Origin: a virus
Taxonomy: Duplodnaviria > Heunggongvirae > Uroviricota > Caudoviricetes
DNA: 64,000 bases
Strand: one strand, 5' to 3'
IMG/VR virus record: IMGVR_UViG_2700989400_000004
Coordinates: 1 to 64,000 of that record
Notes under the pieces: model-generated
Database searches by the model: none
Told to the model about the DNA's origin: nothing
Seen by the model: the letters and a program-made list of their open reading frames with translations, nothing else
Shown here: one piece after another, positions 1 through 64,000 of the stretch
Numbering within the stretch: the stretch's first letter is position 1
Layout of the letters: every line of letters starts with the position of its first letter
Made by a program: the position numbers and the translations under genes

Positions 1-201
1 TCATCGTCTCGGTTTGTCCGGTTTCCGCCACTGATACGGCCTCACAACATCATGCTGGTGGCGTTCCTGTTGCAGCACAACGGAAACAGGCACTGAACAC
101 CTGTTAATTTTGCTTCGTGGCGGCTTGATTCCGGTAATGCTGCGGATCATCTCCAGCAAATCGGCTTCGGTGATGGTCATGGCTTTCCTGTCAGCACTCA
201 T
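1..201 (-). CDS. hypothetical small protein
   Basis: Complete 66-codon ORF with stop at 1-3; internal ATG (MTITEADLL) preceded by GGAAAG; no motif recognised. Confidence 0.25.
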   Translation of the reverse strand: MSADRKAMTITEADLLEMIRSITGIKPPRSKINRCSVPVSVVLQQERHQHDVVRPYQWRKPDKPRR

Positions 202-229
202 ATCACATTAATACGTTCATTACGATGGA

Positions 230-814
230 TTATCCCGTTTTAGTGACTAACCATTGCAGAATAACGATAATTAAATATGTTAATGTACCAGTTCCAAGAA
301 GTATTAATAATTGATAACAACGTAGAGCAATATTACTAATCGATTTTTGCATTACGATATTCACTAACTCAGCCACACACTCTTTAGATCTTATCGATAG
401 AATGCTTGGAACTTCTCTATTTATTGATAATATTTCACATTGAATAGACTCACCTGGTGCGAGGCTTTCAAGCCTGATAATATAGCGACCATCCTTTTCA
501 ATATTTTCTTCAACATGGTGGACAGGCCAAAAATTAATATGCATTGGCTTATAGTTAAAAACCAATGATATATTAGTAGCACTTTCTCGCCCTTCATTAA
601 CAAGAATAATCGATCGTGTATACACCAATTGTGAGTTAGATATTACTTCACCACTGGTGTCCCGTAATGGTTCATGAACAAGAAAAGTAAATCCATGCTG
701 ATAACCATAGGATAACTTTGCCTTGCTTTTAAATCTGTTATTCAGCATCCATGTAAAAATAGCAATAAAAAAAGAAAATATTTCTTTCCCATAAAGACTA
801 AAAAAACTCATCAC
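230..814 (-). CDS. hypothetical membrane protein with hydrophobic segments at both termini
   Basis: 194 aa ORF in markedly AT-rich DNA; hydrophobic N- and C-terminal stretches; no family recognised. Confidence 0.45.
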   Translation of the reverse strand: MMSFFSLYGKEIFSFFIAIFTWMLNNRFKSKAKLSYGYQHGFTFLVHEPLRDTSGEVISNSQLVYTRSIILVNEGRESATNISLVFNYKPMHINFWPVHHVEENIEKDGRYIIRLESLAPGESIQCEILSINREVPSILSIRSKECVAELVNIVMQKSISNIALRCYQLLILLGTGTLTYLIIVILQWLVTKTG

Positions 815-929
815 AAACTTCCCTCAGTAACCTGATTCTGTTGTTAAAGTTACCAGCACTATAGTCATTCATTCACATTGCGACAAGAAGGTTACAGCAC
901 GCTCAATCACACCTCAGAAAATCTTAGAG

Positions 930-1146
930 AAGGTTGACACACTTGACACTTTTCCGCGAAAAACCTTAACAAAACTTAGCATTTCTAAGCATGGCAACTT
1001 GACACTTTTCGCGATTTTTTCTGCTTTTTGATGTGGCAAACATGGCGCAAGACCAGTAATGACGGGGCTTACAGCGAGGTTGACACTTTTTCGTGTTCAG
1101 AGTGTAAAGTGTCAACCTTGCAAGCTGCTCAACTTGACACTTTTTG
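930..1146. repeat. cluster of TTGACAC(TTTT) repeats: five direct copies plus one inverted
   Basis: Direct copies near 933, 943, 999, 1080 and 1134; inverted GTGTCAA at 1110; seen directly in sequence. Confidence 0.6.
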
Positions 1147-1152
1147 CGGCCG

Positions 1153-1695
1153 TTAATGACCTGTTTTCTCCCATTCAGCCAGGGCGTTTAGTCCTGCCTC
1201 GCTCCATGATTCAAGTTCATCAGGATAATCACCTGCAACATAGCAGAGTTCACAGCGCAGCATACGAATTGCCAGCCTGGCATTACCCCGCAAATTGTAT
1301 TGTTCAAAGTAATGCTGTCCTTCATCATCCTCAAGGCAGATAGCACCATCATCAAGAAAGTGTGCTTCCCAGCCTAATTCCCCGGCTGCATCCTGCACAC
1401 ACTGCTTTATGTCATCGTCCGTTACTGGCGCAGGAATTTTACCGTCTCTGTCCCTGACAGCTTTCCAGAACTCGCCCCACGTCATTTCCAGCGTTCTCTC
1501 AGGCCACATTTCAGAAACAGTGTCTTTTCCCTGTGATGGTGGGCTGTTTCGCCACTCTGTCGCCTCCATATCAATTTTTTTACCCGACATGACCACCTCG
1601 CCTTTCTCGATCCAGTCGTAAACTGTCTGGCGGCTTACACCTTTGTATTTGGCGTATTCGGCTTTACTCATCAACATGTGGCTCACCTCATGCAT
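1153..1695 (-). CDS. helix-turn-helix DNA-binding protein (Nu1/excisionase-like N-terminal HTH)
   Basis: N-terminal MSKAEYAKYKGVSRQTVYDWIEKGEV resembles winged-HTH of small-terminase/excisionase-type proteins; start uncertain. Confidence 0.45.
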   Translation of the reverse strand: MHEVSHMLMSKAEYAKYKGVSRQTVYDWIEKGEVVMSGKKIDMEATEWRNSPPSQGKDTVSEMWPERTLEMTWGEFWKAVRDRDGKIPAPVTDDDIKQCVQDAAGELGWEAHFLDDGAICLEDDEGQHYFEQYNLRGNARLAIRMLRCELCYVAGDYPDELESWSEAGLNALAEWEKTGH

Positions 1696-1776
1696 ATACG
1701 ATAAACATTCACTTCATGCGAAAAAGGAATTCGTTGTGGGTATGGCGGAGAGGGGCAATCACCGCCCCTTGCGGAT

Positions 1777-2049
1777 TCAGTTACGCCAGGATGGCTGGCT
1801 AAGCGTGGTTTTCATTACATCGTTGACGACCTGTTTTACGATTTCTGTGTTGGCAGTCGTGCTTTCAACATCAACAAAACCATAATCGCCAATTTCCACC
1901 GTCAGAGATTCCAGTTTTTTCCCCAGCGCGTCTGGCAACTCTCCACTGAACCGGTGCTGAAGATTTTCCACCAGCAACGCCCTGAATGCCTCGCTGTTCT
2001 CTTTTTTCTGCCATAGCTGGCGTTTATCCACTCTGATATTTAATTTCAC
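1777..2049 (-). CDS. hypothetical acidic protein
   Basis: 90 aa ORF; start overlaps stop of upstream small gene (ATGA). Confidence 0.35.
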   Translation of the reverse strand: MKLNIRVDKRQLWQKKENSEAFRALLVENLQHRFSGELPDALGKKLESLTVEIGDYGFVDVESTTANTEIVKQVVNDVMKTTLSQPSWRN

Positions 2050-2213
2050 AGTCTCACCTCTTTAAGTGCCTTATCCATCAGTTGCCGGGCTATAACATGA
2101 ATTGACGGTGCCACACCAAGCACAGATTTCTGACGCTCTTCGTCCTGGATGCGTTGCAGGGCTTCGATCTGCCTCCGGGAAAGTAAAACTGGCTTTACTC
2201 CGTGATTTTTCAT
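2046..2213 (-). CDS. small ribbon-helix-helix-like protein
   Basis: 55 aa from internal ATG; beta-strand then two helices pattern (KPVLLS / RRQIEALQRI / APSIHVIARQLM). Confidence 0.35.
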   Translation of the reverse strand: MKNHGVKPVLLSRRQIEALQRIQDEERQKSVLGVAPSIHVIARQLMDKALKEVRL

Positions 2214-2302
2214 GATGATCCCTTCTGAATGACAATAATTGCAATTATTGCAATTATTGAAATGATACCAGAGACAATTGCAATAAATGAAACGAAAAGC
2301 AT
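2210..2302 (-). CDS. small hydrophobic peptide (30 aa)
   Basis: MLFVSFIAIVSGIISIIAIIAIIVIQKGSS; AAGGTTGG Shine-Dalgarno upstream; stop overlaps next start. Confidence 0.25.
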   Translation of the reverse strand: MLFVSFIAIVSGIISIIAIIAIIVIQKGSS

Positions 2303-2491
2303 CAATAAACCAACCTTCGGCACTGAATGCTCTGATTTTTCTGCAAAGGTATGGCAGATGTTGGTGCATGCAAACATAAAGGCAATAGCAGAAGAAGCTG
2401 CGGGGAGTGAAAAGGGGAAGTTTTTATAAATACACGATTGTCGCCTCACTGCAGGTTAACAGCCACAAGCTCCATGATAATAACTTGTTAA

Positions 2492-2815
2492 TTATTTCAT
2501 CAGATTTTTCATTATTTGCGCGATTGAGTACACAAGCAAAAACTCGGCAGCCGCAAGAGTATAAAAAACATAAATTCGCTTAGCCCACCGACGATGAAAG
2601 AACTCCTCAGCATGGCCGGATGTTCGAGATACAAGCCATGCACCTACTGCACACAGAGCAGGTGCAATGAGCACAGTTATAAACCAGATTGTGATGCCCA
2701 TCCCATGCCTACTGATAATAGCCATTGGTATTGCAAAAATGAATGTTAGAGCAGCATTAGCTAATAGAATATCTTTTAAAGTATTTTCAATTAGTTTTGC
2801 TAGATTATCTTTCAT
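2492..2815 (-). CDS. hypothetical multi-pass membrane protein
   Basis: 107 aa, several hydrophobic helices, AT-rich. Confidence 0.4.
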   Translation of the reverse strand: MKDNLAKLIENTLKDILLANAALTFIFAIPMAIISRHGMGITIWFITVLIAPALCAVGAWLVSRTSGHAEEFFHRRWAKRIYVFYTLAAAEFLLVYSIAQIMKNLMK

Positions 2816-2844
2816 CTAATCCCCCACGTTGAACATTAATATAT

Positions 2845-2865
2845 AAAAGCCCCTTACTAAGGGGC
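2845..2865 (-). terminator. rho-independent terminator after lipoprotein gene
   Basis: GCCCCTTA/TAAGGGGC stem followed by T-tract on minus strand. Confidence 0.55.
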
Positions 2866-2879
2866 TTTGCACGGATTGT

Positions 2880-4022
2880 TTAAAGGGAACTTTTTTTCGC
2901 CCCTTCAATTTCTGCCTGACAAATTTCGTCATTTGTAAATGAGTACTGCAGATAGACATATCCCTGAGTGGAATTGTTCGCTCTGGCCTCAATAGATATA
3001 GTATCAATATTGTTTTTTAATGGTATTTCTTTTGTTCCCTTCCATGTGGCAGATAAGAAGCGTTCTTTTTTGTTTAGCCCCCTCATCCAGTCCTGAGGAT
3101 CTTTCCAAATTGAACCAGCCAGCAAAAAGTCTGTAGTATCAGCCTTTCCATACAGAGAACTTAAAGAATTACTCAATTCTTCAAACTTTGATTTAAGAGC
3201 CAATCCATAGCTATCAGTATCAATATTTTTTCCTAAAGCCCGTATTTGACATAAACCAGCTTTCGGGGAGATCAGCAAACCATACATTTCAAAATCTGCG
3301 TTTTGCTTCGGTAATTTATCAGAAGTATACAGATTCACACTGTCTGGTAGTGGCTTGAGCTTAGCACCGATCATATCTTCGATGTTTTTCTGTGTAAGAC
3401 CGGCTTCTAAGCCAAACGGACCATCCGCTGGCGGGAGTAAAGGAAGTTGCTCTTGGGAATTTTTGGCTGTTACTTCCGTTTCAGTACTGTTTTTTGCGTC
3501 ATTAGCTTGTACTGATGCCAGCTTAACTTCAGCGAGGCCATACTTGGCTGTGAGGTACTTTTGCTGCAACATTGCCATGGTCTGCTCTTCAGTGGCAACA
3601 GTAGATAATTTTAGTACCTTTATCAGACCACCACTATACTGACGAGCATCAGCTTTGGCTTCGTTGATTTTTGCATCTAAGCTGTCAATTTCAGTTTTAA
3701 TTGAAGCCGCAAGCTCAGGATCAGGTTTTACTCCAGATACAACAACATCAATTTTGGCACCTGATTCAATAGCATTAATACGCTGTTCCAAAAGCGCTTT
3801 ATTAGTTCCTAATATTTCCAGTCTTGCTGTTGTCAGATTTTTTATCAACCCACCAGAAAACTGCTGGTCAACTTCCTTAGCTGCTGATATTTCACCTTCC
3901 GTTTGCGACAGTTCAGCTTTAAGAGCAGCTACTTCCTGTTTCTGTTCTGGAGTTAACTCTTCTGGCCCACATCCGGTTAACATTACTATACCGACTAATG
4001 TTGCAATTAAAGTTTTATTCAT
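2880..4022 (-). CDS. lipoprotein with repeated QxxSGGLIK motif
   Basis: Signal peptide plus lipobox LTGC; 380 aa; two copies of (Q/R)Q(F/Y)SGGLIK. Confidence 0.6.
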   Translation of the reverse strand: MNKTLIATLVGIVMLTGCGPEELTPEQKQEVAALKAELSQTEGEISAAKEVDQQFSGGLIKNLTTARLEILGTNKALLEQRINAIESGAKIDVVVSGVKPDPELAASIKTEIDSLDAKINEAKADARQYSGGLIKVLKLSTVATEEQTMAMLQQKYLTAKYGLAEVKLASVQANDAKNSTETEVTAKNSQEQLPLLPPADGPFGLEAGLTQKNIEDMIGAKLKPLPDSVNLYTSDKLPKQNADFEMYGLLISPKAGLCQIRALGKNIDTDSYGLALKSKFEELSNSLSSLYGKADTTDFLLAGSIWKDPQDWMRGLNKKERFLSATWKGTKEIPLKNNIDTISIEARANNSTQGYVYLQYSFTNDEICQAEIEGAKKSSL

Positions 4023-4156
4023 ATCCCTATTCCAAATGAAAATATTCAGATTAATCTTATCAGGAACCCAGATGCAATTGAATATTCATCTGCTCAGCAA
4101 CGTAGTAGATTTCCTCAGAAAGCATCAACAAAAAACCAAGAGAATCCCATCCTCTG

Positions 4157-4444
4157 TTACTGACTACAATTGTTCTTTTTTTGGTATTTCCTGAATGCCT
4201 CACCATTGGGCTGATGTAATCCCATCCCGGCATGTGCCCGGCTGATGGTTTCGCGCATCTCCCCGAAATTATCCTGCCTTGCTGGTGGGCGTGCTGCCTT
4301 GTGGATACATTCCGCGCGACGTTTTGCCGCCTGTTCCCGTGCCTTGTCATCATTCGCCAGCATGATGACCTCAGCCCACCGCGCCGCCGCTCTCCGGTAC
4401 AGTCCACGCGCTTCCAGTGCTTCCGCTTTGCTGTCGTGAATCAT
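4157..4444 (-). CDS. PerC family transcriptional activator
   Basis: 95 aa; N-terminal MIHDSKAEALEARGLYRRAAARWAEV typical of PerC-like proteins of P4-like elements. Confidence 0.6.
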   Translation of the reverse strand: MIHDSKAEALEARGLYRRAAARWAEVIMLANDDKAREQAAKRRAECIHKAARPPARQDNFGEMRETISRAHAGMGLHQPNGEAFRKYQKKNNCSQ

Positions 4445-4998
4445 GCGCCTGTTTTCTCCCTGGCTGCCCGGCGCTGGCGTTTGCGCTTCTCATTCAGCGC
4501 CATCAGCCGCATTTCTGCCTCGTTCTGTTTCTGTGGTGTCACCTCGCCGCACGGCTGGCCTTTCAGGTCATAGCGCACCCCACCAGCCATTAAGGCGCGG
4601 TAATAGCGCGGACACTGCGCATAAGATGCCAGCGTCGCACGTAATGCCCCTGGACCGAATGCCAGCCCCCTGACGGCGATATCCTGCATCAGGTCGTCGA
4701 ATATCCCCACCTTAAGTGGCTTCGGTGCTTCCCGGCTGAATAATTCAGGCCACAACTCAGTGAGACGGTTAACGCGCCTGCGGTTTTTGCGCTGGCGTTT
4801 GGTCATATGCCGCCACGGTGTCGCCCCTGTGGGCTTCTGCTGCGCTTTCTGGTTACCGGGCATCACTTTATGTGCCGATGTGGTTTTATCCTGCTTCTGT
4901 GCCGCCTGCGTCGTTTTCTGCGGCGTGCCGTAAATACCTTTCGGTTTTCTGTTAATGGTCAGTTTTGTCATGCTCTGCCCCATCATTGTTGCCGTCAT
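4441..4998 (-). CDS. ProQ/FinO-domain RNA chaperone-like protein
   Basis: LKVGIFDDL, RATLASYAQCPRYYRAL and RYDLKGQPCGEV align with the ProQ N-terminal domain (LKIGIFQDL, RSALRLYTSSWRYLYGV, RVDLDGNPCGEL). Confidence 0.6.
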   Translation of the reverse strand: MTATMMGQSMTKLTINRKPKGIYGTPQKTTQAAQKQDKTTSAHKVMPGNQKAQQKPTGATPWRHMTKRQRKNRRRVNRLTELWPELFSREAPKPLKVGIFDDLMQDIAVRGLAFGPGALRATLASYAQCPRYYRALMAGGVRYDLKGQPCGEVTPQKQNEAEMRLMALNEKRKRQRRAAREKTGA

Positions 4999-5149
4999 AT
5001 CGGCACGTAAAAATAAAACAGTCTCATTGTCAGTTACCTGTCAGCTTTTATGCCTTTTCCGGGTGGGATGGCTGACAGTAGTCAATCGTAATACAAAATT
5101 TGAACAACCTTTTTTTCTGTACTCTATAAGGCGTAAAAAAACATTTTTT

Positions 5150-5430
5150 ACCGGGATATCGGGATATAAACAAAAAAACCCCATTTATTTCATAGCGTTA
5201 TGTGATTTTTCATATCCCGCCATATCCCGGTAAGTTTTTTTTTGCTTATGCATCAATAAGATATTGCGGGATACATTCCGGGATACGGTTATTTTGTTTG
5301 TTTTACAACCACTCGTAAACCTAAATACCGGGATACGGCGGGATACAGCGGGATACGACAACAACACATAAATAACTGATATTTATGCAATATATTTTTC
5401 ATATCCCGATATCCCGCATATCCCGCGATT
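5150..5430. repeat. iteron cluster, about 12 copies of CGGGATA in both orientations (putative satellite replication origin)
   Basis: AT-rich 300 bp immediately 3' of the primase gene; direct and inverted CGGGATA/TATCCCG groups near 5152, 5210, 5265, 5330 and 5400. Confidence 0.6.
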
Positions 5431-5457
5431 TTTGACCCTCTGCGAGCGTAGGTTGTG

Positions 5458-7590
5458 CTATTCGTCTTCTGCCTGATCAATCAGCACGATAAATCGCTGC
5501 TGTGTTCCGTTAATCTTCACTGTTTTCGATGTCCAGCGACCAGGTTCTGCACAAACCAGCATTCCGGCTTCTTCCAGCGCCTGACACCCAAAGTTCCTGG
5601 ATATACCGCATAAAATTTCGCTATCAAACACTGACGGGATAATGTGATATTCGGGTTTTCCATCCTCACGCTTACCGCTGACAAGATAGCCTGCAAGATT
5701 GCTTATACGGGATGCATAGTGGTTATCCATATCCCCATTGCTTTTCCCGTAGGTATAAGGCTGAAAACGACTCAGGGCATGGCGCTGAATAAAGTCACGG
5801 GCGCGACTGATGACCTGATATTTTTCCCGGTTTTCCAGCCCGAAATCCTGTAGCCAGTCATCAAAAGCCCGTTGCGTTGCTTCCCGGCATTCTTCAGCTG
5901 TCCAGCCAGTAATTGCGGTGGCAAGCTCTCCGGCTGCATCCAGCATGGCGAATCGCGATGCCACTCGCCTTACCTGTGACGAGGCATTTTCAGGCAGATT
6001 TCCCAGCCAGGCATTTTCTTTATCTGAAGTGGTGTTGATAGCCAGCTCCTTGTGAGCGGATAACCAGCGCACCCACTCACGTCCCGCAGCGCCACAATAA
6101 TTTGATGAAAGTCGCTTTATGGCCCTGGCATGTTGATCACCATCGTCATAACCGTTAAACACCGTTGTATCGGTAAAGGGAATGCTTAGCAGTCGCACCA
6201 GTTGCCCTGCCTTTGGGGCAATTCCCCCTTTTAACAGGAAGGTTTCAAAATCTTCTTCTCCGGTGCTTAGTGCCGCTATTTTCCAGCGCATTACCGCACG
6301 ATTACCGCCGTCCTTGCGCCCCTGAATCCTGCCCACACCGTTAAACAGGCTGTAGGCGGATTGCGCAATGTCATTAACCCTTCCTCCCTGACCAATTTCA
6401 TCAATAGGGATAAAACCGTCATTACGTGCAGCTGCTTCCACTGTCAGCCCGTGCCGGGTGGCATCCCACGAGAGTTTAAGCATTTCAGGGTCGCCATAAA
6501 GGCTGGTGGCGGCCTCCACAGTCGTGGTTTTCCCCGCTGACGACTGCGCGAAAAGATGAATACCAAAACAACTACCACCCACAAGGGAATTTAGCGGGGC
6601 TGCCAGCCCGACCAGCACCCCAAGCATCATTGAGTGATTGCCACGCATCAGAGAAGCAACATTATTTCGCCATTCATGCACCGTGCCCCTGACAATATAG
6701 CCTTTGATGGCGGCAGATCCGCCGCAGAATGCTACGGGACGGTCAGGCACACCAATCACCTCGCCATCAGGCATAACATAGGCTCCACAATGCCAACCTG
6801 CTGTTGATGTGACCTCCCACACCGTGCGATCTCCATGACGTTGCAGGTATTCCGCCAGTTTGTTCAGTAAATGGGCACTGGTAGTGATTGCAACTCCCCG
6901 CCCACGTAATCGCGCCCATCCTGCGGGCATACCGATTTCATTGCGCGGCATCGCTTCGTAAATAATTTTTTGTGTCCCTTCCGGGATCATTTCAATGATC
7001 AGATACGCTTCCCTTCCGTCGTTACCAATACCTGCCGTGCGCATCCGGTCACTCAGCCAGGTTTCTTTATAATTCATCTCCTCTGCCCTGGTGTTGGGGA
7101 TTGGCTCGATATACCAGAGCGCCCCGTCTTTTTCGGTAATATGCGGTTTCATGGGGTCTGTTTTACCGGGTGATCCACCAGCTATTCCGATTCCTTCAGG
7201 AATGGTTTCCCCGCGCTCTGTCTGTTCGCGGATCCGTTGCAGGTAGTCGCGCCAGTTCTCCGGCTCCCGGTCGGTGATGCCTTTGTATAATTTCGCATCC
7301 TGTACGCCAGCCAGCGCCAGCTTTTCAGCGATAGCATTGATCTGGATTGGCTCTATCTCCCCCGCGATATAAACACGCGCAAAGCGGCGCTCATCGTCGA
7401 TAATGCGGATATTAGCCAGATCTGCCAGTTGCGTTGGCCCCAGGTAAACAGGTGGCACGTTATCGCCGTGTTTTCGTCCTTCGCTTTCAATCCAGTGTTG
7501 AGCATGGGCGTAAGCATCCGTCCCGGCAAAAATGATTACCTCGGTGAATTTATCCTTTGGCTGATATTTTAAATTCGGTGCGTTTTTCAC
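5458..7590 (-). CDS. primase/helicase replication protein (Toprim plus NTPase, P4 alpha-like)
   Basis: 710 aa; Walker A-like AQSSAGKTT; domain order typical of satellite primase-helicases. Confidence 0.8.
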   Translation of the reverse strand: MKNAPNLKYQPKDKFTEVIIFAGTDAYAHAQHWIESEGRKHGDNVPPVYLGPTQLADLANIRIIDDERRFARVYIAGEIEPIQINAIAEKLALAGVQDAKLYKGITDREPENWRDYLQRIREQTERGETIPEGIGIAGGSPGKTDPMKPHITEKDGALWYIEPIPNTRAEEMNYKETWLSDRMRTAGIGNDGREAYLIIEMIPEGTQKIIYEAMPRNEIGMPAGWARLRGRGVAITTSAHLLNKLAEYLQRHGDRTVWEVTSTAGWHCGAYVMPDGEVIGVPDRPVAFCGGSAAIKGYIVRGTVHEWRNNVASLMRGNHSMMLGVLVGLAAPLNSLVGGSCFGIHLFAQSSAGKTTTVEAATSLYGDPEMLKLSWDATRHGLTVEAAARNDGFIPIDEIGQGGRVNDIAQSAYSLFNGVGRIQGRKDGGNRAVMRWKIAALSTGEEDFETFLLKGGIAPKAGQLVRLLSIPFTDTTVFNGYDDGDQHARAIKRLSSNYCGAAGREWVRWLSAHKELAINTTSDKENAWLGNLPENASSQVRRVASRFAMLDAAGELATAITGWTAEECREATQRAFDDWLQDFGLENREKYQVISRARDFIQRHALSRFQPYTYGKSNGDMDNHYASRISNLAGYLVSGKREDGKPEYHIIPSVFDSEILCGISRNFGCQALEEAGMLVCAEPGRWTSKTVKINGTQQRFIVLIDQAEDE

Positions 7591-7877
7591 TTCTTACCTC
7601 CCGCAACCAACATTGCCCGGATTTTTTTAATATTCGAGGCTGCACGTCTTGCCACCGCCAATTGTTTGTTTTCCACCAGAATAAAATCACGCTCAAACTG
7701 ACGGCGCGGCATTACGCAGTCATATTCGTAAGCCTCACGGCGGTAGGTGATATTGCCTGGCGTAACGTGACGAATAACCACTCGTCCCCCACGTCTGGTG
7801 TCGCGGTAAATATCGCCAGAGCGAATTGCAGACCGAGAGAGGCCGCTGGCAGTAAAGCCAGAATTTTTCTTTTTCAT
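7587..7877 (-). CDS. hypothetical basic protein
   Basis: 96 aa ORF in operon with 4-nt overlaps. Confidence 0.4.
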   Translation of the reverse strand: MKKKNSGFTASGLSRSAIRSGDIYRDTRRGGRVVIRHVTPGNITYRREAYEYDCVMPRRQFERDFILVENKQLAVARRAASNIKKIRAMLVAGGKK

Positions 7878-7881
7878 GGTT

Positions 7882-8082
7882 TTATTTTCCTGTCAGCAGT
7901 TCCGGTTTTATTCCTGCACGAATACATAGTTCAGAAAAGCCTTCTACCGTACTTACAATTTCATTATTTCGCAGTCGGCATTGTGATTTCACTTTCCCTT
8001 TATCCAGGTAAACCAGTACGCGCCCGGTGAAATCATCTGGCACATTCAGGGTAATTGTCATTGTTGCTGGCTGATTACCCAT
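7882..8082 (-). CDS. hypothetical protein, one copy of FTGR...FSEL domain
   Basis: 66 aa; paralogous to the repeated domain in 8075..8440. Confidence 0.4.
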   Translation of the reverse strand: MGNQPATMTITLNVPDDFTGRVLVYLDKGKVKSQCRLRNNEIVSTVEGFSELCIRAGIKPELLTGK

Positions 8083-8440
8083 GACTTCCCCCCTGAATGA
8101 TCCGGTAATCGCAACGGGTCAGCAGTTCGCTAAATTCCGGCAGTGTTCCGAAACAGCAATCATCACGCAGCCGTTCGCGGGATACCTCGACGCCGTTTTC
8201 GTAGTGACTCACCATGCGTCCGGTAAAATGCAGATCATCATCGTGATGGTTCGTTAACGGCTTAATAAGTCGCGCACGTTCTGCCAGTTCCAGCAATGCT
8301 TCAACGCTTCCGGCAATTGCACCATCCGGCAGGTGATAATTACTTACCACGCGTCCATTCTCCACGTTAACCAGTAGCTGCTCGGTGAATTTCTCACGAA
8401 ACTGAATGCTGTTAAGGTCAGAAATTGACAGGTTATGCAT
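8075..8440 (-). CDS. hypothetical protein with two tandem FTGR...FSEL-type repeats
   Basis: 121 aa; internal duplication visible by eye. Confidence 0.45.
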   Translation of the reverse strand: MHNLSISDLNSIQFREKFTEQLLVNVENGRVVSNYHLPDGAIAGSVEALLELAERARLIKPLTNHHDDDLHFTGRMVSHYENGVEVSRERLRDDCCFGTLPEFSELLTRCDYRIIQGGSHG

Positions 8441-8798
8441 GGTGCACCTCCTGGCGAATACGGGCAGCGAATACCATCACGCAGCCATCAGGAGATTGCT
8501 GACGCGCTTCCTGTTCGCTGGTGGCCTCGATGTGAATTACGCGCGGTTGTGCTGTGCTCAGGGCGATAAAACGCCAGATAAAATTGTTCTCGCATTTCTG
8601 AATAAACAGCGTGTTTTCTTCGCGCCCTTTCCATGTTGCCGAGATATAGCCCATGTCATTGAGCATCTCGCAGGCATCAACCAGCGTATCAGCGGCTACG
8701 TGTACAGTGTTTTTACCGTCAGCTATGCAATCACGGTGCACCGCCAGGAAGGTGTATATAAATTTAGGGTGAGTTTGGGTATGCTGTGTTCCAGCCAT
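8433..8798 (-). CDS. hypothetical protein, first gene of leftward operon
   Basis: ATG at 8798 with GAGGT Shine-Dalgarno; 121 aa; same frame remains open upstream to 10019. Confidence 0.5.
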   Translation of the reverse strand: MAGTQHTQTHPKFIYTFLAVHRDCIADGKNTVHVAADTLVDACEMLNDMGYISATWKGREENTLFIQKCENNFIWRFIALSTAQPRVIHIEATSEQEARQQSPDGCVMVFAARIRQEVHHA

Positions 8799-8863
8799 AA
8801 TCGTTACCTCGTTTAACGGTTTGGTTAGACGCCCTGCATGTGTGCCACCACTGCGGGGCGTTG

Positions 8864-8898
8864 CTGTATATACACCACAATCATTAGTGTATATACAG
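8864..8898. promoter_or_regulatory. operator-like perfect inverted repeat CTGTATATACAC-N11-GTGTATATACAG
   Basis: 12-bp perfect arms seen directly; lies between divergent 8433..8798 (-) and 8989..9294 (+). Confidence 0.6.
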
Positions 8899-8988
8899 AT
8901 TAGATTTAAGTGTGCTACAGTGTCAAGTGTTTTATCAACACACCTTTTGGTGTAATGTGTACACACCTCAAAATAACCGGACATTCTG

Positions 8989-9294
8989 ATGGCAACAGGA
9001 AACATCAACAGCAGATCGCAAATGAAAAATATCCGCTTCCCCCATGATGTAATCGAGGAAATGGAAAATTCGAAAACGGAAGGGGAAACAATAGCCGCTT
9101 TCGTGATTACAGCCGTTCGCGGTGAAATCGCCCGCCGCCAGGCAGAAGGAAGCGGAGAAAATCCCCTGGTTTCTTCGCTCGATGCACTGGCGCAGGTGGA
9201 AAAAATCGGTGTCAAAGCAGCCGAGGAGATCGGGCAACTCGTCACCGTCGCGCGTGAAGAACTCCAGCGGCGCAAGGCCAAAGAACAGGAGTAA
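8989..9294 (+). CDS. putative Arc/Mnt-like ribbon-helix-helix regulator
   Basis: KNIRFPHDVIEEMEN...AAFVITAVRGEIARR resembles the Arc repressor fold pattern; conflicts with a long open frame on the opposite strand. Confidence 0.35.
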   Translation: MATGNINSRSQMKNIRFPHDVIEEMENSKTEGETIAAFVITAVRGEIARRQAEGSGENPLVSSLDALAQVEKIGVKAAEEIGQLVTVAREELQRRKAKEQE

Positions 9295-10011
9295 CCATCA
9301 CCAGCGCCGTGGTGTGAGGAACTACGGTGCATCGTTTTACAGGGCAGCGCCATGACCAACAAAGAATCAACCAATACACCATCACCGGCACGGAAAAGAC
9401 AGCGCAGAAAGATAGCGTACGAGCATGAGTCAGACAGATTCGCGCCCTGTGCGTTTATCCTTGAGAAATTCCTTAAAGAGTACAGGCGCACAAAAATGGG
9501 GTCGCATACCTGGAAAACATCGCGGCATGGCGATGTTAAAGAGCAGGAATAGCCCACCAGCAAGCCAGCATATTCACCATAATGACCCTCAGTTAAACCT
9601 AGAGTCATTGGTGCAAAGCTGACACATTGCCCACCAGCCGCAAATGTGGCATTGTTGGTGATGCGTTCAAGTATGTAGCTTTTCCACTGGCGGCTCTCTG
9701 CGGTCGCCTTTGTTTTATCCAGAACGAAATCAGACATCAGATTGATCAGCACCTGGCGACCTGACAAAATCGCATCAGTCGCGCCACCAGCAGTATTTTT
9801 TGCTTTCCGGACAGCTTGGCCAACTGCATTTTGCAGCAAAATATTCTGCATTTCTGGCTTACTGTGATAACAGTGATCAGCGCCTTCACTCTGTACGACC
9901 ACAACGCTATAATCTGCCTCGTAGACAGTAAGCAATATGGCGCAGTAAGCGACTTGTTCACAAAGGCGCTCCGGCAACGGGGCGCTTTTTCTTTTTGTAA
10001 CGGTCAGAGCA

Positions 10012-10812
10012 TTACACATGGCTGTTTTCCTCCATGCGACGGGCTAACCAACGCTGCGAAAGACGAATTAATTCAGCTTTCCGCTGGTGGTAGTCCTGGC
10101 CTAACTCAATCAGCGTGATATTGCTCTGCTCAAGGTAAGAAAGATGCTCAAGCTGCAACGTGCTCATGTGGTCGCGTGGTTCGCCTGTGATGCCGTTCGC
10201 CTGCGCCCACTGTTTTGCAGTCATGCCACCCAGCACGATACGCGCCAGCATATTGGCTTCCGTGGTGTAGTGGTGCTGTAGAGTGTTTTTACCCAGCTCA
10301 GCCCGGTACGCCTCCAGCGCGGCACACATTGGCTTAAAGTAGCTGGCAACTGTGATACGGGCTTTCAGTTCCCGGCGTAACACTGCGGAACGCACTGGCG
10401 CTACCTTGTGTAGCTCCTCCTCGCATTTGATAAAGTACTGACGAACGGCGCGGCCCTGTTCGGTGCGTTCGACCATCGCCAGTTCTTTCGCCATGTTCAC
10501 TGTGATGATGTACTCAAGAGCTGTTTGCTGGCGAGATTTTGCGCTCACCGGATCGGGTCGGCTCAAATATTCAACAACCTCATAATCCACGCCTTCCGTG
10601 AACCCGTATTCTTCAATGCGCCCCTTGATCCACGAACGGAAAACGCGCCCTACACCTAACGCCTTATGTAACGCTCTGGCGCTAACAATAGTGGTTTCAC
10701 GCCCACCAATAACGCCGGAAATAACCGGAATAATTTCAGCGAAATTTTGCAGATTCTGTTTTTCAGGCCGAACGAAGCCCCGCCCCTGTACAGGCGTATA
10801 TCCAGTATTCAT
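10012..10812 (-). CDS. phage antirepressor-like protein (Bro-N/AntA-type N-terminus)
   Basis: N-terminal IIPVISGVIGGRETTIVSARALHKALGV...EYGFTEGVDYEV. Confidence 0.6.
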   Translation of the reverse strand: MNTGYTPVQGRGFVRPEKQNLQNFAEIIPVISGVIGGRETTIVSARALHKALGVGRVFRSWIKGRIEEYGFTEGVDYEVVEYLSRPDPVSAKSRQQTALEYIITVNMAKELAMVERTEQGRAVRQYFIKCEEELHKVAPVRSAVLRRELKARITVASYFKPMCAALEAYRAELGKNTLQHHYTTEANMLARIVLGGMTAKQWAQANGITGEPRDHMSTLQLEHLSYLEQSNITLIELGQDYHQRKAELIRLSQRWLARRMEENSHV

Positions 10813-10864
10813 GGTTAAATCTCTGTATTAGTGGATGGGAGGCGGCTGTGTGCCGCCAGCCTGA

Positions 10865-11053
10865 TTAGTGAACTGCCTCGCGGCTGTCCTTCCATGCCAG
10901 AACTTCGGATAAAGACCAGCCAACGGAACGACCACCGAGTTTACGCCGTGATGGGAATTGTCCGGCTTTTTCCAGGCGGTAGCGGCATGAACGGCTCAGG
11001 CCTGTAAGTTGCTGACATTCTTTTTCACGTATAAAGCGATCTGTGCTTAACAC
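10865..11053 (-). CDS. alpA: AlpA family transcriptional regulator
   Basis: 62 aa; LTGLSRSCRYRLEKAGQFPSRRKLGGRSVGWSLSEVLAW is the AlpA-type HTH signature. Confidence 0.75.
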   Translation of the reverse strand: MLSTDRFIREKECQQLTGLSRSCRYRLEKAGQFPSRRKLGGRSVGWSLSEVLAWKDSREAVH

Positions 11054-11416
11054 AATTCCCCCTTTGTTGTTTCTTAAAGAGTCATTGGGTGGATTATTGG
11101 GTTGGGTCGGATTGTGTCAGGGTGTTTATGGAATGGCAAACACTGGTGGCGGTCGTTTTACAGAAGTGGGGTAATGAGAATAAAAACTTTTTTAATTCAT
11201 TGTGATGCAGTAGCGTAAAATTCTGTTTTTACGCCCTTTTTTACATGCTTTTAAGAGTGATTCGCCAATGTACAAAAAGCCAGTAAAACGACTGAAAATC
11301 AACTTTTTAGGGTGTCGGTCAGATGATAATCAAGTTTGTTCCAGATTGTTCGCCGTTGTTCGTCGTGGTGTCTCGTTGTTTCACGTTGTGTCCGTTCTGA
11401 AAAATCGCGAAAAAAA

Positions 11417-12667
11417 TTATATTTCTCTGGCTATTGGCAGTGTGGTTACGTTTTCGTGAGCACCTGCCAGTATCTCTAATCGCTCTGTCCACATATCCAG
11501 CGCGTTACGTTTCGCATCAATATAGCGGGAGTGGTTATAGACTCGTTGCATCCCTGGCATCTGGTGGGCGGTAAGTTGCTCGACAATATGCGGATCCACG
11601 CCTAAATCGTTCAGCATCGTGGTAAACGTGCGCCGTATATCGTGCAGGGACCAGTGAGGATGGTTTAATTTTTTGTGCGTAAATCTGCCGTATTGTGACA
11701 CGCTGGCTTCCTGTTTCAGTTCTCCGAGTAATAACCCTGTGTGCCTGTTCTGCTCCACCAGTTGCGTGACGAACGGCAAAATGCTTTCCGGTATTGGCCT
11801 GAATATGGCGACCTTCGTTTTGCTGTGTTCTTTCGGTACCGTCCAGAGCATTTCCTTAAAATCCCACTCCCTGATCTCCGACAGCCTCAGTTCTCCAGTT
11901 CGGCAGCCAAACACAATCAGGAGGCGGATTAGCGCGCTGTAGTAGGGCGGGAATATTTTTTTATCCAGCGCCTGTAATAATTCGCCCAGTTCTTTGTTAC
12001 TAAGCACGCGTTCGCTTATGCCTGGCTTTTTGCCAACGTCCACCACGTTGAGATCATCCAGAACGTTACTGACTGCGTAGCGACGTTTTCGGCAGAACTT
12101 AAGCGCCTGTTTACACGCCTGCATCATGTGACCAGACGTTACAGGGGATTTTTTGCGTATCCGGTCAAAACAGGCCAGCCAGTGACGTAACTCGCATTTA
12201 TCCAGTGGCATATTGCCAATATGCTGTATGACGTGATTATTCAGGCGGCTGTTCAGGGAGACGTAATCGACACGGTTTTCCTTTACGTGCATTTCCAGCC
12301 AGTAGCTGATCGCATCACCCACCGTTACCGGCTTTAGTGCTTCCTGTATGGAGTAATTAAGCTCATGGCGTGGATTTTTTCCTTCTGCCAGCCATGCGCG
12401 ACACTGTGCCGCTTTTTCCCTGGCTGCTTTCAGGCTCAGATCAGGATAATTTCCCAGCTTCAGGCGTTCCGGTGATACCAGGCGTCCAGCTCCTGCCCTG
12501 TAGGTGAAATACCAGGTTAACAAGCCGCTGGTGGAATGCCTGACGCTCAGGTTTCCACCGTCATTAAGAAATGTGGTTTTTGGGGCTGGTGTGCCGTTGA
12601 TTTTTCTTAGCTGTGTATCGCTCAGTTTGTTAAGTGCTCTGCTCATAATTTTGAATCCGGTCATCAC
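11417..12667 (-). CDS. int: tyrosine-type site-specific integrase (P4-like)
   Basis: 416 aa; N-terminal arm-binding-like domain and C-terminal catalytic region (HxxR...Y); start uncertain. Confidence 0.85.
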   Translation of the reverse strand: MMTGFKIMSRALNKLSDTQLRKINGTPAPKTTFLNDGGNLSVRHSTSGLLTWYFTYRAGAGRLVSPERLKLGNYPDLSLKAAREKAAQCRAWLAEGKNPRHELNYSIQEALKPVTVGDAISYWLEMHVKENRVDYVSLNSRLNNHVIQHIGNMPLDKCELRHWLACFDRIRKKSPVTSGHMMQACKQALKFCRKRRYAVSNVLDDLNVVDVGKKPGISERVLSNKELGELLQALDKKIFPPYYSALIRLLIVFGCRTGELRLSEIREWDFKEMLWTVPKEHSKTKVAIFRPIPESILPFVTQLVEQNRHTGLLLGELKQEASVSQYGRFTHKKLNHPHWSLHDIRRTFTTMLNDLGVDPHIVEQLTAHQMPGMQRVYNHSRYIDAKRNALDMWTERLEILAGAHENVTTLPIAREI

Positions 12668-12668
12668 A

Positions 12669-12692
12669 ATTAACTACACCATTAACTACACC
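12669..12692. repeat. tandem 12-bp direct repeat ATTAACTACACC x2 next to int start
   Basis: Seen directly; candidate arm-type or regulatory site. Confidence 0.5.
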
Positions 12693-12910
12693 GATCATTG
12701 CACAAGGGGGTACAACGTGGAACAAATTGGAACAAGAAAAATTGCAATGAGTTTAAAAATCAAAAACATAATGAACAACGTGGCACATTATGAAACAGCA
12801 AAAAACACTAATTTATAAAATCACGATATTAATAATGTAACTTATATTTTCGTGAAATCTGTCACTGAAGAAAATTGGCAACTAAAGGTTAAAACCGTTA
12901 TAACACAGTC

Positions 12911-13005
12911 ACCGGCGCAGAGGAGACAATGCCGGATTTAAGACGCGGATGCACTGCTGTGTGTACTGTAGAGTCTGGCGGATGTCGACAGACTCTATTT
13001 TTTTA
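12911..13005 (+). ncRNA. mcaS: McaS (IsrA) small regulatory RNA
   Basis: Matches recalled McaS sequence ACCGGCGCAGAGGAGACAAUGCCGGAUUUAAGACGCGGAUG..., ends in a GAGTCTG...CAGACTC hairpin plus U-tract, convergent with abgR as in K-12. Confidence 0.7.
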
Positions 13006-13012
13006 TGCAGTT

Positions 13013-13921
13013 TTAACTTTGCAGATAGCCGCATTCTCGCCGGAATTGCGTGATTAATGACGCGGTCAGTGGTGTCTGGCGACTATCACGCCGCTGAATC
13101 AAATAATAGGCCGCTTTCGGTAAAATTTCGCTAACCGGCAACATCACCAGCCCCTGTCCGTGCAAGGGATCGCAGCCCATTTCTTCAGGCAGTATGCTGA
13201 GAAAATCGCTTTTTGCCACCAGACTGATACAGGCTGAGAACGTCTCGCAGACTACACCGACCTGTGGCGTTTGCGCCTGATCGTCAAGCAATTCACTCAA
13301 CTGTTTGTAGTAGCTGCCGTGTGGCGTCGGCATTGTCCAGCTGTAATCCAGTAACTGTTTGATCGAACGGGCACCAATGGCGGGGTGTCCCGGGCGGCAA
13401 AAGATCGCGAATTGCTTTTCCAGTAATTTCTCAAAAGTAAATTCGTGGTCGTACGGTCCCTGATAATAGGTATTGATGGTGAAATCCAATTCTCCCTGAC
13501 GCAATTCATTAATCATCGACACCAGTTGCCCTTCCATAATGCGTACTTTTACCTGCGGATGCTGCTGATGAAAACGAGATATGACAGCTGGCATCAGACT
13601 GCGGGAAATACTGGCCCCCATGCCGATATTAATCTGCCCTGCCAGTTGCCCTTGTCGTTGGCGAATATCCTCTTGGGCTGCGCGCAGTTCTTCAAGAATA
13701 AGACTGGCGTGCTGATAAAAACTTTCACCGGCATCAGTTAACGTCACGCCTTTACTACGGCGAAAAAAGAGTTGCGCCGCTAATCCTTCTTCCAGCTCCT
13801 GAATAGATTTACTCAGTGCCGGTTGCGACATATTCAACATTCGGCTCGCTCCGCGAATGCTGCCCTGACGAGCCACTTCAACAAAAGCACGAATTTGATG
13901 AATTTTTACCTGAAAAGCCAT
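13013..13921 (-). CDS. abgR: LysR-family regulator AbgR
   Basis: 302 aa LysR-type HTH plus substrate domain; divergent from abgAB-abgT. Confidence 0.9.
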   Translation of the reverse strand: MAFQVKIHQIRAFVEVARQGSIRGASRMLNMSQPALSKSIQELEEGLAAQLFFRRSKGVTLTDAGESFYQHASLILEELRAAQEDIRQRQGQLAGQINIGMGASISRSLMPAVISRFHQQHPQVKVRIMEGQLVSMINELRQGELDFTINTYYQGPYDHEFTFEKLLEKQFAIFCRPGHPAIGARSIKQLLDYSWTMPTPHGSYYKQLSELLDDQAQTPQVGVVCETFSACISLVAKSDFLSILPEEMGCDPLHGQGLVMLPVSEILPKAAYYLIQRRDSRQTPLTASLITQFRRECGYLQS

Positions 13922-14096
13922 GACGCCACCGATAACCGTTATTTATCAGACCAAAGAAACTGGCATCTACTTTAATGCAGATGATTGTGTCAGGGTAATT
14001 TATGAACGGTTAAAACTGTGAAAAATCAGTTAGTGATAAGTAAAAACTATCGCTACGTGAACCGGGTCACACTTTTTACTGATGACGGGAAAGGTT

Positions 14097-15407
14097 ATGG
14101 AGTCTTTGAATCAATTTGTTAATTCGCTTGCCCCAAAATTATCGCACTGGCGACGTGATTTTCATCACTATGCAGAGTCTGGCTGGGTGGAATTCCGCAC
14201 TGCCACCCTTGTTGCGGAAGAATTGCAGCAGCTCGGCTATTCACTGGCGCTGGGCCGCGAAGTAGTTAATGAAAGTAGCCGGATGGGACTACCTGATGAA
14301 CTCACTCTACAACGCGAATTCGAGCGCGCTCGTCAACAGGGTGCGCTAGCACAATGGATTGCGGTTTTTGAAGGTGGTTTCACTGGTATCGTCGCCACCC
14401 TGGATACCGGTCGCCCCGGTCCGGTGATGGCTTTCCGTGTCGATATGGACGCGCTGGATCTCAGTGAAGAGCAGGATGTCAGCCATCGCCCCTACCGCGA
14501 CGGTTTTGCGTCATGTAACGCCGGAATGATGCATGCCTGTGGTCATGATGGACATACCGCCATTGGGCTTGGGCTGGCGCATACCCTTAAACAATTCGAG
14601 TCCGGACTACATGGCGTCATCAAACTGATTTTTCAGCCTGCAGAGGAAGGTACGCGTGGCGCGCGGGCGATGGTCGATGCAGGTGTCGTAGATGATGTTG
14701 ATTATTTTACTGCCGTGCACATTGGCACTGGCGTACCTGCGGGCACCGTGGTGTGCGGCAGTGATAATTTTATGGCAACCACCAAATTTGACGCGCACTT
14801 CACCGGTACCGCCGCTCACGCAGGCGCAAAACCAGAAGACGGTCACAATGCCTTGTTGGCGGCAGCACAAGCCACTCTTGCACTGCATGCAATCGCCCCG
14901 CACAGCGAAGGAGCTTCCAGAGTAAACGTGGGCGTTATGCAGGCAGGAAGCGGTCGTAACGTTGTTCCTGCCTCGGCGTTGCTGAAAGTGGAAACACGCG
15001 GGGCCAGCGACGTCATTAATCAATATGTTTTTGACCGTGCACAACAAGCGATTCAGGGCGCAGCAACCATGTATGGTGTCGGCGTTGAAACTCGTCTGAT
15101 GGGTGCAGCTACCGCCAGTTCTCCTTCGCCGCAATGGGTCGCATGGTTGCAAAGTCAGGCGGCTCAGGTCGCGGGGGTCAATCAGGCCATTGAACGTGTT
15201 GAAGCGCCTGCGGGTTCCGAAGATGCCACATTAATGATGGCCCGCGTGCAGCAACATCAAGGGCAAGCCTCCTACGTGGTGTTTGGCACACAGCTGGCGG
15301 CAGGTCATCACAACGAAAAATTCGATTTTGACGAGCAGGTTCTCGCTATTGCCGTCGAAACGCTGGCGCGCACCGCGCTCAATTTTCCCTGGACGCGAGG
15401 TATCTGA
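14097..15407 (+). CDS. abgA: p-aminobenzoyl-glutamate hydrolase subunit A (M20 peptidase)
   Basis: 436 aa from MESLNQ start; M20 family metal-binding motifs. Confidence 0.9.
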   Translation: MESLNQFVNSLAPKLSHWRRDFHHYAESGWVEFRTATLVAEELQQLGYSLALGREVVNESSRMGLPDELTLQREFERARQQGALAQWIAVFEGGFTGIVATLDTGRPGPVMAFRVDMDALDLSEEQDVSHRPYRDGFASCNAGMMHACGHDGHTAIGLGLAHTLKQFESGLHGVIKLIFQPAEEGTRGARAMVDAGVVDDVDYFTAVHIGTGVPAGTVVCGSDNFMATTKFDAHFTGTAAHAGAKPEDGHNALLAAAQATLALHAIAPHSEGASRVNVGVMQAGSGRNVVPASALLKVETRGASDVINQYVFDRAQQAIQGAATMYGVGVETRLMGAATASSPSPQWVAWLQSQAAQVAGVNQAIERVEAPAGSEDATLMMARVQQHQGQASYVVFGTQLAAGHHNEKFDFDEQVLAIAVETLARTALNFPWTRGI

Positions 15408-16852
15408 TGCAGGAAATCTATCGTTTTATCGACGATGCGATTGAAGCCGATCGCCAACGTTATACCGATATTGCCGATCAAATCTGGGATCATCCAGAAA
15501 CACGTTTTGAAGAGTTCTGGTCAGCGGAGCATCTGGCTTCGGCGCTGGAATCTGCAGGCTTCACCGTTACCCGCAACGTAGGCAATATCCCAAATGCCTT
15601 TATTGCTTCGTTTGGTCAAGGCAAACCGGTTATCGCCCTGCTGGGAGAATATGACGCCCTGGCAGGTTTAAGTCAGCAAGCAGGTTGCGCGCAACCTACA
15701 TCCGTGACGCCCGGTGAAAATGGTCACGGTTGCGGACACAATTTGCTGGGAACCGCCGCCTTTGCCGCTGCAATAGCCGTCAAGAAATGGCTGGAACAAT
15801 ATGGGCAAGGCGGCACAGTGCGCTTTTATGGTTGTCCTGGCGAAGAAGGCGGCTCGGGTAAAACGTTCATGGTCCGCGAGGGGGTATTTGATGATGTGGA
15901 TGCGGCACTCACCTGGCACCCGGAAGCCTTTGCCGGTATGTTCAATACACGCACGCTGGCAAACATTCAGGCATCATGGCGCTTTAAAGGGATCGCAGCA
16001 CATGCCGCGAATTCCCCTCATTTGGGACGCAGCGCCCTTGATGCCGTAACGTTGATGACCACTGGCACCAACTTCCTCAACGAACATATTATTGAAAAAG
16101 CGCGCGTACACTATGCCATCACAGATAGCGGCGGGATCTCGCCCAACGTGGTCCAGGCGCAGGCAGAAGTGCTTTATCTTATCCGTGCCCCCGAAATGAC
16201 CGACGTGCAGCATATTTATGATCGGGTCGCCAAAATCGCCGAATGTGCGGCATTGATGACCGAAACCACGGTTGAATGCCGCTTCGACAAAGCCTGTTCC
16301 AGTTATCTCCCGAATCGCACCTTAGAAAATGCCATGTACCATGCCCTATCCCATTTTGGTACCCCGGAATGGAACTCCGAAGAACTGGCTTTTGCGAAAC
16401 AAATTCAGGCTACGCTCACCCCCAACGATCGGCAAAACAGTCTGAATAATATCGCCGCAACCGGTGGCGAAAACGGCAAGGTTTTTGCACTACGTCATCG
16501 TGAAACGGTACTGGCGAATGAGGTCGCTCCATATGCCGCCACCGATAACGTGCTTGCGGCATCGACTGATGTCGGCGACGTCAGTTGGAAACTGCCTGTT
16601 GCCCAGTGTTTCAGCCCCTGTTTTGCCGTCGGTACACCGCTACATACGTGGCAACTGGTTAGCCAGGGGCGAACATCTATTGCTCATAAAGGAATGCTGC
16701 TGGCGGCGAAAACTATGGCAGCAACCACAGTCAATCTCTTCATTGATTCAGGGCTATTGCAAGAATGCCAACAAGAGCATCAGCAAGTTACGGACACGCA
16801 ACCGTATCACTGCCCTATCCCGAAAAACGTGACACCGTCACCTTTAAAATAA
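15407..16852 (+). CDS. abgB: p-aminobenzoyl-glutamate hydrolase subunit B (M20 peptidase)
   Basis: 481 aa; start overlaps abgA stop. Confidence 0.9.
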   Translation: MQEIYRFIDDAIEADRQRYTDIADQIWDHPETRFEEFWSAEHLASALESAGFTVTRNVGNIPNAFIASFGQGKPVIALLGEYDALAGLSQQAGCAQPTSVTPGENGHGCGHNLLGTAAFAAAIAVKKWLEQYGQGGTVRFYGCPGEEGGSGKTFMVREGVFDDVDAALTWHPEAFAGMFNTRTLANIQASWRFKGIAAHAANSPHLGRSALDAVTLMTTGTNFLNEHIIEKARVHYAITDSGGISPNVVQAQAEVLYLIRAPEMTDVQHIYDRVAKIAECAALMTETTVECRFDKACSSYLPNRTLENAMYHALSHFGTPEWNSEELAFAKQIQATLTPNDRQNSLNNIAATGGENGKVFALRHRETVLANEVAPYAATDNVLAASTDVGDVSWKLPVAQCFSPCFAVGTPLHTWQLVSQGRTSIAHKGMLLAAKTMAATTVNLFIDSGLLQECQQEHQQVTDTQPYHCPIPKNVTPSPLK

Positions 16853-16888
16853 CAACAACAACGCAAACACAACAACCGAGGAATGCCC

Positions 16889-18334
16889 ATGAGTATGTCA
16901 TCCATACCGTCGTCCTCCCAATCCGGGAAGCTCTATGGCTGGGTCGAAAGAATTGGTAACAAGGTTCCCCATCCTTTTTTGCTCTTTATCTATTTGATAA
17001 TCGTACTCATGGTGACGACGGCAATTTTGTCAGCCTTTGGCGTCAGTGCGAAAAACCCGACCGATGGTACGCCGGTGGTGGTGAAAAACCTGCTCAGTGT
17101 GGAAGGATTACACTGGTTTTTACCCAATGTGATTAAAAACTTTAGCGGTTTTGCTCCACTTGGAGCGATCCTGGCGCTGGTTTTAGGTGCCGGCCTAGCG
17201 GAGCGCGTCGGCTTACTGCCAGCGCTAATGGTTAAAATGGCATCGCATGTTAATGCCCGCTACGCCAGTTATATGGTGCTGTTTATTGCTTTTTTCAGCC
17301 ACATTTCTTCCGATGCGGCGTTAGTGATCATGCCACCGATGGGTGCGCTGATTTTTCTGGCGGTGGGCAGGCATCCAGTTGCAGGTTTACTGGCTGCCAT
17401 TGCAGGCGTAGGTTGCGGCTTTACGGCTAATTTACTGATTGTCACAACCGACGTGTTGCTGTCGGGGATCAGCACGGAAGCGGCGGCTGCGTTCAATCCG
17501 CAAATGCACGTCAGTGTAATTGATAACTGGTATTTTATGGCCAGCTCCGTAGTCGTACTGACGATTGTTGGCGGCCTGATAACCGACAAAATCATCGAGC
17601 CACGATTAGGTCAATGGCAGGGAAACAGCGATGAGAAACTGCAGACATTGACCGAAAGTCAGCGTTTTGGTTTACGCATAGCAGGTGTCGTATCGCTACT
17701 TTTTATTGCTGCGATCGCGCTGATGGTGATCCCGGAAAACGGGATATTGCGCGATCCGATTAATCACACCGTGATGCCATCACCCTTTATTAAAGGTATC
17801 GTGCCACTGATCATTCTTTTTTTCTTTGTTGTCTCGCTGGCTTATGGCATCGCTACCCGCACAATTCGACGTCAGGCGGATTTACCGCATTTAATGATTG
17901 AACCGATGAAAGAGATGGCGGGATTTATCGTGATGGTTTTTCCCCTCGCCCAATTTGTCGCCATGTTTAACTGGAGCAACATGGGGAAATTCATCGCCGT
18001 GGGGCTGACCGATATACTTGAAAGTTCAGGGCTTAGCGGCATCCCGGCGTTTGTCGGTCTGGCGTTGCTTTCCTCTTTCTTATGCATGTTTATTGCCAGC
18101 GGTTCCGCAATCTGGTCGATTCTGGCCCCCATTTTCGTACCAATGTTTATGCTACTTGGCTTTCACCCGGCATTTGCGCAAATCCTCTTTCGTATTGCCG
18201 ACTCATCCGTATTGCCTTTAGCGCCGGTATCTCCTTTTGTTCCACTGTTTCTTGGATTCCTGCAACGCTACAAACCAGACGCAAAACTGGGTACTTACTA
18301 TTCGTTAGTCTTGCCCTATCCGCTTATCTTTTGA
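16889..18334 (+). CDS. abgT: p-aminobenzoyl-glutamate transporter AbgT, apparently C-terminally shortened
   Basis: Polytopic AbgT-family protein; 481 aa from MSMSS start versus about 508 aa recalled for K-12; prophage DNA begins right after the stop. Confidence 0.85.
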   Translation: MSMSSIPSSSQSGKLYGWVERIGNKVPHPFLLFIYLIIVLMVTTAILSAFGVSAKNPTDGTPVVVKNLLSVEGLHWFLPNVIKNFSGFAPLGAILALVLGAGLAERVGLLPALMVKMASHVNARYASYMVLFIAFFSHISSDAALVIMPPMGALIFLAVGRHPVAGLLAAIAGVGCGFTANLLIVTTDVLLSGISTEAAAAFNPQMHVSVIDNWYFMASSVVVLTIVGGLITDKIIEPRLGQWQGNSDEKLQTLTESQRFGLRIAGVVSLLFIAAIALMVIPENGILRDPINHTVMPSPFIKGIVPLIILFFFVVSLAYGIATRTIRRQADLPHLMIEPMKEMAGFIVMVFPLAQFVAMFNWSNMGKFIAVGLTDILESSGLSGIPAFVGLALLSSFLCMFIASGSAIWSILAPIFVPMFMLLGFHPAFAQILFRIADSSVLPLAPVSPFVPLFLGFLQRYKPDAKLGTYYSLVLPYPLIF

Positions 18335-18432
18335 ATGGGTAGTTTATTGTAAAATATATTTATATTCAATGCGTTATGTTTTATTTTTGATTTTGATTTA
18401 TCAATTTGGTCACTATTTGGTACACAAAAAGA

Positions 18433-18452
18433 AACGAGGCGTTAGCCTCGTT
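18433..18452 (-). terminator. rho-independent terminator after tail fiber gene
   Basis: AACGAGGC/GCCTCGTT stem, T-rich run on minus strand. Confidence 0.5.
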
Positions 18453-18483
18453 TCGCGCGGCGATGTTCTTCGCACATCACCTT

Positions 18484-20568
18484 TTACTCTTCGCTTCCGG
18501 TCAACTGCTTAACAAGCGCAACCAGTTCGCTTACCTGATTTTCAAGCGCGGTAATGCGTGCATCTTGAGTAACTATGGCTATATCTTGATCCTTACATAC
18601 TCTGACGAGATATCCAACGATGCCGGAGTAATTAACACCCAAAACAATTTTTTCACCAGTAAGCACGGTGCCGTCACTTGTCGGTCCTGGCATCTCTTTT
18701 GTTATTGTTACTTCGCGAACTACTTGCGGCAATATCTTTTGCCATTCCTGTGCTATAACACCAGCGCACGCCCTATTATCACCAATAAAATTGAATGTAT
18801 ATCCGTTAACGTGCTGCAATAATTTTCTGGCCTCCTGTATTTCCATAATATTTTCTTTTTCATTTATATCTGATGTTTGTGTTAATTCTGAGCAGGAGAC
18901 TTTACCGGATGTGAAGATATCTGCGGTTGATGTTATTTTTTGTGAGAAGTTGGCTGTTGCTGTTACGTTCATTTTTCCAGCAAATACAGCGTTGGAGTCC
19001 GACTGAAGTTTTGTTTTTGCTCTTACTGTACCTGCGGTTATTGTTGTTGGCGATGATAACTGCTCCGCATAGGATTGCGCATTGGCTTCTGATTCTGCGG
19101 CTGCGGCTGCTGCTGCTGCTGCGTTTTCCGCTTCAGATGTTGCGGTGGCGGCACGCTCTTCAGCCAGCACGCTGTAACCCTCTGCAGCGTCTCTCGCGGC
19201 TATGGCTTCATCCCGCGCGCTGGTCGCTGTGTTAGCGGCGCTGGTCGCGGCGGTCGCGGCACTGGTAATGGTAGCCGCCTGTTCAGTTGCAGTGGTTGCC
19301 TGCGCCACTGCTTCATCGCGGGCCGCTTCAGTGGCGGTCTGCGCGGTCTGTGCCGCTTCTGCGGCTTGGGTGGCGGCGGTTGCTTTTTGGGTTGCTGTAT
19401 TTACGGCGGCTGATATCTTCGATTCGTCTATAGCAATACTACTAGCGCTTGCTTCCGCTGCTTCTGCGGCGGTTTCTGCGTCGTTTTTATGCTCAAGCGC
19501 TGCGGCGGCGGCAGTGGTTGCCTCATTCGCTTTTTGGGTCGCTGTGTTAGCGGCGCTGGTCGCGGCGGTCGCGGCACTGGTAATGGTAGCCGCCTGTTCA
19601 GTTGCAGTGGTTGCCTGCGCCACTGCTTCATCGCGGGCCGCTTCAGTGGCGGTCTGCGCGGTCTGTGCCGCTTCTGCGGCTTGGGTGGCGGCGGTTGCTT
19701 TTGCTGCCAGTTCTTTTTCATCGATAGCGATATTAGCGGCGGTTGTTTCTGCTGCTGCGGCTGCGGCTTCGGATTTCTCCGCTTCTTCCTTCGCATACAT
19801 GCGCAATTCATAAACAGCGGCACGATCTGCCGCTACGGCTTCGGCATCTGTATTGGCTGCTGCGGCGGCTTGGGTGGCGGCTGACGCCTGTTCAGTTGCT
19901 ACTGTTGCTCGTTCAGTTGCGACGACTGCTCTCGCGGTAGCTTCGTCGCGTGCTGCTTCGGTAGCAGTCTGCGCGGTCTGTGCGGCGGTGGCGGCATTGG
20001 TGGCGGTAGTAGCTTGTTCGGTCGCTACGGTTGCCTGTGTGGCGGCGGTGGCGGCTTGTTCACCAGCCAGCACGCTGTAACCTTCTGCGGCATCTTTCGC
20101 GGCAATAGCTTCATGCCGCGCGGCGGCGGTTGTTTCAACGTCTGCGGCGGTGGCGGCGGCGTTGGCGGTTGATTGCGCTGTTTCTGCCTGAATAGCGGTT
20201 AACAGTGCTTCTACCTGCGCGGCATCACCATAATTTTTCCAGTATTCAACGGCGGCATAGATCTCTGATTCCTGCCCGGTGAAATAGCGTAATGCTTCCG
20301 CTACGTCTTGCGCCAGCCCGTCAACTGAGATCGAATCGCACAGTAAAATACTGTAAGCAGTACCCGCCGGAATATCCGGTGATGCTGCCGGGGTTATAGA
20401 TAATTCCGTTTCACTGACAATTTCAGTGATGGAAAAGATCTGAATAGGGTCGCTTTTTACAATAACTGTGCACCCCACGCGGATCATGGATAAGGGTGCT
20501 TTAAAATTTGTACCCGTCCCGGTCAGCGTGTTACCGGATACGGCAATACTTCCAATGGTGTAGATCAT
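18484..20568 (-). CDS. side tail fiber protein with Ala/Thr-rich tandem repeats and C-terminal intramolecular-chaperone (S74-like) domain
   Basis: 694 aa; repeated ATQKATAATQAAEAAQTAQTATEAARDEA units; C-terminal SDINEKENI autoproteolysis-type motif. Confidence 0.7.
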   Translation of the reverse strand: MIYTIGSIAVSGNTLTGTGTNFKAPLSMIRVGCTVIVKSDPIQIFSITEIVSETELSITPAASPDIPAGTAYSILLCDSISVDGLAQDVAEALRYFTGQESEIYAAVEYWKNYGDAAQVEALLTAIQAETAQSTANAAATAADVETTAAARHEAIAAKDAAEGYSVLAGEQAATAATQATVATEQATTATNAATAAQTAQTATEAARDEATARAVVATERATVATEQASAATQAAAAANTDAEAVAADRAAVYELRMYAKEEAEKSEAAAAAAETTAANIAIDEKELAAKATAATQAAEAAQTAQTATEAARDEAVAQATTATEQAATITSAATAATSAANTATQKANEATTAAAAALEHKNDAETAAEAAEASASSIAIDESKISAAVNTATQKATAATQAAEAAQTAQTATEAARDEAVAQATTATEQAATITSAATAATSAANTATSARDEAIAARDAAEGYSVLAEERAATATSEAENAAAAAAAAAESEANAQSYAEQLSSPTTITAGTVRAKTKLQSDSNAVFAGKMNVTATANFSQKITSTADIFTSGKVSCSELTQTSDINEKENIMEIQEARKLLQHVNGYTFNFIGDNRACAGVIAQEWQKILPQVVREVTITKEMPGPTSDGTVLTGEKIVLGVNYSGIVGYLVRVCKDQDIAIVTQDARITALENQVSELVALVKQLTGSEE
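19226..19706. repeat. in-frame tandem duplication (315-bp period) inside tail fiber gene
   Basis: Near-identical about 165-bp segments at 19226-19392 and 19541-19706. Confidence 0.7.
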
Positions 20569-20608
20569 CGCAATGACTCCATTATGTTAATTAACGGAAT
20601 AATTCTAC

Positions 20609-20651
20609 CATTTTGTGATCTGCGTTGCATTTTATGCTTGCACAAAATGTA
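20609..20651. promoter_or_regulatory. palindromic element CATTTTGTG-N25-CACAAAATG upstream of tail fiber gene
   Basis: Perfect 9-bp inverted repeat enclosing TTTTGTGATCTGCGT; related copies upstream of L, tape measure and M. Confidence 0.5.
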
Positions 20652-20753
20652 TTTATTGATTTATGCCAATACAATAAATCATTTACAGTGAATGTAACTT
20701 GCCACAATTTATGATGTAAATTATTGGCGTAAAAATAAAAACAATGCATAAAA

Positions 20754-20771
20754 ACGGGGCTTATGCCCCGT
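20754..20771. terminator. bidirectional hairpin terminator between J and tail fiber
   Basis: ACGGGGC TTAT GCCCCGT flanked by T-tracts on both strands. Confidence 0.5.
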
Positions 20772-20778
20772 TTTATTT

Positions 20779-23700
20779 TTATGCTGTAGTTGATGCGCTA
20801 AATGATCCTGTTCCTCTTGATACTAGCATTGTCGGAGAATACAAAGCCATACAATATGAGTAGCCTTCTGATGCTGATGTTTGTGGGCAATATATTTCCC
20901 CGGTAATCCTTGATGTTGTTAAACCAGAAAAAGCGCATTGCACTGTTAATGTGCATCCACCATAAGGTACGTAGTATTGAATTGTTTTACTTTGACCTCC
21001 GCAACTAAACGTTACGTTATAAGTTGATCTATATTCACCAGATGTCAATGTAATCGTTGCCATAAGCATAACTGATTTCGTCAATGCACTGGTTGTGCTG
21101 TCGTTATATGTGATGGTTGCTTTATAACTTCCGTTATACCCAAGTACTCGATCTGGACCAACACCCATGTTAGCAACGTCACCAACAAATGATGTGGCTT
21201 CAACTACTCCCTTAAATTTACCGTCAGTTGCGTTAATAGTACCATTAAACACCCCAGAATTAGCGTATACCGTGCCGCGTACTGTTACGTTATTAAATTC
21301 AGCGTTACCATTCTTATTAATCATCCACCCGGCGGAACCGGAAACATAATTGGATGATTGGATTTGCTGCGCAATTTTTGCGGTAGTAATCGATGCGTCT
21401 TTAATAAACGCTTCGCGCACATACATTGCACCATTCGTAACATAGAAAGGTGTCGTATATGTGCCGTTTGCCGCCGTCATTAACACAAAGCGGTCAACAA
21501 GGAAAATGCACTGCGATTGTGTGCTTGTGCCGCTGCCAGTCAGGCCAAGCGAGATACCGGAAAAATATTTCATTCCGTTACTGTCTGCGGCGATCTTAAC
21601 GCTCCACGTTGCCGACATGTCTGATTCAAGGCTGGTGATAGCGGTTTTGTTTTCCTCAATTGATACTGATTGCCCCTCAATTGACGCCGTGATACTTTCG
21701 ATCTGTGTGGCGGTCGATTCCTGGTAAGACGTAAACGCTTCGCTCCACTCCGTAATCGACGCCTCGTTTGCTTCCAGTGATGCGCTAATCTGCGCAAACT
21801 GTGTAGCGTTGGCTTGTTCATGTGTGGCTAATGCCTGATCCACGCTGCTGATCGCTGATGAGATATCGCCGTCTACTTTCGCCTCAAGGTTATTGATGGA
21901 TTCAGCCGTGGATGATTCCAGATCGGTGATTGTCTGGTTGATCTCCGTTAAGCTGGCCTGGATATCCTCGTTTACCTGGCTTTCCAGTTTTTCGATTGAT
22001 TGGCTTGTTGAGCTTTCAAGCGTCGCGATGGTCTGCTGTAGTTCGGTTACGTTAGCGCTGATTTCGTCATTAACCTTGCTTTCAAGCGTGGTAAGCGCCT
22101 GCGCGGTCGCTTCCTTCTCTGTAGCAATAACTGAATCAATGCGCTCGATTTCCGCCTTCGTTTCTGCTTTCTGGTTTTTATATTGCGCCGTTAACGTGGT
22201 GCGGGTGCTGGTGTTAGCCAATGAGTTATTCATAAGCGCAATGGCTGCGTTTTGCAGGCTGGCGCGGGTCTGCATTAGCTCGTTTTCTTGCTCCGTCAAT
22301 TCTACGCTGATTTCGTTAATCTGGCTTTCATGCTCCCCGATCCCGTCCTCGTTGTTTTTTACACGTTCTTCCAGATCGGCGGTTGACTCCTTCAGGTCGG
22401 TAACAGCCTGGTCAATGTCTACCGTGGTTTGTTTCAGTTCTTCCACGTCACCCATTAAACCGCCTGTTACTTCGCCTATGGAGTCCTTGATCATGTTCTG
22501 GAATTGCTCGCCTTCCATAACTTCATTCAGCACGGCGTCTGTAATTTCCTCGAAGTTTTCGGAAGGTTTACCGCTGGCTTCGATAAAGTCAGATACACCG
22601 AAAGCGTTTTTTGTGCGCACGTAAACGTAATACGTATGGCCCGTTGCCATACCGCCGAAGGTCCATTGATACCCGCGCCCGGTGAATTGCGCTGATGTTG
22701 TTACCTGGCTGAAGTCAGTGATCTGGTTTTCTCCGGCATAATAGAATTCGTAACTGGTATCGGTCGTTAGCGTGGTGCTGCTGATCGGGTAAACAGTCGC
22801 CTGGAAAACACCTGGCACCCAATTAACGCCGACCGGGGCCGCTGGCGCACCAATCACCAGATCTACAATACTTTCCGCCCCCTTCATGCCAGTGTCATTA
22901 CGCCCGCGAATACCCAACGTGTAATTCCCTGCGTCGAGGCCATAAAATTCATAACGGTAATTCGTGGTTTCATAACTTGCCACCACGCGCCCGTCTGCGT
23001 TATATACGCGGATTTCGAAGGTCAGGGGATGCGTTGTTGTCTGCGTCTCCCAGGTGGCGCGGCATTGAACCGTTTCTGACCCAACGTTTACCACTTTCAA
23101 ATTTTCGATGTTCGGGACACGGAAGTGATTTAGCGTGTCGCTACTGATTTCGAAGATTGCGCCTTCATCGACTACCGCCTGTTTGTTCGGGTCGTGCTGC
23201 GCGGCTTCGATGGTGTATACGCTGTTATTTTCGGTTTCGGCTACGCTGGTGATCCGGCATAAAACGGGTTTTGCTGCTTCAGTGGATACAGCGAAAACGG
23301 TCCCGTTACGAATCCACGCCGGGGCCGCCGCTAAGGTGATCTCATTTCCATTCACCCCGGTGATCTGGTGTTTTTTAAATTTGCCATCACTATCGAGCAA
23401 GCTGATGGTGTCGCCTGCGGTGATGTATTCTGAATCAACCTTATCGACCGTTATCACCTTGCCATTGTTCGCCACGATACGACCGCCTAAACGAGCGCCC
23501 GCGCGGTTATTGTCGAGGATCTCGATGATATCCCCTGGTGTAAAGTGAATCGCGTCACGGGCCATTTTAAACGTGAATTTTGACGGCTCGCGTTTTGCTG
23601 TTTCTATCAGCCACTTGCCCGCGCGGTACGCTTGCCCGCGTGATGTGCACCCGAACGCCTCTAACGTGGTTTCGTTGTAACCATCACGGGCGATCAGTTC

Positions 23701-24960
23701 ATCGTCTGCTACATACTCTTTTGATTGCTCCCAGCCGTTCTTCGGGTCAGTCCAAGATACGATCACGGCGTTATAACATTCCGCACGGGCGATACTTGAA
23801 CGAGTAAACGCGCCATCAACGACATTTGCATTTGTAATAGTGGCGATCGGATCTTGTGGCGCATCGATCATCACCGTAAGGCGTTGTCCGTCCCATAGCG
23901 CCATACCTCTGAACATCCCGGCGATATTGTCCAGTAAGTCGCGGGCGCTCATCTGCTCTGTAATGTACGCATTAAGCGTAACGCGCGGCTCAAGGCCGCC
24001 GTAACCATCATTGACTAACTGGTCGCAGTATTGGGAAAGCGTATATAATGCGCCGTCATCAACATCAATATAGCCAGCATGACGGGCAAGGCCAAAACGC
24101 TCGTTTTTAACCAGATAACGGAAGATCCAAGCGGGGTTATTAGTGTACGCCTGCTTGAAGCCGCCAAGCCATAATCCTGAGTAAGTGCGCGTTTCCGGGT
24201 TGTAGTTATCAGGGATATCAACAATCAGCCCGCGGAGGTGATAAGTGCGGGTAGGCGTGTCAGCGTACTGATCATGGTCGATCACTGCGCCAGCTATAGC
24301 CGTGTGAGGGTAAGATAGGTTATCGTCGATAATTTCACTGTAACTATTCCATCGTGTATTGTTGTTCAATAAATCGCCAGTGCTATCGGGTGTAATACGA
24401 CGAACCCGAATATCGAACGGGCTTTCACTAGGTGCGCAAATAATATGAGACTCAAGATATTCACCGCTAATTTTACCGGTAATAGAAACGGCTTTAACAG
24501 GCGTCCATATCGTTGATGATGATGGTTTTACGTCAATCATCATCATAACGGTTGAATTGTATTGATTCCCTTCATCATCGCTTTCTACAAGAACATCCAC
24601 CCCAACATTCAACCTGACTCGCGTCACGTTGGGATCGGATACAGTGCGAACTAACGGGGTGTCGTGTGTTACCTCGGTGTTAACCATAACGGTCGATTCA
24701 ATAGCATTAAAACCATTGATCGGCGATTGGTTAAGTGTACCAGGACGCCAGGCGACACTAACGCCGGGGATACTGACATGACCCGCAGTATCCGTAATAG
24801 GTGTATCATTAAGCATCACGCAGTTCAACGGCGCGGCAGCATTAACCGGACCGTAGATCGGGCCTTCACTCAATATATCTAATACGCGATAAAACTGTTT
24901 ATGATACAAATTGTCATTAAGTAAATCTGGTGTGCTACCGCCACCACCACCACCGCCCAT
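20779..24960 (-). CDS. host specificity (central tail fiber) protein, lambda J-like
   Basis: 1393 aa; size, position after I/K/L and N-terminal conservation; divergent coiled-coil-rich C-terminal half. Confidence 0.8.
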   Translation of the reverse strand: MGGGGGGGSTPDLLNDNLYHKQFYRVLDILSEGPIYGPVNAAAPLNCVMLNDTPITDTAGHVSIPGVSVAWRPGTLNQSPINGFNAIESTVMVNTEVTHDTPLVRTVSDPNVTRVRLNVGVDVLVESDDEGNQYNSTVMMMIDVKPSSSTIWTPVKAVSITGKISGEYLESHIICAPSESPFDIRVRRITPDSTGDLLNNNTRWNSYSEIIDDNLSYPHTAIAGAVIDHDQYADTPTRTYHLRGLIVDIPDNYNPETRTYSGLWLGGFKQAYTNNPAWIFRYLVKNERFGLARHAGYIDVDDGALYTLSQYCDQLVNDGYGGLEPRVTLNAYITEQMSARDLLDNIAGMFRGMALWDGQRLTVMIDAPQDPIATITNANVVDGAFTRSSIARAECYNAVIVSWTDPKNGWEQSKEYVADDELIARDGYNETTLEAFGCTSRGQAYRAGKWLIETAKREPSKFTFKMARDAIHFTPGDIIEILDNNRAGARLGGRIVANNGKVITVDKVDSEYITAGDTISLLDSDGKFKKHQITGVNGNEITLAAAPAWIRNGTVFAVSTEAAKPVLCRITSVAETENNSVYTIEAAQHDPNKQAVVDEGAIFEISSDTLNHFRVPNIENLKVVNVGSETVQCRATWETQTTTHPLTFEIRVYNADGRVVASYETTNYRYEFYGLDAGNYTLGIRGRNDTGMKGAESIVDLVIGAPAAPVGVNWVPGVFQATVYPISSTTLTTDTSYEFYYAGENQITDFSQVTTSAQFTGRGYQWTFGGMATGHTYYVYVRTKNAFGVSDFIEASGKPSENFEEITDAVLNEVMEGEQFQNMIKDSIGEVTGGLMGDVEELKQTTVDIDQAVTDLKESTADLEERVKNNEDGIGEHESQINEISVELTEQENELMQTRASLQNAAIALMNNSLANTSTRTTLTAQYKNQKAETKAEIERIDSVIATEKEATAQALTTLESKVNDEISANVTELQQTIATLESSTSQSIEKLESQVNEDIQASLTEINQTITDLESSTAESINNLEAKVDGDISSAISSVDQALATHEQANATQFAQISASLEANEASITEWSEAFTSYQESTATQIESITASIEGQSVSIEENKTAITSLESDMSATWSVKIAADSNGMKYFSGISLGLTGSGTSTQSQCIFLVDRFVLMTAANGTYTTPFYVTNGAMYVREAFIKDASITTAKIAQQIQSSNYVSGSAGWMINKNGNAEFNNVTVRGTVYANSGVFNGTINATDGKFKGVVEATSFVGDVANMGVGPDRVLGYNGSYKATITYNDSTTSALTKSVMLMATITLTSGEYRSTYNVTFSCGGQSKTIQYYVPYGGCTLTVQCAFSGLTTSRITGEIYCPQTSASEGYSYCMALYSPTMLVSRGTGSFSASTTA

Positions 24961-24973
24961 AGTAACCCCCTTA

Positions 24974-25456
24974 TTAACTTACAACATCTAAGGCGTCTTT
25001 ATTATTGGTTGTGTCAATACCCAGGGAACCAACATTTGACCCTATTTTCATTTCACCCAATAAGATTGGAACGGGTCGCCCCTGGCCTACTCTGTTTTCT
25101 ACACTGGTGTAAGTGTTATTAGTGATGCGCCCATCCTGCGCACTTTCTGCTGATGTTTGCGGCTTCATGTTGCGATACATATAAATAGAATAAGCGACGC
25201 TCGCCACCGTAAGGCCAACCAAAAGCCAACCAACAAGACCAATCCCAGCTACCCCGCCCTCGATTAACGGCGCGATAATAATTGTCGTTCCGTCTGGATA
25301 TTTGTTATTAACAGCCACTACGCAATTTTTTTCATCACAATCCCTTCCTGCGATCCGCAATCGTAATGGCGTACCTAAAAATGCTCGCTTAAAATCCTGA
25401 TTTTGTGCAACCAGCAAGCGAAGTCCCTGCGCTGGTGTTTCGACATTTAGACACAT
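24974..25456 (-). CDS. tail assembly protein, lambda I-like
   Basis: Position and size; hydrophobic central segment; start from internal ATG. Confidence 0.65.
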   Translation of the reverse strand: MCLNVETPAQGLRLLVAQNQDFKRAFLGTPLRLRIAGRDCDEKNCVVAVNNKYPDGTTIIIAPLIEGGVAGIGLVGWLLVGLTVASVAYSIYMYRNMKPQTSAESAQDGRITNNTYTSVENRVGQGRPVPILLGEMKIGSNVGSLGIDTTNNKDALDVVS

Positions 25457-26178
25457 TTTGCTGTAATATCTTCGGAAATTGCCCGTAAATCTAAATCTGA
25501 GCATTTGTTATACCTCCATACTGAATGCATTTGCTTGATATACGCGGGGCGCATTTGCTCTCTACGACTTAACAAACCAGCGATATCGTGATGTAAAATA
25601 GTGTTATTGCCTAAATAAACCATTGCGTGGCACGGATCAGCGCCTTTAAACGGCTGCCTGATGATCACGTCCCCCGGCTGAATACTTTGCGCGTCAACCT
25701 GGAAAAACCCGTTTAACGGCAAGTTTTTTAAATACAGGTTTTCACCACGTAACCACCACCCATCAACGCTTTCGAAGTCAGGCAGATCCACACCGCAAAG
25801 GTGATAAGCATCCCGAAAAAGCGTGTAACAATCAGTTGTCCCGTATATGAATTTTCGGCCTAACAGGTGCGCCACCGGACGGAATTTTCTAATCTTCCCG
25901 CCGGAGTATAAGAACCACGGCAGCCCGGAAATAACTTGCCGTTGTCGATCTATTGCCGACAACACCGGAACATCATCAACGTGAGAGTGAAAAACGGCAG
26001 TTATAACTCCTAACTCGTCCGCCTTGATGTAATCGTCCGGCGAGATTTTGAAACTGTTGCGCGGCGTTTCTGACACGTTAGCGCACGGGTAAAAATACTC
26101 GTTATCTACTACTAATCCGCAGACTTCCTCAAACGGGTGAGCGGCGGCATAACGAGACATTAAATCTTCCATCACCAT
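25447..26178 (-). CDS. tail assembly protein, lambda K-like (MPN/JAB plus NlpC/P60-type)
   Basis: Start MVMEDLM with AGGGTGA Shine-Dalgarno; HSHxD-like metal-binding region. Confidence 0.7.
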   Translation of the reverse strand: MVMEDLMSRYAAAHPFEEVCGLVVDNEYFYPCANVSETPRNSFKISPDDYIKADELGVITAVFHSHVDDVPVLSAIDRQRQVISGLPWFLYSGGKIRKFRPVAHLLGRKFIYGTTDCYTLFRDAYHLCGVDLPDFESVDGWWLRGENLYLKNLPLNGFFQVDAQSIQPGDVIIRQPFKGADPCHAMVYLGNNTILHHDIAGLLSRREQMRPAYIKQMHSVWRYNKCSDLDLRAISEDITAKCV

Positions 26179-26180
26179 AA

Positions 26181-26885
26181 TCACCCTACCTTGCTGGAAC
26201 CAGGGAAACAGGCGATCGGTAGCGCTGCTGGACGCGGGAAACGTAAACGACAACCGCTTAGGCGGTGACTGCATCTATCTAAATTCAGATCATTGGTTGG
26301 TACATCCTTATCAGTAGCCACCGGACCGCCAGAATACATACATCCATCGCCCCTATATTGCCATTGACAAACATCCGCCAGGATAGTCCGGCCTGGGATA
26401 ATCGCTTTATCTGCGTCAATCGGCGTTGATAACTCATACTGAACCTGATCTGCTGTTTCTTCTGCCATTGCTTCAATGACGTAAAAAGATACAGCCTCAA
26501 TAGATGGATCTGCGTCTGGATTGCCGTTAGGGAAGTTAACGGCGTCCAGGTATTTAACCTCCACCTGGCGGCGCGTAACCTTCATTCCTCTAAGGTCGTT
26601 GAAATCGTTATTCATCCCCGTAATGAGTCCGCCGATATTGGCTACAGCCATTTGAGGACGTGAATAAACGCCCTCGTTTTTCATTTCGAAGCCAGTAGCC
26701 TCGATCGGGTAGCTGTTGTAAGTTAATCCCTTCCAGATAACCGGGCCGTAATAGCCATTCGCGCCGGAATGGAAGCGGATAACCTCGCCACCCAGGGGCG
26801 ACAAGTCCAGTTCGAACAAGTCAATCACCGCGCCCACACCAGCGTCCACGGAATCAATAATCATCTCTGTAGGTATATTGCGCAT
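26181..26885 (-). CDS. minor tail protein, lambda L-like
   Basis: Start MRNIPTEMII with AAGGTGA Shine-Dalgarno; position before K. Confidence 0.75.
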   Translation of the reverse strand: MRNIPTEMIIDSVDAGVGAVIDLFELDLSPLGGEVIRFHSGANGYYGPVIWKGLTYNSYPIEATGFEMKNEGVYSRPQMAVANIGGLITGMNNDFNDLRGMKVTRRQVEVKYLDAVNFPNGNPDADPSIEAVSFYVIEAMAEETADQVQYELSTPIDADKAIIPGRTILADVCQWQYRGDGCMYSGGPVATDKDVPTNDLNLDRCSHRLSGCRLRFPRPAALPIACFPGSSKVG

Positions 26886-26900
26886 TTTCTCACCTTCTGA

Positions 26901-26938
26901 TTTTGTGATCTGCGTCACGCTAAATCATACCAAAATGG
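26901..26938. promoter_or_regulatory. conserved TTTTGTGATCTGCGT...CAAAATG element upstream of L
   Basis: 15/15 identical core to the stf-upstream copy. Confidence 0.5.
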
Positions 26939-27014
26939 ATTGATCGCGGTTTATACAATATGTATATTTTACTCAAACGGAAGCACAGTTAACAAAATGG
27001 CGCGGAGGTGTGAG

Positions 27015-27170
27015 ATGGCTGATAAGGTGTGGAGGTTGAAGGTATTCCTGTCAGGTGGCAGGGAAATGACTGTAGCTCTGTATAAAGACGAAGGCGAGGC
27101 ACTGACTGACGCGCTATTACTCACTGAAGACGAACGCGTTTTGGGGTACAGAATCGAACCTGTCAAATGA
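27015..27170 (+). CDS. small hypothetical protein (antisense cassette)
   Basis: 51 aa with GGAGG Shine-Dalgarno. Confidence 0.3.
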   Translation: MADKVWRLKVFLSGGREMTVALYKDEGEALTDALLLTEDERVLGYRIEPVK

Positions 27171-27182
27171 GAGGTTAACGAA

Positions 27183-27530
27183 ATGCAAAAATATAGTCTT
27201 GATGTGTGGTTAAGTGGTTGCAAGGAGTGTTTCGGATTATTTGATAGCGAAGAGGCAGCTTTGGAAGAAGGAAGGATTCTTGAATGTAGTTTAGGCCATC
27301 CAGTGAAATATGCCGCTAATCCGGTGCAGATAATTGATGAGGTGGAAAACATGAACCCGAAAGATATTAACTTTAACGTCAATGTTGAATTTGCTGATTC
27401 TATGGATCAGTCTTGCCCTGGTGAAATACACGTAAAAGGTTTCCCGGCAGACGACATGAAAGCGAAACATGAATACGAAAAAGCGGCGAAAGATTTCTGC
27501 ATCGACAATCTGAGCGCGTTTAATAAATAA
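27183..27530 (+). CDS. hypothetical protein (antisense cassette)
   Basis: 115 aa ORF on strand opposite to tail operon. Confidence 0.45.
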   Translation: MQKYSLDVWLSGCKECFGLFDSEEAALEEGRILECSLGHPVKYAANPVQIIDEVENMNPKDINFNVNVEFADSMDQSCPGEIHVKGFPADDMKAKHEYEKAAKDFCIDNLSAFNK

Positions 27531-27539
27531 GGCGGCAAT

Positions 27540-27788
27540 ATGGCGCGGCGTAATCACGGGGATTATGTGTACACGTTGAAACAAGCCGCCCGCCTTATTG
27601 GCTATCATGAGCATGAATTTATTGATTTGCTGATTGAGCGCGGGATTCTGTACCAGGTTTGTTTAACGTTGTACCCAAAAGCTAAATACCTACAGGAAAA
27701 ATTATTCATCATCATGACGGATGAAAACCAAGTTAATCATTCATTCGTCACTGACAGGGGCGTTAATTATCTGCGTGATAACTTATAG
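27540..27788 (+). CDS. hypothetical protein (antisense cassette)
   Basis: 82 aa; tightly spaced after previous ORF. Confidence 0.4.
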   Translation: MARRNHGDYVYTLKQAARLIGYHEHEFIDLLIERGILYQVCLTLYPKAKYLQEKLFIIMTDENQVNHSFVTDRGVNYLRDNL

Positions 27789-27880
27789 GCGGTAATTATG
27801 GATGAAGTAATCGAAAATGTTTTGGTAGTGGCTGGCGCGATTGCCATCGTTTATGCCTTTCTGAATTAATGGGGTGAATC

Positions 27881-28018
27881 ATGAAAATTGAAGTTTTAGC
27901 ACTAATAGCAATGGGCTTGATAGTATTTGGCGTGCACGCTGCGGATTGGGACTGGTGCGCAATAGCTGAGAACATGGCGCACGCTCACCCAATAGGCTTG
28001 ATGCACATGAACTTCTAA
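27881..28018 (+). CDS. small protein with signal-peptide-like N-terminus
   Basis: 45 aa MKIEVLALIAMGLIVFGVHAADWDW... Confidence 0.25.
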   Translation: MKIEVLALIAMGLIVFGVHAADWDWCAIAENMAHAHPIGLMHMNF

Positions 28019-28022
28019 CACG

Positions 28023-28044
28023 AAAAACCCCGCTTCGGCGGGGT
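28023..28044 (-). terminator. hairpin terminator
   Basis: CCCCGC ttcg GCGGGG with T-tract on minus strand. Confidence 0.45.
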
Positions 28045-28062
28045 GTTATAGGTAGGTGAGAC

Positions 28063-28239
28063 ATGAAAGAAGGTGTGACTTATCAGCATGTGTATACATT
28101 TGAAATTTACCGCATATGTGATGGTTATGTTGAAGAGTATAAAATCTTCCCCCGTGGATACTGGAAGAGAGTTAAGATTTCTGTAAGGTTATTAAAGAAA
28201 ATGTTTAAAAGAGGATTAATTCAAGAAATTGATTTTTAG
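28063..28239 (+). CDS. small hypothetical protein
   Basis: 58 aa, followed by strong hairpin. Confidence 0.3.
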   Translation: MKEGVTYQHVYTFEIYRICDGYVEEYKIFPRGYWKRVKISVRLLKKMFKRGLIQEIDF

Positions 28240-28243
28240 TAAA

Positions 28244-28278
28244 CAATAAGGGGGTTACCCCCCTTATTGTTTTATTTG
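28244..28278 (+). terminator. rho-independent terminator (bidirectional)
   Basis: CAATAAGGGGG/CCCCCTTATTG stem plus T-tract. Confidence 0.55.
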
Positions 28279-28359
28279 TCGTGACGACTTTCTATTTCAT
28301 AGATGATCGCCATTCCTACCGCGATAATAAATACCATTACCAAGCCATCAACCAGCATA

Positions 28360-28545
28360 TTAAACGCCCTCAATCAAGAATAAATATTCCTTCCCTTCGT
28401 AAGATCTGCATCCCACATACCCGTCGCCGTAGTCATGCAGATACCAGGTGTTCCCCTTATCACTCACCACTGTGAGATTATCGATCTGGTAGTCTTCGAA
28501 TAGCGTAAATGATTCATCGCCAGTCTTAACGCACATCCCGTACAT
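28360..28545 (-). CDS. hypothetical small protein
   Basis: 61 aa ORF between M-like gene and antisense cassette. Confidence 0.3.
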   Translation of the reverse strand: MYGMCVKTGDESFTLFEDYQIDNLTVVSDKGNTWYLHDYGDGYVGCRSYEGKEYLFLIEGV

Positions 28546-28555
28546 ATTGCCCCCT

Positions 28556-28909
28556 TTAATTCATCACTTGCTCAAACATCGCGGTTAGCGTGAATACGGG
28601 GCCATCCTTCGTCATGTTCCATTTTCGGCAGACAAAAAGCCTTTGCACTCCATCCATCGACGGCGACCAGTAAAACGCCTCGACCGCGCCGCGCGCCCGT
28701 AAAAACGCCTCCGCCTGGATCGCTGGATTGCCAGCGTCACCGCATCCGGCGCTCGACCCCTTAAAAACCACGCTGTAATCGTCGAGCAAGGGATTAATCC
28801 CTTTAACCTGGCGTTGCTCATAGCCATCACCCAGCTTGACGACCGACACGTTCGGCTCCCTGGTTACGCTGTAGCTACGCTGCGGCGTCCAGGTAAACAC
28901 TTCCGGCAT
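28556..28909 (-). CDS. minor tail protein, lambda M-like
   Basis: 117 aa, position after tape measure. Confidence 0.5.
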   Translation of the reverse strand: MPEVFTWTPQRSYSVTREPNVSVVKLGDGYEQRQVKGINPLLDDYSVVFKGSSAGCGDAGNPAIQAEAFLRARGAVEAFYWSPSMDGVQRLFVCRKWNMTKDGPVFTLTAMFEQVMN

Positions 28910-28927
28910 AATTCCCCCTATAAATTA

Positions 28928-28971
28928 CATTTTGTATACATCTTTACGCGCTTCTACGCGAAAAATGAGAA
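28928..28971. promoter_or_regulatory. CATTTTGTA plus CGCGTA-N4-CGCGTA element upstream of M
   Basis: TACGCG direct repeat also present upstream of portal (42121-42140). Confidence 0.4.
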
Positions 28972-29078
28972 CTTCATCACAAGAATTATAACCAGTTTAC
29001 AAAATGGCTTCACACAGGACGCAACAAGATGTATACAGAAAGCAAGAAGAAAAGCAGTACCAACAAAGGAGGCCCAAG

Positions 29079-29246
29079 ATGAAACGCAACGATAAACACT
29101 ACGCGGTCGTAATGCTTAATAACGCATTTGAACAAGTAGAAGTGGCGATCGTTAAAGGCTTTGATGATGCATTCAAAATGGGCCAGTTCTACATGAACGT
29201 GAAGGAAAACGAATACCGGGATTTCTACCTGAAAGCGGTCAACTAA
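29079..29246 (+). CDS. small hypothetical protein (antisense cassette 2)
   Basis: 55 aa with AAGGAGG Shine-Dalgarno. Confidence 0.35.
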   Translation: MKRNDKHYAVVMLNNAFEQVEVAIVKGFDDAFKMGQFYMNVKENEYRDFYLKAVN

Positions 29247-29263
29247 GGATGATGGGGTGAGCT

Positions 29264-29518
29264 ATGAAACTGGTAGCGATTGATAAAAATTTGAAGGTAC
29301 AGAAAAACGCGCAGGACCGGATCATCAAAAAGGGTAAGGCTTTATTAAATGCTTTCCTGAAAAAAGAAGCTCACCCCAAAAAGTTACGCGATGGTTACGG
29401 TTATAAATTTGATATCAACCCCGATTGGCGGTTATTCAGCGATGATTTGAAGGTGTGGTTAATTATCGAGCATCATTATTATAATGTTAAATGTGGGGTT
29501 AAGGGGGCGCATAAATGA
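29264..29518 (+). CDS. hypothetical protein (antisense cassette 2)
   Basis: 84 aa; translationally coupled to following short ORFs. Confidence 0.4.
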   Translation: MKLVAIDKNLKVQKNAQDRIIKKGKALLNAFLKKEAHPKKLRDGYGYKFDINPDWRLFSDDLKVWLIIEHHYYNVKCGVKGAHK

Positions 29519-29752
29519 GATGGCGTGAATTACATAGCTACGGCATCCGGTTTTCCCTGGTTGTCCTGAAAGATTGGTTTAATCGCCAGGTGGCAAACGA
29601 TGCGTTAATCCCGTTTGCTGATAACAAGCCTTATAAGCGCGATGGGGTGAGATATGGAAGATGATAAATTTACATGGCGGGAGATCTGGAATATTTGGCA
29701 GGTAATTTTCGGAAGGGGATATATTGCGCGGAATGGTCGATTGTAGAGGTAA

Positions 29753-29935
29753 ATGATGATTATTCATGAAACGGAAGAATGTCGGCGGATTAATCTTAGT
29801 ATTGAGTATGACGAAAGATTATGGCTTGAAAGCGACTGCGAAATAATCGTAATAGACAAAAAGCAAGCCGCCGAACTGATAAGCGCATTACAGCTTTATG
29901 TAAACAACGAATTTAAAAATGACGAAGTTGAATAA
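29753..29935 (+). CDS. hypothetical protein (antisense cassette 2)
   Basis: 60 aa, followed by hairpin plus T-tract. Confidence 0.35.
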   Translation: MMIIHETEECRRINLSIEYDERLWLESDCEIIVIDKKQAAELISALQLYVNNEFKNDEVE

Positions 29936-29941
29936 AGAAAA

Positions 29942-29976
29942 CCCCCAGCTTTCGCCGGGGGTATTATTTTATTTTT
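29942..29976 (+). terminator. rho-independent terminator
   Basis: CCCCCAGC tttc GCCGGGGG then T-rich run. Confidence 0.5.
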
Positions 29977-32854
29977 TGCGCGGTTGTAACATGCCACCGG
30001 GGCGTGTGCTTTGTTCCCTAACTACCCCCATAGCCACGCGTTTCATTGTGTCTTCAAGTCTGCGGCTATCCTCATCACTAAAACCGTTTGTCGTTTGAAC
30101 GGTAATACTAACAGGCATGTTGATGCTGCCACCACCGCCCAAGTCGCGGTTAGGAGTAATACGCCCACCTTCACCGGGGATTATGTACTGTTTCCCGCCA
30201 GTAGTGGTAAACAGCTCCGGTTTACCGTGCTCACCAACCCTATAAAGATTGCCGCCATTAACCGCACCGCCGTTGTAGCGTCCGCCACCGAAAATGGACG
30301 TCGCCAGCGACATGATTGCAGACAATGCCGCCGCACCAGCCGCCGCCCAGCTACCGCCAGTTGCCGCCGCCGTCGCCGCCGCCGCCGGGGCCGCCGCCGC
30401 TGCAATCTGACCTTGCGCCGCTACCGCGCCCGCCGTGGTGCTGGCTTGCGTTGCCTTGCTCTGACTTTCCATCATGATTTGGTCGGCTATCCAGTTTGCT
30501 GCAATCTGAGATAAGCGGTTGCCTACCGTGCCGAGAATGTTGCTACCCAGGTTAGCAAACATCTCGCTTAGGGATTGTGTGCCGTTGAGCAATCCGGTAA
30601 TGGCGTTACCCATGCCGCTTGTTAAGCCGTTGACGCAATCGCCGATAAGCGCGTTAGTGTCGCTTTGCGCTTGCCATTGCTCCCACTTAAGCGCGGTTAG
30701 CTGTTGTTCATAGGCTAACTCTTCCATTTTCAATTGGGCCTGTGTAGCGCCTAAATCAGTGAGCATTTGCTTTCTGATAGTCCATTCATTTTGCAACTGC
30801 TGAATAGGGTCTACCTGGCCTTTTTTCTTGTCTTCATCAGAAACAAGGCTATCCCATTTGGCTTGTTGTTCTTCCTCGCGTAGCTGTTTCAGCGTGTCAG
30901 ACAACGCCTTGCTTGCGCCCTCCTTCGCGGCTGTATATTCCAGATAAGTGATCTTACCTTGCTTGTACGCTGCATCCAGGGCTTTTTGTTCTTCGCCAAG
31001 TTTACGCATAGCGGCGGCGTCTTTGTTGTACTGGTCGGAAATATTTAAGCCTTCATCGCCTAACTTATCCCAATCGGATTTTTTCGACTTCTTGCCCTTC
31101 CCGTCCTTGCCGCCACTGCCACCGCTGCCGCTTCCCGTTCCGGTTGGTTTCGGCGGAACATATGTACCATTAATACGGGCTTGTGCTTCGTCGGCTTTCT
31201 CGTTGGCTTTTTCAAGGTTTTTATTAGCCGTGTCTAACTTACCTTCTAAGGTCTTCTGAGTATCCCCGGCGACACCTAGCGCCGCTTTTGCAGGTCCGGC
31301 AATTTCTGGATCATCACTCTGCGCTAATTTTTCCAGGATGGCGCGGTTTTTCACCATGCGATCCAGTTCGGCTTTTGCCTTCCGGGCGTTTTCCTCAATG
31401 TCTTTGAGTTGTTTGTTTATCTCAATCAAAGCCGCTTCCAGTTCATTTTTGCTCATATCGTCGAACGACATAGCCAATTCGTCGATTTTGGCTTTTGCGT
31501 TGGCGGCTTTCTCTTCAGTGCTTTCCATGTTAAGGATAAGCGTACCCAGGCAGATCGCAGCGGTCATGATTGCGCCAGCGGGGCCACCAAGTAACCCTAA
31601 CGCGCCATTGAAGATCCGCATCCCGATGCTGGCGGCTTTTGCTGCTGTACCGGACGCAACGATTGCCGCGTTAGCCGTGGTGGCAGCGGTGCGCATAGTC
31701 GTGTAAGCGGCGGCGGTTTGCGCTTGCGCTACACGGAGGCGAGCAAGCGCGGCGGTGTGGGCGTTTGTACCCTGCGCGGCCTGGTAGTGGGCGCGGGCCT
31801 CCCCTTCTGCCTGCAATGCTGCTTTAAGTCCGGCGGCGGCTGTGTGTAGCTGCTGGCGTGCCAGGTTGGCTTCTGCTGCTGCCTGCTGCGCGGCGGCCTG
31901 TGCTGCTTTCTGGTTGGCGGCTGCCAGCCGGATGTTTTCCGCCGTTGCCTGGATGATGCCACCTAACGCCCGTCCACCCATTACAGCACCAAGTGCAATG
32001 GCGGAGGCGGTTACAACGTCCAGGTTTTCAGATAGGGTGATCAGCGTGCTGTTAAACGCGTTAATCCCGCTACGGATCACAGAGTTTTCACCAAAATACT
32101 TAGTCGCGTTGTTGGTGGCAACTGTGAAGGCATCCGACATAGTGATCGCCATATTGTCGAACTCTTTATCTACTTCGGACTTCATCGCCCGGACCGCTGC
32201 GATAATTATATCTTTCGTGATCTTGCCGTCCTTCGCCATTTCACGCAATGCGGTACTGGATACGCCCATTGATTTTGCGATACCTTCCGCCAGGCGTGGC
32301 GCGTTCTCCATTACGCTATTGAATTCATCGCCGCGCAATTCACCAGATCCCAAGGCCTGGGCCAATTGTCTGATCCCGCCTTCCATTTCGCTTGCGGATG
32401 CGCCGGACACCTGAAAGGATTTGTTAATCGTTTCCACGATGCTTGCCAGGTCACGCCCGCTTAGTCCGCTGTCACGCGTTGCGCGTTCCAATTTGGAGTA
32501 AAGCGCGGCGGTCGCATCCAGTGGTGACATTGATTTCTGTGCGGCCTTAAAAACCCGGTTTGTAACTTCTTCCAGTGATTCATTTGACCGGACGGAGTTA
32601 ACCAGCTTGTTGTTTACTTCTTGCCAGGCGTTGGCGTACTCAATGATCTTTCTTGTCACCAATGCCGCACCAACCGCGCGGGCAACCGTGGATAGGCTCG
32701 CCAGGGATTTACTTGCCTTATCAGCGGCGGTGTCTACCCGTTGCAGGTCTTTTTCCATCGCTCCGGTTGCCTTGTCTACTTCTTTCTGTGCAACCAGTAG
32801 CGATCCGGTTTTGGCGTCGATCGTGTATTCAATCGCGCCTACATTTTTAGCCAT
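29969..32854 (-). CDS. tail tape measure protein
   Basis: About 960 aa, coiled-coil rich, Gly/Ala-rich C-terminal region; start MAKNVGAIEY with GGAG Shine-Dalgarno. Confidence 0.85.
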   Translation of the reverse strand: MAKNVGAIEYTIDAKTGSLLVAQKEVDKATGAMEKDLQRVDTAADKASKSLASLSTVARAVGAALVTRKIIEYANAWQEVNNKLVNSVRSNESLEEVTNRVFKAAQKSMSPLDATAALYSKLERATRDSGLSGRDLASIVETINKSFQVSGASASEMEGGIRQLAQALGSGELRGDEFNSVMENAPRLAEGIAKSMGVSSTALREMAKDGKITKDIIIAAVRAMKSEVDKEFDNMAITMSDAFTVATNNATKYFGENSVIRSGINAFNSTLITLSENLDVVTASAIALGAVMGGRALGGIIQATAENIRLAAANQKAAQAAAQQAAAEANLARQQLHTAAAGLKAALQAEGEARAHYQAAQGTNAHTAALARLRVAQAQTAAAYTTMRTAATTANAAIVASGTAAKAASIGMRIFNGALGLLGGPAGAIMTAAICLGTLILNMESTEEKAANAKAKIDELAMSFDDMSKNELEAALIEINKQLKDIEENARKAKAELDRMVKNRAILEKLAQSDDPEIAGPAKAALGVAGDTQKTLEGKLDTANKNLEKANEKADEAQARINGTYVPPKPTGTGSGSGGSGGKDGKGKKSKKSDWDKLGDEGLNISDQYNKDAAAMRKLGEEQKALDAAYKQGKITYLEYTAAKEGASKALSDTLKQLREEEQQAKWDSLVSDEDKKKGQVDPIQQLQNEWTIRKQMLTDLGATQAQLKMEELAYEQQLTALKWEQWQAQSDTNALIGDCVNGLTSGMGNAITGLLNGTQSLSEMFANLGSNILGTVGNRLSQIAANWIADQIMMESQSKATQASTTAGAVAAQGQIAAAAAPAAAATAAATGGSWAAAGAAALSAIMSLATSIFGGGRYNGGAVNGGNLYRVGEHGKPELFTTTGGKQYIIPGEGGRITPNRDLGGGGSINMPVSITVQTTNGFSDEDSRRLEDTMKRVAMGVVREQSTRPGGMLQPRKK

Positions 32855-32869
32855 AGCGTTGATCTCCGT

Positions 32870-32930
32870 TTTTGTGATCTGTGTAACTATTTTATACAAA
32901 ATGGCTTTGCTTTAACGACTCCATTTTGTA
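32870..32930. promoter_or_regulatory. conserved TTTTGTGATCTGTGT element plus 10-bp inverted repeat TACAAAATGG/CCATTTTGTA upstream of tape measure
   Basis: Seen directly. Confidence 0.5.
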
Positions 32931-32984
32931 TAAAGAAGCCATAGGGAATAGGTAGTTAAACAAACAAGTTAAGTGGGGTGGGTT

Positions 32985-33167
32985 ATGAACGTATACGAAG
33001 CCATCAGAAATATTAGAAATATCGAGAAAAATGTAGGTAACGAGGCGGCGCAAGAAGAATGCAAAATGTACATGAAGAAGCTACCACGCCGTGAACAATT
33101 TGTTTTGGGTGGCCCTAGCCTAGCGATGGAATTCGCAAGATTAAGAAAAGAAATGCTCAATAACTAA
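32985..33167 (+). CDS. small hypothetical protein
   Basis: 60 aa with GGGGTGG Shine-Dalgarno. Confidence 0.3.
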   Translation: MNVYEAIRNIRNIEKNVGNEAAQEECKMYMKKLPRREQFVLGGPSLAMEFARLRKEMLNN

Positions 33168-33185
33168 TATTTAACTGGGTGAAAC

Positions 33186-33923
33186 ATGAAAAACGTAATT
33201 AAAGCGGCTCTTATTGGTGTTATGGCTTTCGGTCTTGTAGGTTGCGCACCTTCATATTCAGAGCAAGTAAAAGCAATAGAAAAAGGCGTGCTAATGCTGG
33301 ATAAAACGGGGGTTAACAAGGATGCATGGAAAGTAAAAGCAGATGATTATGTCGCCGATTGCAACAACCTTAAGAGATACAAAGGAAAAACAGGTGAAAC
33401 CGCCGTACTATTATGCGAACTAATCATCAAAGAAGATGAACTAACAGAAAGCGGACTATATACAAGCGCGGCTAACCTCGGCGTCGATATAGCGGGCCTT
33501 TATGATGTACTAAGTAATAAAAATTCAGCCGCTGCATTATCAGCCGAACGTGTAGCAAAACTTGTGATAAGTGCTAATAAGTCAGCATTTCGCAATAGAC
33601 AACAAGTTATAGAAAATGAATGCCGCGGCTTTATGGATAAAAACTTTAAAGGCTGGAGTGAGTTAAACCCTATAGATGACGAAATTTATAATAATTGCCG
33701 GAATGCCGCAATGTTCTCTGATGAAAGCAAAAACAGAATGGGGAGCATAATTTCTACAACGCTCGCATATAGAGTAAGACACCTCGATCAAAAAACAAAA
33801 ACAAATGTATTAACTAACGCATTCATAGCAGTTCAGGCAGGCTGGAGTATAGGGAATGGATATCACGCCGTAAAACCGACTCCGGCAGAACTACAAGCGA
33901 TTGCGCTACGCGATGCAAAGTGA
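33186..33923 (+). CDS. lipoprotein (moron, antisense to tail operon)
   Basis: Signal peptide plus lipobox LVGC; 245 aa; own terminator. Confidence 0.6.
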   Translation: MKNVIKAALIGVMAFGLVGCAPSYSEQVKAIEKGVLMLDKTGVNKDAWKVKADDYVADCNNLKRYKGKTGETAVLLCELIIKEDELTESGLYTSAANLGVDIAGLYDVLSNKNSAAALSAERVAKLVISANKSAFRNRQQVIENECRGFMDKNFKGWSELNPIDDEIYNNCRNAAMFSDESKNRMGSIISTTLAYRVRHLDQKTKTNVLTNAFIAVQAGWSIGNGYHAVKPTPAELQAIALRDAK

Positions 33924-33930
33924 CACAAAC

Positions 33931-33956
33931 GCCCGGTTAATTCCGGGCTTTTTTCT
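33931..33956 (+). terminator. rho-independent terminator
   Basis: GCCCGG ttaatt CCGGGC followed by TTTTTT. Confidence 0.6.
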
Positions 33957-34629
33957 GTTTTAATTTTTTCATTCTTTCCAGTGCCTTTCTTGCGGCCTGC
34001 ATCCCATCGTCATAAGCCTTTTTATCTATGGCGGCATCTGGTCGTCTTTTCTCGTTTTTCGCTTCTGGCGGCGTTTTAGCGCGTACAGCGGCCCTATATC
34101 CGGTCATGGTCATGGCCCATGCTTCTGATTCAGATAATCCCAGGTGAGCAACGGCGGAATAAACGTAATCAAGAACATCGAACGTTGATTTATATTCCCC
34201 TTCCTGCTTATCAGTTTGTTGTTTGCTGCCGGGAATATCACCGATTAAACCGTGGTACATGCAATGCTGCGCCAGCGTGATGACGTCCTGAGTTGGCAGC
34301 AAGCCAGGGCGTAAACGTAATTTACCCGCCGGAGTAAATCTACATTCGCCCACCAGCGGCCCTATTTCGCTTTCTGCGCATGATTTCAGGATGTGTATAG
34401 ACGTTTGCACCAGTTCACCATAACACCGCGCCAAAACCCGTTTACGAAGCTCTGGATCGGTAGGGAAGATCTTCGGATACCTTCCACCATGAACAATGGC
34501 AAAGTAGCGCACCAGTTCGGAATCATCACCGATCCGCGCCATAGCTGCGAAGGATGGATTAAATATATATGCGCGACCATCAACCTTAATTTCAAATTGT
34601 CCAGTTCGAACATGAATCATAATCATCAC
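33937..34629 (-). CDS. putative tail assembly chaperone
   Basis: Position between tail tube and tape measure; 230 aa. Confidence 0.4.
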   Translation of the reverse strand: MMIMIHVRTGQFEIKVDGRAYIFNPSFAAMARIGDDSELVRYFAIVHGGRYPKIFPTDPELRKRVLARCYGELVQTSIHILKSCAESEIGPLVGECRFTPAGKLRLRPGLLPTQDVITLAQHCMYHGLIGDIPGSKQQTDKQEGEYKSTFDVLDYVYSAVAHLGLSESEAWAMTMTGYRAAVRAKTPPEAKNEKRRPDAAIDKKAYDDGMQAARKALERMKKLKQKKARN

Positions 34630-34665
34630 CCTAAAAGAAAGGGGCCGTTTGGCCCCGTTGCGTTG

Positions 34666-35178
34666 TTATTCGACTGGTGTCTCTTGTTCAGTTCCGGCGT
34701 CTTCCTCTGCCGGGAGATCATCGACGGTTACTTGTCCGGCGCTGGAACATTCGATCGACCAGGTGCAAGCGTCATCATGCGGATCGTCTTCCTCAAAGTT
34801 GGTGCAAAGGAATGGACCCTCGGTCACGTCCACCGGGGAAACCATTTTCAACCACACATAAGGCTGTCCACCAGTGGCTTCGCCTGGATTAATGGTATGA
34901 CGTTTCAATGCCTTCTGGTTGTAGATCTCTTCGGTACGGGATACGCCATCACCGGAGAAAGAAACAGATTTGTAAGTTACCAATGATTCCTTAGTGTAAT
35001 CAGCGGATTTGTCAGCGGTGGCATCTGCGACTTCCCATTCGACGGAAAGCGTTTTACCGCGCATCATGCCAAGCTCTAAATAATCTTCATCCGCTGGCTT
35101 CGCGTTAGGGCAAGCAATAGCGAAAAACACCGCGACGTCGCGCCCTGTGAATGCGCCTTTCTGGCAAGTTGTAGACAT
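34666..35178 (-). CDS. putative major tail (tube) protein
   Basis: 170 aa; position in structural operon. Confidence 0.45.
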   Translation of the reverse strand: MSTTCQKGAFTGRDVAVFFAIACPNAKPADEDYLELGMMRGKTLSVEWEVADATADKSADYTKESLVTYKSVSFSGDGVSRTEEIYNQKALKRHTINPGEATGGQPYVWLKMVSPVDVTEGPFLCTNFEEDDPHDDACTWSIECSSAGQVTVDDLPAEEDAGTEQETPVE

Positions 35179-35191
35179 ATTCTTTTACCTC

Positions 35192-35578
35192 TTATCTAGA
35201 TATTATGGTTTGGAAAGCTACTGTGAATATATAGCGCCCTTCCTTCGTCATGATCGCCGGAATAGCACCAGTTGGTTTCATGTGAATAATTTTATCAGTT
35301 TTAAATTCAGTTAACATACTTTGCCGGATAGCATCGGCAAGGTCTTCCACTTCACTGATATTTTCATCATTGCGCGCGGAAATAACCAAGATGCGGAAAT
35401 AATCGCGGGTGATGGCTTCTTCCCCCGCCGCGCCGCCGTTTTGCTGGATAACGATATAACGGGCGTTATTTGTATCCGGGCGCTCATTCCAGAAACGGGC
35501 CTGCAAAATATAACCTTCATCATAGCCGTGGGACTGAATCCAACCCCTTATATTGTCGTAGACTTCGCTGCGTTTCAT
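35192..35578 (-). CDS. putative tail terminator/head-tail joining protein
   Basis: 128 aa; position. Confidence 0.4.
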   Translation of the reverse strand: MKRSEVYDNIRGWIQSHGYDEGYILQARFWNERPDTNNARYIVIQQNGGAAGEEAITRDYFRILVISARNDENISEVEDLADAIRQSMLTEFKTDKIIHMKPTGAIPAIMTKEGRYIFTVAFQTIISR

Positions 35579-36009
35579 ATTTGATAACCTCGCTCAATCT
35601 CTCGCGTAATTTCTCCTAAGTTTTCGTCAATGCCTTTGCGCAAGAATTCCGGCTCCGCGTTTGGATCCCAATATTCACCATTCCCCGTGCCGCCGCCGAA
35701 CTCCACCCCGTCACTAGTGCGCCCGAAGTTTTCGCGCGGCTGGCCTTTTAATTTACCCGGCATATCGTGCACCCATTCCGCATAGCGGGCCGTATATCCT
35801 AAGCGCAATTGCATTCCGGCGGGCGTGTTATCAATTTCCTGATATTGGCTATTGATTAAAAAACTGGTATCCACTGGCGTTAATAATGCCGCATATCCGC
35901 CGCCAATCATGCCTACACGCCATAAAACTTCGGCGGTTTTCTTATCGGCTATCTCTTTTAATTCTTGCTTTATACGCTCGCGTACACGCTTAACACCCTT
36001 AATAGGCAT
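35575..36009 (-). CDS. putative tail completion protein (HK97 gp10-like)
   Basis: 144 aa; position; 4-nt overlaps. Confidence 0.4.
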   Translation of the reverse strand: MPIKGVKRVRERIKQELKEIADKKTAEVLWRVGMIGGGYAALLTPVDTSFLINSQYQEIDNTPAGMQLRLGYTARYAEWVHDMPGKLKGQPRENFGRTSDGVEFGGGTGNGEYWDPNAEPEFLRKGIDENLGEITREIERGYQI

Positions 36010-36020
36010 AGAAAACCCCT

Positions 36021-36407
36021 TTAATATTTACTTTGCACGCTGTTACCTGTAATGATTTTATAATCCGGCGTGTCGTTAAACATGCTCATATCCCATTCAA
36101 CCACGCCTGAGATCTCATTCGCGCCAGCCTCAAGCGGATCAGAAAAAGCCGTGGTGTCACCTGGTGCAATCATCCACCCTTTCCGGGGCCGCTCCACTGG
36201 TTGCAGGTTGTAAAGCAGTTCGGTAAATATGACGTAACTGACATCGGTTTCACTCCCGCGCTCGTCTTCGTCTTTCCCTTCCGTCGCTGTCCAGGCGCAA
36301 TCAATCAGGTAAGGTTGCCCGTATACCTTCGAATTATTCCAATCGTCATAGGTTACGGGGTAAATGGTGGCTAACGCCTTATAACTAAATCGCGCGATCT
36401 TACTCAT
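36021..36407 (-). CDS. putative head closure protein
   Basis: 128 aa; position. Confidence 0.4.
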   Translation of the reverse strand: MSKIARFSYKALATIYPVTYDDWNNSKVYGQPYLIDCAWTATEGKDEDERGSETDVSYVIFTELLYNLQPVERPRKGWMIAPGDTTAFSDPLEAGANEISGVVEWDMSMFNDTPDYKIITGNSVQSKY

Positions 36408-36591
36408 AACCGTAACTCCATTTAATGACCTTCGGATGTGTTTTCGCCACGCGCGGGCAAAGAATTACCCATTGACCAGCATCATTGAGATAGGCGGCAA
36501 CCTGTCGCCCGGTGTCAGTCTTCACCCACACGCGGGTAAATAGCTTCGGTAATACAGGGTCCGGTAACGTTAGGTCGTTCCACATAGTCAC
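36400..36591 (-). CDS. hypothetical small structural-module protein
   Basis: 63 aa, overlaps neighbours. Confidence 0.3.
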   Translation of the reverse strand: MTMWNDLTLPDPVLPKLFTRVWVKTDTGRQVAAYLNDAGQWVILCPRVAKTHPKVIKWSYGYE

Positions 36592-36974
36592 ATCCTCCCG
36601 CTCTTACCAATCCAGATCCCGGCGTGCGCGGTGGCTTCAGGATCTGCCGGAATCAGTTCGGCTGTGCAATGGTACTTGTCAACGGAATAAAGCAACGTCC
36701 GCGCCGCTTTCAGTTTCTTGTTGAAATCGACATAGCGGTAGGACTGGCTTGCACCGTTCGGCCCTGTCTGTGAGGAAATATATTTATTCGCCTGCGTGAG
36801 TCCTAACAGGCCGATCAGATAAAGTTGTATTAGCGTTGCAGTGGAGGCTGGATAGTTGGCATCAAGACATTCATTAACGCTATTTGCCTGCTCCACCAGC
36901 AAAGATAAGATAATGTCCGGCAGGTCAATACCCTAGCTTTCAAGATATCCCCGCGCCTGTTCTGTCGTAACCAT
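36588..36974 (-). pseudogene. head-tail connector gene interrupted by in-frame amber (TAG) at codon 14
   Basis: ATG at 36974 with GGAG Shine-Dalgarno; MVTTEQARGYLES-TAG-GIDLPDIILSLLVEQ...; frame otherwise open to 36588. Confidence 0.45.
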
Positions 36975-36992
36975 TTTGTTTGCTCCACATAC

Positions 36993-37020
36993 AAAAAAAA
37001 TCCCCGGCATCGCGCCGGGG
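36993..37020 (-). terminator. rho-independent terminator after major capsid gene
   Basis: CCCCGGCGCGATGCCGGGG hairpin followed by T8 on minus strand. Confidence 0.6.
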
Positions 37021-37040
37021 AGTTACAGGAAACATTCAGA

Positions 37041-38090
37041 TTAATTGTGACCGTAAACGACACCGGAACGGCCCAGCATGTCGGAAGTGATTTGTAAACC
37101 TTCAGCCGACATAATGCGGAAGTTGTAGTTATCGGTCGGCATAAAGCGCGGCAGCGGTACTACACCAGTAGTCATACCGATCAGCGGGGTGACTACATCC
37201 TTGCGGCGCTGATAACCCAGGATCTCATTACCTTTCAGTGCGAAGGTCTGAGTAATTTCACCGACCGGGGCGAAAGGTTTGATAACATCCAGGACGCTAC
37301 CAACGATTGCACCGTTAACGATGTGCGGACGTGCCAGGTTAGCCATAATTTCAGGCGATACCCACAGACGATCATACTTAGCAACGAAGTTATTACGTGC
37401 CAGTACGCCGAACTCGCCAATGGTGAAGAAGTCGATCAGGTCTTCAAAGCCTGCGGTAGTCAGATCAATAGTCAGAGTAAGCTGTTGGGTGTTTTTGTGG
37501 TTTTTCATGCCCATTGCTTTATGACCATCGACAACGATACGCTCGTTACCGTTCAGGTAGAAGTCAACGCGTGCTTTGTTGAATTTTTTCAGTTTCAGGC
37601 GCTGGCTGTCCAGTGCAAGGTCAATCCCTACGGTATTCAGACCAGCGGCATGACGCCAGTTAACACCGTAACCCGCTGCGAACATCGGGATCGGGTCGCC
37701 ATCGCTGCCGTATTCGGTGTGGTCGAAACCGTGTGGTACTTGACCGTCCATAGACATTACGACTTCATCGTTAATGTCGCCTGCTACGCTGTACATTTTC
37801 AGCGTTTTACCGATAGGTAGCACGGTTTGTACAGCCATCAAGTCATTCACGATTTCAATACCGATCTCTTCGGTATTCAGTTCGATGATCTGGTTATCAA
37901 TTTCTTTCCAGAATTCCTTCTCGAAGCCGCCAACGGCGTTACAAGCCAGCATTTCAGCGGTCATGTTTGCTTTGTTAGCTGCAATCATGGCGTTATGCTG
38001 ATCGTTGAAGATGTTACGTTGCGCCCACAGTTCAGCCCAATGTGCCTGAAGGCGGCTATTAGCGGCTAAATTTTCTTTAGTAAAGTACAT
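37041..38090 (-). CDS. major capsid protein
   Basis: 349 aa; position after decoration/scaffold genes; strong terminator downstream. Confidence 0.7.
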   Translation of the reverse strand: MYFTKENLAANSRLQAHWAELWAQRNIFNDQHNAMIAANKANMTAEMLACNAVGGFEKEFWKEIDNQIIELNTEEIGIEIVNDLMAVQTVLPIGKTLKMYSVAGDINDEVVMSMDGQVPHGFDHTEYGSDGDPIPMFAAGYGVNWRHAAGLNTVGIDLALDSQRLKLKKFNKARVDFYLNGNERIVVDGHKAMGMKNHKNTQQLTLTIDLTTAGFEDLIDFFTIGEFGVLARNNFVAKYDRLWVSPEIMANLARPHIVNGAIVGSVLDVIKPFAPVGEITQTFALKGNEILGYQRRKDVVTPLIGMTTGVVPLPRFMPTDNYNFRIMSAEGLQITSDMLGRSGVVYGHN

Positions 38091-38108
38091 GTTTTTCCCC
38101 TTCTAAAA

Positions 38109-38480
38109 TTAAGCGACGCGGACGCGGACAAAATCAACGTCTTCTAAGGTGACGTTTTCCTGGCAGAAAGCTACGGTTACTTCGCCCAGCTTGATAGCCT
38201 GGTCTTTCACGTATTCACCAGCATCAAGGCGCATTGCGAACTCGCGACCTTCTTCCACGTAGTCAGCTACAACGGTTTCACCTGCTGCGATAGCATCGCC
38301 AATACCCTTACCTTCATGATATGCAGGGTTAACGATATACAGGCGGCCTGTTGCGTCGGTAGCGTTCATAAATACGCCATCAACCAGGGAAACCAGTTTA
38401 CCCGGTAAAACTTCCTCGCCTGCTGCGTAGGTTTCGGTAATGGATTTACCGTCAATATTTACACGACGAAAACGAAACAT
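38109..38480 (-). CDS. putative head decoration/cement protein
   Basis: 123 aa directly upstream of capsid gene. Confidence 0.4.
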   Translation of the reverse strand: MFRFRRVNIDGKSITETYAAGEEVLPGKLVSLVDGVFMNATDATGRLYIVNPAYHEGKGIGDAIAAGETVVADYVEEGREFAMRLDAGEYVKDQAIKLGEVTVAFCQENVTLEDVDFVRVRVA

Positions 38481-38496
38481 TGCGATCCCCTCTTAA

Positions 38497-39831
38497 TTAG
38501 AAATAGGTGTTAAAGTCTGGTACTTCGCCTTTTTTGCCTTCTTCAGCGGCATTGGTTGCCAGCGGCGCGGCTTTGCCCAGGTTTTTAAACATTTCTTCTA
38601 ACGCTTCACCACTCAAAGCATTAGCAACAATTTCGCCGTGAACTTTCATTACTGCGGCGCGTTTTTCTGCTTCTTTTTTATTTGCGTTTGCTGCGATCTC
38701 TTCTTTGATCGCTTTCTGGTTGGTCTGCAATTCTTCTACGCTTGCCTGTACTGGTTTTAATGCTTCCGCTACTGCATTAGCGATATTAGCGGCTAAGCCT
38801 TCGTTAATTTCTTTTACCAGATCGGCGCGTTCTTCAGGTGTTAAAGGCATATCGATTTCCTCTTTTTTATTAGCCTGGATTTTTTCTTTCAGGATAAACA
38901 AATCGGATAGGTGTTCGGCGAATTGAGTAAACCAGGATTTCGAATCCTCGTTAGTTTGCAGTTCGCCATCATTGAGAATTATTTTACCAGTCTGTTTTTT
39001 GTATGTGCAAACTTGAGCAATTTCACGTTGTTTTGCTTCATGATATACACCATCAACCAGGATGCCACCATCATAAGCACAATAAACATAGCTTACTTGT
39101 TCGTCATTGAAGTCATGAATATAAACATAGTCGGCGTCTTTATGTTTTTCTTGGAGCGCTGCGTAAAGCATTTTCTCTGTGGCACGATAGCTACCCTCCA
39201 TCATCGCTTTTTGTGTCAGCGGTCTGGCGGTTGCGGTATTAACCATCAGGCCAACCCCTTGTTCCGGGGATGCAGCGGGCGGCTCATGCAGTAAAATAGC
39301 GTCATGGTCGATCGACATAATTTTAACAACGCTGTCAGCACCCTGGGCTTTCATCTCTTCAGTAGCTGGCATACGTTGACGATATACGGCGACGGATGAC
39401 CAGATCGGCTCTTTGCTTTCGCCTTTCTCCAGTGCTTCCAGTCGGCTTAATAATTCGCGACCTTGTTCTGAATGGCTGGCGGTTTCCACGTCTACCCATT
39501 TTTCCACATAAACACGATTGCCGCGTAATTCAACGTTTCTGTTCCACGCTCCACAAAAACCCGTATTCAATCCTTCCGGGCTAAATGCGGATACAAATTT
39601 ACCGTCCACGGTAGGATGACCCAGCGGGGCAAGCGTTCCCTCCAGCGACTGGTAATTAGCGATAATTTCAGCTTCCGGGTAATATTCACGATTCATAACG
39701 ATGTTAAAGGGTAACGTGTAGGAAGGGACGACAATATGCTCTCTCCCGTTATACGTTTCCCGGCGGATTGTATTAGCGGTTAATTTGGTATTAACCTGAA
39801 TCAATTCTTTAGTCACGGTTTCTACTCCCAA
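38497..39831 (-). CDS. putative scaffolding protein
   Basis: 444 aa; coiled-coil Lys/Glu/Ala-rich C-terminal third. Confidence 0.45.
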   Translation of the reverse strand: MGVETVTKELIQVNTKLTANTIRRETYNGREHIVVPSYTLPFNIVMNREYYPEAEIIANYQSLEGTLAPLGHPTVDGKFVSAFSPEGLNTGFCGAWNRNVELRGNRVYVEKWVDVETASHSEQGRELLSRLEALEKGESKEPIWSSVAVYRQRMPATEEMKAQGADSVVKIMSIDHDAILLHEPPAASPEQGVGLMVNTATARPLTQKAMMEGSYRATEKMLYAALQEKHKDADYVYIHDFNDEQVSYVYCAYDGGILVDGVYHEAKQREIAQVCTYKKQTGKIILNDGELQTNEDSKSWFTQFAEHLSDLFILKEKIQANKKEEIDMPLTPEERADLVKEINEGLAANIANAVAEALKPVQASVEELQTNQKAIKEEIAANANKKEAEKRAAVMKVHGEIVANALSGEALEEMFKNLGKAAPLATNAAEEGKKGEVPDFNTYF

Positions 39832-40772
39832 TCTTCGCCATATTTAGCGTGCGCAACCTTATAGTTTTCTTGCGCCCGTTGTTTGATTCGGTTGTTTAAT
39901 ATATTACCGTCTTCATCCACCAATACGGTAATTGTGGTACATTTACAGTTAATGGAATTGGGGGAAATACTCCACCATTCGCGCTGTTGTTCGATGGTAT
40001 AAGTTTTCCCGTGTCGCTGTGCGTGAGTTAGGCGCGTCGTCGGTGATAATGCCGAAATATGCATTTGCATAGTGCGCAGATTAAATTCTTCTATTGCCGC
40101 TTCAGCTTCATCCATACGCGCTGTGCGTAACGCTGTGCATATTTCCGTTCGGGCAATACGTTTGCACCTGTATAGCGGCAATTGCGTTTCCTGCTGCAAT
40201 GTGCGCGCTATTTCCAGTGGATTTAAACCACGGGCCATCCCTTCGGTTAATCGCCGGGCCATATCCTTCTTGATCTGTGCTGTTAGCCCGCGCATTTCCT
40301 CAAATACACGGGTACGAACAAGGATCAGGCGCGTGCGGTAGGCTGTGCTGCTTAATACGTCCGCCACTTCAGGATAAGCCCTGGCATATGTGACCGACTG
40401 GTTAGCCAGGTTAGCATGTTCTTGTGACGTCCCGCGCTGATAAGCGACCTTCACATAGTTTTGCCAAAACCAAAATGAGTCAGGATCAGATAGTTCGAAT
40501 ATTTCATCAATCATCCCACCAGCATCATCAAGCAATGTTTGCAGTTCGTCCATGTATATTTGGAAGGTGTATTTCTTATTCAGTGACTTTTGCGCGGGTA
40601 TCTTGTCCAGGATGTCGATATAAGGTTGCGCCACTTTCTTTAAGCACGCCTTAAACCGCTTATCAGCCCCCGACCGTAACTTACCTGTCATGGTCGGGTC
40701 TTCGGTATTACTTGGCATTATTGCGGACGGCGGAATCTTTTTGATTATTTTCTTTATCTTCATCTTCATCAT
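39822..40772 (-). CDS. head morphogenesis protein (SPP1 gp7 / Mu F-like)
   Basis: Position after portal; start uncertain among three ATGs. Confidence 0.5.
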   Translation of the reverse strand: MMKMKIKKIIKKIPPSAIMPSNTEDPTMTGKLRSGADKRFKACLKKVAQPYIDILDKIPAQKSLNKKYTFQIYMDELQTLLDDAGGMIDEIFELSDPDSFWFWQNYVKVAYQRGTSQEHANLANQSVTYARAYPEVADVLSSTAYRTRLILVRTRVFEEMRGLTAQIKKDMARRLTEGMARGLNPLEIARTLQQETQLPLYRCKRIARTEICTALRTARMDEAEAAIEEFNLRTMQMHISALSPTTRLTHAQRHGKTYTIEQQREWWSISPNSINCKCTTITVLVDEDGNILNNRIKQRAQENYKVAHAKYGEDWE

Positions 40773-42111
40773 CCCCGTCTTTCTCTTCTTCCAGTTCTAC
40801 TTCCTGCGTTGGCCCTTCATATCCGGCAGCTTCGCGGATCTCTTCACCGTCGAATATTTGCTCCCCGGTGGCTAAGCACGCCTGATTGATTTGCGCCATC
40901 TTATGGGCCGCTTCCAGCATTTCAGCCTTAGTCATGGCGTTTAGGTCGTCCCATATCACTGATATGTCGGCAGGCATTGCAATCAAGCGAAGGTCAGCCA
41001 GCTTGCGGAATAGATCCTCAAGCTCCCCGCCGATTTCCTCGCGTCGGGTCATACAGCGATTGTTGAAATAGCGTAGATCTTCGGTTGATGCGCGTTCACC
41101 CTGCTGATTGCCAACCAGGATACGCGTCGGGATGTCGATACCAGCGGCTGCGGTTTGCAGGTTGACGTCATAGGTTGCAGTCGGATCAGGAACGGTTGTT
41201 ACCAGTGGATTGACGGTAGCGCCTTGTAACGCCATCATCACATCATTACCCTTATTGATTTCAGCGGTGGCCTCATTGAACTTCTCGCGTAGCTCTGTGA
41301 CGTCGCAATCATAGGTTGCAGCCAGGGACCGGAAATCAATCTCTTTATCGAACGAGATAGCCAGTTGACGCGCTGCGTTTTTCAGGAATGACTCACCGCT
41401 ACCACCTTCCACTTTCTCCAGTGAAACAAAGGCGTTGTAGGACGGCTCAAGAAAGGCTATGGCGTCTTCAGAATAGTCCCCGAAGATAAAAACCCGGTCT
41501 GCGTGAATCTTCCTGTTTACGGTCTTCCCGTTAATGCGTTCTTTGTACTCCCACCAGGTAGGCAGGCCATAGTTCGGCTCATCTGGATCTGCTTCGAAGT
41601 CTTTCGGTGTTAATGCACCAGCCCACACAGGCGTAAACTTCTCGATCGCTGTTCCCTTAGTTACGGGCTTATCCCACGGTTGGTTATCTTTGACGTGGAT
41701 TAATAGTCCGGCATAACGACCGATGAGGCGGCGACGGTCGCATTCTGAGATAGTGCGCCAAAAACGATTATCAAATTGCTTTTTAATCGCCTTTTCCCAG
41801 GGTGTTTCTTTTTCGGCGCGTTCATCTTCCGTCCCCTCGATGATAACCGGGGATGTGCGCCAGCAAGTGGTAATTATCTTTTCGATGGCCCCGTGAGCGA
41901 TGCCACCGCGACGGTACAGCTTATATAAATCGGTGTAGGTGATTTCTTCTTTGAATCCGTATTCACTCCATGCTGCGTTACGTTTCGCATCAATACCCAT
42001 TGAGAATGGATGCGCGGCAGCATAGCGGGTCATGGCTGCATGACGTTGTGATAATGCAGCATTGACCGCCAATTCAAGGTTTGAAGGCATAATGTTTACT
42101 CCTGAATACAT
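40708..42111 (-). CDS. portal protein
   Basis: 467 aa; acidic C-terminal tail; position after large terminase. Confidence 0.75.
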   Translation of the reverse strand: MYSGVNIMPSNLELAVNAALSQRHAAMTRYAAAHPFSMGIDAKRNAAWSEYGFKEEITYTDLYKLYRRGGIAHGAIEKIITTCWRTSPVIIEGTEDERAEKETPWEKAIKKQFDNRFWRTISECDRRRLIGRYAGLLIHVKDNQPWDKPVTKGTAIEKFTPVWAGALTPKDFEADPDEPNYGLPTWWEYKERINGKTVNRKIHADRVFIFGDYSEDAIAFLEPSYNAFVSLEKVEGGSGESFLKNAARQLAISFDKEIDFRSLAATYDCDVTELREKFNEATAEINKGNDVMMALQGATVNPLVTTVPDPTATYDVNLQTAAAGIDIPTRILVGNQQGERASTEDLRYFNNRCMTRREEIGGELEDLFRKLADLRLIAMPADISVIWDDLNAMTKAEMLEAAHKMAQINQACLATGEQIFDGEEIREAAGYEGPTQEVELEEEKDGDDEDEDKENNQKDSAVRNNAK

Positions 42112-42167
42112 GTTTACGCGTTGCTACGCGGAAAATAGAAAAATTCGTGAGGATTGTGAGGCAGATT

Positions 42168-43652
42168 TTAAAATCCGCGTAGGCGCTTGGGTAACATAAG
42201 GCCCATCGCCTGGGGTTGGCTCAATTCAGTGATACCCCACACCATCGCGTCGAGTCGGTCCGGGGATTTTTTAGCGGTAGCTGGCACGTATTCCATCATT
42301 TGATTTTCCAGCATGTACAGGCTGCCTGTGTGGGCCACCCTTCCTTGTGCATACAGTGCTGATATTGGCTCGGCGCGGGCGAATTTACCCTTGCTTGCGT
42401 GCACCTTAACAATGCGGCCCTTGAATCCGGCGTTACGTAGCGTGGCCTCTGCCATTTCGCCGCCCTGGTTGGTTTCGATAACTATCGCGTCAGCTTCATG
42501 GATGTTGTAAGCGTTCATTGAGGCTTGCGCCCATTCGTTAGGAGACATGCGGCCTGAGTAGTCACCGTCTACAGAATACTGAGCGTGCTTACCGCCACCA
42601 TAAGCGGAACACGCCACGATCCCGGTTTCGTCAGACTCATCAGATGATGTTGTTGCCGGGTCGATTGCTATCACCGTGCGGATCTTGTCCTGCGTTATCT
42701 GCATCCGGTGCGCGGCGGTTATCATCACTTCCGACCACAATGCGCCCTCTTGATCGAACTTGCGCGGACGCTGCATATATTGAGCTTCGAATGTTCGGCG
42801 ATGTGATTTAAGAGTTGATTCATCTTTATCACTATGCTTATGCAACCATAGCCAGCCGTCCGGCAGGTTGTGAGGAACAGGAATAGCGAATTCGTTTTCC
42901 GGGTATAGATCCCAATAGTCAAGACTGTTGTCGATCTTCACTGGCAGGCAAAGGTGATGCCATTTCTCACCACTACCGCCACGTAACAGGTAGCCGGACA
43001 AATCATCGTAGTGGATGCGCTGCATAATGACGATAACTGGCGTTGTTTGCACAGCCAGACGTGAAGCAAGCGTATCGTTGTAGTTGGTGTTAACTTTATT
43101 CCGCATCACATCAGAGTAAGCGTCAGCGGGCTTTAATGGGTCGTCGATAATCATCGCGCCGTTAAAGCCTGGCTCCATGTAACCAGCACGAAAACCCGTA
43201 ATCTGACCGTGTGACGATGCGGCATATACCCCGCCGCCATATTCCGTCCACCACATTGATTTGGAATTGGCGTCATTACGGATCCTCATGGGCCATAATT
43301 TCTGGTACTCCTGCGAACAAATCATGTTTCTGACTGTCGAGGAATTGAGTAACGCAAGATTGTCAGAATAGGAAACGTGAAGAAATCGTGTGCGGGGACT
43401 TATTGCGAGGGACCGCGCCATCATGTTGATTGTTGCGATCGCGGTTTTACCATACCCTGGGGGAATGTTAATGATGAGGCGGGTAATTTCACCATTAATA
43501 ACACGTTGTAGCGCATCATGGATGGCTATTTGATGGCCTGATATTAACATCTTCGCGCCGTTTGCCTGCTTGTAGAAATAACGGTTGAAGAACAGGCCAT
43601 CGTTTTCGCATTTTGACTGAATAACCTCTTCTTTGATGGTCAACATAATCAC
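42168..43652 (-). CDS. terminase large subunit
   Basis: 494 aa; Walker A PPGYGKT; C-terminal nuclease-type acidic residues. Confidence 0.85.
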   Translation of the reverse strand: MIMLTIKEEVIQSKCENDGLFFNRYFYKQANGAKMLISGHQIAIHDALQRVINGEITRLIINIPPGYGKTAIATINMMARSLAISPRTRFLHVSYSDNLALLNSSTVRNMICSQEYQKLWPMRIRNDANSKSMWWTEYGGGVYAASSHGQITGFRAGYMEPGFNGAMIIDDPLKPADAYSDVMRNKVNTNYNDTLASRLAVQTTPVIVIMQRIHYDDLSGYLLRGGSGEKWHHLCLPVKIDNSLDYWDLYPENEFAIPVPHNLPDGWLWLHKHSDKDESTLKSHRRTFEAQYMQRPRKFDQEGALWSEVMITAAHRMQITQDKIRTVIAIDPATTSSDESDETGIVACSAYGGGKHAQYSVDGDYSGRMSPNEWAQASMNAYNIHEADAIVIETNQGGEMAEATLRNAGFKGRIVKVHASKGKFARAEPISALYAQGRVAHTGSLYMLENQMMEYVPATAKKSPDRLDAMVWGITELSQPQAMGLMLPKRLRGF

Positions 43653-44134
43653 ACCTCATTTTCTACTTCCTGGACGATGCGGGCGATCTCTTCTTTCGTG
43701 ATTTCAATCTGGACGGGCGCTTCTTCCTTGTTGCCGACGATCTCCTGTGTGACGCGTTCGCCGTATTTGCGCGACTGAAGTTTTGCCAGTAGCCACTTGC
43801 GCGTTTCAATCATTAGTTGGTGGCGTCGCAACTGATCTTTATCTGCGTTCTCTGCTGCATCAGCCAGATCGATGATTTCATCAGCCAATACCTCGAAGCC
43901 GATCTCCTTCGCGCGCGCGTACATGATCGAGAATTCCGGTACATCCCTAAACCATTTCAGGATTGTTGAACGGGTAGGCATACCAGGCATTTTCGAAATT
44001 TTATTAATACTCTGACCATCCGCCACCAGTTCACATATTTCTAACGCTTTTTCTTCTGTATAACCATGCGGACGGCCCACCCTTTTTGCGGCTGGCCTTT
44101 TATCGTCAGCTTTTGCCTTTTTAGTGCGGACCAT
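43649..44134 (-). CDS. terminase small subunit (HTH)
   Basis: 161 aa; N-terminal HTH; 4-nt overlap with large subunit. Confidence 0.6.
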   Translation of the reverse strand: MVRTKKAKADDKRPAAKRVGRPHGYTEEKALEICELVADGQSINKISKMPGMPTRSTILKWFRDVPEFSIMYARAKEIGFEVLADEIIDLADAAENADKDQLRRHQLMIETRKWLLAKLQSRKYGERVTQEIVGNKEEAPVQIEITKEEIARIVQEVENEV

Positions 44135-44224
44135 AATTCACCTCTCAATATCTAATGATGATATATACGCAACCCACACAACTTGCGCAGTATGTTAAAA
44201 CTTCCAACCAGTCGAATAGCTCTT

Positions 44225-45082
44225 TCATTGTTTACCCTTGAATCTCTGTTTTGCTTCTTTGTAAATAAGCCCGGTAATCATTACGATCACGTATACGCAT
44301 AACAGTAACGCGGCAATAAGCACGCATGAGCAAACTAAGAACATTAACAGATCGATGAATTCAAACATAATTATCCCTTTACGTAATCGAAAACGCCCAG
44401 ATAATAATGACGATAGCCAAAACCATATAGATAAAATCTGACTCTCTCATCTTTTTAACCCTCGATAAAAATCAACGGCAATAACTACAACTACAGCCAC
44501 CAGCAATAGCATTTCATATGCGTTCATTGACACTACCTATAACCAGACCAATGATTATGATTATGGCGACAATGCCTAACATCATTCCGCACATAATCGC
44601 CAGTAATTCGAATATATCCATACTGTCACCTATGGGCGATCTCTGAACATCGCATAGAAAAACCATATAACAATCGCCAGAATAACCAGCGGTATTAACT
44701 CATAGAATGGGCCGTACATAAATTCACCTATACAACATTCTTCCACCAGAAATAGATAATGACGGCGACCAACGACCACCAGATGAGATCGTAAATATTC
44801 ATGGTGAATACCTTTAGCTTTCAATGAATATCATGATCGCCAGCCATACAGCGACGCAGGCAGAAAGGATAATGAGCTGGTCAATCATATTGTCACCCAT
44901 CTAATATTTGCTCTTTACGGTTATCAGTACGGCGATAACAAAGCCAACCAGAAATATAGATATACCTATTAATCCGGCGATGGTGCTATCGTCCATAATC
45001 AACCTACGGGCCATTTTGGGGAAAACATTACAATCGCAGTTGCAGCCGCGCCGATAAATACACCTAGCAGGAAAGTAAACAT
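44225..45082 (-). other. tandem array of nine tiny hydrophobic peptide ORFs (22-47 aa each)
   Basis: Individual ORFs 44999..45082, 44901..44996, 44814..44900, 44728..44802, 44630..44719, 44514..44621, 44447..44527, 44379..44450, 44225..44368; most have Shine-Dalgarno or overlapping stop/start; no longer ORF on either strand. Confidence 0.45.
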
Positions 45083-45084
45083 AA

Positions 45085-45627
45085 TCACCCCCGTTTAAAG
45101 CTCATAACGCGCGGCACAAGCGCTTCTTTTGCTTTCGGCTTACGTTTGCCTTTCTTCGCGGTTTTTTCTTCTTCCTTCGGCTGTTCTGCCTGTTCTAATG
45201 CCTGCTCAACGACTTCAGCCGCCTGCATTGCTGCAACCTGTGCTTCGTTTGATTCTGCCAGGATAGGGAAAAATGCATCAAAGATGCGGCCTACCATGTA
45301 AGCGTAAGTCTCATTCGCCGGATGAGATGGATCAGTGGTAGCCACGACGCCTACATCGCTTAAAACGTGAAATGTCGTGTGCGCCGCTTCATGTACCAGC
45401 GTTCCTAACTCATTGTCGAATACTGCGATCACGTAGAAGTTACCGCCTTTCTCACCAGTGCAAGTAAGCGTCAATCCTCCTGCCAGTTCGAAATCAGGCT
45501 CAATTGGAATTCCTGCCTTTTCGCAAAATTCATAAAACATCTCGCGGGTCGGGCAAAAGAAAACGGTTGTATGCTCAAAGAGCGGTACTTTGAATTGAGG
45601 CAATTTAATGCCTTTAGCCTTAGCCAT
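45085..45627 (-). CDS. hypothetical protein with HEAAH (HExxH) motif
   Basis: 180 aa; LVHEAAHTTFHVL; Lys-rich C-terminus. Confidence 0.4.
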   Translation of the reverse strand: MAKAKGIKLPQFKVPLFEHTTVFFCPTREMFYEFCEKAGIPIEPDFELAGGLTLTCTGEKGGNFYVIAVFDNELGTLVHEAAHTTFHVLSDVGVVATTDPSHPANETYAYMVGRIFDAFFPILAESNEAQVAAMQAAEVVEQALEQAEQPKEEEKTAKKGKRKPKAKEALVPRVMSFKRG

Positions 45628-45912
45628 CAGAATAATCTCCTATTCTGAAAAATATAACCCCCGCAAAACTCGACACCGCAGGGAGTGAAAACAGCTATAA
45701 AACACTGAAAACGGCGCTTCATCAGTACCGTTTCCAGAATTTTATAAAATTGGTGAATGGCGCTTTCTTCTACCCAGGTAGCGCCGACCTGTCAATGGGA
45801 TGGATGATCCGGTATTACGTGTTTTCGACTATTCCGCCGTCGCTCGCGGGAAGGATTGGCCCGGTTATGGCTGGCTGGCAGAAACGGCGACACGTCCACG
45901 CACTGCCTGTAT

Positions 45913-46215
45913 TTACTCCGCGATCTTACCGATCTTGCTCATCTTCCACTCGTTCCCATGATGGCAATTACATGGCTTGTGTATTGACCGGACTGTTTCG
46001 AATTTCTCATTAATGATGTATGCCTCCGCATGTTCAGGAATATCCACCGTCGCCCAGCCGCCGTGCTCGTCCAGTACGCCCTTAACCTTCATTTGATATT
46101 TGCCAAAAACGTTTTCTTTTATTACGGAAAATGAAGGTGATAACTCAAAGTAATCCTCACTTTCTTTTAAAATTGTGTCGGTATGTTCTTTAACAATTAA
46201 TTTCAGGAATAGCAT
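45913..46215 (-). CDS. hypothetical protein
   Basis: 100 aa ORF after spanin genes. Confidence 0.35.
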   Translation of the reverse strand: MLFLKLIVKEHTDTILKESEDYFELSPSFSVIKENVFGKYQMKVKGVLDEHGGWATVDIPEHAEAYIINEKFETVRSIHKPCNCHHGNEWKMSKIGKIAE

Positions 46216-46224
46216 AATCTACCT

Positions 46225-46707
46225 CTATTTCTGTCTTGTGCATTGTGTTCGTATGTAGTTTTGTAGTTCAGTTATTTTTGCATCTTTCTGTGCTAACCCT
46301 TCTCTGAGGGATAGATAATTTGATTGAGCGCTGGCAGTAGGTCTACAGGTGGCTCCATCAATGCGGCCGGTGGTTCCGGCGGGATCGGACACTCGCACAG
46401 GTATTGCGTTGACGTGCAACCGGATAGCACCGCTATCAATACCAGCACGCAGATCAGCAATGTCGGACCTGATAGCTTTAATTTCATCGTGATACCTCTT
46501 ATCAAGTTTTGACAGTTCGGCGTTTCGCTCCTTCATTTGCTGTATGGTGTTACTCGCTGTTTTTAATGCGCCTTGCGTCGTCGTTAGTTCTTCCTGTAAG
46601 CGCGTTACAGCTCCCTGTGTCTGACATAGTGCAGCGGTAAGCCCGACGATAATGCAAACAACCACGGCGATGATTAACGCCTTTATCTTGTCCACGTTTC
46701 CCCCCAT
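46225..46707 (-). CDS. i-spanin (Rz-like)
   Basis: N-terminal TM then coiled-coil periplasmic domain; follows endolysin. Confidence 0.6.
46293..46487 (-). CDS. o-spanin (Rz1-like lipoprotein) embedded in Rz
   Basis: Lipobox LSGC, Pro-rich; embedded in +1 frame of Rz. Confidence 0.55.
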   Translation of the reverse strand: MKLKLSGPTLLICVLVLIAVLSGCTSTQYLCECPIPPEPPAALMEPPVDLLPALNQIIYPSEKG

Positions 46708-47174
46708 TCACAAACGGCATATTCAACATCACGGCGGTTAATTAACCCTTGCCATTTCTGACCACCAGCATAAATCCAGCGTTTAAGCTGTGCGCACGCT
46801 TCTGATTTCTTGCCGTCATTGAGTAGTTTTAATAAGGTTGATGTTTTGAAGTTGGTAGCGCCTACGTTATAGGCGAACGAGTAAAGCGCGGCGCGGGTAA
46901 AGTCGGAGATTTCTACCTTGATATAAGGGTCAATAGCTTTCGCCACCTTGTGAAGATCTTTATTAAGCAATGCCTCACATTCTGCCGGGGTGTAAGTCTT
47001 GCCTAGCATAATGTCTTTTCCGGTGTGACCTGCGCATACGGTCCAGACACCAATAACATCACGGTATGGCTTGTATTCCACGCCCTCCAGCGGTTTAATC
47101 ATCACGGCAGCAATTGCTATTGCCCCACCCGCCGCAGCCGCCAGAATCTGGCGTTTTAGCGTTTTGCTAATCAT
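46683..47174 (-). CDS. SAR endolysin (phage lysozyme)
   Basis: 163 aa; N-terminal signal-anchor-release-type hydrophobic segment followed by lysozyme-like domain. Confidence 0.75.
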
Positions 47175-47440
47175 AACTTATTCATCTCCAGGTTGTGCCT
47201 TTCCTGTTCGCGCTTGTTCTCCTGTCGCTTGTAGTACCAATTAACCGCGAATGTGCCTATCGTGCACCCGATACCAACTATCACGGCTATGTCATTCAGG
47301 GATAAACCGCCAATTATGGTTGTCAGAATACCAGCTACATAGCTTGCGGCCTCCCTTGTTCGCGTGATTAACGTGGCGATCATTAATACCCCCAACAAAA
47401 CAAAAACCCGGCGCGGGGCCGGGTGGATACAATTTCGCAT
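47171..47440 (-). CDS. holin
   Basis: 89 aa, two hydrophobic helices, charged C-terminus, immediately upstream of endolysin. Confidence 0.55.
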
Positions 47441-47502
47441 TGTTAGGAAATATTTTAATCCGTTTGTTTAATCCATACAAATATGGCTTACATCTTCCTT
47501 TC

Positions 47503-47676
47503 TATAAGGTCGTTATCCAGTAATAAACGCATGTTATCGCGACGCATACTACTTACTTTCCAATACTGGTCACTTAGTGTCTTTATGAAAATTTTGTCAC
47601 CTTTTACCATATATGCAATCGAGTGATATTTATGGATATATACACCATCTTCGATCTCATTCATAAATCACCAACC
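47503..47676 (-). CDS. hypothetical small protein
   Basis: 57 aa; ATGA overlap with upstream ORF. Confidence 0.3.
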
Positions 47677-47858
47677 TTAATCCAGAATCCGCGCTTAATC
47701 GCCCTGATGATAACTTTTGTTGTCCCACGGAAAGGCGGTTCAATCCACGGCTCAAACTTATAAAGTCGCGTCAAAACGTGTTCACCCTCAAGGCGATAAT
47801 AAGCGCGTGTAATCAACGATTGATATACGCCGTCATATTTATGGTCGCTATTTCTCAT
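47661..47858 (-). CDS. hypothetical small protein
   Basis: Q-to-lysis island ORF. Confidence 0.3.
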   Translation of the reverse strand: MRNSDHKYDGVYQSLITRAYYRLEGEHVLTRLYKFEPWIEPPFRGTTKVIIRAIKRGFWIKVGDL

Positions 47859-48051
47859 TTTTGCGTTCCTTAATGGCTCTTTTGATCTGCGTGCGCGTGG
47901 CATCGACGAGAGCGATAAACACCGCTATAGGCCAAAAAGGGATGAGCCCTCCACGGTCGAGATCGTTACTTGTGATGAAACAAGCCATCAGGATAGCGCC
48001 AGCGATATAAAGGAGAACTACCGCCAGGATAAGCAATTCAATCATTCTCAC
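47848..48051 (-). CDS. hypothetical membrane protein
   Basis: 67 aa, two hydrophobic helices. Confidence 0.35.
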   Translation of the reverse strand: MRMIELLILAVVLLYIAGAILMACFITSNDLDRGGLIPFWPIAVFIALVDATRTQIKRAIKERKNEK

Positions 48052-48154
48052 CCCCTAAGCGTTGATATATTTCCTCTGCATCCTCCCCGCGCTCAAAGCA
48101 AAAGTTTTCAAATAGCCGCCAGTATTCAGCAAACGCTGATAAATTAGTCATTGT

Positions 48155-48508
48155 TTATTCTCCTTCGTAAAAAGTCGTCACCAGTTCGGCATCAATTAAG
48201 GTGTTATGTTCTACCCAAACCCCGTGGCGCATTGCGAAAGCTATCTCACCAGCTATTTTTCGCCACATAGGAATAGATTCATCAAAATATGTTTTTTCCA
48301 ATTCCTCATTGTATGTCAATTCGCAAAACCGACCACGATTAACATCTTCAATCACGCGGGAGTACTCGCCATCAAACCTACTAACTCCGCGCCATAGTTT
48401 GATCACAACCATAATTAAACTCCGTTTGATGGGGCCATCCGGCCCCGTGGTAAATTTATATTCGTTACAAGTTGTGCGGCAAAACATCCGGTCAAAATAG
48501 CTTTCCAT
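48155..48508 (-). CDS. hypothetical protein
   Basis: 117 aa island ORF. Confidence 0.35.
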   Translation of the reverse strand: MESYFDRMFCRTTCNEYKFTTGPDGPIKRSLIMVVIKLWRGVSRFDGEYSRVIEDVNRGRFCELTYNEELEKTYFDESIPMWRKIAGEIAFAMRHGVWVEHNTLIDAELVTTFYEGE

Positions 48509-48759
48509 CAGAAAACCCCTTTATAATCGACCGTGTATTTCGCTATCAGGTTCCAATCGCAATAATTAAGCATGTCGCGCGGTTGCCAGCCTTTCATGCC
48601 AACCGCCCGCCGCGCAGCGTGGCGGCGATAATCGTCATTAAGATCCGCAATGCACCACGGCTGGAGTACAAACATATAATTGGCCTCATTAATCAGGATA
48701 GCTACCCGTTTCCCTGTTGCCTTATCTTTTGCCCTGAAATAATTCACTTTCACTTTCAT
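48508..48759 (-). CDS. hypothetical protein
   Basis: 83 aa island ORF. Confidence 0.35.
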   Translation of the reverse strand: MKVKVNYFRAKDKATGKRVAILINEANYMFVLQPWCIADLNDDYRRHAARRAVGMKGWQPRDMLNYCDWNLIAKYTVDYKGVF

Positions 48760-48971
48760 TTTAATACCTCGTCGATCAGCATTTCTTCTTCCAGGTTAGC
48801 CGGACGTTTACGGAATATCCCGGCGAAGACAAGATCTTCCAGTAGGTCTTTGCGCTTAAATAACCATTCCTTCATTATTACCCCGTCATCGCTGCGATAT
48901 ACGACGCCGTTTTTCAGAAAATAAAAAGTATGGGTATTCGTCTGAAGGTATAAGTCTTCGTAAACGTCCAT
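48756..48971 (-). CDS. hypothetical protein
   Basis: 71 aa island ORF. Confidence 0.3.
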   Translation of the reverse strand: MDVYEDLYLQTNTHTFYFLKNGVVYRSDDGVIMKEWLFKRKDLLEDLVFAGIFRKRPANLEEEMLIDEVLK

Positions 48972-48975
48972 GATA

Positions 48976-49203
48976 TTAACCCTCGACTACTTGCAGCCCA
49001 CGCCCCTTGTCGCCCACGAAGTCGCCCAAGCTGAACGTGTACGACCACGCCGGATTGATATAATTTTCATCAGCACCGTGAGCAATAAGGTCTTTACCCA
49101 AAATGACGCAGGTCACATCATCAGAGTGAATAACGTCTACCGTTTCACCGACTACGCGTTTTAATGACGGGTATCCGTGATCGTGCAAAAACTTAACCTT
49201 CAT
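48976..49203 (-). CDS. hypothetical protein (N-terminus duplicated at 49385-49452)
   Basis: 75 aa; MKVKFLHDHGYPS start region repeated nearly identically 260 bp upstream. Confidence 0.35.
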   Translation of the reverse strand: MKVKFLHDHGYPSLKRVVGETVDVIHSDDVTCVILGKDLIAHGADENYINPAWSYTFSLGDFVGDKGRGLQVVEG

Positions 49204-49375
49204 TATCCACCCCGTCTTTTTTGATTATTTTTCGAATCCCTTCAAAAATTTCCACGCTTGAGCTATCTATAATCATTTTTACATGTGGGTTATAGCGTTC
49301 CGATAGGTATTTTTGTATGTTTTCAATAGATTTAATAAACATCCGATCTTCATCTTTAGTAAAATTACTGTTCAT
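49193..49375 (-). CDS. hypothetical protein
   Basis: 60 aa island ORF. Confidence 0.3.
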   Translation of the reverse strand: MNSNFTKDEDRMFIKSIENIQKYLSERYNPHVKMIIDSSSVEIFEGIRKIIKKDGVDNEG

Positions 49376-49451
49376 AATTCAATCTCCTAGCGGTCAATGC
49401 TTATTAAAAAATTCAATGATGGGTAGCCGTGATCGTGCAAGAATTTAACTT

Positions 49452-49739
49452 TCATATTTCTTTCTCTTGTAAGACCAACAATACCGCCAGCATTTCCCCG
49501 TCATGTAATGGGTCTGGAATAGCAAAAAATATGTCGCTGTTTCTGTCCGGCACTACAACGCGCATATTTCCTTGTTTGTCTTCATGAACAAACCACGGCT
49601 TTTCGTGTGGCTCAAACATACCAAAAAGCAATTTAAGATCTATTTCTTCGCCCTTCGTGAATAACGATACATCCGTTGTGGCGATAACTAACGCTTTCTT
49701 GTCTGCCATTTTCTTCGCTCTCATTACTCTGTATCCCAT
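49452..49739 (-). CDS. hypothetical protein
   Basis: 95 aa island ORF. Confidence 0.35.
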   Translation of the reverse strand: MGYRVMRAKKMADKKALVIATTDVSLFTKGEEIDLKLLFGMFEPHEKPWFVHEDKQGNMRVVVPDRNSDIFFAIPDPLHDGEMLAVLLVLQEKEI

Positions 49740-49954
49740 CGTTCAATACTGATTAAAAAGTCCCGGATAGCGTGGCGCTCGTCTCGCGTAGGTTTGCGCT
49801 TCCGGTAAATTTTAAAATCAAACCATTCTTTTTCTTGTTCGAAATCCAGATCGTAAGCAAGCGCCTCAATATATCCGCATTCGTGATACTGGTACGCTAC
49901 GCCAGCACGAACAAAAAAGCGGGTTTTATCCCGCTTATGCTCATAGATACGCAT
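49724..49954 (-). CDS. hypothetical protein
   Basis: 76 aa island ORF. Confidence 0.3.
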   Translation of the reverse strand: MRIYEHKRDKTRFFVRAGVAYQYHECGYIEALAYDLDFEQEKEWFDFKIYRKRKPTRDERHAIRDFLISIERWDTE

Positions 49955-49964
49955 ATTTCCCCCG

Positions 49965-50195
49965 CTATGCAGTCGTGTAGCTGTCTACTAACTTCTCATC
50001 CTTCATTCTGGCAAGCTGGCTAATATTCATCGTGTAGCCGCCATCAGAGAAAAGCCACTCCGCCGCCTTGCGACGAAAAGTAGTATCATCATGGTTGCGC
50101 GTCCATGTGGCGATCACCACGCGCTTTCCGTCAGTGGCAAACATAGATAATTCATTATCAACTACGTCGATAGCCTGCCAGATTTTTAGCTCCAT
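49965..50195 (-). CDS. hypothetical protein
   Basis: 76 aa island ORF. Confidence 0.3.
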   Translation of the reverse strand: MELKIWQAIDVVDNELSMFATDGKRVVIATWTRNHDDTTFRRKAAEWLFSDGGYTMNISQLARMKDEKLVDSYTTA

Positions 50196-50551
50196 GATTT
50201 ATCCCCGTAAATTTTGAATAATTCCTGTGCTTCCTGATCTTCGAATAACTTCATATGCAGATCATGCAGGCGTCGCATTGTGCGGAAGCGTGGTCTGAAT
50301 TCTTGACTTCGTTTAATGCATTTACCACCTATTGAGTAAATATGTCCGTATGAATACCATCTGTTACCTACCCAAATTTGATATTCTTCACCATCATAGT
50401 TAATTTTGATTGTAAACTCGTCAACCTCCATTATTAATCCTTTATCGAGGATATCATTTAACATATCATCCCATTCTTTGAGAAATGGCTGTTGATAGAA
50501 ACCGAAAAGTGTATTTGCAGCGTGGCAAAGGTAATCAAGGATTATTTGCAT
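50186..50551 (-). CDS. hypothetical protein
   Basis: 121 aa island ORF. Confidence 0.35.
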   Translation of the reverse strand: MQIILDYLCHAANTLFGFYQQPFLKEWDDMLNDILDKGLIMEVDEFTIKINYDGEEYQIWVGNRWYSYGHIYSIGGKCIKRSQEFRPRFRTMRRLHDLHMKLFEDQEAQELFKIYGDKSWS

Positions 50552-50555
50552 ATTA

Positions 50556-50774
50556 TCACCACATCATATAGTAAACGTTATCATCAGCTAATGCGTCGGC
50601 GTCTTCCTGCGTCATGTGCCGCGCTTCCAGAAAGAAATCATCATCATGCCATTCACTAACAAGCATACGCGCCCATTTACGGCGGCGTCGCTTATTGCGT
50701 CGCAGATCATCAAAAGCCATTAATGCTTTGTCGTATGCCCTTACAAGGCGCTTACGGTTACTTTTCATTTTCAC
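50556..50774 (-). CDS. hypothetical basic protein
   Basis: 72 aa, Arg/Lys-rich. Confidence 0.3.
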   Translation of the reverse strand: MKMKSNRKRLVRAYDKALMAFDDLRRNKRRRRKWARMLVSEWHDDDFFLEARHMTQEDADALADDNVYYMMW

Positions 50775-51069
50775 CTCTCAACATCCAATTTCTGTCACAT
50801 TTAATTGCGAATACCTTAACAGGATCAGGGCCGAATAATGGATGAGTGATAGTTTTTACTTCGTACCCAAAATAAGGAAGGTTAATAATCCTGTGTTTTT
50901 CGTGGTTGGCAGGGTATCCCCATTTAATAATCAGGCGTTCATATTCCCGCCCTTCAAGACGTTTACGCCAATAGTCATTATAAAGCCGGTATTCCTCCAC
51001 CTTCTTTCCAGTCCATATGGCGTGAAAGTATTCACCTTTCAGATTCAAATGTAGGTCTTTACTTGCCAT
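50758..51069 (-). CDS. hypothetical protein
   Basis: 103 aa island ORF. Confidence 0.35.
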   Translation of the reverse strand: MASKDLHLNLKGEYFHAIWTGKKVEEYRLYNDYWRKRLEGREYERLIIKWGYPANHEKHRIINLPYFGYEVKTITHPLFGPDPVKVFAIKCDRNWMLRGENEK

Positions 51070-51331
51070 CGCTATGATCCTGTAAACAGTCGTTATAGCC
51101 TTCTATATATCCGGTTAATCCGGTGTTACTCACTGACCATTCAGCCGTCCGGCGCTTGATGGCCTCGTCCATCGTGATTTCACCTTTGCGATGACATCCG
51201 GCATCAATATAGCGGTTAACAACCGAAGATAGCCGCCCGCGTAGCTGTTGTGTTCCGGCGTAATATCGGGCCGTATCCGCAAGCTCGTTAATCAACTGGC
51301 GGTAAATATGTTCTTTTAATTTAGGCTTCAT
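51059..51331 (-). CDS. hypothetical protein
   Basis: About 90 aa from internal ATG. Confidence 0.3.
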   Translation of the reverse strand: MKPKLKEHIYRQLINELADTARYYAGTQQLRGRLSSVVNRYIDAGCHRKGEITMDEAIKRRTAEWSVSNTGLTGYIEGYNDCLQDHSDGK

Positions 51332-51521
51332 TATCGTCACCCCGCTTGTAAATTTTGACAGGCTTAATAGGGATGGCGGGCAATTCGCCTTCATTTAATG
51401 CGCTTGCCATACCCAATATTAAACGCGCTTCCGCACCAGTGACTTTCTTACACCATGCGCCGCCTTTTTTATCTTGAAATAAGATAACAGCAAACTGATC
51501 GTTTATTTCCAGCTTATCCAT
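51321..51521 (-). CDS. hypothetical small protein immediately downstream of Q
   Basis: 66 aa; may instead be leader of late transcript. Confidence 0.25.
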   Translation of the reverse strand: MDKLEINDQFAVILFQDKKGGAWCKKVTGAEARLILGMASALNEGELPAIPIKPVKIYKRGDDNEA

Positions 51522-52249
51522 TATTCACCCCGTGTAACTCGTTTAATTTCGCTTTCAGCGCGGGCCTCTTCTTTGAATAGCTCAGCTATGGCGTCTTCAT
51601 AGAAAACCCGGTATTTCTTCCACCATGTTGATCGGCTTACCGGAAAAACAAGCTGATTAACCGCCTGCCGGACGAGATCTACAGGGAAACGCGAGTACCC
51701 GCGCCCGCCGCAATGCTGGCACGTTTTGAATACTGGCATTTCCGCCGCTTCGCTGGCTGTTTTATCCGGTACTTCGCCGCGCCCCTTGCACCGCTGGCAA
51801 TGGTTTTTAACGTAGCCTTTGCCGCCGCACCGTGCGCAAATTGTTGATGTGTATTCGCATTCATGGTGAGGTAAAAGCCCGTTACCGCCGCACTTAGGGC
51901 AAACTTTTTCGGTCGCCGCACTCTGGCAATAATCCCGAAACGCGAAAACGGCAACAAGAATAATAAGTCCATTGCGCTGATCCTCGTTTAACTCCATCAC
52001 GTATTCGTAATCTTTTGCCATCGATTTTAAGCGGTCTATAAGCAACGACACGGCTTTATTTTTTTCAGCTTGCGATAGCTCCATCTTTCCCAAAAAAGCG
52101 CTATAACCCAGTGTTACGCGCGATTGCGCCATACCCGCAGCGGTTAGCGCATCCGTTGTATTAAGCGCATCCGGGGACGTGCCCCGGCTTTCATCTGATA
52201 ATCGCGGTGATTTGGGAAAGTGGAATTTCAGAATGGATTCTAAATTCAT
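51521..52249 (-). CDS. late-gene antitermination protein Q (lambda Q family)
   Basis: N-terminal MNLESILKFHFPKSPRLSDE...AAGMAQS closely parallels recalled lambda Q N-terminus; CxxC zinc-binding pairs. Confidence 0.75.
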   Translation of the reverse strand: MNLESILKFHFPKSPRLSDESRGTSPDALNTTDALTAAGMAQSRVTLGYSAFLGKMELSQAEKNKAVSLLIDRLKSMAKDYEYVMELNEDQRNGLIILVAVFAFRDYCQSAATEKVCPKCGGNGLLPHHECEYTSTICARCGGKGYVKNHCQRCKGRGEVPDKTASEAAEMPVFKTCQHCGGRGYSRFPVDLVRQAVNQLVFPVSRSTWWKKYRVFYEDAIAELFKEEARAESEIKRVTRGE

Positions 52250-52464
52250 TATTTGCCCCCGTAACGCGCTGCCAGTCGTTTACGATCAGAAATAGACTGG
52301 ACTAACTTTCTCTCAAGCTCTTTCAGTGCTAGCAATTCGCGCATGTGAAAAGCCTGGATTTGTCGGACCGTCTCTAAATCATGCTCGTCGCGCTGAATAC
52401 CTATTTGCAGATCTTTAATTTCGTTTTTCATTGTCACCCCACATATTAGTCGCGTATTCGTCAA
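52249..52464 (-). CDS. hypothetical small protein
   Basis: 71 aa between RusA and Q. Confidence 0.3.
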   Translation of the reverse strand: MTNTRLICGVTMKNEIKDLQIGIQRDEHDLETVRQIQAFHMRELLALKELERKLVQSISDRKRLAARYGGK

Positions 52465-52834
52465 TATCCGGTAGTAGGTCGCCGCGTTCGCGGATCTTAA
52501 TAAACAAGCGCCCGCCTTTTACCTTCCGGCAGCGGACAATTTTTATTGAGTCGATTTGCCCGTCATCCTTCCAGAATCCGGCATAAGTAAGGCTGTCAAA
52601 AAGGCATTTAGGGATATTGTCCAGATCTCTGATCCGGTTATCCGGCGGCGCGGCATAAATGGCGATTGCCAGTCGGCAAGATAGGTTAATGTTTAAATTT
52701 AATAGCTCGATGATGTCTCTTACTTGTTCCCTGTATTCCTTCCCCACTTTGCTGATATAGTGAAAACCGCGCGAATGTCGGTAATAGCGGTTATTCGACG
52801 GCGGGTAAGGCAGGCTAAAAGAATATTCATTCAT
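52415..52834 (-). CDS. rusA: Holliday junction resolvase RusA
   Basis: SLPYPPSNNRYYRHSRG...RDLDNIPKCLFDSLTYAGFWKDDGQI matches recalled RusA signature. Confidence 0.8.
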   Translation of the reverse strand: MNEYSFSLPYPPSNNRYYRHSRGFHYISKVGKEYREQVRDIIELLNLNINLSCRLAIAIYAAPPDNRIRDLDNIPKCLFDSLTYAGFWKDDGQIDSIKIVRCRKVKGGRLFIKIRERGDLLPDIDEYATNMWGDNEKRN

Positions 52835-53436
52835 GCTGCCTTTCTCCTTAAGGCGTCCAATTTAGCCTGATAGATGTTTATTAGCTCCTTACATTCTGCG
52901 ATCGTCCATTTATGCGTATCATTGTTGTTTTCCAGTGCTACCACCCTTGCGAGGCCAATTTTTCGAATCAGTGCCGGGCGATACCCTCCTATGTTTCCGT
53001 CTAATGTCTGGTTGCAGTGCCTGCATTGTTTATGGCAATTATCCTCGTTAAAGCGAAGGTGTCCTGCGGCGGCAACCGTCCTGTAATGGCCCGCATCCCA
53101 CCCGCATTGCTCACCGTAGTAAGTCCCGCAGGATATACACGGCAAGCGCGCGTCACGTTCGCGGATATAGGCGTTGAATACGTTTTGAACTTGCTTGATC
53201 CAGTAGCTGCGCGGATTTAACTGTTTCCGCTTCCGGTTGCGTTCTTCCCGCTGGCTATCGCGGCGTTTCTTCCGTTCCATCGCCTTCATAGCCTTTTCAC
53301 GGTCGCGGCATAGCTGATCAAACTTCAGTTCTTCCAGACATTCATCGCTGCACCACGTCTGATTGTGATATTTAGGCTCAAAAAAAACGCCGCAGCACTT
53401 GCAACGGCGTCTTATGGGTTTTTTAGGGTTTTGCAT
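52831..53436 (-). CDS. NinG/Rap-like recombination protein
   Basis: Cys-rich N-terminus and HYRTVAAAGHLRFNE...CHKQCRHCN; start at internal ATG. Confidence 0.6.
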   Translation of the reverse strand: MQNPKKPIRRRCKCCGVFFEPKYHNQTWCSDECLEELKFDQLCRDREKAMKAMERKKRRDSQREERNRKRKQLNPRSYWIKQVQNVFNAYIRERDARLPCISCGTYYGEQCGWDAGHYRTVAAAGHLRFNEDNCHKQCRHCNQTLDGNIGGYRPALIRKIGLARVVALENNNDTHKWTIAECKELINIYQAKLDALRRKAA

Positions 53437-53790
53437 AAAATCCACCCCAATTATTTTCGATTTTCGATTTCGTTCGGCTTTGCGGCGGCTCCGGCCCTTA
53501 GCCAATGATCTACGCATTTGTTGCACTCGTTACAGTCTCCTTTGTTTGGGTTACACAAATTGCACATTGCCCGCATTACGCATTCGCGCTCGTAGTCGTC
53601 ATGCCACGCATACCTGTCATCGTTCATAATTTGATCTCCTTCTGTTAGGCGATGTGTTTCCGCATTTCAGCGGGGCCGGATTTTTAAAGAGCATTTCGTT
53701 TGATTGCAGTATACAAAATGGATGCACCTGGACAAAGTAAAAAGCGCCATTATGTGACGCTAATCACACAATGACGCCATTTTGTAAACT

Positions 53791-54555
53791 TTAGTCCGGT
53801 AAAACGCGGTTAAGCGTCGTCCGCGTGATGGCCCGGTCGTTAGCCAGGAATACAGCACGGGCGAAGCCGCGCGGCGTTAGTGAGCGGATCATCTTAGTGC
53901 GCTTCGACTTTCCGCCTAACTTCGCGTGCTGCTTACTGTCTTCCCATTCATCCGGCATTGGTACAGGCCGGAATAGCGGCTGCTTAAATCCATTCCCACA
54001 CCAAATACATGTTTTCTTCGTGTAGGCGTCGCGGGCGGCGATGTATTCCGGGAAAGCGGGATGTTTATCATCTTCCGGCAGGTAGCCACCATAAGCGCAC
54101 GGATTGAAGATAAAATCCGGTTTACGCCATAACGTTGATAGTGCGCCTACCGGATTTTCTACCATCCACGGCACGTTATACATATTCGCCAGTTTTTCTA
54201 CCAGTTTTGCGTTATGCGCCGCCTTCACCTGGAAGTCAGGGTCTTTTTTCCGTTTATCAGCGAACCAGCGAGCGCCTGAAACGGCGAGATTGTCGCATGG
54301 AGGAAAGCCCAGGATAATGTCAGGATCTGGATATACAGACAATTCAGGGGAGAACATTACCAGGAAATGGCTATCAATCCAGACATTGACATATTCAATA
54401 TTGGGATGAATTATTTTTACCCCGTCATAATCCCCGTGATTAGCGCCGTCATAGTTGAAGCAATAACATTTATAACCAGCGTCCGCCCAATCTTTAACGG
54501 CGTACCCGCTGCCGTCATATAGCGACCACACCACCCAATTTCTAAGCCCGCTCAT
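53791..54555 (-). CDS. putative DNA (cytosine-5)-methyltransferase-like protein
   Basis: Motif I-like SLYDGSGYA, motif IV-like GFPPCDNLAVSG, motif VI-like MVENPVG; short (254 aa). Confidence 0.5.
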   Translation of the reverse strand: MSGLRNWVVWSLYDGSGYAVKDWADAGYKCYCFNYDGANHGDYDGVKIIHPNIEYVNVWIDSHFLVMFSPELSVYPDPDIILGFPPCDNLAVSGARWFADKRKKDPDFQVKAAHNAKLVEKLANMYNVPWMVENPVGALSTLWRKPDFIFNPCAYGGYLPEDDKHPAFPEYIAARDAYTKKTCIWCGNGFKQPLFRPVPMPDEWEDSKQHAKLGGKSKRTKMIRSLTPRGFARAVFLANDRAITRTTLNRVLPD

Positions 54556-55055
54556 TTTCTACCCTCAAACGTGAAATAGCGGCGCATGATGATAGTAATC
54601 ACCGTTACCGCTGCCATTTTTGAGATAAATTGCATAGCTGATATTTCCGGCATAAATGCCATAAACGATAGCGTTGGGAAAATTAACGCATCACCTATGG
54701 CGGACGCTATATTTGCAGGCCATCGTTTTGAATCAAAGTCACCAGGCAAAACCCGGTAAACGCCGCCAGAAATAAGCGCACCGGAAACAACCGCGACAAA
54801 TGACGCGATCGCCACCATTCCGGCATCGTAATTTATCAGCACAGTGATTGCGCCAGCGGCGGCGCATGTTGTAGCCGACCATTTCAGGCCGCCGTCATAT
54901 AACAGGAAGTCACGGATCATCATATTGACACACACAGCGGCTACCGTGGTGATCGGAATTACCCACGGGCCGCAATGGTTAACAATAAGATTGATGATCA
55001 CGAAAACGGCGACATAAACGCAGGCTAATAACCTGTCAATTGTCACCCTTTCCAT
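54552..55055 (-). CDS. integral membrane protein (possible VUT/YhhQ-like fold, weak)
   Basis: About 167 aa, multiple hydrophobic helices. Confidence 0.4.
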   Translation of the reverse strand: MERVTIDRLLACVYVAVFVIINLIVNHCGPWVIPITTVAAVCVNMMIRDFLLYDGGLKWSATTCAAAGAITVLINYDAGMVAIASFVAVVSGALISGGVYRVLPGDFDSKRWPANIASAIGDALIFPTLSFMAFMPEISAMQFISKMAAVTVITIIMRRYFTFEGRK

Positions 55056-55557
55056 TTTTATGATACCCCGCCGCGCGTAATAGTGATTCGTTGTCAAACT
55101 TCACATCAAGCCGATTAATAATCTCACCACCGTTAAACATCACAGTTGGGATTGTCCCTGGTGCAATAGATGGCTCTGGTCCAGCAAGATCAGCAAAAGT
55201 TTTCTTCAATCCACCGATAGGGAGATCAAAAACGCCCTGTTTTTTCTTTTGTTCTTCCTCCCGCTCCGTTAATATTTGCTCCGCTTTTAGCGCGTTGTAG
55301 CTAATCAAATCAATTAGCGTGTCTGTCGGATCGCTATTATTGCTCAAAATAGCTTCTAATCGCGCCTCCTTGAGACAAATTAGTAGATCCCATACATCAA
55401 GCGGGGTTAAATTTGCCCCCTTCTTAGCGTTGTAAATAGCGGCTATTTTTGGCGCTGATTTTTCCTCTTTTTTGTCGTATCCGTTTTGCTTACCTCTTTG
55501 CTCTATGGTTTCCGCCGCAAGTCTCAATAAATCTGTTGCCTTAGTCATTATTTGCAC
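55036..55557 (-). CDS. hypothetical protein
   Basis: 173 aa between Dam and membrane protein. Confidence 0.4.
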   Translation of the reverse strand: MQIMTKATDLLRLAAETIEQRGKQNGYDKKEEKSAPKIAAIYNAKKGANLTPLDVWDLLICLKEARLEAILSNNSDPTDTLIDLISYNALKAEQILTEREEEQKKKQGVFDLPIGGLKKTFADLAGPEPSIAPGTIPTVMFNGGEIINRLDVKFDNESLLRAAGYHKNGKGDN

Positions 55558-56029
55558 CTCTTGCGTATAGCTCTTTACGTGTTATCTGCGTGAAAATACA
55601 TTCATGTTTGCACCGTGGATGCCAGATCAAGAACAAGCTCCCTTTATTGTTTCCGCTTGCTGGCTTACCCGTCGCAGCATTAATAAACGCCAGCCGCCCG
55701 CGCGTGATTAAGCGACATTCGCTTGCCGTCTCCAGGCCGTTCATAAACCAGTTAACAGAGATATCAGCGGGCAACAACATTACACAGCCAATATGATTTC
55801 GGTGATGTTCCATCGCTGCCTTATCTACGAATGGCCCCGGATTCGAATATGGCGGATTAAGCCAGACATATTCACCAGGCATTGCTACCGCTCCCCACGG
55901 ATAATGGAGTGTGTCCATCTCTTCGGTTATATATCGCGGAACTAATGCGTTTGCCTTGTTTGCCGCCACATCCGCGACGAATTCGAATTCACGGTCCATT
56001 CCTCTAAAACGGGTTTTGGCGTTTGCCAT
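55541..56029 (-). CDS. phage-type DNA N-6-adenine methyltransferase (Dam family)
   Basis: VWLNPPYS catalytic motif and GCVMLLPADISVNWF...GRLAF. Confidence 0.7.
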   Translation of the reverse strand: MANAKTRFRGMDREFEFVADVAANKANALVPRYITEEMDTLHYPWGAVAMPGEYVWLNPPYSNPGPFVDKAAMEHHRNHIGCVMLLPADISVNWFMNGLETASECRLITRGRLAFINAATGKPASGNNKGSLFLIWHPRCKHECIFTQITRKELYARGANND

Positions 56030-56088
56030 AAGTCCTTTATTTCTTTTGGCGTATGGCTTCCGCCGTAATCATTTTTCATTACGCCCCC

Positions 56089-56436
56089 TTAGAAATAATC
56101 CTGATCTGCTCCCCAGCGGTTATTCAGATATCCCACCAACCACACAAAACGCTCAATACTGATTAGCGGGGCGACCTTGCGATAATGCTTATCTAATATC
56201 AGCCGCGTGGCTTTATCGCTATATCCGTTTCTTTCTACCTCTGCTTTGCAGGCAGAAAGCGCCGCGCGTGCGGCAGTTTTTACGGCGTTGAATTGCGGCT
56301 CTGACAGGTTGAATAAAGCCATATAATCACCACGGATCATCTCAATAAGTCGAGGCCACCCAGAAAAAACCCACGAAAACACTAAAAGCGAATAGCACGC
56401 GTATACCCAAAAGCAATTCCGCCCACGACTGAACAT
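56089..56436 (-). CDS. hypothetical protein
   Basis: ORF in early leftward operon; start uncertain. Confidence 0.3.
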   Translation of the reverse strand: MFSRGRNCFWVYACYSLLVFSWVFSGWPRLIEMIRGDYMALFNLSEPQFNAVKTAARAALSACKAEVERNGYSDKATRLILDKHYRKVAPLISIERFVWLVGYLNNRWGADQDYF

Positions 56437-56563
56437 CAGGAAGCGACCATGTGATAAACATTGCGCCGACGATCAGGACGGCAATAACAACGGCGCACGC
56501 CAGGAAAAATAAAAGCGCGGCTGAAAGCCACGCCCCAAAAAAGTGAAACACTTCTCTTAACAT
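56342..56563 (-). CDS. hypothetical membrane protein
   Basis: 73 aa, two hydrophobic helices. Confidence 0.3.
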   Translation of the reverse strand: MLREVFHFFGAWLSAALLFFLACAVVIAVLIVGAMFITWSLPDVQSWAELLLGIRVLFAFSVFVGFFWVASTY

Positions 56564-56767
56564 TTAAACGTCCTCAATTACCCCGCCTTTCACGCGTTCT
56601 TTAATATCCCATACGTGAGGCTTACACATTTCTTGATAATAGTGATCCGGCCTGCTGCCGAAATACCATTTGCCATCCATATAAAAATAAACGCCCGAAA
56701 AATTACCAGGTGCGGCCTTTGTTGCTGCTTCTGGAATTTTCCATTCTCTGTAGTGTTTAAACTTCAT
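56564..56767 (-). CDS. hypothetical protein
   Basis: 67 aa. Confidence 0.3.
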   Translation of the reverse strand: MKFKHYREWKIPEAATKAAPGNFSGVYFYMDGKWYFGSRPDHYYQEMCKPHVWDIKERVKGGVIEDV

Positions 56768-56960
56768 ACATTAACACCGCCTTTTTAAGTTCGCTTAATT
56801 CAAAGTGCATCAAGCGAAAATGCTGTACACCGCCAACAATACTGACCTGATAAATATCACCAACGCAGTTATAGTAATAACAACCCAATTGACCGATTCC
56901 GGCTAATTTAGCGTTATCCGGTATCATGTATTCGCCAACCTTTTTCATATTCAGCCTCAC
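56757..56960 (-). CDS. hypothetical protein
   Basis: 67 aa. Confidence 0.3.
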   Translation of the reverse strand: MRLNMKKVGEYMIPDNAKLAGIGQLGCYYYNCVGDIYQVSIVGGVQHFRLMHFELSELKKAVLMYEV

Positions 56961-57058
56961 AAATATTTTTCAATCACCCAGCGGAGAAACAAACCAACCG
57001 CCACGATCCCCCAGCAACAAACCATGAAGTAAAACTCGGCCTCATTCGCACTCATTCC

Positions 57059-57545
57059 TTACCTCCCGTGGTTTTCATGATACCCGTACTCGATTTCAGC
57101 TTTACGCCTCGCTTCGATCGCTTCATCTATGCTATCTGAGTAGCATAGATATTTTTTCTTTCCGTCAACGGTAATATAAGATCTCCATTTCTGAGTTAAT
57201 TTATCCCAATAAACACCCGTGCATCCAGAAGTGTTATTTTTCTGCTTAGCTCTATTCTTTGCGTTTTCCTGTCTCGTCACTATTCGAAGGTTATCAAGCC
57301 TATTATTAAGGCGATTATGTCTATATGGTCTATTTGATAGCCTTCCGGGATTGGGCCGTTGTGCATCTCCCATATTATCCTGTGAACGCAATACCTTTTC
57401 CCGCAAAACATAAACCCCTGTACCCACCCTCATACAGAGTACTCCCTGCTACGTCTCCGGCTTTAACCCTGAAACCAGTAGGTTTCTTCCAAATTAGATT
57501 GACTCCGTCGTAATAAAACCACTCTCGCCAGTCAATAGCGTCCAT
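57059..57545 (-). pseudogene. HNH homing endonuclease (HNH plus AP2-like domain) disrupted by two frameshifts
   Basis: Frame 1 MDAIDW...GYRGLCFAGK; frame 3 RYCVHRIIWEMHNGPIPEGYQIDHID; frame 2 NRLNNRLDNLRIVTRQEN...GVYWDK...EEAIEARRKAEIEYG; shifts near GGAAAAGG and GACATAATC. Confidence 0.6.
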
Positions 57546-57635
57546 TGTGTTTTCCCTCTTCCCAAGCGAAATACCCGACAAAACCAACCAGAACAATCAA
57601 CCAGCAAGCCAGGATTAAATCAATCAGCCACATGA

Positions 57636-57875
57636 TTAAGCCTCCATAACCGCGTAATCGAAGCGCCCTAAATACATCTCGATGCCGATCATCTCGACGC
57701 CCTGGACGTCCGCGCCCCATACAGTTACGTGATAAGCGTCCTCCCGCCATTGTTCATGGCTTAGCACTTCGTTTGCTGGATATTTCCGCCCCGCGACGTA
57801 AGCGCCCGGACCTACGCCACCTTCTACGCAATACAGCATGATCTGGTTTTCCATATCGCACCTCGTTAATAGCAA
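57636..57875 (-). CDS. hypothetical protein
   Basis: 79 aa ORF; start uncertain. Confidence 0.3.
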   Translation of the reverse strand: MLLTRCDMENQIMLYCVEGGVGPGAYVAGRKYPANEVLSHEQWREDAYHVTVWGADVQGVEMIGIEMYLGRFDYAVMEA

Positions 57876-58048
57876 ACTGCGTACATACAGATCCCGTTGT
57901 TAAAGGCTTTGATGATCATGTCGATGACCATGTAAACGAGCATTACAGCCGCCGCTGGGACAAGGATCGCGAATAGTCCGCCTAACGTGCGCTCAATAAT
58001 GAAATGCGGGTTTACTTTGCTTTTGTGGTTACGTTCAAAGTTTGTCAT
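57866..58048 (-). CDS. hypothetical small membrane protein
   Basis: 60 aa, hydrophobic. Confidence 0.3.
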   Translation of the reverse strand: MTNFERNHKSKVNPHFIIERTLGGLFAILVPAAAVMLVYMVIDMIIKAFNNGICMYAVCY

Positions 58049-58147
58049 CTTCCCGCCCTCCGTGCTGTATACCTTTCGACTTCAGTTTACAAAACGGATA
58101 CAGCGGGACAATACAAAATGTATATTTATGTGATCGGTATCACGCGA

Positions 58148-58768
58148 TTAATGCAGTACACGTTTTTCCGGGTGAGGCATTGGCTGTGCACGTTTCCGCG
58201 CTTCATTCAGCACTGACGCCACCGCCCGGACGCCAAAATCATTAGCCCGCATATCATTGCCGACCATCTCGCCATAAATAAGCGGCATAAATTGCCTTGC
58301 GTTATCCTCGATGTGTCCATTTTCAACCGCTTTCTGAAGTACGCCAGCCTCAAGGATATCGCGCATCAGTTCACGGATTGTATATAATGAAGCACTACCC
58401 ATCGCCCCTTCGCCCAGCGGGACAATCACCGCGCTACCATATGCAAGCGGATCCAGTTCTTCCGGTACTGGTACACGTCCAAAATCTTCTTCCATGCGTT
58501 TTACGAAAGTAAGGCAGAAGACGTAACGCGCTACCGATGTTTTCTCTTCCGCATTCAAAGATACGTAATCGCGCATTGACGCATCCATTACAAGATCAGC
58601 AATTTGTAGCGCCAGGTTTAAATCCCCGTCATACACGCCCGCGTCCATATCTTTAATGACTTCGTGGTAGTTCTTTGTTTCCACTTCATGAAAACATGCG
58701 TCCTCTGTGTAGCGAGTGATTAACATGCCTTCGCTGCCAAGTGAATAAGCTGTTTTGATGTCGTTCAT
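58148..58768 (-). CDS. hypothetical protein
   Basis: About 206 aa from internal ATG. Confidence 0.4.
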   Translation of the reverse strand: MNDIKTAYSLGSEGMLITRYTEDACFHEVETKNYHEVIKDMDAGVYDGDLNLALQIADLVMDASMRDYVSLNAEEKTSVARYVFCLTFVKRMEEDFGRVPVPEELDPLAYGSAVIVPLGEGAMGSASLYTIRELMRDILEAGVLQKAVENGHIEDNARQFMPLIYGEMVGNDMRANDFGVRAVASVLNEARKRAQPMPHPEKRVLH

Positions 58769-58779
58769 GATATTTATCC

Positions 58780-59112
58780 TTATAACGGGTGATGCCATCG
58801 CATTTCAGTTTCTGAATTAAACGGGATACCTTCGCTTGAAAGGAATAAATCACGCTCCCGTTTCAGTTCTTCCGGGCTTATTTCTATTTCATCAATCTGA
58901 CCGAACGATCCCGGCATCATTCTTTTTAAATCAGATAGCGGACGCATAAGGCCGCAACCGCGTAACAGCATATCGACCGCGAATTGTCTACGTCCGGCGG
59001 CGTCATTAAAGCGCCGTGCCCAGGGCACAACCACGATCCGGCGTTCGAATTCGATAAATAGTGATAGCTTGTTTGTTTCGCTATCATATGCTTTATGGAA
59101 TTTAATTTTCAT
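58780..59112 (-). CDS. hypothetical protein
   Basis: 110 aa. Confidence 0.35.
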   Translation of the reverse strand: MKIKFHKAYDSETNKLSLFIEFERRIVVVPWARRFNDAAGRRQFAVDMLLRGCGLMRPLSDLKRMMPGSFGQIDEIEISPEELKRERDLFLSSEGIPFNSETEMRWHHPL

Positions 59113-59293
59113 TTAACACCTCGACGTATTGCTCAAGATGCCATTTACCCACCTCGTCGTCTTCTTCATCAAATAATGTTACTTGACCCCCTGGCCCGAA
59201 AGAAAAGGCAGCGACAATAAATTTATAGCCATACCACGTGCGGATCTTTTCGCCGCCTTTCAGGTCTTTAACTTTCACTAATTTTATAGCCAT
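59102..59293 (-). CDS. hypothetical protein
   Basis: 63 aa. Confidence 0.3.
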   Translation of the reverse strand: MAIKLVKVKDLKGGEKIRTWYGYKFIVAAFSFGPGGQVTLFDEEDDEVGKWHLEQYVEVLNEN

Positions 59294-59559
59294 ACGCCAA
59301 ACATCCCATTCAATCCGGCGAACAACTGCCGCCAGTGGTCTTCAACATAAGCCCGGAAAGGCTTAACGCGAACATTGCGGGCCTTCAGCGTGATACTGTC
59401 AAAATAACGCGGCTCGATCAGCGTACCATCAAGGTATTGAACGAGGATCGGGCGCTCAAAGTCGCTACATGTTTTATTCAGCACGACCAGACCGGGGTCA
59501 CTACGATATGCGGGCAAAACAACGAGATCACCCGCCTTTGCATCCCATAACATCATCAC
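59284..59559 (-). CDS. hypothetical protein
   Basis: 91 aa. Confidence 0.35.
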   Translation of the reverse strand: MMMLWDAKAGDLVVLPAYRSDPGLVVLNKTCSDFERPILVQYLDGTLIEPRYFDSITLKARNVRVKPFRAYVEDHWRQLFAGLNGMFGVWL

Positions 59560-59675
59560 ATCACCCCTTTACCAATAAGGCCAATCACCGCCGCCAGTGC
59601 GCCACAAAAGACAACCGTAAACAGGAAGCAAATAACGCAAAACGCGACCGTTACAATATCCTTACTGACTTTCAT
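59559..59675 (-). CDS. small hydrophobic peptide (38 aa)
   Basis: MKVSKDIVTVAFCVICFLFTVVFCGALAAVIGLIGKGVM. Confidence 0.3.
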
Positions 59676-59683
59676 AATTAGCC

Positions 59684-59797
59684 TCACATATTAGTAATCA
59701 GTTTGATGATCGCCACCGTAATATAAAGCGATACGCTGAGATACAGCACCGCCACCGCTACCGCCGCCAGCAATGCGGCAATTTTTGCGAGATTCAT
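59684..59797 (-). CDS. small hydrophobic peptide (37 aa)
   Basis: MNLAKIAALLAAVAVAVLYLSVSLYITVAIIKLITNM with GGAGGG Shine-Dalgarno. Confidence 0.35.
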   Translation of the reverse strand: MNLAKIAALLAAVAVAVLYLSVSLYITVAIIKLITNM

Positions 59798-60246
59798 TTG
59801 CCACCCTCCGCTATGAATTTATCAAGCCATTTATTATTCGCCAGGCGTTCGGCATCTTCGCCAAATGATTTACGGTCGCTTAATTCCTGGCGCGTTGGAA
59901 AATTCCAGTGGTCATGCCAACCCGCAGACGTTTCGAATTCATATAAGCCGCCGCTAAAAGTAACAAGCTCGTCAGCACCGTCGGGTATTTCTTTATCGAC
60001 TTCTTTATCTTCGATCATGATTGACACCTCATTAATCGTTAATAACCTGGCCCATACGCCCGCGATATTTGCGCATACGTGGATCGACATATTCAGGCCA
60101 ATGCATATCCTGTTTTCTTTGCAGTGGGTAAAAACTTGCCTGCCAGTTGTCGAACCATATTTGCTTTGCGTACAGGTCACTAAATCTTTTCGCCATCCGT
60201 TCAGCCGAACTACCAGCAATAAAAAACCCGCGATCGATTTGATCAC
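59794..60246 (-). CDS. hypothetical protein
   Basis: ORF; start uncertain. Confidence 0.3.
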   Translation of the reverse strand: MIKSIAGFLLLVVRLNGWRKDLVTCTQSKYGSTTGRQVFTHCKENRICIGLNMSIHVCANIAGVWARLLTINEVSIMIEDKEVDKEIPDGADELVTFSGGLYEFETSAGWHDHWNFPTRQELSDRKSFGEDAERLANNKWLDKFIAEGGK

Positions 60247-60376
60247 GGGCTTCTTTCAATACTTGCTCTTTTGTTCGTGGTGGCGGCGGCGGTTTTAAAT
60301 AATCGCCCATCACTAACCTATCGATTCTAAAACGGGATATCTGGATCGAAATCATCCGGCGGCGGATAGTTTCCAT
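60032..60376 (-). CDS. hypothetical protein
   Basis: ORF with polyproline stretch; start uncertain. Confidence 0.3.
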   Translation of the reverse strand: METIRRRMISIQISRFRIDRLVMGDYLKPPPPPRTKEQVLKEARDQIDRGFFIAGSSAERMAKRFSDLYAKQIWFDNWQASFYPLQRKQDMHWPEYVDPRMRKYRGRMGQVIND

Positions 60377-60740
60377 TATTGTTTTGCGGTTGCGCTTTCT
60401 GCTGCTGGCCTTGCTGCTGGCCCTGTTGGTTAACGTTCATGAATTCAAACTCACTAACCACCACTTCTACCGCAGTCCCCTTCGTGCCGTCATTCCGGTC
60501 ATATTGCCGAACATCCAGGCGACCGCTTACAACAATTTTTCCACCCTTGCGGATATGTGGCGCTAATTTTTCCGCACGCTCACCAAATACCAGACAAGTG
60601 ATCCACATTACCCGCTTATTATCACCGTAGCCATTCGTTACAGCTAACGGGAAGTTACCGATCGCTTTACCGTTTTGCGTGTAGCGGACTTCCATGTCAT
60701 TTCCGATATTCCCGCCCAGCGTAATTGAATTTAAACTCAT
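60327..60740 (-). CDS. ssb: single-stranded DNA-binding protein
   Basis: OB-fold N-terminal region, Gln/Gly-rich linker, acidic C-terminal DDFDPDIPF tail. Confidence 0.85.
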   Translation of the reverse strand: MSLNSITLGGNIGNDMEVRYTQNGKAIGNFPLAVTNGYGDNKRVMWITCLVFGERAEKLAPHIRKGGKIVVSGRLDVRQYDRNDGTKGTAVEVVVSEFEFMNVNQQGQQQGQQQKAQPQNNNGNYPPPDDFDPDIPF

Positions 60741-61381
60741 TAACCCATCTCCCCGTTAAGCTCTGATTTTCTGATCTGGTATACGTCGCTTGCTTTCTGT
60801 CGTTGCTCTGAATTTTCAGGTAATAACTTCCAGCATTTAGCAAAAATATCTTTAAGCGCTTTTTCGTCCGGCGCTTTCGATGCTGCATCACAGAAACGCG
60901 CTAATACTTCATCAGGATTTGGCGGCGCTTTCGGCTGCTGTGGTTGTTGTTTTGGCGGGTTTTTCTGCTGTCGCGGCTGTTGTCCTGTCTGCTTAGCGTA
61001 AGCATCAGTATCTAAATCTTTCGCGTCATCAATACAGAACAAGCCGTTTAAAGCATATTTTCGCGCGTAACTTGATGTCGCCCCTGTTAACTGGCCCGCC
61101 GTCATGCCCTTTTGCTCTTTTTCCTCCCTGGCGAACGCAGTAGCTGAGATTGAATCTTCACCGTCGCTTAGTGTCGCCGTAGCTTTCACATAATAGCGAT
61201 CACCAATCAGGACAATTTCATCACTAACCATTAATGTGACGTTTTGAAGCAGTGGCTTGACAGCCTCTAAAATATCCTCAGCCGACCTATAGCTATAGCC
61301 ACCGAATTTATTGTATTGCCCTTTTGGCGCGTTCAGTGTTTGCTGAATCGTCCACAGTTTTTTGTGTAACTCTGTTTTCAC
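60740..61381 (-). CDS. putative single-strand annealing protein (Erf-like)
   Basis: 213 aa; position next to ssb; Gln/Pro-rich C-terminal linker. Confidence 0.5.
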   Translation of the reverse strand: MKTELHKKLWTIQQTLNAPKGQYNKFGGYSYRSAEDILEAVKPLLQNVTLMVSDEIVLIGDRYYVKATATLSDGEDSISATAFAREEKEQKGMTAGQLTGATSSYARKYALNGLFCIDDAKDLDTDAYAKQTGQQPRQQKNPPKQQPQQPKAPPNPDEVLARFCDAASKAPDEKALKDIFAKCWKLLPENSEQRQKASDVYQIRKSELNGEMG

Positions 61382-61530
61382 TATTTGATCTCCTTCGCTG
61401 TTAACACTACGTATAAGGCTTTATTCGCGGCGCTCCACATTTCGGCATCGTGAAGCATTTCCGCTACTGCCAGTTTGAATTGAAGCGCCTGAATAACCAT
61501 AATGTCACCTCCGATTGTATACATTTTGTA

Positions 61531-61821
61531 TTAATGGTATCGAACTTTATCTAACGGGATCTCCCAAAGCTGGCGCGGCTGCGTTGCGTGGAAGTAGTTG
61601 CCGCTTTCATTTTCCTGATACCATTTTGTCGCGCCCTTGCGACGTTCTTTAACGCTATTTGATTTGCATCTTTCCTCATTTGCAAAGCGAATAGCTTTTT
61701 CCACTTTATCAATCTTCTGTATGTGCGGGCCTTCGTCTTGTTCGGCTGCCCGCTTCATCCGGCGGCGCTTCCGTGCATTTAATTTGCTCTCACAGTTACC
61801 GTAAATGATCTTCGCATTCAT
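61531..61821 (-). CDS. putative N-like antitermination protein (arginine-rich motif)
   Basis: NARKRRRMKRAAEQ near N-terminus resembles N-protein arginine-rich motifs; first gene downstream of repressor. Confidence 0.4.
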   Translation of the reverse strand: MNAKIIYGNCESKLNARKRRRMKRAAEQDEGPHIQKIDKVEKAIRFANEERCKSNSVKERRKGATKWYQENESGNYFHATQPRQLWEIPLDKVRYH

Positions 61822-62266
61822 AATCTTTTCTCCTTAGTTAAAATCATGTTTGCTACATTTCAGTAGCGACCAGATTGTTAAAGAGAATGGCTTAACATCG
61901 TTCAACTAATCCCGCAATCATCGCCGTTTCCGGTGTGACACCACTCAATCCAAGTGATCTGACTCGTCGCCTTGCGTGCGGTTTCGTGGGGGATGTAACG
62001 CTTTAAACACCCCATGCGCCTTGTTATCAGTGCCGCTTTCGGTCCCACATCGGGGAGTTACTCCACGGTTGACAAGGTGTTAAGCCTGATTTTTAAAGTG
62101 CCTGGAAGGTGTTTTTGTTTCCTGTCTCCTTCCTTTGACTCGCAATATACGCCCTGTGATATGTCGAGTCAATCCATTTTGTATACTTTTTTAAAATATT
62201 TTCTATCTCATTGATATTTAAATGATAAAACCCGTTCTCGGTTTACATTTTGGTGCTTTCTGGGCA

Positions 62267-62289
62267 AAGAAAAGCCGCCATCCGGCGGC
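62267..62289 (-). terminator. rho-independent terminator after repressor gene
   Basis: GCCGCC atcc GGCGGC with T-tract on minus strand. Confidence 0.55.
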
Positions 62290-62295
62290 TAATGT

Positions 62296-62943
62296 TTATG
62301 GCAGATTTACGATCTTCGCGTCCACCACCACGCCAATAATTTTTGATTCAGGATTTAGCGGGATTGGTGGATACAACGGATTAAGCGAACGTAAAAGCCT
62401 TTGACCTCCATCAATAATCAACTGTTTAAACGTCGGCGTTTGCCCTTCCTCCAATTGGGCTATAACCAGTTTGCCGTCAATAGCTGGCGCGTGTGGATCA
62501 ACAAGTATCATCGTTCCCGCCGGGATGCTCAATCCTTGCGGCGCGTTCATCGATTCACCTTTTGCAACCAGCCAATAACTATCATCCGAACAAATCACGC
62601 TAGTGTTAACGTGCGGTAATGATGCGCGTTTTGCTTCTTCCATGTAGTTTCCTGCGTCTTTCCAGTCAATCACCGGATAACGCCCTACGTCGAGCGGTGG
62701 CGCTCCCGGCAGTGTATTAGAAAGTGAATCATCAATAACCATCCCATCATGTGTGACCGTAAACTGCCGACGACCAAGCGCCCGCATGATCCGCGCAATA
62801 TCTTCCAGGTTAGGCTCACGACGACCATTTAGCCAGTGTGATAAGCCGCCCTTTGTGATCCCCATGAGATCCGCCAATGAATCCTGGCTCATACCTTGCG
62901 CCCGCATGAGTTGTTTAGCTAAGTCATACCATTTTGTTTTCAT
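62296..62943 (-). CDS. cI-like repressor (HTH plus S24 LexA-like peptidase domain)
   Basis: N-terminal HTH; C-terminal GESM (Ser) and K dyad typical of LexA/cI autocleavage domain. Confidence 0.8.
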   Translation of the reverse strand: MKTKWYDLAKQLMRAQGMSQDSLADLMGITKGGLSHWLNGRREPNLEDIARIMRALGRRQFTVTHDGMVIDDSLSNTLPGAPPLDVGRYPVIDWKDAGNYMEEAKRASLPHVNTSVICSDDSYWLVAKGESMNAPQGLSIPAGTMILVDPHAPAIDGKLVIAQLEEGQTPTFKQLIIDGGQRLLRSLNPLYPPIPLNPESKIIGVVVDAKIVNLP

Positions 62944-63028
62944 GTCGCTACCCTATCGCCCTAAAAAGTTTGATGCAAGTCACAAAATGTATTTTTCAAG
63001 TCTTGACCTAAAAACGCCATTCTGTAAA

Positions 63029-63067
63029 CTTGCAGACAAGGTAAAGCCAGACTTGCAAGGATGCAAG
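63029..63067. promoter_or_regulatory. operator-like repeats in divergent immunity promoter region
   Basis: ACTTGCAGACAAGG and CTTGCA agga TGCAAG palindrome between repressor and rightward genes. Confidence 0.4.
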
Positions 63068-63250
63068 AAAAAAGATAAGGGAATAGCACAAAAAGGCGCA
63101 TACCTTAAAAGCTCTTTAAAAACCCGGTGTCGCTGCGAAGCGAAAAACAAATATCACGCAACGGCGGGATCTGTTGAGCGGTCAATCACTGCTATCTAAT
63201 GCTAATGGGATACCCGCCCGCGCGTTCATTTTAACCATAGGAGAAAAATC

Positions 63251-63506
63251 AATGAGTATGCACATGATGACTGAAGCCTGGAAAGTGGAACTTAACAGCC
63301 CGATTCAAAAACTTGTCTTAATGGCTTTGGCTGAAAAGGCGGATAACCGCCGCCACGCCAGGGTGTCACACCAAGAAATCGCAAAAATGTGTGAACTTCC
63401 TGTAAATACGGTAATGGTTGCTATCGACGGATTAACGCACAAAGGATTTATTTGTAACCCTTACCCGGTAAATGACGTTTACCTGGTAATGCTGCCGGAG
63501 GAATGA
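63251..63506 (+). CDS. small DNA-binding regulator (Cro/CII-position)
   Basis: 85 aa with AGGAGA Shine-Dalgarno; first gene of rightward operon. Confidence 0.45.
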
Positions 63507-63509
63507 TCC

Positions 63510-64000
63510 ATGAAGTGGTTTAAGCATGATAGCGATGCGAACCGCGATGAAAAACTTCAAAACGTTTTGCTCGATTATGGTCTGGAAGGATACGGTCTTT
63601 ATTGGTACTGCCTCGAACTAATCACTTATGACGTAGATCAGCATAATCTCACTTTCGACCTTCGACATGACGCGAGAATCATCGCGCGAAATGTCGGTTC
63701 GACTGAAAAACGTGTAGAAGAAATGATGAAATACTTCATCGAAATTGGTTTATTTGAATGTTCTCAAGGCCATATAACATGCTTAAAGTTATTGAAAAGG
63801 CTGGACCAATCAATGACTTCTAAGAGTGGTTACAGAGCTGCTATAAATGCAGCAAAAGAACAATTCAAATTAGAAAAGTTAATCAACCCAACGCCAAAAG
63901 GTCATGATAGGGTCATGACCGGGTCATGGCAGGGTCATGAATTAGAATTAGAAGAAGAATTAGAAGAAGAAATAGAAAAAGATATATACACTTCGTGTAT
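63510..64000 (+). CDS. replication initiation/replisome organizer protein (partial, continues past window)
   Basis: GGAGG Shine-Dalgarno; N-terminal MKWFKHDSDANRDEKL typical of phage replisome-organizer N-domains; contains iterons. Confidence 0.6.
   Translation, partial: MKWFKHDSDANRDEKLQNVLLDYGLEGYGLYWYCLELITYDVDQHNLTFDLRHDARIIARNVGSTEKRVEEMMKYFIEIGLFECSQGHITCLKLLKRLDQSMTSKSGYRAAINAAKEQFKLEKLINPTPKGHDRVMTGSWQGHELELEEELEEEIEKDIYTSC
63900..63940 (+). repeat. four direct GGTCATG(A) iterons at about 11-bp spacing inside replication gene (putative ori)
   Basis: Copies at 63900, 63911, 63922 and 63933. Confidence 0.55.

Follow-up and report, generated by a model that had tools for sequence, protein, structure and literature searches.

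A probable attR junction of an mEpimmI-group prophage in abgT, with predicted effects on AbgT and on nitrate control of ogt

The window analysed here, a 64,000-nucleotide stretch of IMG/VR record IMGVR_UViG_2700989400_000004, passes from host DNA into a prophage at the 3′ end of abgT. Positions 18300-18484 very probably represent the tail-fibre-proximal junction (attR in the lambda convention) of an mEpimmI phage integrated into abgT, with predicted consequences for AbgT and for the neighbouring ogt gene. A tyrosine recombinase would integrate the phage site-specifically at abgT codons 477-481, strand exchange inside the common core (TATCCG)CTTATCTTTT joining abgT to the phage arm. The GA supplied by this arm would complete a TGA at the join, so that AbgT ends at F481. 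As judged from 15 relatives, the last 27 codons would be moved about 54 kb, to an integrase-proximal junction beside ogt that lies past the window. The NarL I operator and the overlapping Fis site would be left at 18292-18307, while NarL II, the -35 and the extended -10 would be rebuilt next to ogt at the other junction, so that the core ogt promoter is kept and nitrate induction lost. Precise excision would restore both abgT and the ogt promoter.

Similarity to K-12 stops at window position 18332, and among 4915 matched genomes the break falls at the same position in all matches listed save prophage carriers, N1286 among them. Over positions 1-18332, E. coli 442/2 matches the window at 99.83% identity (26 mismatches); past this point it carries an uninterrupted 508-aa abgT and then ogt, which constitutes the empty target site in a near-isogenic strain. 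The intact abgT-ogt junction is present in 4208 of 5426 complete E. coli genomes. In some complete genomes, about 180 as extrapolated from a spread listing, the match to the K-12 junction does not begin until query position 194. They were considered as further insertions at the core, a reading rejected after two examples: ET474 and 09A19CPO009 have alleles in which the abg operon is deleted, leaving a diverged remnant, together with a 12-bp deletion, and these alleles have no relation to the att core. The abg operon has been lost in whole lineages, which keep a 132-nt remnant.

The shortened gene and its stop are located as follows.
16889-18334, plus strand: truncated abgT coding sequence, 481 aa and stop, covering positions 1-476 of 502 of Pfam ABG_transport
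18332-18334, plus strand: TGA stop formed at the junction, its T closing the core and its GA opening the phage-specific sequence

With the start at ATG 16889, as in the K-12 annotation, abgT encodes 481 aa (483 aa from an alternative ATG at 16883), and its last residues read ...SLVLPYPLIF before the TGA at 18332-18334. An identical TGA is found in the mEp013 attP, in N1286 and at published prophage ends. Residues 1-481 differ from K-12 AbgT at one position (E283 vs Q) and from the protein of strain 442/2 at none; K-12 AbgT has 508 aa and continues beyond the truncation point with LVVWLLMLLAWYLVGLPIGPGIYPRLS. Comparison with K-12 and 442/2 thus confirms what an earlier note on this DNA had proposed, a C-terminal shortening of abgT at 18334 (481-483 vs 508 aa), and alignment to the K-12 abgT and ogt region, as suggested there, places the end of host homology at 18332 with prophage beyond. 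Were the short end native, prophage-free strains should share the end residue; 442/2 has 508 aa, and the truncation is therefore real.

The 481-aa protein lacks the complete domain, TM9 included, that characterises a full-length member of the AbgT family (PF03806). The missing 27 residues can be aligned with the C-terminal ends of MtrF (4R1I) and YdaH (4R0C), a hydropathy maximum spans AbgT residues 473-500, and TM9 is part of the transport domain (PMC4621753). With one half to two thirds of TM9, the last helix, predicted to be lost from its C-terminal side, AbgT(1-481) is probably inactive. The exact 481-aa protein was found on 350 public contigs. In N1286, abgT is flagged by NCBI PGAP as "incomplete; missing C-terminus", and such genes are marked as pseudogenes.

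Four elements make up the junction itself.
18317-18332: att core, the block identical in host attB and phage attP, abgT codons 477-481
18333-18483: tail-fibre-proximal attachment-site arm of the phage, alignable to N1286 and to the terminal part of the mEp013 record
18405-18426, plus strand: 22-bp motif TTTGGTCACTATTTGGTACACA, candidate arm-type integrase site, also present beside the integrase start in the other attP arm
18431-18454, minus strand: stem of 10 bp and T-run that form the intrinsic terminator of the tail-fibre gene, T21 in the mEp013 annotation

The core measures up to 16 bp in most relatives (TATCCGCTTATCTTTT, 18317-18332) and at least 10 bp in mEp013 and N1286 (CTTATCTTTT, 18323-18332). 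The sequence (TATCCG)CTTATCTTTT is common to attB (442/2, K-12), attP (mEp013), attR (window, N1286) and attL (15 loci). The attP of the free phage mEp013 reads ...CCTACTTATCTTTTGAATGGGTAG..., and the window holds a clean core junction identical to it; the junction sequence GCCCTATCCGCTTATCTTTTGAATGG is common to the window and to mEpimmI phages with a type II integrase. The proposal that the prophage integrated into the 3′ end of abgT is borne out here, as the junction matches a free-phage attP and host homology stops at it.

The 96 bases that follow the stop (18335-18430) contain 21.9% G+C, versus 49% in abgT. The AT-rich phage-like DNA and the terminator described earlier downstream of abgT are both present; the terminator, however, is not that of abgT. 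The hairpin at 18431-18454 shows no T-run when read on the plus strand and has the form of a terminator on the minus strand only; it ends the tail-fibre gene (stop at 18484) and not abgT. The 22-bp motif, which occurs once per arm, is a candidate arm-type integrase binding site. The short repeat TTTGGTMAC was rejected as an arm site: it occurs once, the frequency expected by chance, and is a 9-bp sub-motif of the 22-bp motif. A promoter-like site at 18331-18360 on the plus strand was likewise discarded, being at chance level for the region.

Beyond the junction, the remainder of the window belongs to the prophage.
18333-64000, minus strand: mEpimmI-group prophage of more than 45.6 kb, running past the window end, with J, tape measure, head, terminase, lysis and early genes and repressor
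18484-20568, minus strand: outermost gene at this end of the prophage, encoding a 694-aa phage tail fibre whose C-terminal domain is a Peptidase_S74 chaperone
62296-62943, minus strand: CI-like repressor, HTH and Peptidase_S24, 91-93% identical to those of mEp021, mEp044, mEp013, mEp554, mEp515 and mEp010

By sequence, this prophage belongs to the mEpimmI (mEp021-like) group of temperate siphophages. Its repressor is 91-93% identical to those of all seven sequenced mEpimmI members, and the next best phage match reaches 52%. The structural region shows 81-83% identity, over 49-62% of its length, to mEp013, mEp044, mEp010, mEp554, mEp515, mEp021 and MagusPhagus; these seven group members are the sole megablast matches of window positions 18335-43000 among 50,697 phage records, and they are collinear with it. 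The gene order of the early region agrees with that of related loci, in which an antitermination gene is also annotated; Nus-dependent N-like antitermination is among the traits of the group. Look-ups of exact proteins (the repressor and an 84-aa early protein) retrieved 19 related loci, whose identity to the window does not exceed about 95%. The exact tail-fibre protein had no match in a collection of 15 billion proteins, and a 56-mer from the window end had no exact match among viral contigs. The same junction is carried by at least 12 of 5426 complete genomes; carriers include the published group II lysogens 09-00049, UMNK88, 127, 190, E21845, RM9245, GN04592 and GN05505, and the supplementary prophage sequences of Negrete-Mendez et al. 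2025 end in the same junction as the window.

The far junction lies beyond the window, and insertion without deletion is accordingly deduced from relatives. In 15 related loci, the integrase-side junction reads ...TATCCGCTTATCTTTT followed directly by TGGTGGTATGG..., then the abgT remnant and ogt. The 81-nt remnant (27 codons) is intact at this other prophage end beside ogt in 15 of 15 related lysogens, and an intact 171-aa ogt is kept at every one of these junctions examined. A type II tyrosine integrase with Arm-DNA-bind_3 and Phage_integrase domains adjoins ogt in the same 15 loci; analogy with them supports the phage integrase previously placed beyond the window end. It had also been proposed that about 25 codons were replaced. 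The number is 27, and in relatives they have moved intact to the other prophage end; by the same analogy, we infer that they are displaced, not replaced, in the present prophage.

The ogt promoter sits within the 3′ end of abgT, and the att core overlaps its NarL II operator (TATCTTT-TT-GGTGGTA, centred at -44.5). Two regulatory elements lie on the abgT side of the junction.
18292-18307, plus strand: NarL I operator TACTTACTATTCGTTA, centred at -77.5 of the ogt promoter (PMC7419079 Fig. S3, primer ogt101), with an overlapping Fis site
18325-18331, plus strand: left heptamer of NarL II, TATCTTT, inside the att core, the right heptamer being replaced here by phage DNA

The native tandem arrangement of NarL I (-77.5) and NarL II (-44.5) upstream of an extended -10 is absent from the window. 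Squire et al. in 2009 reportedly described the E. coli ogt promoter with its tandem NarL sites. The sites, primers and map used here are those of Ruanto et al. 2020 (PMC7419079), where mutation of NarL I (ogt102; point mutations) abolishes nitrate induction of the native promoter and modified single-site promoters can still be activated by NarL. All 15 related attL junctions keep NarL II, the -35 and the -10, and none of them has a substitute 7-2-7 site at -77.5 or -67.5; no consensus promoter facing ogt was found in the N1286 attL region. Because NarL I stays with abgT, we predict that nitrate would no longer induce ogt in lysogens: we infer from the arrangement of sites that they would keep the core ogt promoter and lose NarL-dependent induction. 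Activating sequences of another kind could perhaps reach ogt from the phage arm.

Other explanations of the short abgT fare unevenly. The chance is negligible that it arose by natural allelic variation, nonsense mutation or faulty assembly next to unrelated DNA. The bare presence of a stop codon agrees with such an origin, and nothing else does: the stop falls, to the base, where host homology ends, the full gene is found in 442/2 and in the 4208 complete genomes, and the junction matches a free-phage attP and is seen again in at least 12 complete genomes. It is also very unlikely that integration, or a later rearrangement, entailed a loss of host DNA in which the 3′ end of abgT, and possibly ogt, was deleted or replaced. 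Such a loss gains some plausibility from the other prophage end being outside the window and from the deletion of about 7 kb that some mEpimmI prophages carry at their insertion site (PMC11893012). Yet the core, the 81-nt remnant and the 171-aa ogt are retained in all 15 related junctions examined, and the window itself shows a clean core junction identical to attP.

Granting integration at the core, its phenotypic effect could still be nil, with AbgT(1-481) functional or dispensable and ogt expression essentially unchanged, a proposition that we regard as rather unlikely. The lineages without an abg operon, which retain the 132-nt remnant only, would make abgT dispensable; the occurrence of the exact truncated protein on 350 public contigs suggests that lysogens are viable and widespread; and single-site modified ogt promoters can be NarL-activated (PMC7419079). 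Against a silent outcome, the 27 lost residues are part of the last transmembrane helix and of the conserved Pfam domain, nitrate induction of the native promoter disappears when NarL I alone is point-mutated, and attL offers no substitute 7-2-7 site at -77.5 or -67.5.

The attachment site as such is not new, contrary to its earlier description as previously unnoted: Negrete-Mendez et al. 2025 reported that mEpimmI phages carrying type II integrases attach in the 3′-terminal region of abgT (PMC11893012), and PGAP flags such genes. The abgT site rests there on sequence analysis, the PCR test concerning only mEp021 at ydaM. AbgT truncation and ogt are not discussed in that paper. The literature searched held no report of abgT-ogt co-transcription and no earlier link of the att site to ogt, and a regulatory effect of abgT integration on ogt seems unreported. 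Integration into abgT matters little in itself, as a published mEpimmI feature whose truncation is already flagged by pipelines. The anatomy of the junction is now precise, with a core of 10-16 bp, a stop codon brought at once by the phage and a partial loss of TM9. The location of the att site inside the mapped ogt promoter, with the NarL operators parted, provides a prediction, specific and cheap to examine, that prophages common in the gut alter the nitrate control of a DNA-repair enzyme. Tentatively, lysogens may keep the basal ogt promoter and lose NarL I/Fis, nitrate-induced expression of the O6-alkylguanine DNA alkyltransferase and a functional AbgT, both losses being reversed by excision. 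Should this hold, the phage group would be a reversible modifier of alkylation-damage protection in nitrate-respiring gut cells, and possibly also of mutation rate.

Lambda-type integration by a tyrosine integrase, inside a host gene or at its 3′ end, is exemplified by e14 and phage 21 at icd. The present junction shares with this type a short attP/attB core, an integrase at one junction (here from relatives) and tail genes at the other; candidate arm-type repeats occur in both arms. Phages targeting icd or tRNA genes bring a duplicate 3′ end, and the host gene stays functional. In contrast, the phage arm at abgT gives an immediate stop and no substitute C-terminus, so that abgT receives no compensation from the phage, unlike the targets of many phages integrating at gene 3′ ends. 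The mEpimmI type II phages (mEp010, mEp013, mEp044 and prophages; PMC11893012) agree with the window in host gene, junction, repressor family, a syntenic structural module and a tail fibre as last gene before the junction; they differ in their structural sequences, for which the identity given above is only partial. Within the same phage group, mEp021 also disrupts a host gene in the same neighbourhood of about 20 kb, the 5′ region of ydaM/dgcM, but does so with a type I integrase, another core and another target gene, at a site that is PCR-confirmed where that in abgT is sequence-based. An abgT-associated DusA-like integrase reported in Klebsiella (PMC4482086) was set aside as a counterpart, as it belongs to a different integrase family. 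With respect to the E. coli K-12 ogt promoter, NarL I and the left heptamer of NarL II stand in the window just as the published map shows them. The natural ogt promoter variants described so far carry a deletion of about 10 bp between the sites or, in Salmonella, have lost NarL I, whereas here the promoter is split by a prophage.

The abgT frame runs from the K-12 start codon (ATG at 16889) to a TGA at 18332-18334 and encodes a protein of 481 aa ending in ...GTYYSLVLPYPLIF, or of 483 aa from an alternative in-frame ATG at 16883. The earlier note had read abgT as C-terminally shortened at the prophage junction, and this is confirmed: K-12 abgT (1527 nt, 508 aa) continues with LVVWLLMLLAWYLVGLPIGPGIYPRLS beyond the end of the window protein and is followed, 10 nt past its stop, by the start of ogt. 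The K-12 locus aligns to the window at 99.2% identity over 14900-18332, leaving the rest of the window unaligned, and when 5426 complete E. coli genomes were searched, the abgT matches among those listed ended at 18332, the prophage carrier N1286 excepted. The G+C content is 21.9% in the 96 bases after the junction versus 49% in abgT. The first phage-specific bases, GA, close the TGA stop, so the phage gives abgT no substitute C-terminus.

The near-isogenic E. coli strain 442/2 (NZ_CP076282.1) is collinear with window positions 1-18332 (99.83% identity, 26 mismatches) and continues past the junction as CTTATCTTTT/TGGTGGTATGG... into a 508-aa abgT directly followed by ogt; its AbgT agrees with the window protein at every one of residues 1-481. 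An uninterrupted 400-bp abgT-ogt junction is present in 4208 of the 5426 complete genomes, so prophage-free AbgT does not stop at F481. It is the insertion that has shortened the protein, and the proposed integration into the 3′ end of abgT is real. Comparison of the attachment sites delimits the shared core.

Attachment-site sequences (slash at the junction)
attR, window and N1286: ...GCCCTATCCGCTTATCTTTT/GAATGG...
attB, empty host site of 442/2: ...GCCCTATCCGCTTATCTTTT/TGGTGGTATGG...
attP, free phage mEp013 (joined record ends): ...GGCGTTACCTACTTATCTTTT/GAATGGGTAG...
attL, most of 15 related lysogens: ...GGCGTTATCCGCTTATCTTTT/TGGTGGTATGG...

The core identity block is 16 bp in most phages (TATCCGCTTATCTTTT, 18317-18332), with its right edge fixed at 18332; in mEp013 and N1286 it measures no less than 10 bp (CTTATCTTTT). 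A 22-bp motif, TTTGGTCAC(T/A)ATTTGGTACACA, occurs once per arm (18405-18426 in the window) and is a candidate arm-type site. The relatives encode a tyrosine integrase of 399-411 aa (Arm-DNA-bind_3 and Phage_integrase domains), whose gene begins about 150 bp from the core and reads in the direction leading away from it, and an 81-nt abgT remnant is retained beside an intact ogt at this integrase side. Judging by these relatives, the present prophage would have its integrase and its second junction about 8-9 kb past the window end. By analogy with the relatives, the 27 missing codons would have been displaced, and not replaced as the earlier note proposed. A loss of host DNA upon integration is improbable for this prophage, although a deletion of ~7 kb has been noted for some mEpimmI prophages (PMC11893012).

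The prophage extends from 18333 to the window end (>45.6 kb). Its genes lie on the minus strand in the order tail fibre, J, tape measure, then head, portal and terminase, lysis, a long early region, ERF and SSB, and a CI-like repressor.

18431-18454, minus strand (T-run side): strong intrinsic terminator hairpin serving the tail-fibre gene, annotated as T21 in mEp013
18484-20568, minus strand: tail-fibre gene, with a C-terminal Peptidase_S74 chaperone domain
62296-62943, minus strand: CI-like repressor, 91-93% identical to mEpimmI repressors (next phage match, 52%)

The terminator noticed after abgT thus exists, but with its T-run on the minus strand it is not that of abgT. Megablast of 18335-43000 against 50,697 phage records matched only seven sequenced mEpimmI-group phages (mEp021, mEp010, mEp013, mEp044, mEp515, mEp554 and MagusPhagus; 81-83% identity over 49-62% of the query), and the exact tail-fibre protein is absent from a public collection of 15 billion proteins. 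By these sequence comparisons, the prophage belongs to the group as a new and fairly divergent member. A long central region of the tail-fibre protein is rich in alanine and contains near-exact internal duplications (ATQAAEAAQTAQTATEAARDEAVAQATTATEQAATITSAATAATSAANTAT, twice). At 63900-63942, within a replication-protein gene running off the window end, four GGTCATG(A/G) copies at ~11-bp spacing look like origin iterons.

The abgT attachment site itself is not new, contrary to the earlier suggestion that it was previously unnoted. The insertion sites of mEpimmI phages were mapped to ydaM, abgT ("3'-terminal region", type II integrases) and mppA (Negrete-Mendez et al. 2025, Front Microbiol 16:1480411, PMC11893012), the abgT site by sequence analysis and with a PCR check for mEp021 at ydaM only. 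The type II set comprises mEp010, mEp013, mEp044 and the prophages of 09-0049, UMNK88, RM9245, 127, 190, E21845, GN05505 and GN04592. The window junction occurs in 12 records among the 5426 complete genomes, carried by these type II prophage strains together with N1286, CB7286 (with a duplicate record) and 2017C-4173W12. The window junction, read on the opposite strand (CCATTCAAAAGATAAGCGGATAGGGC), forms the end of the supplementary sequences of that study. The PGAP annotation of N1286 describes abgT as "incomplete... missing C-terminus", and the exact 481-aa protein is found on 350 public contigs. Its 90% cluster includes 481-aa members named AbgB/amidohydrolase; AbgB is likewise 481 aa long, and these names look like a database naming or clustering quirk and not biology.

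The window AbgT matches positions 1-476 of the 502-position Pfam ABG_transport profile. The residues it lacks can be aligned with the conserved C-terminal ends of both solved family members, MtrF (4R1I, ...LPYSAFFLIAWIALFCIWVFVLGLPVGPG) and YdaH (4R0C, ...LPYSLTLLLGWSVLLGVWIGFGWPLGP), whose final helix, TM9, forms part of both the transport domain and the second inverted repeat (TM6-TM9; PMC4621753). AbgT has a hydropathy peak at residues 473-500, and a cut at residue 481 would most likely inactivate or destabilise the transporter. The abg operon is dispensable, since whole lineages have deleted it. ET474 and 09A19CPO009 are without abgA, abgB and most of abgT and abgR, and similar partial matches among complete genomes suggest many more such cases. 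Both keep a 132-nt piece of the abgT 3′ end from which 12 bp are deleted (positions 3959-4090 in both loci); this remnant corresponds to the ogt promoter variant of APEC O1, E2348/69 and CFT073 (PMC7419079 Fig. S4). Because the ogt promoter maps within the abgT 3′ end (PMC7419079), the remnant was apparently retained as the driver of ogt.

The other side of the abg operon also carries a mobile element, inserted between smrA and mcaS/abgR (window 1-12820), which resembles a satellite or island of the P4 type.

5458-7590: DUF927 protein
10012-10812: AntA
11417-12667, minus strand: tyrosine integrase, sharing 28% identity with that of prophage type
12911-13006, plus strand, beyond the element: McaS/IsrA sRNA gene (Rfam RF00115, 118 bits)

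This 13-kb island is 100% identical in 442/2, whose annotation adds ProQ/FinO, PerC and Icd-like genes. Its junction at 12821, ~90 bp upstream of the McaS/IsrA gene, falls where the mcaS promoter would be.

The native ogt promoter comprises NarL I (TACTTACTATTCGTTA, centre -77.5) overlapped by a Fis site, NarL II (TATCTTT-TT-GGTGGTA, centre -44.5) abutting the -35, and the extended -10 TGGTATCTT; nitrate no longer induces it once either NarL site carries point mutations (PMC7419079). Numbering was anchored on NarL II at -44.5, which yields -77.5 for NarL I in K-12 and 442/2.

18292-18307: NarL I
18325-18331: left heptamer of NarL II, inside the att core

With this heptamer within the core and NarL I on the abgT side, the prophage splits the ogt promoter. 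NarL II, -35 and -10 are retained at all 15 integrase-side junctions, none of which has a 7-2-7-like site at -77.5 or -67.5, and no consensus promoter toward ogt was found in the phage arm (attL region of N1286). Lysogens are predicted to keep basal ogt expression and to lose NarL- and Fis-dependent control. On the window side, phage DNA brings ATGGGTA, a perfect NarL right half-site, placed after TATCTTT with a 3-bp (7-3-7) and not a 2-bp spacer (18325-18341), and a promoter-like TTGAAT-N18-TATATT (18331-18360, plus strand) would put the orphaned NarL I near -67.5. A promoter match of this quality is expected by chance, and both are probably coincidental.

The mEpimmI paper (PMC11893012) mentions neither ogt, NarL nor nitrate, and nothing linking the att site to ogt was found in the searchable literature. 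The overlap of the att core with the NarL II operator offers a testable point. The functional consequences proposed for AbgT and ogt are drawn by analogy from the published homologues and from the native promoter, respectively.

Follow-up and report, generated by a model that had tools for sequence, protein, structure and literature searches.

The window, a stretch of DNA analysed over its whole length of 64,000 nucleotides, contains an mEp021-like (mEpimmI) Escherichia coli prophage inserted in abgT. The mEpimmI phages, gut coliphages described as a group only recently, are reported to be prevalent. Tail genes of the prophage lie on the minus strand, and plus-strand accessory cassettes break into them at the L/M, M/TMP and TMP/GT junctions. 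A further slot, stf/J, holds a cassette in relatives and is empty here, with no open reading frame (ORF) between 20660 and the terminator. The cassettes and terminators are as follows:

27015–28239, plus strand: L/M accessory cassette, with 51-aa, 115-aa, KilAC/ANT-like 82-aa and 58-aa ORFs
29079–29935, plus strand: M/TMP accessory cassette, with a ParE-like toxin-domain protein at 29264–29518
32973–33923, plus strand: TMP/GT accessory cassette, with a 64-aa ORF and a 245-aa protein that has a lipoprotein-type signal
20751–20774, strand not given: terminator hairpin between J and the stf junction
28241–28272, bidirectional: terminator between the L/M cassette and the M segment
29941–29962, minus strand: strong late-strand terminator directly 3′ of the TMP stop codon
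33931–33948, bidirectional: terminator between the TMP/GT cassette and the GT gene

PHROG or Pfam matches support the cassettes, which come with terminators and vary in content from relative to relative. They resemble phage morons (lambda bor/lom, HK97/HK022) in being small accessory genes set between structural genes, each with its own predicted promoter and terminator, and in carrying variable cargo that includes exclusion lipoproteins (Cor/Lpp). Predicted sigma-70 promoters with conserved hexamers are accompanied by the terminator hairpins at 28241–28272, 33931–33948 and 20751–20774, and at TMP/GT and stf/J the cargo is present, absent or replaced among syntenic relatives, being unlike among mEp021, mEp013, mEp010, MagusPhagus and E. 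coli prophages. Unlike typical morons, they occupy four slots at fixed positions, all against the late operon and with paralogous promoter modules in common, and the L/M cassette, largely conserved across the group, is group-wide and not sporadic.

A 15-mer at tail-gene junctions

A scan of the 64-kb window finds the 15-mer TTTTGTGATCTG(C/T)GT exactly at 20611–20625, 26901–26915 and 32870–32884, in agreement with the 15-nt core that the first-pass annotation had reported at the stf, L and TMP junctions. Allowing up to three mismatches gives 14 matches against a shuffle mean of 4.0, a count that none of the shuffles reached, and CATTTTGT occurs 16 times against 4.8 expected. The elements had been described as lying upstream of tail genes, and all copies are indeed directly 5′ of minus-strand start codons:

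20568, minus strand: stf ATG
26885, minus strand: L ATG
28909, minus strand: M ATG
32855, minus strand: TMP ATG
42111, minus strand: portal ATG

The intergenic region is divergent at every element junction but portal. At stf, L and TMP the strong half of the motif keeps one orientation, 17–45 nt from the tail-gene start codon.

The flanking inverted repeats that were proposed to make these copies a single palindromic element hold up in part. The repeat is perfect at stf (CATTTTGTG, 20609–20617; CACAAAATG, 20641–20649) and imperfect at L (ATTTTG/CCAAAATG), and the strong 11-bp repeat at TMP, ATACAAAATGG-N16-CCATTTTGTAT at 32893–32930, leaves the 15-mer outside. The arms differ among the three, so that the spacing is unlike at each junction. 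The notion of one palindrome is thus not borne out: CATTTTGT and ACAAAATG are distinct promoter-associated submotifs with variable spacing, common also to the early promoters of the phage. The related element claimed for the M junction is present, with CATTTTGTATACA at 28928 and TACGCGCTTCTACGCG at 28945–28960.

CRP-type sites in the prophage

The ICAP consensus for CRP is AAATGTGATCTAGATCACATTT (PMC2504297). We scored sites against this 22-bp design, with a TGTGA-N6-TCACA core in which G5, G7 and A8 of each half are contacted, using an approximate matrix built from classical sites. TGTGATCT corresponds to positions 4–11 of the consensus, and the strong half of the motif matches the E. coli consensus at 8/8 positions. 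With scores and ranks from the approximate matrix, the four tail-junction sites are:

20614–20629 (site 20611–20632), plus strand: stf/J copy, CRP-type 16-bp core TGTGATCTGCGTTGCA, 15.3 bits, rank 5 in the window
26904–26919 (site 26901–26922), plus strand: L/M copy, near-palindromic CRP-type core TGTGATCTGCGTCACG, 18.2 bits, rank 2
28966–28981, better half TGTGATGAAG on the late strand: M/TMP CRP-type core TGAGAACTTCATCACA, 12.9 bits, rank 7
32873–32888 (site 32870–32891), plus strand: TMP/GT copy, CRP-type core TGTGATCTGTGTAACT, 13.3 bits, rank 6, at the left edge of a conserved block

One core mismatch is seen in the L copy and two in each of the stf and TMP copies, where the left half TGTGATCT is perfect and the right half-site weak (2/10 core mismatches). 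Scores of the three 15-mer copies, 13.3–18.2 bits, fall inside the range of the classical sites used for the approximate matrix. By this approximate measure, seven of the nine best sites in the 64 kb are prophage intergenic (ranks 1, 2, 3, 5, 6, 7 and 9), and 8 sites in the window reach 12 bits, where shuffles give 2.2. Three further CRP-type sites lie in early regulatory regions, and the orthologues of all seven are among the top 8 of mEp021 with the same approximate matrix.

The top-scoring CRP-like site, 62969, overlaps probable repressor operators. These do not themselves account for the motif: the immunity region at 62944–63080 is made of GCAAGTC and CTTG..CAAG repeats, not of TGTGATCT or CATTTTGT. 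Nor did the motif match the sequences of invertase sites (hix/gix), integron attC, IHF or TyrR sites, operators of the LacI/GalR type, or the late-promoter motifs of P2 (Ogr) and P1 (Lpa).

Conservation among relatives

The first-pass annotation had named related phages as a check on the motif, and it is present at the stf, L and TMP junctions of every relative examined, always facing the same way. All of these keep TGTGATC unchanged at each of the three, while spacer positions vary and the remainder of the 15-mer is variable in places (TGTGATCCTGAT in mEp010, TGTGATCTGTAT in RM9245); for the stf copy, conservation was seen in 12 distinct relatives. The block conserved at the TMP junction has TGTGA as its exact left edge and stops about 8 nt past the plus-strand −10 TATAAA, with flanks that are unlike between clades on both the ribosome-binding side and the cargo side. 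The M-junction core is conserved in mEp021 as TGTGACGAAGTTCTCA. Early orthologous sites of the window and mEp021 (TGTGATTAGCGTCACA against CGTGATGTGGATCACA, and CGTGATACCGATCACA against CGTGATTGCGATCACA) keep their half-sites and change the N6, giving the constrained halves and free spacer of a CRP site.

Plus-strand −35 and −10 hexamers are likewise invariant around a variable spacer (L junction, 13 distinct relatives). A scan of viral contigs with TTTTGTGATCTGNGT returned mostly random matches; the composite element was found in only 16, all of them mEpimmI, in the same three junction contexts. In more distant relatives from other Enterobacteriaceae genera, whose L protein is about 70% identical, the motif is absent, no CRP-like site reaches 11 bits, and a terminator stands upstream of L instead. 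This makes the element a property of the clade and not of the L gene.

Predicted promoter modules facing the cassettes

Beyond the CRP-type sites, the plus strand carries predicted sigma-70 promoters:

26930–26968, plus strand: predicted L-cargo promoter, CCAAAATGGA-TTGATC-17-TATATT, −35 at 26940–26945 and −10 at 26963–26968
28999–29037, plus strand: predicted M-cargo promoter, ACAAAATGGC-TTCACA-17-TATACA, −35 at 29009–29014 and −10 at 29032–29037
32893–32934, plus strand: predicted TMP-cargo promoter, ACAAAATGGC-TTTGCT-17-TATAAA, −35 at 32906–32911 and −10 at 32929–32934, listed as within the inverted repeat ATACAAAATGG-N16-CCATTTTGTAT

The N-like gene promoter has the same design, ACAAAATGGA-TTGACT-17-TATATT, and CCATTTTG-TATACT stands directly 5′ of nutR2. 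E. coli CRP promoters place the site at −61.5 (lacP1 type) or −41.5 (galP1 type), with upstream sites at −71.5 and −82.5 and with −92.5 also allowed. Counted from starts predicted by the −10 hexamers, as are all positions given here, the cargo sites are centred at −60.5 (TMP), −63.5 (L) and −70.5 (M), and the early sites at −60.5 (PR-like) and −59.5 (both the nutR2 promoter and the 58.1-kb promoter). In relatives, the stf cargo has a CRP-type site at −82.5 and an FNR-type box at −41.5 from the predicted start; this box lies 41 bp, centre to centre, downstream of the CRP-type site, and its −41.5 position is set by a −10-like GATAYT. The window has a degenerate counterpart:

20656–20669, plus strand: degenerate FNR-type box TTGATTTATGCCAA, TTGATTTATATCAA in relatives

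Since the window lacks the Lpp/Cor cargo, this box is probably a relic. FNR boxes show no enrichment elsewhere in the window.

The explanation that we favour, with somewhat better than even confidence, is that the 15-mer copies are CRP-type activator sites in the promoter modules of opposite-strand accessory cassettes. Each copy would represent the strong half-site plus spacer of a TGTGA-N6-TCACA site forming the upstream edge of a conserved 60–110-bp promoter module, and paralogy of the modules would explain the 15 bases that the three have in common. These modules appear to lie where minus-strand tail genes and plus-strand moron-like cassettes diverge, with the sigma-70 promoter aimed into the cassette and a layout of ACAAAATGG, one base, −35, a 17-bp spacer and a −10 that often has CATTTTG before it. 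Bound about 60, 70 or 82 bp ahead of the cargo start, a dimeric activator (most simply host cAMP–CRP) would bring in RNA polymerase in the manner of class I promoters, so that the cargo (exclusion lipoproteins, ParE-like and KilAC-like proteins) would be expressed according to the nutritional state of the host. We infer the start sites, CRP binding and activation from the motif, its conservation, the CRP-consensus match, the hexamers and the cassette structure. Points that weigh against this reading are the phase of the L site, the weak right halves at stf and TMP, the missing cargo and decayed FNR-type box at stf in the window, the overlap of the top-scoring site with probable repressor operators, and the −10-like hexamers on the late strand.

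The likeness to class I and class II CRP promoters of E. coli extends to a 22-bp TGTGA-N6-TCACA-type site with one strong and one weaker half in A/T-rich flanks, to its predicted placement about 60, 70 or 82 bp ahead of a putative sigma-70 start, and to the Crp/Fnr-family box that the stf junction of relatives adds at −41.5. In contrast to those promoters, the predicted sites here lie in a prophage tail-gene cluster and overlap divergent tail-gene leaders, and the L site is 1–2 bp out of the canonical −61.5 phase relative to its predicted start.

The 15-mer is thus a real conserved repeat that most likely reflects a known kind of mechanism, ordinary gene regulation. If the CRP reading is correct, superinfection-exclusion and other accessory genes of mEpimmI phages would be wired to host cAMP–CRP, as would some early promoters, including one just 5′ of nutR2, and one junction may be wired to FNR as well. 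Carbon source and anaerobiosis would then be predicted to shift prophage-conferred phenotypes, and cassette promoters of the mEpimmI family could be annotated by the rule TGTGATC site, ACAAAATGG, −35, 17, −10. The full text of the paper describing mEpimmI phages does not discuss promoters or repeats ('promoter' appears once, for plasmid Ptac, and 'repeat' once, for J-protein repeats), and a literature search on CRP-regulated morons and mEp021 promoters yielded nothing usable.

Alternative regulators and a late-strand role

The same sites could be bound by a phage-encoded dimeric regulator with CRP-like specificity, the early and cargo promoters forming one phage regulon. Such a protein would suit the spread of the seven sites over immunity, early and tail-junction regulatory regions and their conservation in mEp021, the restriction of composite modules to the mEpimmI clade, and the conservation of TCT and of T at core position 12 beyond strict CRP need. 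We nevertheless consider it unlikely, as the mEp021 annotation offers no Crp/Fnr-family protein or other obvious candidate and the likely repressor operators are of a different, CTTG/CAAG type; the full match of the strong half to the E. coli consensus and the class I spacing from predicted starts also speak for CRP itself.

A late-strand role is possible, given the constant orientation, the 17–45 nt to the start codons and the −10-like hexamers beside the core. The motif would then belong to 'restart' promoters or leaders of a late operon whose segments (TMP; M; L-K-I-J; stf) are each ended by a terminator and re-initiated from a promoter with a weak −35 and a −10 just upstream of ACRYAGATCACA, the motif being the initial transcribed region or a late-regulator operator. 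Late-strand terminators do follow GT, TMP, M and J; a −10-like hexamer (TATAAA/TAAAAT, TGG-TATGAT, TATAAT) is found 1–4 nt away from the 16-bp core in each of the four junctions; and the motif keeps its orientation relative to the tail genes. One of these hexamers is perfect:

28985–28990, minus strand: late-strand TATAAT of the M junction, retained in relatives whose flanks vary

It is possibly a late-strand promoter reading into M. It is also the exception, since a late-strand −10 conserved in all relatives together with a −35 or an activator site is not seen otherwise: the stf hexamer is lost in two relatives (L009 and L010), the L-junction hexamer is destroyed in another (L129) that keeps its plus-strand hexamers intact, and there is no usable late-strand −35. 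Moreover, the Q-like antiterminator of the phage would read through terminators (PMC11893012), sigma-70 restart promoters, being constitutive, would turn on the tail genes in lysogens, and distant relatives have a terminator and no motif upstream of L. We regard restart as having a low probability. The evidence points to the opposite-strand cassette promoters instead, because the plus-strand hexamers are invariant, some relatives lose the late-strand −10-like ones, and early promoters with no tail gene nearby share the site-plus-promoter design. The late promoter or regulator-binding site suggested by the first-pass annotation thus survives as a regulator site and promoter element, with its footprinted block edge, CRP-consensus character and adjoining predicted sigma-70 promoters, one that would serve the cassettes and not tail-gene restart.

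Activator-dependent late promoters are known from P2 (Ogr, TGT-N12-ACA at −55), P1 (Lpa, an inverted repeat at −22) and Mu (C). They too have a short recurring motif beside a −10-like hexamer upstream of several structural-gene segments. Here, by contrast, the motif is downstream of the candidate late-strand −10, the consensus sequences are not matched, and the annotation has a Q-like antiterminator in place of an activator homologue.

At all four junctions, the CRP-type site overlaps +1 to +16 of the late-strand −10-like hexamer and is at the same time some 60–80 bp upstream of the predicted cargo promoter. It is therefore conceivable, though we hold it to be quite improbable, that the modules are two-way switches in which one protein, CRP or a phage mimic, turns on the antisense cargo and blocks re-initiation of the tail segment. 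Under this scheme, host cAMP would bear on tail genes and lysogenic-conversion genes alike, as would oxygen through the FNR-type box, in a segmented, nutritionally gated late operon.

Recombination boundaries and RNA elements

We think it very unlikely that the conserved blocks are chiefly homology 'linkers', boundaries for the exchange of cassettes and tail alleles among related prophages. Lambdoid linkers at module junctions are likewise short conserved non-coding blocks with mosaic flanks, and the blocks here have sharp edges at TGTGA and past the −10, bordered by TMP 5′ ends that are mosaic and, at the opposite end, by unrelated cargo that differs among relatives. Neutral linkers, however, would not keep hexamers around free spacers or half-sites around a changing N6, which indicates selection for promoter or operator function beyond homology alone, and three paralogous copies per genome would risk deletions. 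The recombination boundary proposed earlier is compatible with the sharp edges and not required to explain them: the conservation of any functional promoter yields such boundaries as a by-product.

A role in the late transcript, as a processing signal, translation enhancer or antitermination signal near tail-gene ribosome-binding sites, would fit the position of the motif 17–45 nt from the start codons of stf, L and TMP but is highly improbable, and with it the RNA processing or antitermination signal proposed earlier. The copies share no fold: the motif is enclosed by the stem at stf and left out of the stem at TMP, and L gives nothing significant. One arm is altered in L009 with no compensating change, and the A-run between motif and ribosome-binding site becomes a T-run in one clade. 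When both strands of the four junctions were folded, the TMP inverted repeat alone was significant (z = −4.6), with the 15-mer outside it. Rfam at E ≤ 1 returned nothing relevant for 20400–34000, and no fold had compensatory changes between copies.

The nut sites of this phage consist of boxA, (T/G)NCTCTTTAA, and a downstream hairpin whose loop is UGAAAU; boxA reads TGCTCTTTAA. By this definition, nutR1 was located at about 61850–61886 and nutR2 at about 53665–53694, and neither the 15-mer nor the CGCG-UAGAAG-CGCG element of the M junction resembles them. The latter element is part of a repeat that had also been reported near portal, where the second copy is present slightly to the left of the 42121–42140 first given:

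28945–28960: TACGCG-N4-TACGCG direct repeat at the M junction, CGCGTAGAAGCGCGTA on the late strand, with a small CGCG/CGCG hairpin
42115–42130: second TACGCG-N4-TACGCG copy, in the co-directional terL–portal spacer

We take a CpxR-like reading of this repeat, GTAGA-N5-GTAAA, to be possible.

Arrangement of the prophage

The window consists of Escherichia coli chromosome with a mEp021-like (mEpimmI) prophage integrated in abgT, for which the closest record is the RM9245 prophage (95% identity; mEp phages are at ~80%). The prophage end (window ~18334-18484) adjoins an abgT that is truncated. Strains RM9245 and UMNK88 show the same arrangement, which makes abgT the site where integrases of this type insert. 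The minus strand carries all structural genes, including the following tail genes.

18484-20568, minus strand, stf
20779-24960, minus strand, J
26181-26885, minus strand, L
28556-28909, minus strand, M
29969-32855, minus strand, tape measure gene (TMP)

Small plus-strand cassettes lie in the L/M, M/TMP and TMP/GT gaps, and the stf/J gap of relatives holds an extra one with an Lpp or Cor exclusion lipoprotein. The cassettes are backed by PHROG or Pfam matches (KilAC/ANT, ParE-like, lipoprotein) and by terminators. Promoters and repeats are not discussed in the mEpimmI paper (PMC11893012).

A conserved core at three tail-gene junctions

The recurring core that the first-pass annotation placed upstream of stf, L and TMP is present at all three as an exact 15-mer, TTTTGTGATCTG(C/T)GT (20611-20625, 26901-26915 and 32870-32884), and far exceeds chance: at up to three mismatches there are 14 matches against a shuffle mean of 4.0, with 0 shuffles reaching 14, and CATTTTGT occurs 16 times in the 64-kb window against 4.8 expected. 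Its description as one palindromic element did not hold, as a perfect flanking inverted repeat exists at the stf junction alone, the L copy is imperfect, and the strong TMP repeat, ATACAAAATGG-N16-CCATTTTGTAT (32893-32930), leaves the 15-mer outside. Because the minus-strand tail genes adjoin plus-strand cassettes, the copies sit in divergent intergenic regions, 17-45 nt from the tail-gene start codon.

Related prophages had been proposed as the place to look for the motif at module junctions, and across ten retrieved relatives and 15 IMG/VR contigs it recurs at these three junctions with its orientation unchanged. TGTGATC is invariant among relatives and the remaining positions can vary (TGTGATCCTGAT in mEp010, TGTGATCTGTAT in RM9245). 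At the TMP junction, the ribosome-binding side of TMP is wholly different between clades, as is the cargo; the stretch from TGTGA to ~8 nt past TATAAA is almost invariant. This block would be the footprint of a regulatory module, its right edge lying where the plus-strand transcript would start. The repeat is thus real and conserved, and it looks functional. The motif was not found in relatives of other genera (~70% L-protein identity), in which a terminator precedes L. In these other Enterobacteriaceae (loci L011-L020), L begins with GTG and a conserved terminator-like hairpin (GCCACC..GGTGGCTTTTTTT) lies directly upstream, implying read-through (antitermination) within the tail operon; in some, M is immediately upstream of L.

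Resemblance to CRP sites

TGTGATCT of the 15-mer matches the CRP consensus AAATGTGATCTAGATCACATTT (PMC2504297) exactly over consensus positions 4-11, and the L copy is near-palindromic (TGTGATCTGCGTCACG). We scanned the window with an approximate CRP matrix, built from 18 classical sites and symmetrised, for which the host abgR-abgA site was an informal positive control.

The nine highest-scoring sites in the 64 kb (bits, approximate CRP matrix)
62969-62984, immunity region, overlapping a GCAAGTC / CTTG..CAAG repeat, 18.4
26904, L junction, 18.2
53753-53768, early region, perfect palindrome TGTGACGCTAATCACA, 18.1
14056-14071, host abgR-abgA spacer just upstream of abgA, CGTGAACCGGGTCACA, 17.4
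20614, stf junction, 15.3
32873, TMP junction, 13.3
28966, M junction, 12.9
50377, within an ORF, 12.1
58129, early region, 11.8

With this approximate matrix, 8 sites in the 64 kb score 12 bits or more, compared with 2.2 in shuffled sequence, and in mEp021 the orthologues of seven phage sites all fall within its top eight. Between the window prophage and mEp021, the early sites keep their half-sites and change the N6 spacer, the pattern typical of a site for a dimeric protein.

Predicted promoter modules

CATTTTGT and ACAAAATG are read as promoter submotifs common to the whole phage. An extended motif, CATTYTGTAWAMW, in which CATTTTG immediately precedes a -10-like hexamer, has 13 matches against 1.9 expected, all inside the prophage. 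At four predicted promoters (L, M and TMP cargo and the N-like gene) ACAAAATGG lies one base upstream of the -35 hexamer and, judged by that position, resembles a proximal UP-element subsite. CRP-type centres were measured from a start site taken as 7 nt after the -10.

Predicted promoters and CRP-type centres
L cargo, CCAAAATGGA-TTGATC-17-TATATT, centre -63.5 (-62.5 in variants with a 1-nt deletion)
M cargo, ACAAAATGGC-TTCACA-17-TATACA, centre -70.5
TMP cargo, ACAAAATGGC-TTTGCT-17-TATAAA, centre -60.5
nutR2, CCATTTTG-TATACT directly upstream of nutR2 (boxA TGCTCTTTAA, boxB CCGCTGAAATGCGG), centre -59.5
58.1-kb promoter, centre -59.5
PR-like, 63003-63030, TTGACC-16-TAAACT preceded by CCATTCTG, centre -60.5 (corrected by 1 bp from -59.5)
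N-like gene early promoter (strong), 62140-62182, minus strand, ACAAAATGGA-TTGACT-17-TATATT

Class I and class II CRP-dependent promoters have canonical site positions (Busby and Ebright), around which the predicted positions cluster, with L as an outlier. Most relatives have, at their stf junction, a near-perfect FNR-type (Crp/Fnr-family) box, TTGATTTATATCAA, 41 bp downstream of the CRP-type centre. After the box comes a -10-like hexamer, GATATT where the cargo is Lpp and GATACT where it is Cor; this puts the box at -41.5 from the predicted start, and the TGTGATCT site at -82.5. TTGAT-N4-ATCAA stands at exactly -41.5 of GATAYT in loci L002, L004, L005, L007, L008, L010, L088, L126 and L131. 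The stf module of the window has a decayed box (20656-20669), no -10 at the right position and no cargo ORF, and looks like a relic; ~100 nt of non-coding sequence separate it from the terminator at 20751-20774.

From sequence, the most likely role of the repeat is that of a CRP-type operator in a set of paralogous promoter modules, whose predicted sigma-70 promoters would drive the antisense accessory cassettes on the plus strand. Such modules would add one more case to two familiar kinds, CRP-dependent promoters and morons. The earlier suggestion of a promoter or regulator-binding site is supported by the CRP-consensus match and the conserved module, but the evidence points to antisense cargo and not to late tail genes.

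Alternative readings

Re-initiation of tail segments from a late-strand promoter at the motif would suit the terminator that ends every tail segment and the late-strand -10-like hexamer abutting the core at 4/4 junctions. At the M junction this hexamer is a perfect TATAAT (28985-28990, minus strand) that every relative keeps amid varying neighbours; it may serve as a promoter for M, in which case the CRP-type core would cover the predicted start. However, the late-strand hexamers are lost at stf (L009, L010) and at L (L129) where plus-strand hexamers stay, there is no -35, and a Q-like antiterminator is present, leaving general re-initiation unlikely. Binding of the sites by a phage-encoded regulator with CRP-like specificity is likewise a minor possibility. 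The sharp conservation edges are compatible with exchange boundaries, as first proposed, but a recombination linker leaves unexplained why hexamers and half-sites are kept while spacers vary, and we consider it improbable. An RNA-level role, whether in processing or antitermination, is very improbable, since the junctions showed no common fold, compensatory change, relevant Rfam match (E<=1 over 20400-34000) or nut-like features.

The TACGCG element

TACGCG-N4-TACGCG occurs exactly twice in the 64-kb window, at 28945-28960 and 42115-42130; the second copy, upstream of portal, had been reported slightly to the right (42121-42140). A common sequence of ~30 nt holds both copies, which are kept in relatives upstream of M and of portal in the same late-strand orientation (CGCGTA-N4-CGCGTA). 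As the portal copy has no adjacent antisense cassette, the element is probably a late-strand feature, separate from the 15-mer. Its late strand could fold into a small CGCG/CGCG hairpin whose loop reads UAG(A/C)A(G/A); as a boxB candidate it was rejected, being unlike the boxB of this phage.

Early and immunity regions

The perfect palindrome TGTGACGCTAATCACA is bracketed by two CCATTTTG-TA.A.T elements in inverted orientation (53700-53790; here the phage forward strand is minus), and a nut site (~53694-53665) follows directly after the forward element (TATACT, 53713-53708). This arrangement suggests a CRP-type-controlled internal promoter that would feed the nin/Q region. A second, paralogous early module (58084-58144) has, on the forward strand, CGTGATACCGATCACA at -59.5 from TTGTCC-16-TAAACT, with CCGTTTTG before that promoter; mEp021 keeps this module but has another N6 spacer. 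An 8-bp inverted repeat (TTGACTCG...CGAGTCAA) surrounds the predicted early promoter of the N-like gene, and a nutR1-like site (~61850-61886; boxA TTCTCTTTAACAA, boxB GCTACTGAAATGTAGC; minus strand) lies upstream of the N-like gene (61531-61821). GCAAGTC / CTTG..CAAG repeats make up the immunity region at 62944-63080 and probably serve as repressor/Cro operators.

What the first reader, a model, noticed from the sequence alone, without database searches (positions are those of the whole stretch)
26940..33923. Three antisense gene cassettes interleaved within the tail operon
Plus-strand cassettes with their own ribosome-binding sites and terminators sit between L and M (26940-28280, at least five small ORFs), between M and tape measure (29004-29935, five coupled small ORFs), and between tape measure and the tail chaperone (32985-33923, small ORF plus lipoprotein). 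Lambda-like tail modules are normally uninterrupted here. Being transcribed against the late operon suggests lysogen-expressed functions, and the lipoprotein is a candidate superinfection-exclusion or surface factor.
Basis: partly seen in the sequence, partly recalled or inferred. Interest (0 to 1): 0.65.

Follow-up and report, generated by a model that had tools for sequence, protein, structure and literature searches.

The report
Antisense accessory cassettes splitting prophage tail genes
Three small groups of real accessory genes sit backwards between the tail genes of an mEp021-type E. coli prophage; the layout is shared by the whole phage lineage and already annotated in GenBank, though not discussed in the one paper on the group that I read, so it is a tidy example of a known phenomenon (phage "morons") with one new regulatory clue.

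Summary
Three + strand cassettes lie between L and M (27015-28239), between M and the tape measure gene (29079-29935), and between the tape measure gene and the DUF6246 gene (32985-33923). Each has SD-preceded ORFs, reversed GC skew, lower GC and a hairpin terminator.

The window is an mEp021-type (mEpimmI) E. coli prophage. All 33 close relatives have antisense cargo at two or all three junctions. Lambda-like relatives have M and L contiguous.

C1 and C2 keep lineage-core, promoter-proximal genes under purifying selection, plus variable distal genes. The core genes include an 82-aa KilAC/HTH-like protein and a ParE-like protein with a 55-aa partner. C3 is a swap site for exported proteins; here it holds a near-orphan 245-aa lipoprotein.

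The best reading is moron cassettes in a "noncontiguous" Q-dependent late operon, as described for phi80 tai.

New here: a 12-nt box, CCATTTTGTAWA, occurs in pairs at the M and TMP junctions (one clean and two degenerate copies at L) and at the nut-linked early promoters. There are 10 hits against 1.2 expected. The box is conserved in relatives and faces both the tail genes and the cassettes.

Because of the box, expression in the lysogen is plausible but not established. Exclusion by the lipoprotein is untested, and the protein is unrelated to Lpp021.

The parts
26181..26885 (-). Minor tail protein L (flank of cassette 1)
   Evidence: ORF; RefSeq and GenBank homologs are annotated 'minor tail protein L'; Phage_tail_L in L204. 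ATG at 26885 read.
26924..26968 (.). J1 divergent control region. On the - strand, CCATTTTGGTATGAT (26924-26938) faces L. On the + strand, TTGATC-17-TATATT (26940-26968) faces cassette 1.
   Evidence: At least 90% conserved in 23 distinct relatives. Function as promoters is predicted, not shown.
26989..27000 (-). Box copy (CCATTTTGTTAA) in the cassette 1 leader, just upstream of the c1a RBS
   Evidence: conserved in relatives.
27015..27170 (+). c1a, 51 aa, unknown function (phrog_29559)
   Evidence: RBS GGAGGTG. 29 related loci; same length as mEp021_74.
27183..27530 (+). c1b, 115 aa, unknown function (phrog_38567)
   Evidence: 30 loci. No PDB or Pfam hit.
27540..27788 (+). c1c, 82 aa, KilAC (ANT C-terminal) domain, HTH-like small protein; lineage-core
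   Evidence: Pfam PF03374, E 3.8e-6, 27.6 bits against a cut-off of 25.3. 90-99% identical in 30 loci, syn 387 / nonsyn 92.
27881..28018 (+). c1d, 45 aa, small hydrophobic or signal-peptide protein; variable
   Evidence: 21 loci, syn 135 / nonsyn 90.
28027..28044 (-). Hairpin with T-tract on the - strand, inside cassette 1
   Evidence: Inferred to be the older end of the M-gp70 unit, predating the c1e insertion.
28063..28239 (+). c1e, 58 aa, rare cargo
   Evidence: Strong RBS. Homolog in only 1 related locus.
28241..28272 (.). Bidirectional terminator hairpin (14-bp stem) closing cassette 1 and the M-gp70 unit
   Evidence: I13.
28360..28545 (-). Small gene after M (homolog of mEp021_70)
   Evidence: 31 loci.
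28556..28909 (-). Minor tail protein M
   Evidence: Phage_min_tail in L204. Used as the anchor.
28927..29007 (.). J2 control region. Box ACATTTTGTATA (28927-28938, + direction) faces cassette 2. Box CCATTTTGTAAA (28996-29007, - direction), followed by TATAAT, faces M. The two predicted transcripts would overlap.
   Evidence: Conserved at M start -28 and -98 in about 22 of 31 relatives.
29079..29246 (+). c2a, 55 aa, partner of c2b (putative antitoxin; phrog_29810)
   Evidence: RBS AGGAGG. PHROG match covers residues 31-80 of the long ORF. Co-occurs with c2b in 31 of 33 loci. Syn 299 / nonsyn 163.
29264..29518 (+). c2b, 84 aa, ParE-like toxin-domain protein; lineage-core
   Evidence: Pfam PF24732, E 8.3e-12, 45.4 bits against a cut-off of 24.4. 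Present in 33 of 33 close relatives. Fold test inconclusive.
29515..29664 (+). c2c, 49 aa, rare, translationally coupled to c2b (ATGA overlap)
   Evidence: 3 loci, syn 22 / nonsyn 5. Weak codon score.
29654..29740 (+). c2x, 28-aa ORF (plus stop codon)
   Evidence: 17 loci, syn 164 / nonsyn 68. RBS GGGGTGA.
29753..29935 (+). c2d, 60 aa, unknown function (phrog_13627); variable
29941..29962 (.). Bidirectional terminator hairpin between the c2d stop and the tape measure stop
29969..32854 (-). Tape measure protein (probable start ATG 32854, not TTG 32899)
   Evidence: PF20155 TMP_3, E 1e-59. Start read.
32891..32934 (.). J3 control region: perfect 14-nt inverted pair TTTATACAAAATGG-N16-CCATTTTGTATAAA. 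The left copy faces the tape measure gene and the right copy faces cassette 3.
   Evidence: I11. Present at TMP start -51 and -79 in 30 of 30 relatives whatever the cargo.
32985..33167 (+). c3a, 60 aa, unknown function
   Evidence: RBS GGGGTGGG. A 74-aa ORF occupies the same position before the c3b homolog in L204.
33186..33923 (+). c3b, 245-aa lipoprotein (lipobox LVGC, Cys20), predicted all-alpha mature part, near-orphan
   Evidence: Only 2 homologs in the word-indexed search and 3 in the exhaustive HMMER search. The 80%-identical homolog lies at the same junction. No hit in E. coli complete genomes or phage records.
33931..33948 (.). Bidirectional terminator hairpin spanning the 13-nt gap between the c3b stop and the DUF6246 stop
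33937..34629 (-). DUF6246 protein in the tail-assembly-chaperone position
   Evidence: PF19759, E 4e-53. Role inferred from its position between the tail tube and tape measure genes.

Best explanation
The three cassettes are genuine accessory-gene modules ('morons') on the strand opposite the tail genes of an mEp021-type (mEpimmI) E. coli prophage. They make the tail cluster a 'noncontiguous operon'.

All three junctions are built the same way. A 50-150 bp control region carries one promoter-like element facing the cassette and one facing the next tail gene, each with a copy of the box CCATTTTGTAWA. Then come two to five short, SD-preceded, often coupled genes. A GC-rich hairpin that can terminate in both directions abuts the stop codon of the upstream tail gene.

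Inferred mechanism: during lytic growth, Q-antiterminated late transcription reads through the hairpins and across the cassettes in antisense. This makes tail proteins and damps the cassettes. When late transcription is off, the cassettes can be transcribed from their own promoters and stop at their own hairpins.

Cargo:
- C1 holds three lineage-core genes, including an 82-aa KilAC/HTH-like protein, plus variable small genes.
- C2 holds a lineage-core pair, a 55-aa protein followed by an 84-aa ParE-like toxin-domain protein (a likely toxin-antitoxin or stabilisation/abortive module), plus variable small genes.
- C3 is a recombinational swap site for exported envelope proteins. Here it holds a near-orphan lipoprotein, most likely a cell-surface modifier.

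Shown: the anatomy, coding status, conservation, cargo turnover, box conservation, and the presence of Q. Inferred: promoter activity, timing of expression, antisense interference, toxin activity and lipoprotein function.
For: - Identity of the element: 80-94% DNA matches to mEp phages and to 55 of 5,426 complete E. coli genomes. The repressor is 92% identical to Rep021 and Q is 84% identical to gp37.
- The same three junctions hold opposite-strand genes in mEp021 (gp74-71, gp68-65, gp63) and in the RM9245 prophage.
- In 33 close relatives the cargo ORFs are antisense versus sense 117:37 at J1 (the sense ones are mainly the gp70 homolog, 30 of 37), 125:8 at J2 and 66:1 at J3. There are 15, 17 and 13 distinct protein clusters at the three junctions.
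- One relative (L061) lacks C1. More distant Enterobacterales relatives have gaps from -4 bp upward, and lambda-like ones are contiguous.
- Homology breakpoints coincide with the control region and the hairpin.
- Purifying selection acts on the ORFs. GC and skew shift in the cassettes. Terminators are present.
- The box gives 10 hits against 1.16 expected and sits at fixed positions in 30 of 30 (TMP) and about 22 of 31 (M) relatives.
- Precedent for the mechanism: phi80 taiEcA lies antisense in the Q operon. It is expressed in the lysogen and reduced when Q is supplied (PMC11364771).
- ParE_like Pfam hit above the curated cut-off. Lipobox read.
- J3 cargo in relatives: lipoproteins, including a VasI/TagO-family protein (E 2e-16), Sec-signal proteins and membrane proteins.
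Against: - There are no expression data.
- The cassette promoters share the box with the nut-linked early promoters and with the promoters facing the tail genes. They may therefore be repressed in the lysogen, which would contradict the classic moron reading.
- The C1 and C2 core genes are present in 28-33 of 33 relatives. That suits a function in the phage's own life cycle better than dispensable conversion genes.
- Each tail segment also has its own promoter-like element and a - strand terminator, so a single spanning late transcript is not proven.
- c3b has no detectable relative of known function.
Confidence: 0.62

Rival explanations
1. The cassettes are early or lytic-cycle accessory genes, not lysogen-expressed morons. 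The CCATTTTGTAWA box would be the operator of the prophage repressor or of another early regulator. All junction promoters, facing both cassettes and tail genes, would then be silent in the lysogen and fire on induction or infection. The cassettes would supply functions such as an antirepressor-like regulator (c1c), a growth-arrest or anti-host protein (c2b) and envelope remodelling (c3b).
For: - The box overlaps the -10/spacer of the PL-like promoter (63005-63032, followed by nutL-like boxA/boxB) and of the promoter ahead of nutR2 (53700-53790). It abuts the -35 of the promoter for the N-like gene (62174).
- The same layout is found upstream of L, M and TMP.
- The box is found only in the lineage that shares the Rep021-type repressor. 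All contigs where both could be checked have Rep at 88% identity or more, and the box is absent from 73 distant loci.
- The C1 and C2 proximal genes are lineage-core.
- KilAC domains belong to antirepressor-type proteins.
Against: - The box is not palindromic, unlike typical CI-type operators.
- A separate palindrome (TCAAGTCTTGA) overlapping the PL -35 is an alternative operator candidate.
- The position of the box relative to the -10/-35 differs between promoters.
- Antisense orientation and private terminators are hard to explain if the genes are co-expressed with late genes.
- J3 cargo is dominated by envelope proteins typical of lysogenic conversion or exclusion.
Confidence: 0.28
2. The core cassette genes (c1a-c, c2a-b) are needed for tail morphogenesis or its control and merely happen to lie on the other strand.
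For: They are conserved in nearly all close relatives at fixed positions between tail genes and are under purifying selection.
Against: - In the mEp021 GenBank record, which marks proteins found in the virion by mass spectrometry as 'virion structural protein', none of gp63-gp74 on the opposite strand carries that label (PMC11893012).
- A natural relative lacks cassette 1 altogether (L061).
- More distant relatives with 57-73% identical M have empty or differently filled junctions.
- The family hits (ParE-like, KilAC) are not morphogenetic.
Confidence: 0.06
3. The + strand ORFs are chance open frames in long non-coding spacers.
For: The ORFs are short. Two (c1d and c2c) have borderline codon scores. 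c1e, c2c, c3a and c3b are rare.
Against: Synonymous substitutions exceed non-synonymous in the five best-sampled ORFs and the frames stay intact across 20-30 divergent loci, whereas the opposite-strand frames decay. Other evidence includes PHROG and Pfam hits, SD sequences, GC-skew reversal and independent gene calls in RefSeq, GenBank and Logan.
Confidence: 0.02

Closest known systems
Phage mEp021 and the mEpimmI group (MH706966; Front Microbiol 2025, PMC11893012): genes gp74-71, gp68-65 and gp63
   Same: Direct homologs and the same architecture: opposite-strand genes at L|M, M|TMP and TMP|gp62, with annotated RBSs and terminators. Same repressor type, an N-like Nus-dependent system and a Q homolog.
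   Different: Cargo differs. mEp021 has extra zinc-ribbon and other genes in J2 (2,075 bp) and a 138-aa signal-peptide protein in J3. The window's c3a-c3b pair, c1e and c2c are absent from it. The paper does not use the words moron, opposite or antisense. It says accessory genes lie mainly in the regulation cluster and says only that lipoprotein genes lie within the structural cluster.
phi80 taiEcA/atiEcA 'noncontiguous operon' (Nat Commun 2024, PMC11364771)
   Same: An accessory or defence gene placed divergently inside the Q-dependent late operon. It is expressed in the lysogen and reduced when Q drives late transcription across it. The window has a Q-family antiterminator upstream of the same kind of arrangement.
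   Different: In phi80 there is one gene, upstream of the packaging module. Here there are three multi-gene cassettes inside the tail module, with no homology to Tai (no PADLOC hit). Each downstream tail segment also has its own promoter-like element. Expression was not tested here.
Morons of lambdoid phages (Juhala et al. 2000; HK97 gp15 superinfection-exclusion moron, Cumby et al. 2012; both known to me only from reference lists and from memory)
   Same: Extra genes between genes that are adjacent in relatives, with their own promoter and terminator and deviating base composition. HK97 gp15 is a membrane protein that blocks DNA entry.
   Different: Classic morons are usually single genes in the sense orientation, as in the distant relatives here, where cargo ends in a strong terminator immediately before TMP, M or L. 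The window's cassettes are antisense and multi-gene, and two of the three have lineage-core content. I could not read the HK97 papers, so the position and orientation of gp15 are not verified.
Type II toxin-antitoxin modules of the RelE/ParE superfamily
   Same: c2b matches the Pfam ParE_like domain above the curated cut-off. A small, co-conserved gene lies 17 nt upstream, which is the usual antitoxin-toxin order.
   Different: There is no sequence match to any solved ParE or RelE structure, and the fold search was inconclusive. c2a matches no antitoxin family. All homologs found lie inside this phage lineage.
Phage exclusion lipoproteins (Lpp021/Gp81 and Lpp010 of mEpimmI phages; Cor/Llp type)
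   Same: A prophage-encoded lipoprotein within the structural gene cluster, on the strand opposite the tail genes, as gp81 is in mEp021.
   Different: c3b is 245 aa against 72 aa, shares only the signal peptide, and sits between the chaperone-position gene and the tape measure gene instead of after J.

Membership tests
Phage moron (accessory insertion in a conserved module) | Flanking genes are adjacent in related phages that lack the insert | tested here: met
   L061 has M and L 125 bp apart. Distant Enterobacterales relatives have M-L gaps of -4 to 36 bp and TMP-M gaps of -1 to 11 bp in many loci. Lambda-like loci have -10 to +9 bp.
Phage moron (accessory insertion in a conserved module) | Own promoter and own terminator | tested here: inconclusive
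   Hairpin terminators are clear. Promoter-like elements are conserved (TTGATC-17-TATATT for C1; box plus TATAAA/TATACA for C2 and C3), but the -35 hexamers of C2 and C3 are weak and no activity was measured.
Phage moron (accessory insertion in a conserved module) | Base composition differs from the surrounding module | tested here: met
   GC 0.41-0.44 in the cassette intervals against 0.50-0.56 in the tape measure gene, with GC skew reversed.
Phage moron (accessory insertion in a conserved module) | Expressed from the repressed prophage | not testable with these tools
   No transcriptome data. The shared box with early promoters leaves this open.
Noncontiguous operon | Co-oriented, functionally related genes separated by gene(s) on the opposite strand | tested here: met
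   Tube-DUF6246 | C3 | TMP | C2 | M-gp70 | C1 | L-K-I-J.
Noncontiguous operon | One transcript spans the interrupted operon and overlaps the antisense gene's transcript | not testable with these tools
   In support, a Q-family antiterminator is present and mEp021 has no other strand switches between the lysis genes and the tail. Against, - strand terminators and promoter-like elements flank each segment.
RelE/ParE-type toxin-antitoxin pair (c2a-c2b) | Toxin belongs to a ParE/RelE sequence family | tested here: met
   PF24732 ParE_like, E 8.3e-12, 45.4 bits against a cut-off of 24.4. The same domain is precomputed on 37 of the 42 homologs.
RelE/ParE-type toxin-antitoxin pair (c2a-c2b) | RelE/ParE fold | tested here: inconclusive
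RelE/ParE-type toxin-antitoxin pair (c2a-c2b) | Adjacent, co-conserved small partner gene upstream | tested here: met
   c2a lies 17 nt upstream and co-occurs with c2b in 31 of 33 loci. It has no antitoxin family hit.
RelE/ParE-type toxin-antitoxin pair (c2a-c2b) | Toxicity neutralised by the partner | not testable with these tools
   Needs expression experiments.
KilAC/ANT antirepressor (c1c) | KilAC domain | tested here: met
   PF03374, 27.6 bits against a cut-off of 25.3, a marginal pass. 'ANT (weak)' is listed on the L204 homolog.
KilAC/ANT antirepressor (c1c) | N-terminal KilA-N/Bro-N/ANT effector domain of full-length antirepressors | tested here: not met
   c1c is 82 aa and the match covers residues 10-82, so there is no room for a second domain.
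Exclusion lipoproteins (Lpp021, Cor/Llp type) | Lipobox signal peptide | tested here: met
   MKNVIKAALIGVMAFGLVGC, with lipobox LVGC.
Exclusion lipoproteins (Lpp021, Cor/Llp type) | Sequence relationship to a lipoprotein with shown exclusion activity | tested here: not met
   Only the signal peptide aligns with Lpp021 (E 0.15). No PHROG of known function and no PADLOC hit.
Exclusion lipoproteins (Lpp021, Cor/Llp type) | Blocks superinfection when expressed | not testable with these tools
   Needs plating assays.

The most novel reading that the evidence does not exclude
The three junctions are regulatory hubs and not passive insertion sites. A single, still unidentified DNA-binding protein of the immunity/early circuit (the Rep021-type repressor, the Cro-like HTH protein, or the cassette-encoded KilAC/HTH protein) would read the CCATTTTGTAWA box at the early nut-linked promoters and at every tail junction. 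It would thereby switch bidirectional promoters that drive both a tail-gene segment and an antisense cassette. Tail-gene expression in this lineage would then be partly independent of Q and coupled to the immunity switch. The chaperone-TMP junction would be a dedicated exchange site where a conserved promoter and terminator, and in some cargoes a conserved signal peptide, let the phage swap envelope proteins.
Probability: 0.22. Interest if true: 0.6.

Novelty: new variant of a known kind. Interest (0 to 1): 0.42.

Why it matters
mEp021-type phages were as common as lambdoid phages in the human faecal samples that yielded the mEp collection (PMC11893012). The tail region studied here matches 55 of 5,426 complete E. 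coli genomes.

The work shows that their tail module is a three-fold interrupted operon with fixed cargo slots. That gives a clean natural system for studying how antisense accessory genes coexist with an essential late operon. It also points to where these prophages keep exchangeable envelope proteins and a conserved ParE-like module, both candidates for exclusion, defence or prophage stabilisation.

The shared box gives a concrete, testable handle on whether such 'morons' are really autonomous or are wired into the immunity circuit.

The practical value is modest. The architecture itself is already visible in public annotations, and the general phenomenon is known.

Tried and rejected
- Structure of the lipoprotein c3b: the single-sequence AF2 model was unusable (pLDDT 41), so no fold search was run on it.
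- Homolog searches for c3b: only 2 hits in the word-indexed search and 3 in the exhaustive search. That is too few for a useful alignment.
- PDB sequence searches for c2b, c1c and c1b found nothing significant.
- NCBIfam and PADLOC gave no hits for any of the ten cassette proteins scanned (c2x and c3a were not scanned).
- Rfam found no RNA family in 24-36 kb, only sub-threshold hairpin hits at the terminators.
- My first reading of the box as a plain extended -10 promoter element was dropped. Its position relative to the -10/-35 differs between promoters (and the sequence at 62174).
- Tying the box to the repressor by co-variation failed. Every box-bearing contig that could be checked has the same repressor type.
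- The OmpR idea: the J2 cassette-side box shares TTACATTTTG with the ompC C1 site, but the other copies deviate at the conserved AC positions. I kept it as a weak lead only.
- Greedy longest-ORF calling mis-assigned strands. It was replaced by a codon-score filter.
- ORF 29919-30098 was rejected as a gene.
- The HK97 gp15 paper could not be read.
Full report
**What the window is.** Nearly all long ORFs between 18.5 and 63 kb lie on the - strand. The 24.9-35.2 kb stretch matches the tail region of phages mEp013, mEp021, mEp010 and others at about 80% identity. It also matches prophages in 55 of 5,426 complete E. coli genomes, the best being strain RM9245 at 94%.
- The repressor (62296-62943, - strand) is 92% identical to Rep021.
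- A Q-family antiterminator (51521-52249, - strand; PF03589, E 4e-31) is 84% identical to mEp021 gp37.
- The genes at 14082-18334 are the host abgA, abgB and abgT.

The window is therefore an E. coli chromosome carrying a prophage of the Nus-dependent, non-lambdoid 'mEpimmI' group described in 2025 (PMC11893012).

**Check of the observation.** The tail genes run on the - strand: tube 34666-35178, DUF6246 33937-34629, tape measure (TMP) 29969-32854, M 28556-28909 with a small gene at 28360-28545, L 26181-26885, then K, I and J. Three groups of + strand ORFs fill the gaps.
- GC skew is negative across the prophage but turns positive exactly in these intervals, and GC falls to 0.41-0.44.
- Every + strand ORF has an SD-like sequence. 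Four share the start context GGGGTGAnnnATG (D3).
- Each cassette ends in a GC-rich hairpin that reads as a terminator on one or both strands: 28241-28272, 29941-29962 and 33931-33948. Another lies at 28027-28044 inside cassette 1 (26 sites against 10 +/- 3.5 in shuffles).

A codon-usage score trained on the long genes of related loci separates the + strand ORFs (-0.17 to +0.16 per codon) from most opposite-strand shadow ORFs (-0.13 to -0.44); two small ORFs, c1d and c2c, fall in the overlap. Across about 120 related loci the + strand ORFs stay intact, whereas the shadow frames accumulate non-synonymous changes and stops, and the best-sampled ORFs show more synonymous than non-synonymous codon differences. 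Corrected starts are c1a 27015, c2a 29079 and c3a 32985. ORF 29919-30098 is probably spurious. A 28-aa ORF (29654-29740) is conserved in 17 loci.

**Comparative anatomy.** With protein M as anchor I fetched 43 loci from species-representative genomes and 80 from IMG/VR. I located the anchor genes and measured the three gaps.
- In the 33 close relatives (M at least 80% identical, including mEp021 and RM9245), J1 (M-L) is 1.2-1.9 kb, J2 (TMP-M) 0.68-2.1 kb and J3 (DUF6246-TMP) 0.64-1.3 kb. One locus (L061) has lost cassette 1.
- In relatives from Enterobacter, Citrobacter, Atlantibacter, Erwinia, Pantoea, Yersinia and others (M 57-73% identical), the junctions are empty or variably filled, from -4 bp up to several kb.
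- In lambda-like loci (M 45% identical or less), M and L are -10 to +9 bp apart in 13 of 14 cases.

After filtering by codon score, cargo ORFs in the close group are antisense to the tail genes by 117:37 at J1 (most of the sense ORFs, 30 of 37, are the conserved small gene after M), 125:8 at J2 and 66:1 at J3. There are 15, 17 and 13 distinct protein clusters at the three junctions.

DNA homology to the window breaks exactly at the cassette edges.
- In J1, 26635-27784 (promoter, c1a-c) is shared by 25-30 loci, while 27785-28334 is variable.
- In J2, 28659-29508 (promoter, c2a, c2b) is shared and 29509-29958 is variable.
- In J3, everything between about 32960 and 33920 is unique to the window, except the signal-peptide segment, which is shared with 4-6 loci.

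So the promoter-proximal genes of C1 and C2 are lineage-core, the terminator-proximal genes turn over, and J3 exchanges whole cargoes between a conserved control region and a conserved hairpin.

In the distant relatives the cargo is mostly in the sense orientation. It ends in a strong terminator immediately before the RBS of TMP, M or L, which is the textbook moron design.

**What the cargo is.**
- c1c (82 aa) passes the Pfam threshold for the KilAC/ANT C-terminal domain, though only just. It is 90-99% identical across relatives. It is too short to be a full antirepressor.
- c3b (245 aa) has a lipobox (LVGC) and a predicted helical mature part. It has only three relatives among 1.8 billion representative proteins. 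It has no match in complete E. coli genomes or phage records. The 80%-identical relative lies at the same junction of another mEp021-like prophage, again behind a small ORF.
- In relatives, J3 holds alternative exported proteins: a VasI/TagO-family lipoprotein (Pfam E 2e-16), a weakly BamE-like lipoprotein whose signal peptide is nearly identical to that of c3b, two Sec-signal proteins and small membrane proteins.
- c3b is unrelated to Lpp021, the 72-aa lipoprotein of mEp021 that was shown to exclude superinfecting phages.
- No cassette protein matches a PADLOC or NCBIfam model.

**A shared regulatory box.** The three control regions share the 12-nt element CCATTTTGTAWA.
- At one mismatch or fewer it occurs 10 times in the window against 1.16 expected (none of 100 shuffles reached 10). 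All copies are intergenic and inside the prophage.
- At J3 two perfect copies form a 14-nt inverted pair 16 bp apart. One faces TMP and one faces cassette 3.
- At J2 one copy faces cassette 2 and one faces M.
- At J1 a one-base-insertion variant faces L, a degenerate copy overlaps the cassette 1 promoter (TTGATC-17-TATATT), and a third copy lies in the cassette 1 leader.
- In relatives the pair sits 51 and 79 bp upstream of TMP in 30 of 30 loci whatever the cargo, and 28 and 98 bp upstream of M in about 22 of 31.
- The box is absent from the 73 distant loci: 0.003 hits per kb against 0.22.

The remaining copies mark the early control regions:
- a PL-like promoter (TTGACC-16-TAAACT) followed by a nutL-like boxA/boxB;
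- a promoter immediately ahead of the nutR2-like site (a pair of boxes);
- a site abutting the -35 of the promoter for the N-like gene;
- a further copy (58086-58097) in another intergenic gap among the - strand genes, with a 2-mismatch tandem partner at 58110.

The upstream regions of L, TMP, M and the nutR2 operon align over the box, and L and TMP also share a 23-nt leader. Because the box sits at different distances from the -10 and -35 elements, I read it as a protein-binding site and not as a core promoter element. Its reader is unknown. All box-bearing contigs that could be checked have the same repressor type, so co-variation cannot identify it. One copy resembles the ompC C1 OmpR site, but only weakly overall.

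**Mechanism.** The best-supported reading has the cassettes as accessory modules embedded antisense in a Q-dependent late operon. This is a 'noncontiguous operon' as proposed for phi80, where the antisense defence gene taiEcA is made in the lysogen and falls when Q drives late transcription across it (PMC11364771). Here the presence of Q, the absence of other strand switches between the lysis genes and the tail in mEp021, and the two-way hairpins all fit that model.

What does not fit a simple moron picture is threefold. Two of the cassettes have core content. Each tail segment has its own promoter-like element. The box is shared with the early promoters. The box allows the rival reading that the cassettes, and perhaps extra tail-gene transcription, are released only when the immunity circuit switches. 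I put about 0.6 on the moron/noncontiguous-operon reading and about 0.3 on the early-regulated reading. Roles in morphogenesis or chance ORFs are unlikely.

**Novelty and verdict.** The architecture is visible in the GenBank annotation of mEp021 and in RefSeq prophage annotations. Morons and antisense genes in late operons are known. The paper on this phage group does not discuss the cassettes.

New here are:
- the demonstration that the three slots are a lineage-wide design with fixed breakpoints;
- the split between core and swappable cargo;
- the envelope-protein slot next to the tape measure gene;
- the shared box.

I rate it a new variant of a known kind, of moderate interest.

Noticed in passing
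window 14082-18334 (+) and 18484-20568 (-): The host genes abgA, abgB and abgT (M20 peptidases and an AbgT transporter) lie directly next to the prophage's last gene, a 694-aa tail fibre with a Peptidase_S74 chaperone domain. The prophage end therefore lies at about 18.4 kb. Unlike mEp021, there is no Cor/Lpp-type lipoprotein gene after J.
   Followed up: partly
window 51521-52249 (-): Q-family antiterminator with an inserted DnaJ-type CXXCXGXG zinc-finger segment, 84% identical to mEp021 gp37. The zinc-finger part is the most divergent stretch between the two.
   Followed up: partly
window 53650-53695 (-) and 63098-63138 (+): nut-like sites, each a boxA (GCTCTTTAAAAA) followed by a boxB hairpin. 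Each lies 20-65 nt downstream of a promoter that carries the CCATTTTGTAWA box. They correspond to nutR2 and nutL of mEp021.
   Followed up: partly
window 62998-63008; L126 11103-11113: An 11-bp palindrome, TCAAGTCTTGA (TCAAGGCTTGA in mEp021), overlaps the -35 of the PL-like promoter. CTTGCAAG-type repeats lie nearby. This is an alternative candidate for the repressor or Cro operator.
   Followed up: no
window 26896-26918 and 32865-32887: The leaders of L and TMP share a 23-nt sequence (GTnACnCAGATCACAAAAnCnGA on the - strand). This suggests a duplicated promoter-leader module. It also creates the spurious N-terminal extensions of both ORFs.
   Followed up: partly
window 58086-58121: Two further box copies in tandem on the - strand, 24 bp apart (one with 1 mismatch, one with 2 against TATACAAAATGG), lie in the intergenic gap between the - strand ORFs 57866-58048 and 58148-58798.
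   Followed up: no
window 24930-24960 (-): The J ORF begins MGGGGGGGS, a run of glycine codons at the I/J junction. The true start or a slippery run was not examined.
   Followed up: no
L003-L026 and L076-L125, between the DUF6246 homolog and TMP: In more distant Enterobacterales relatives this junction holds 0.5-5 kb of mostly sense-oriented cargo. It is rich in lipoproteins (six or more clusters) and in larger 170-280-aa proteins that I did not scan against any family library. Each cargo ends in a strong terminator just before TMP.
   Followed up: partly
L204 2518-3051; L002 6433-6999: HNH endonuclease genes occupy tail junctions in some relatives: after the ParE-like gene in J2 of L204, and between I and J in mEp021. 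Homing-type elements therefore also use these slots.
   Followed up: no
L061 (IMGVR_UViG_3300045988_076424): A natural variant lacks cassette 1 and the small gene after M (M-L gap 125 bp) but keeps cassettes 2 and 3 and their boxes.
   Followed up: partly
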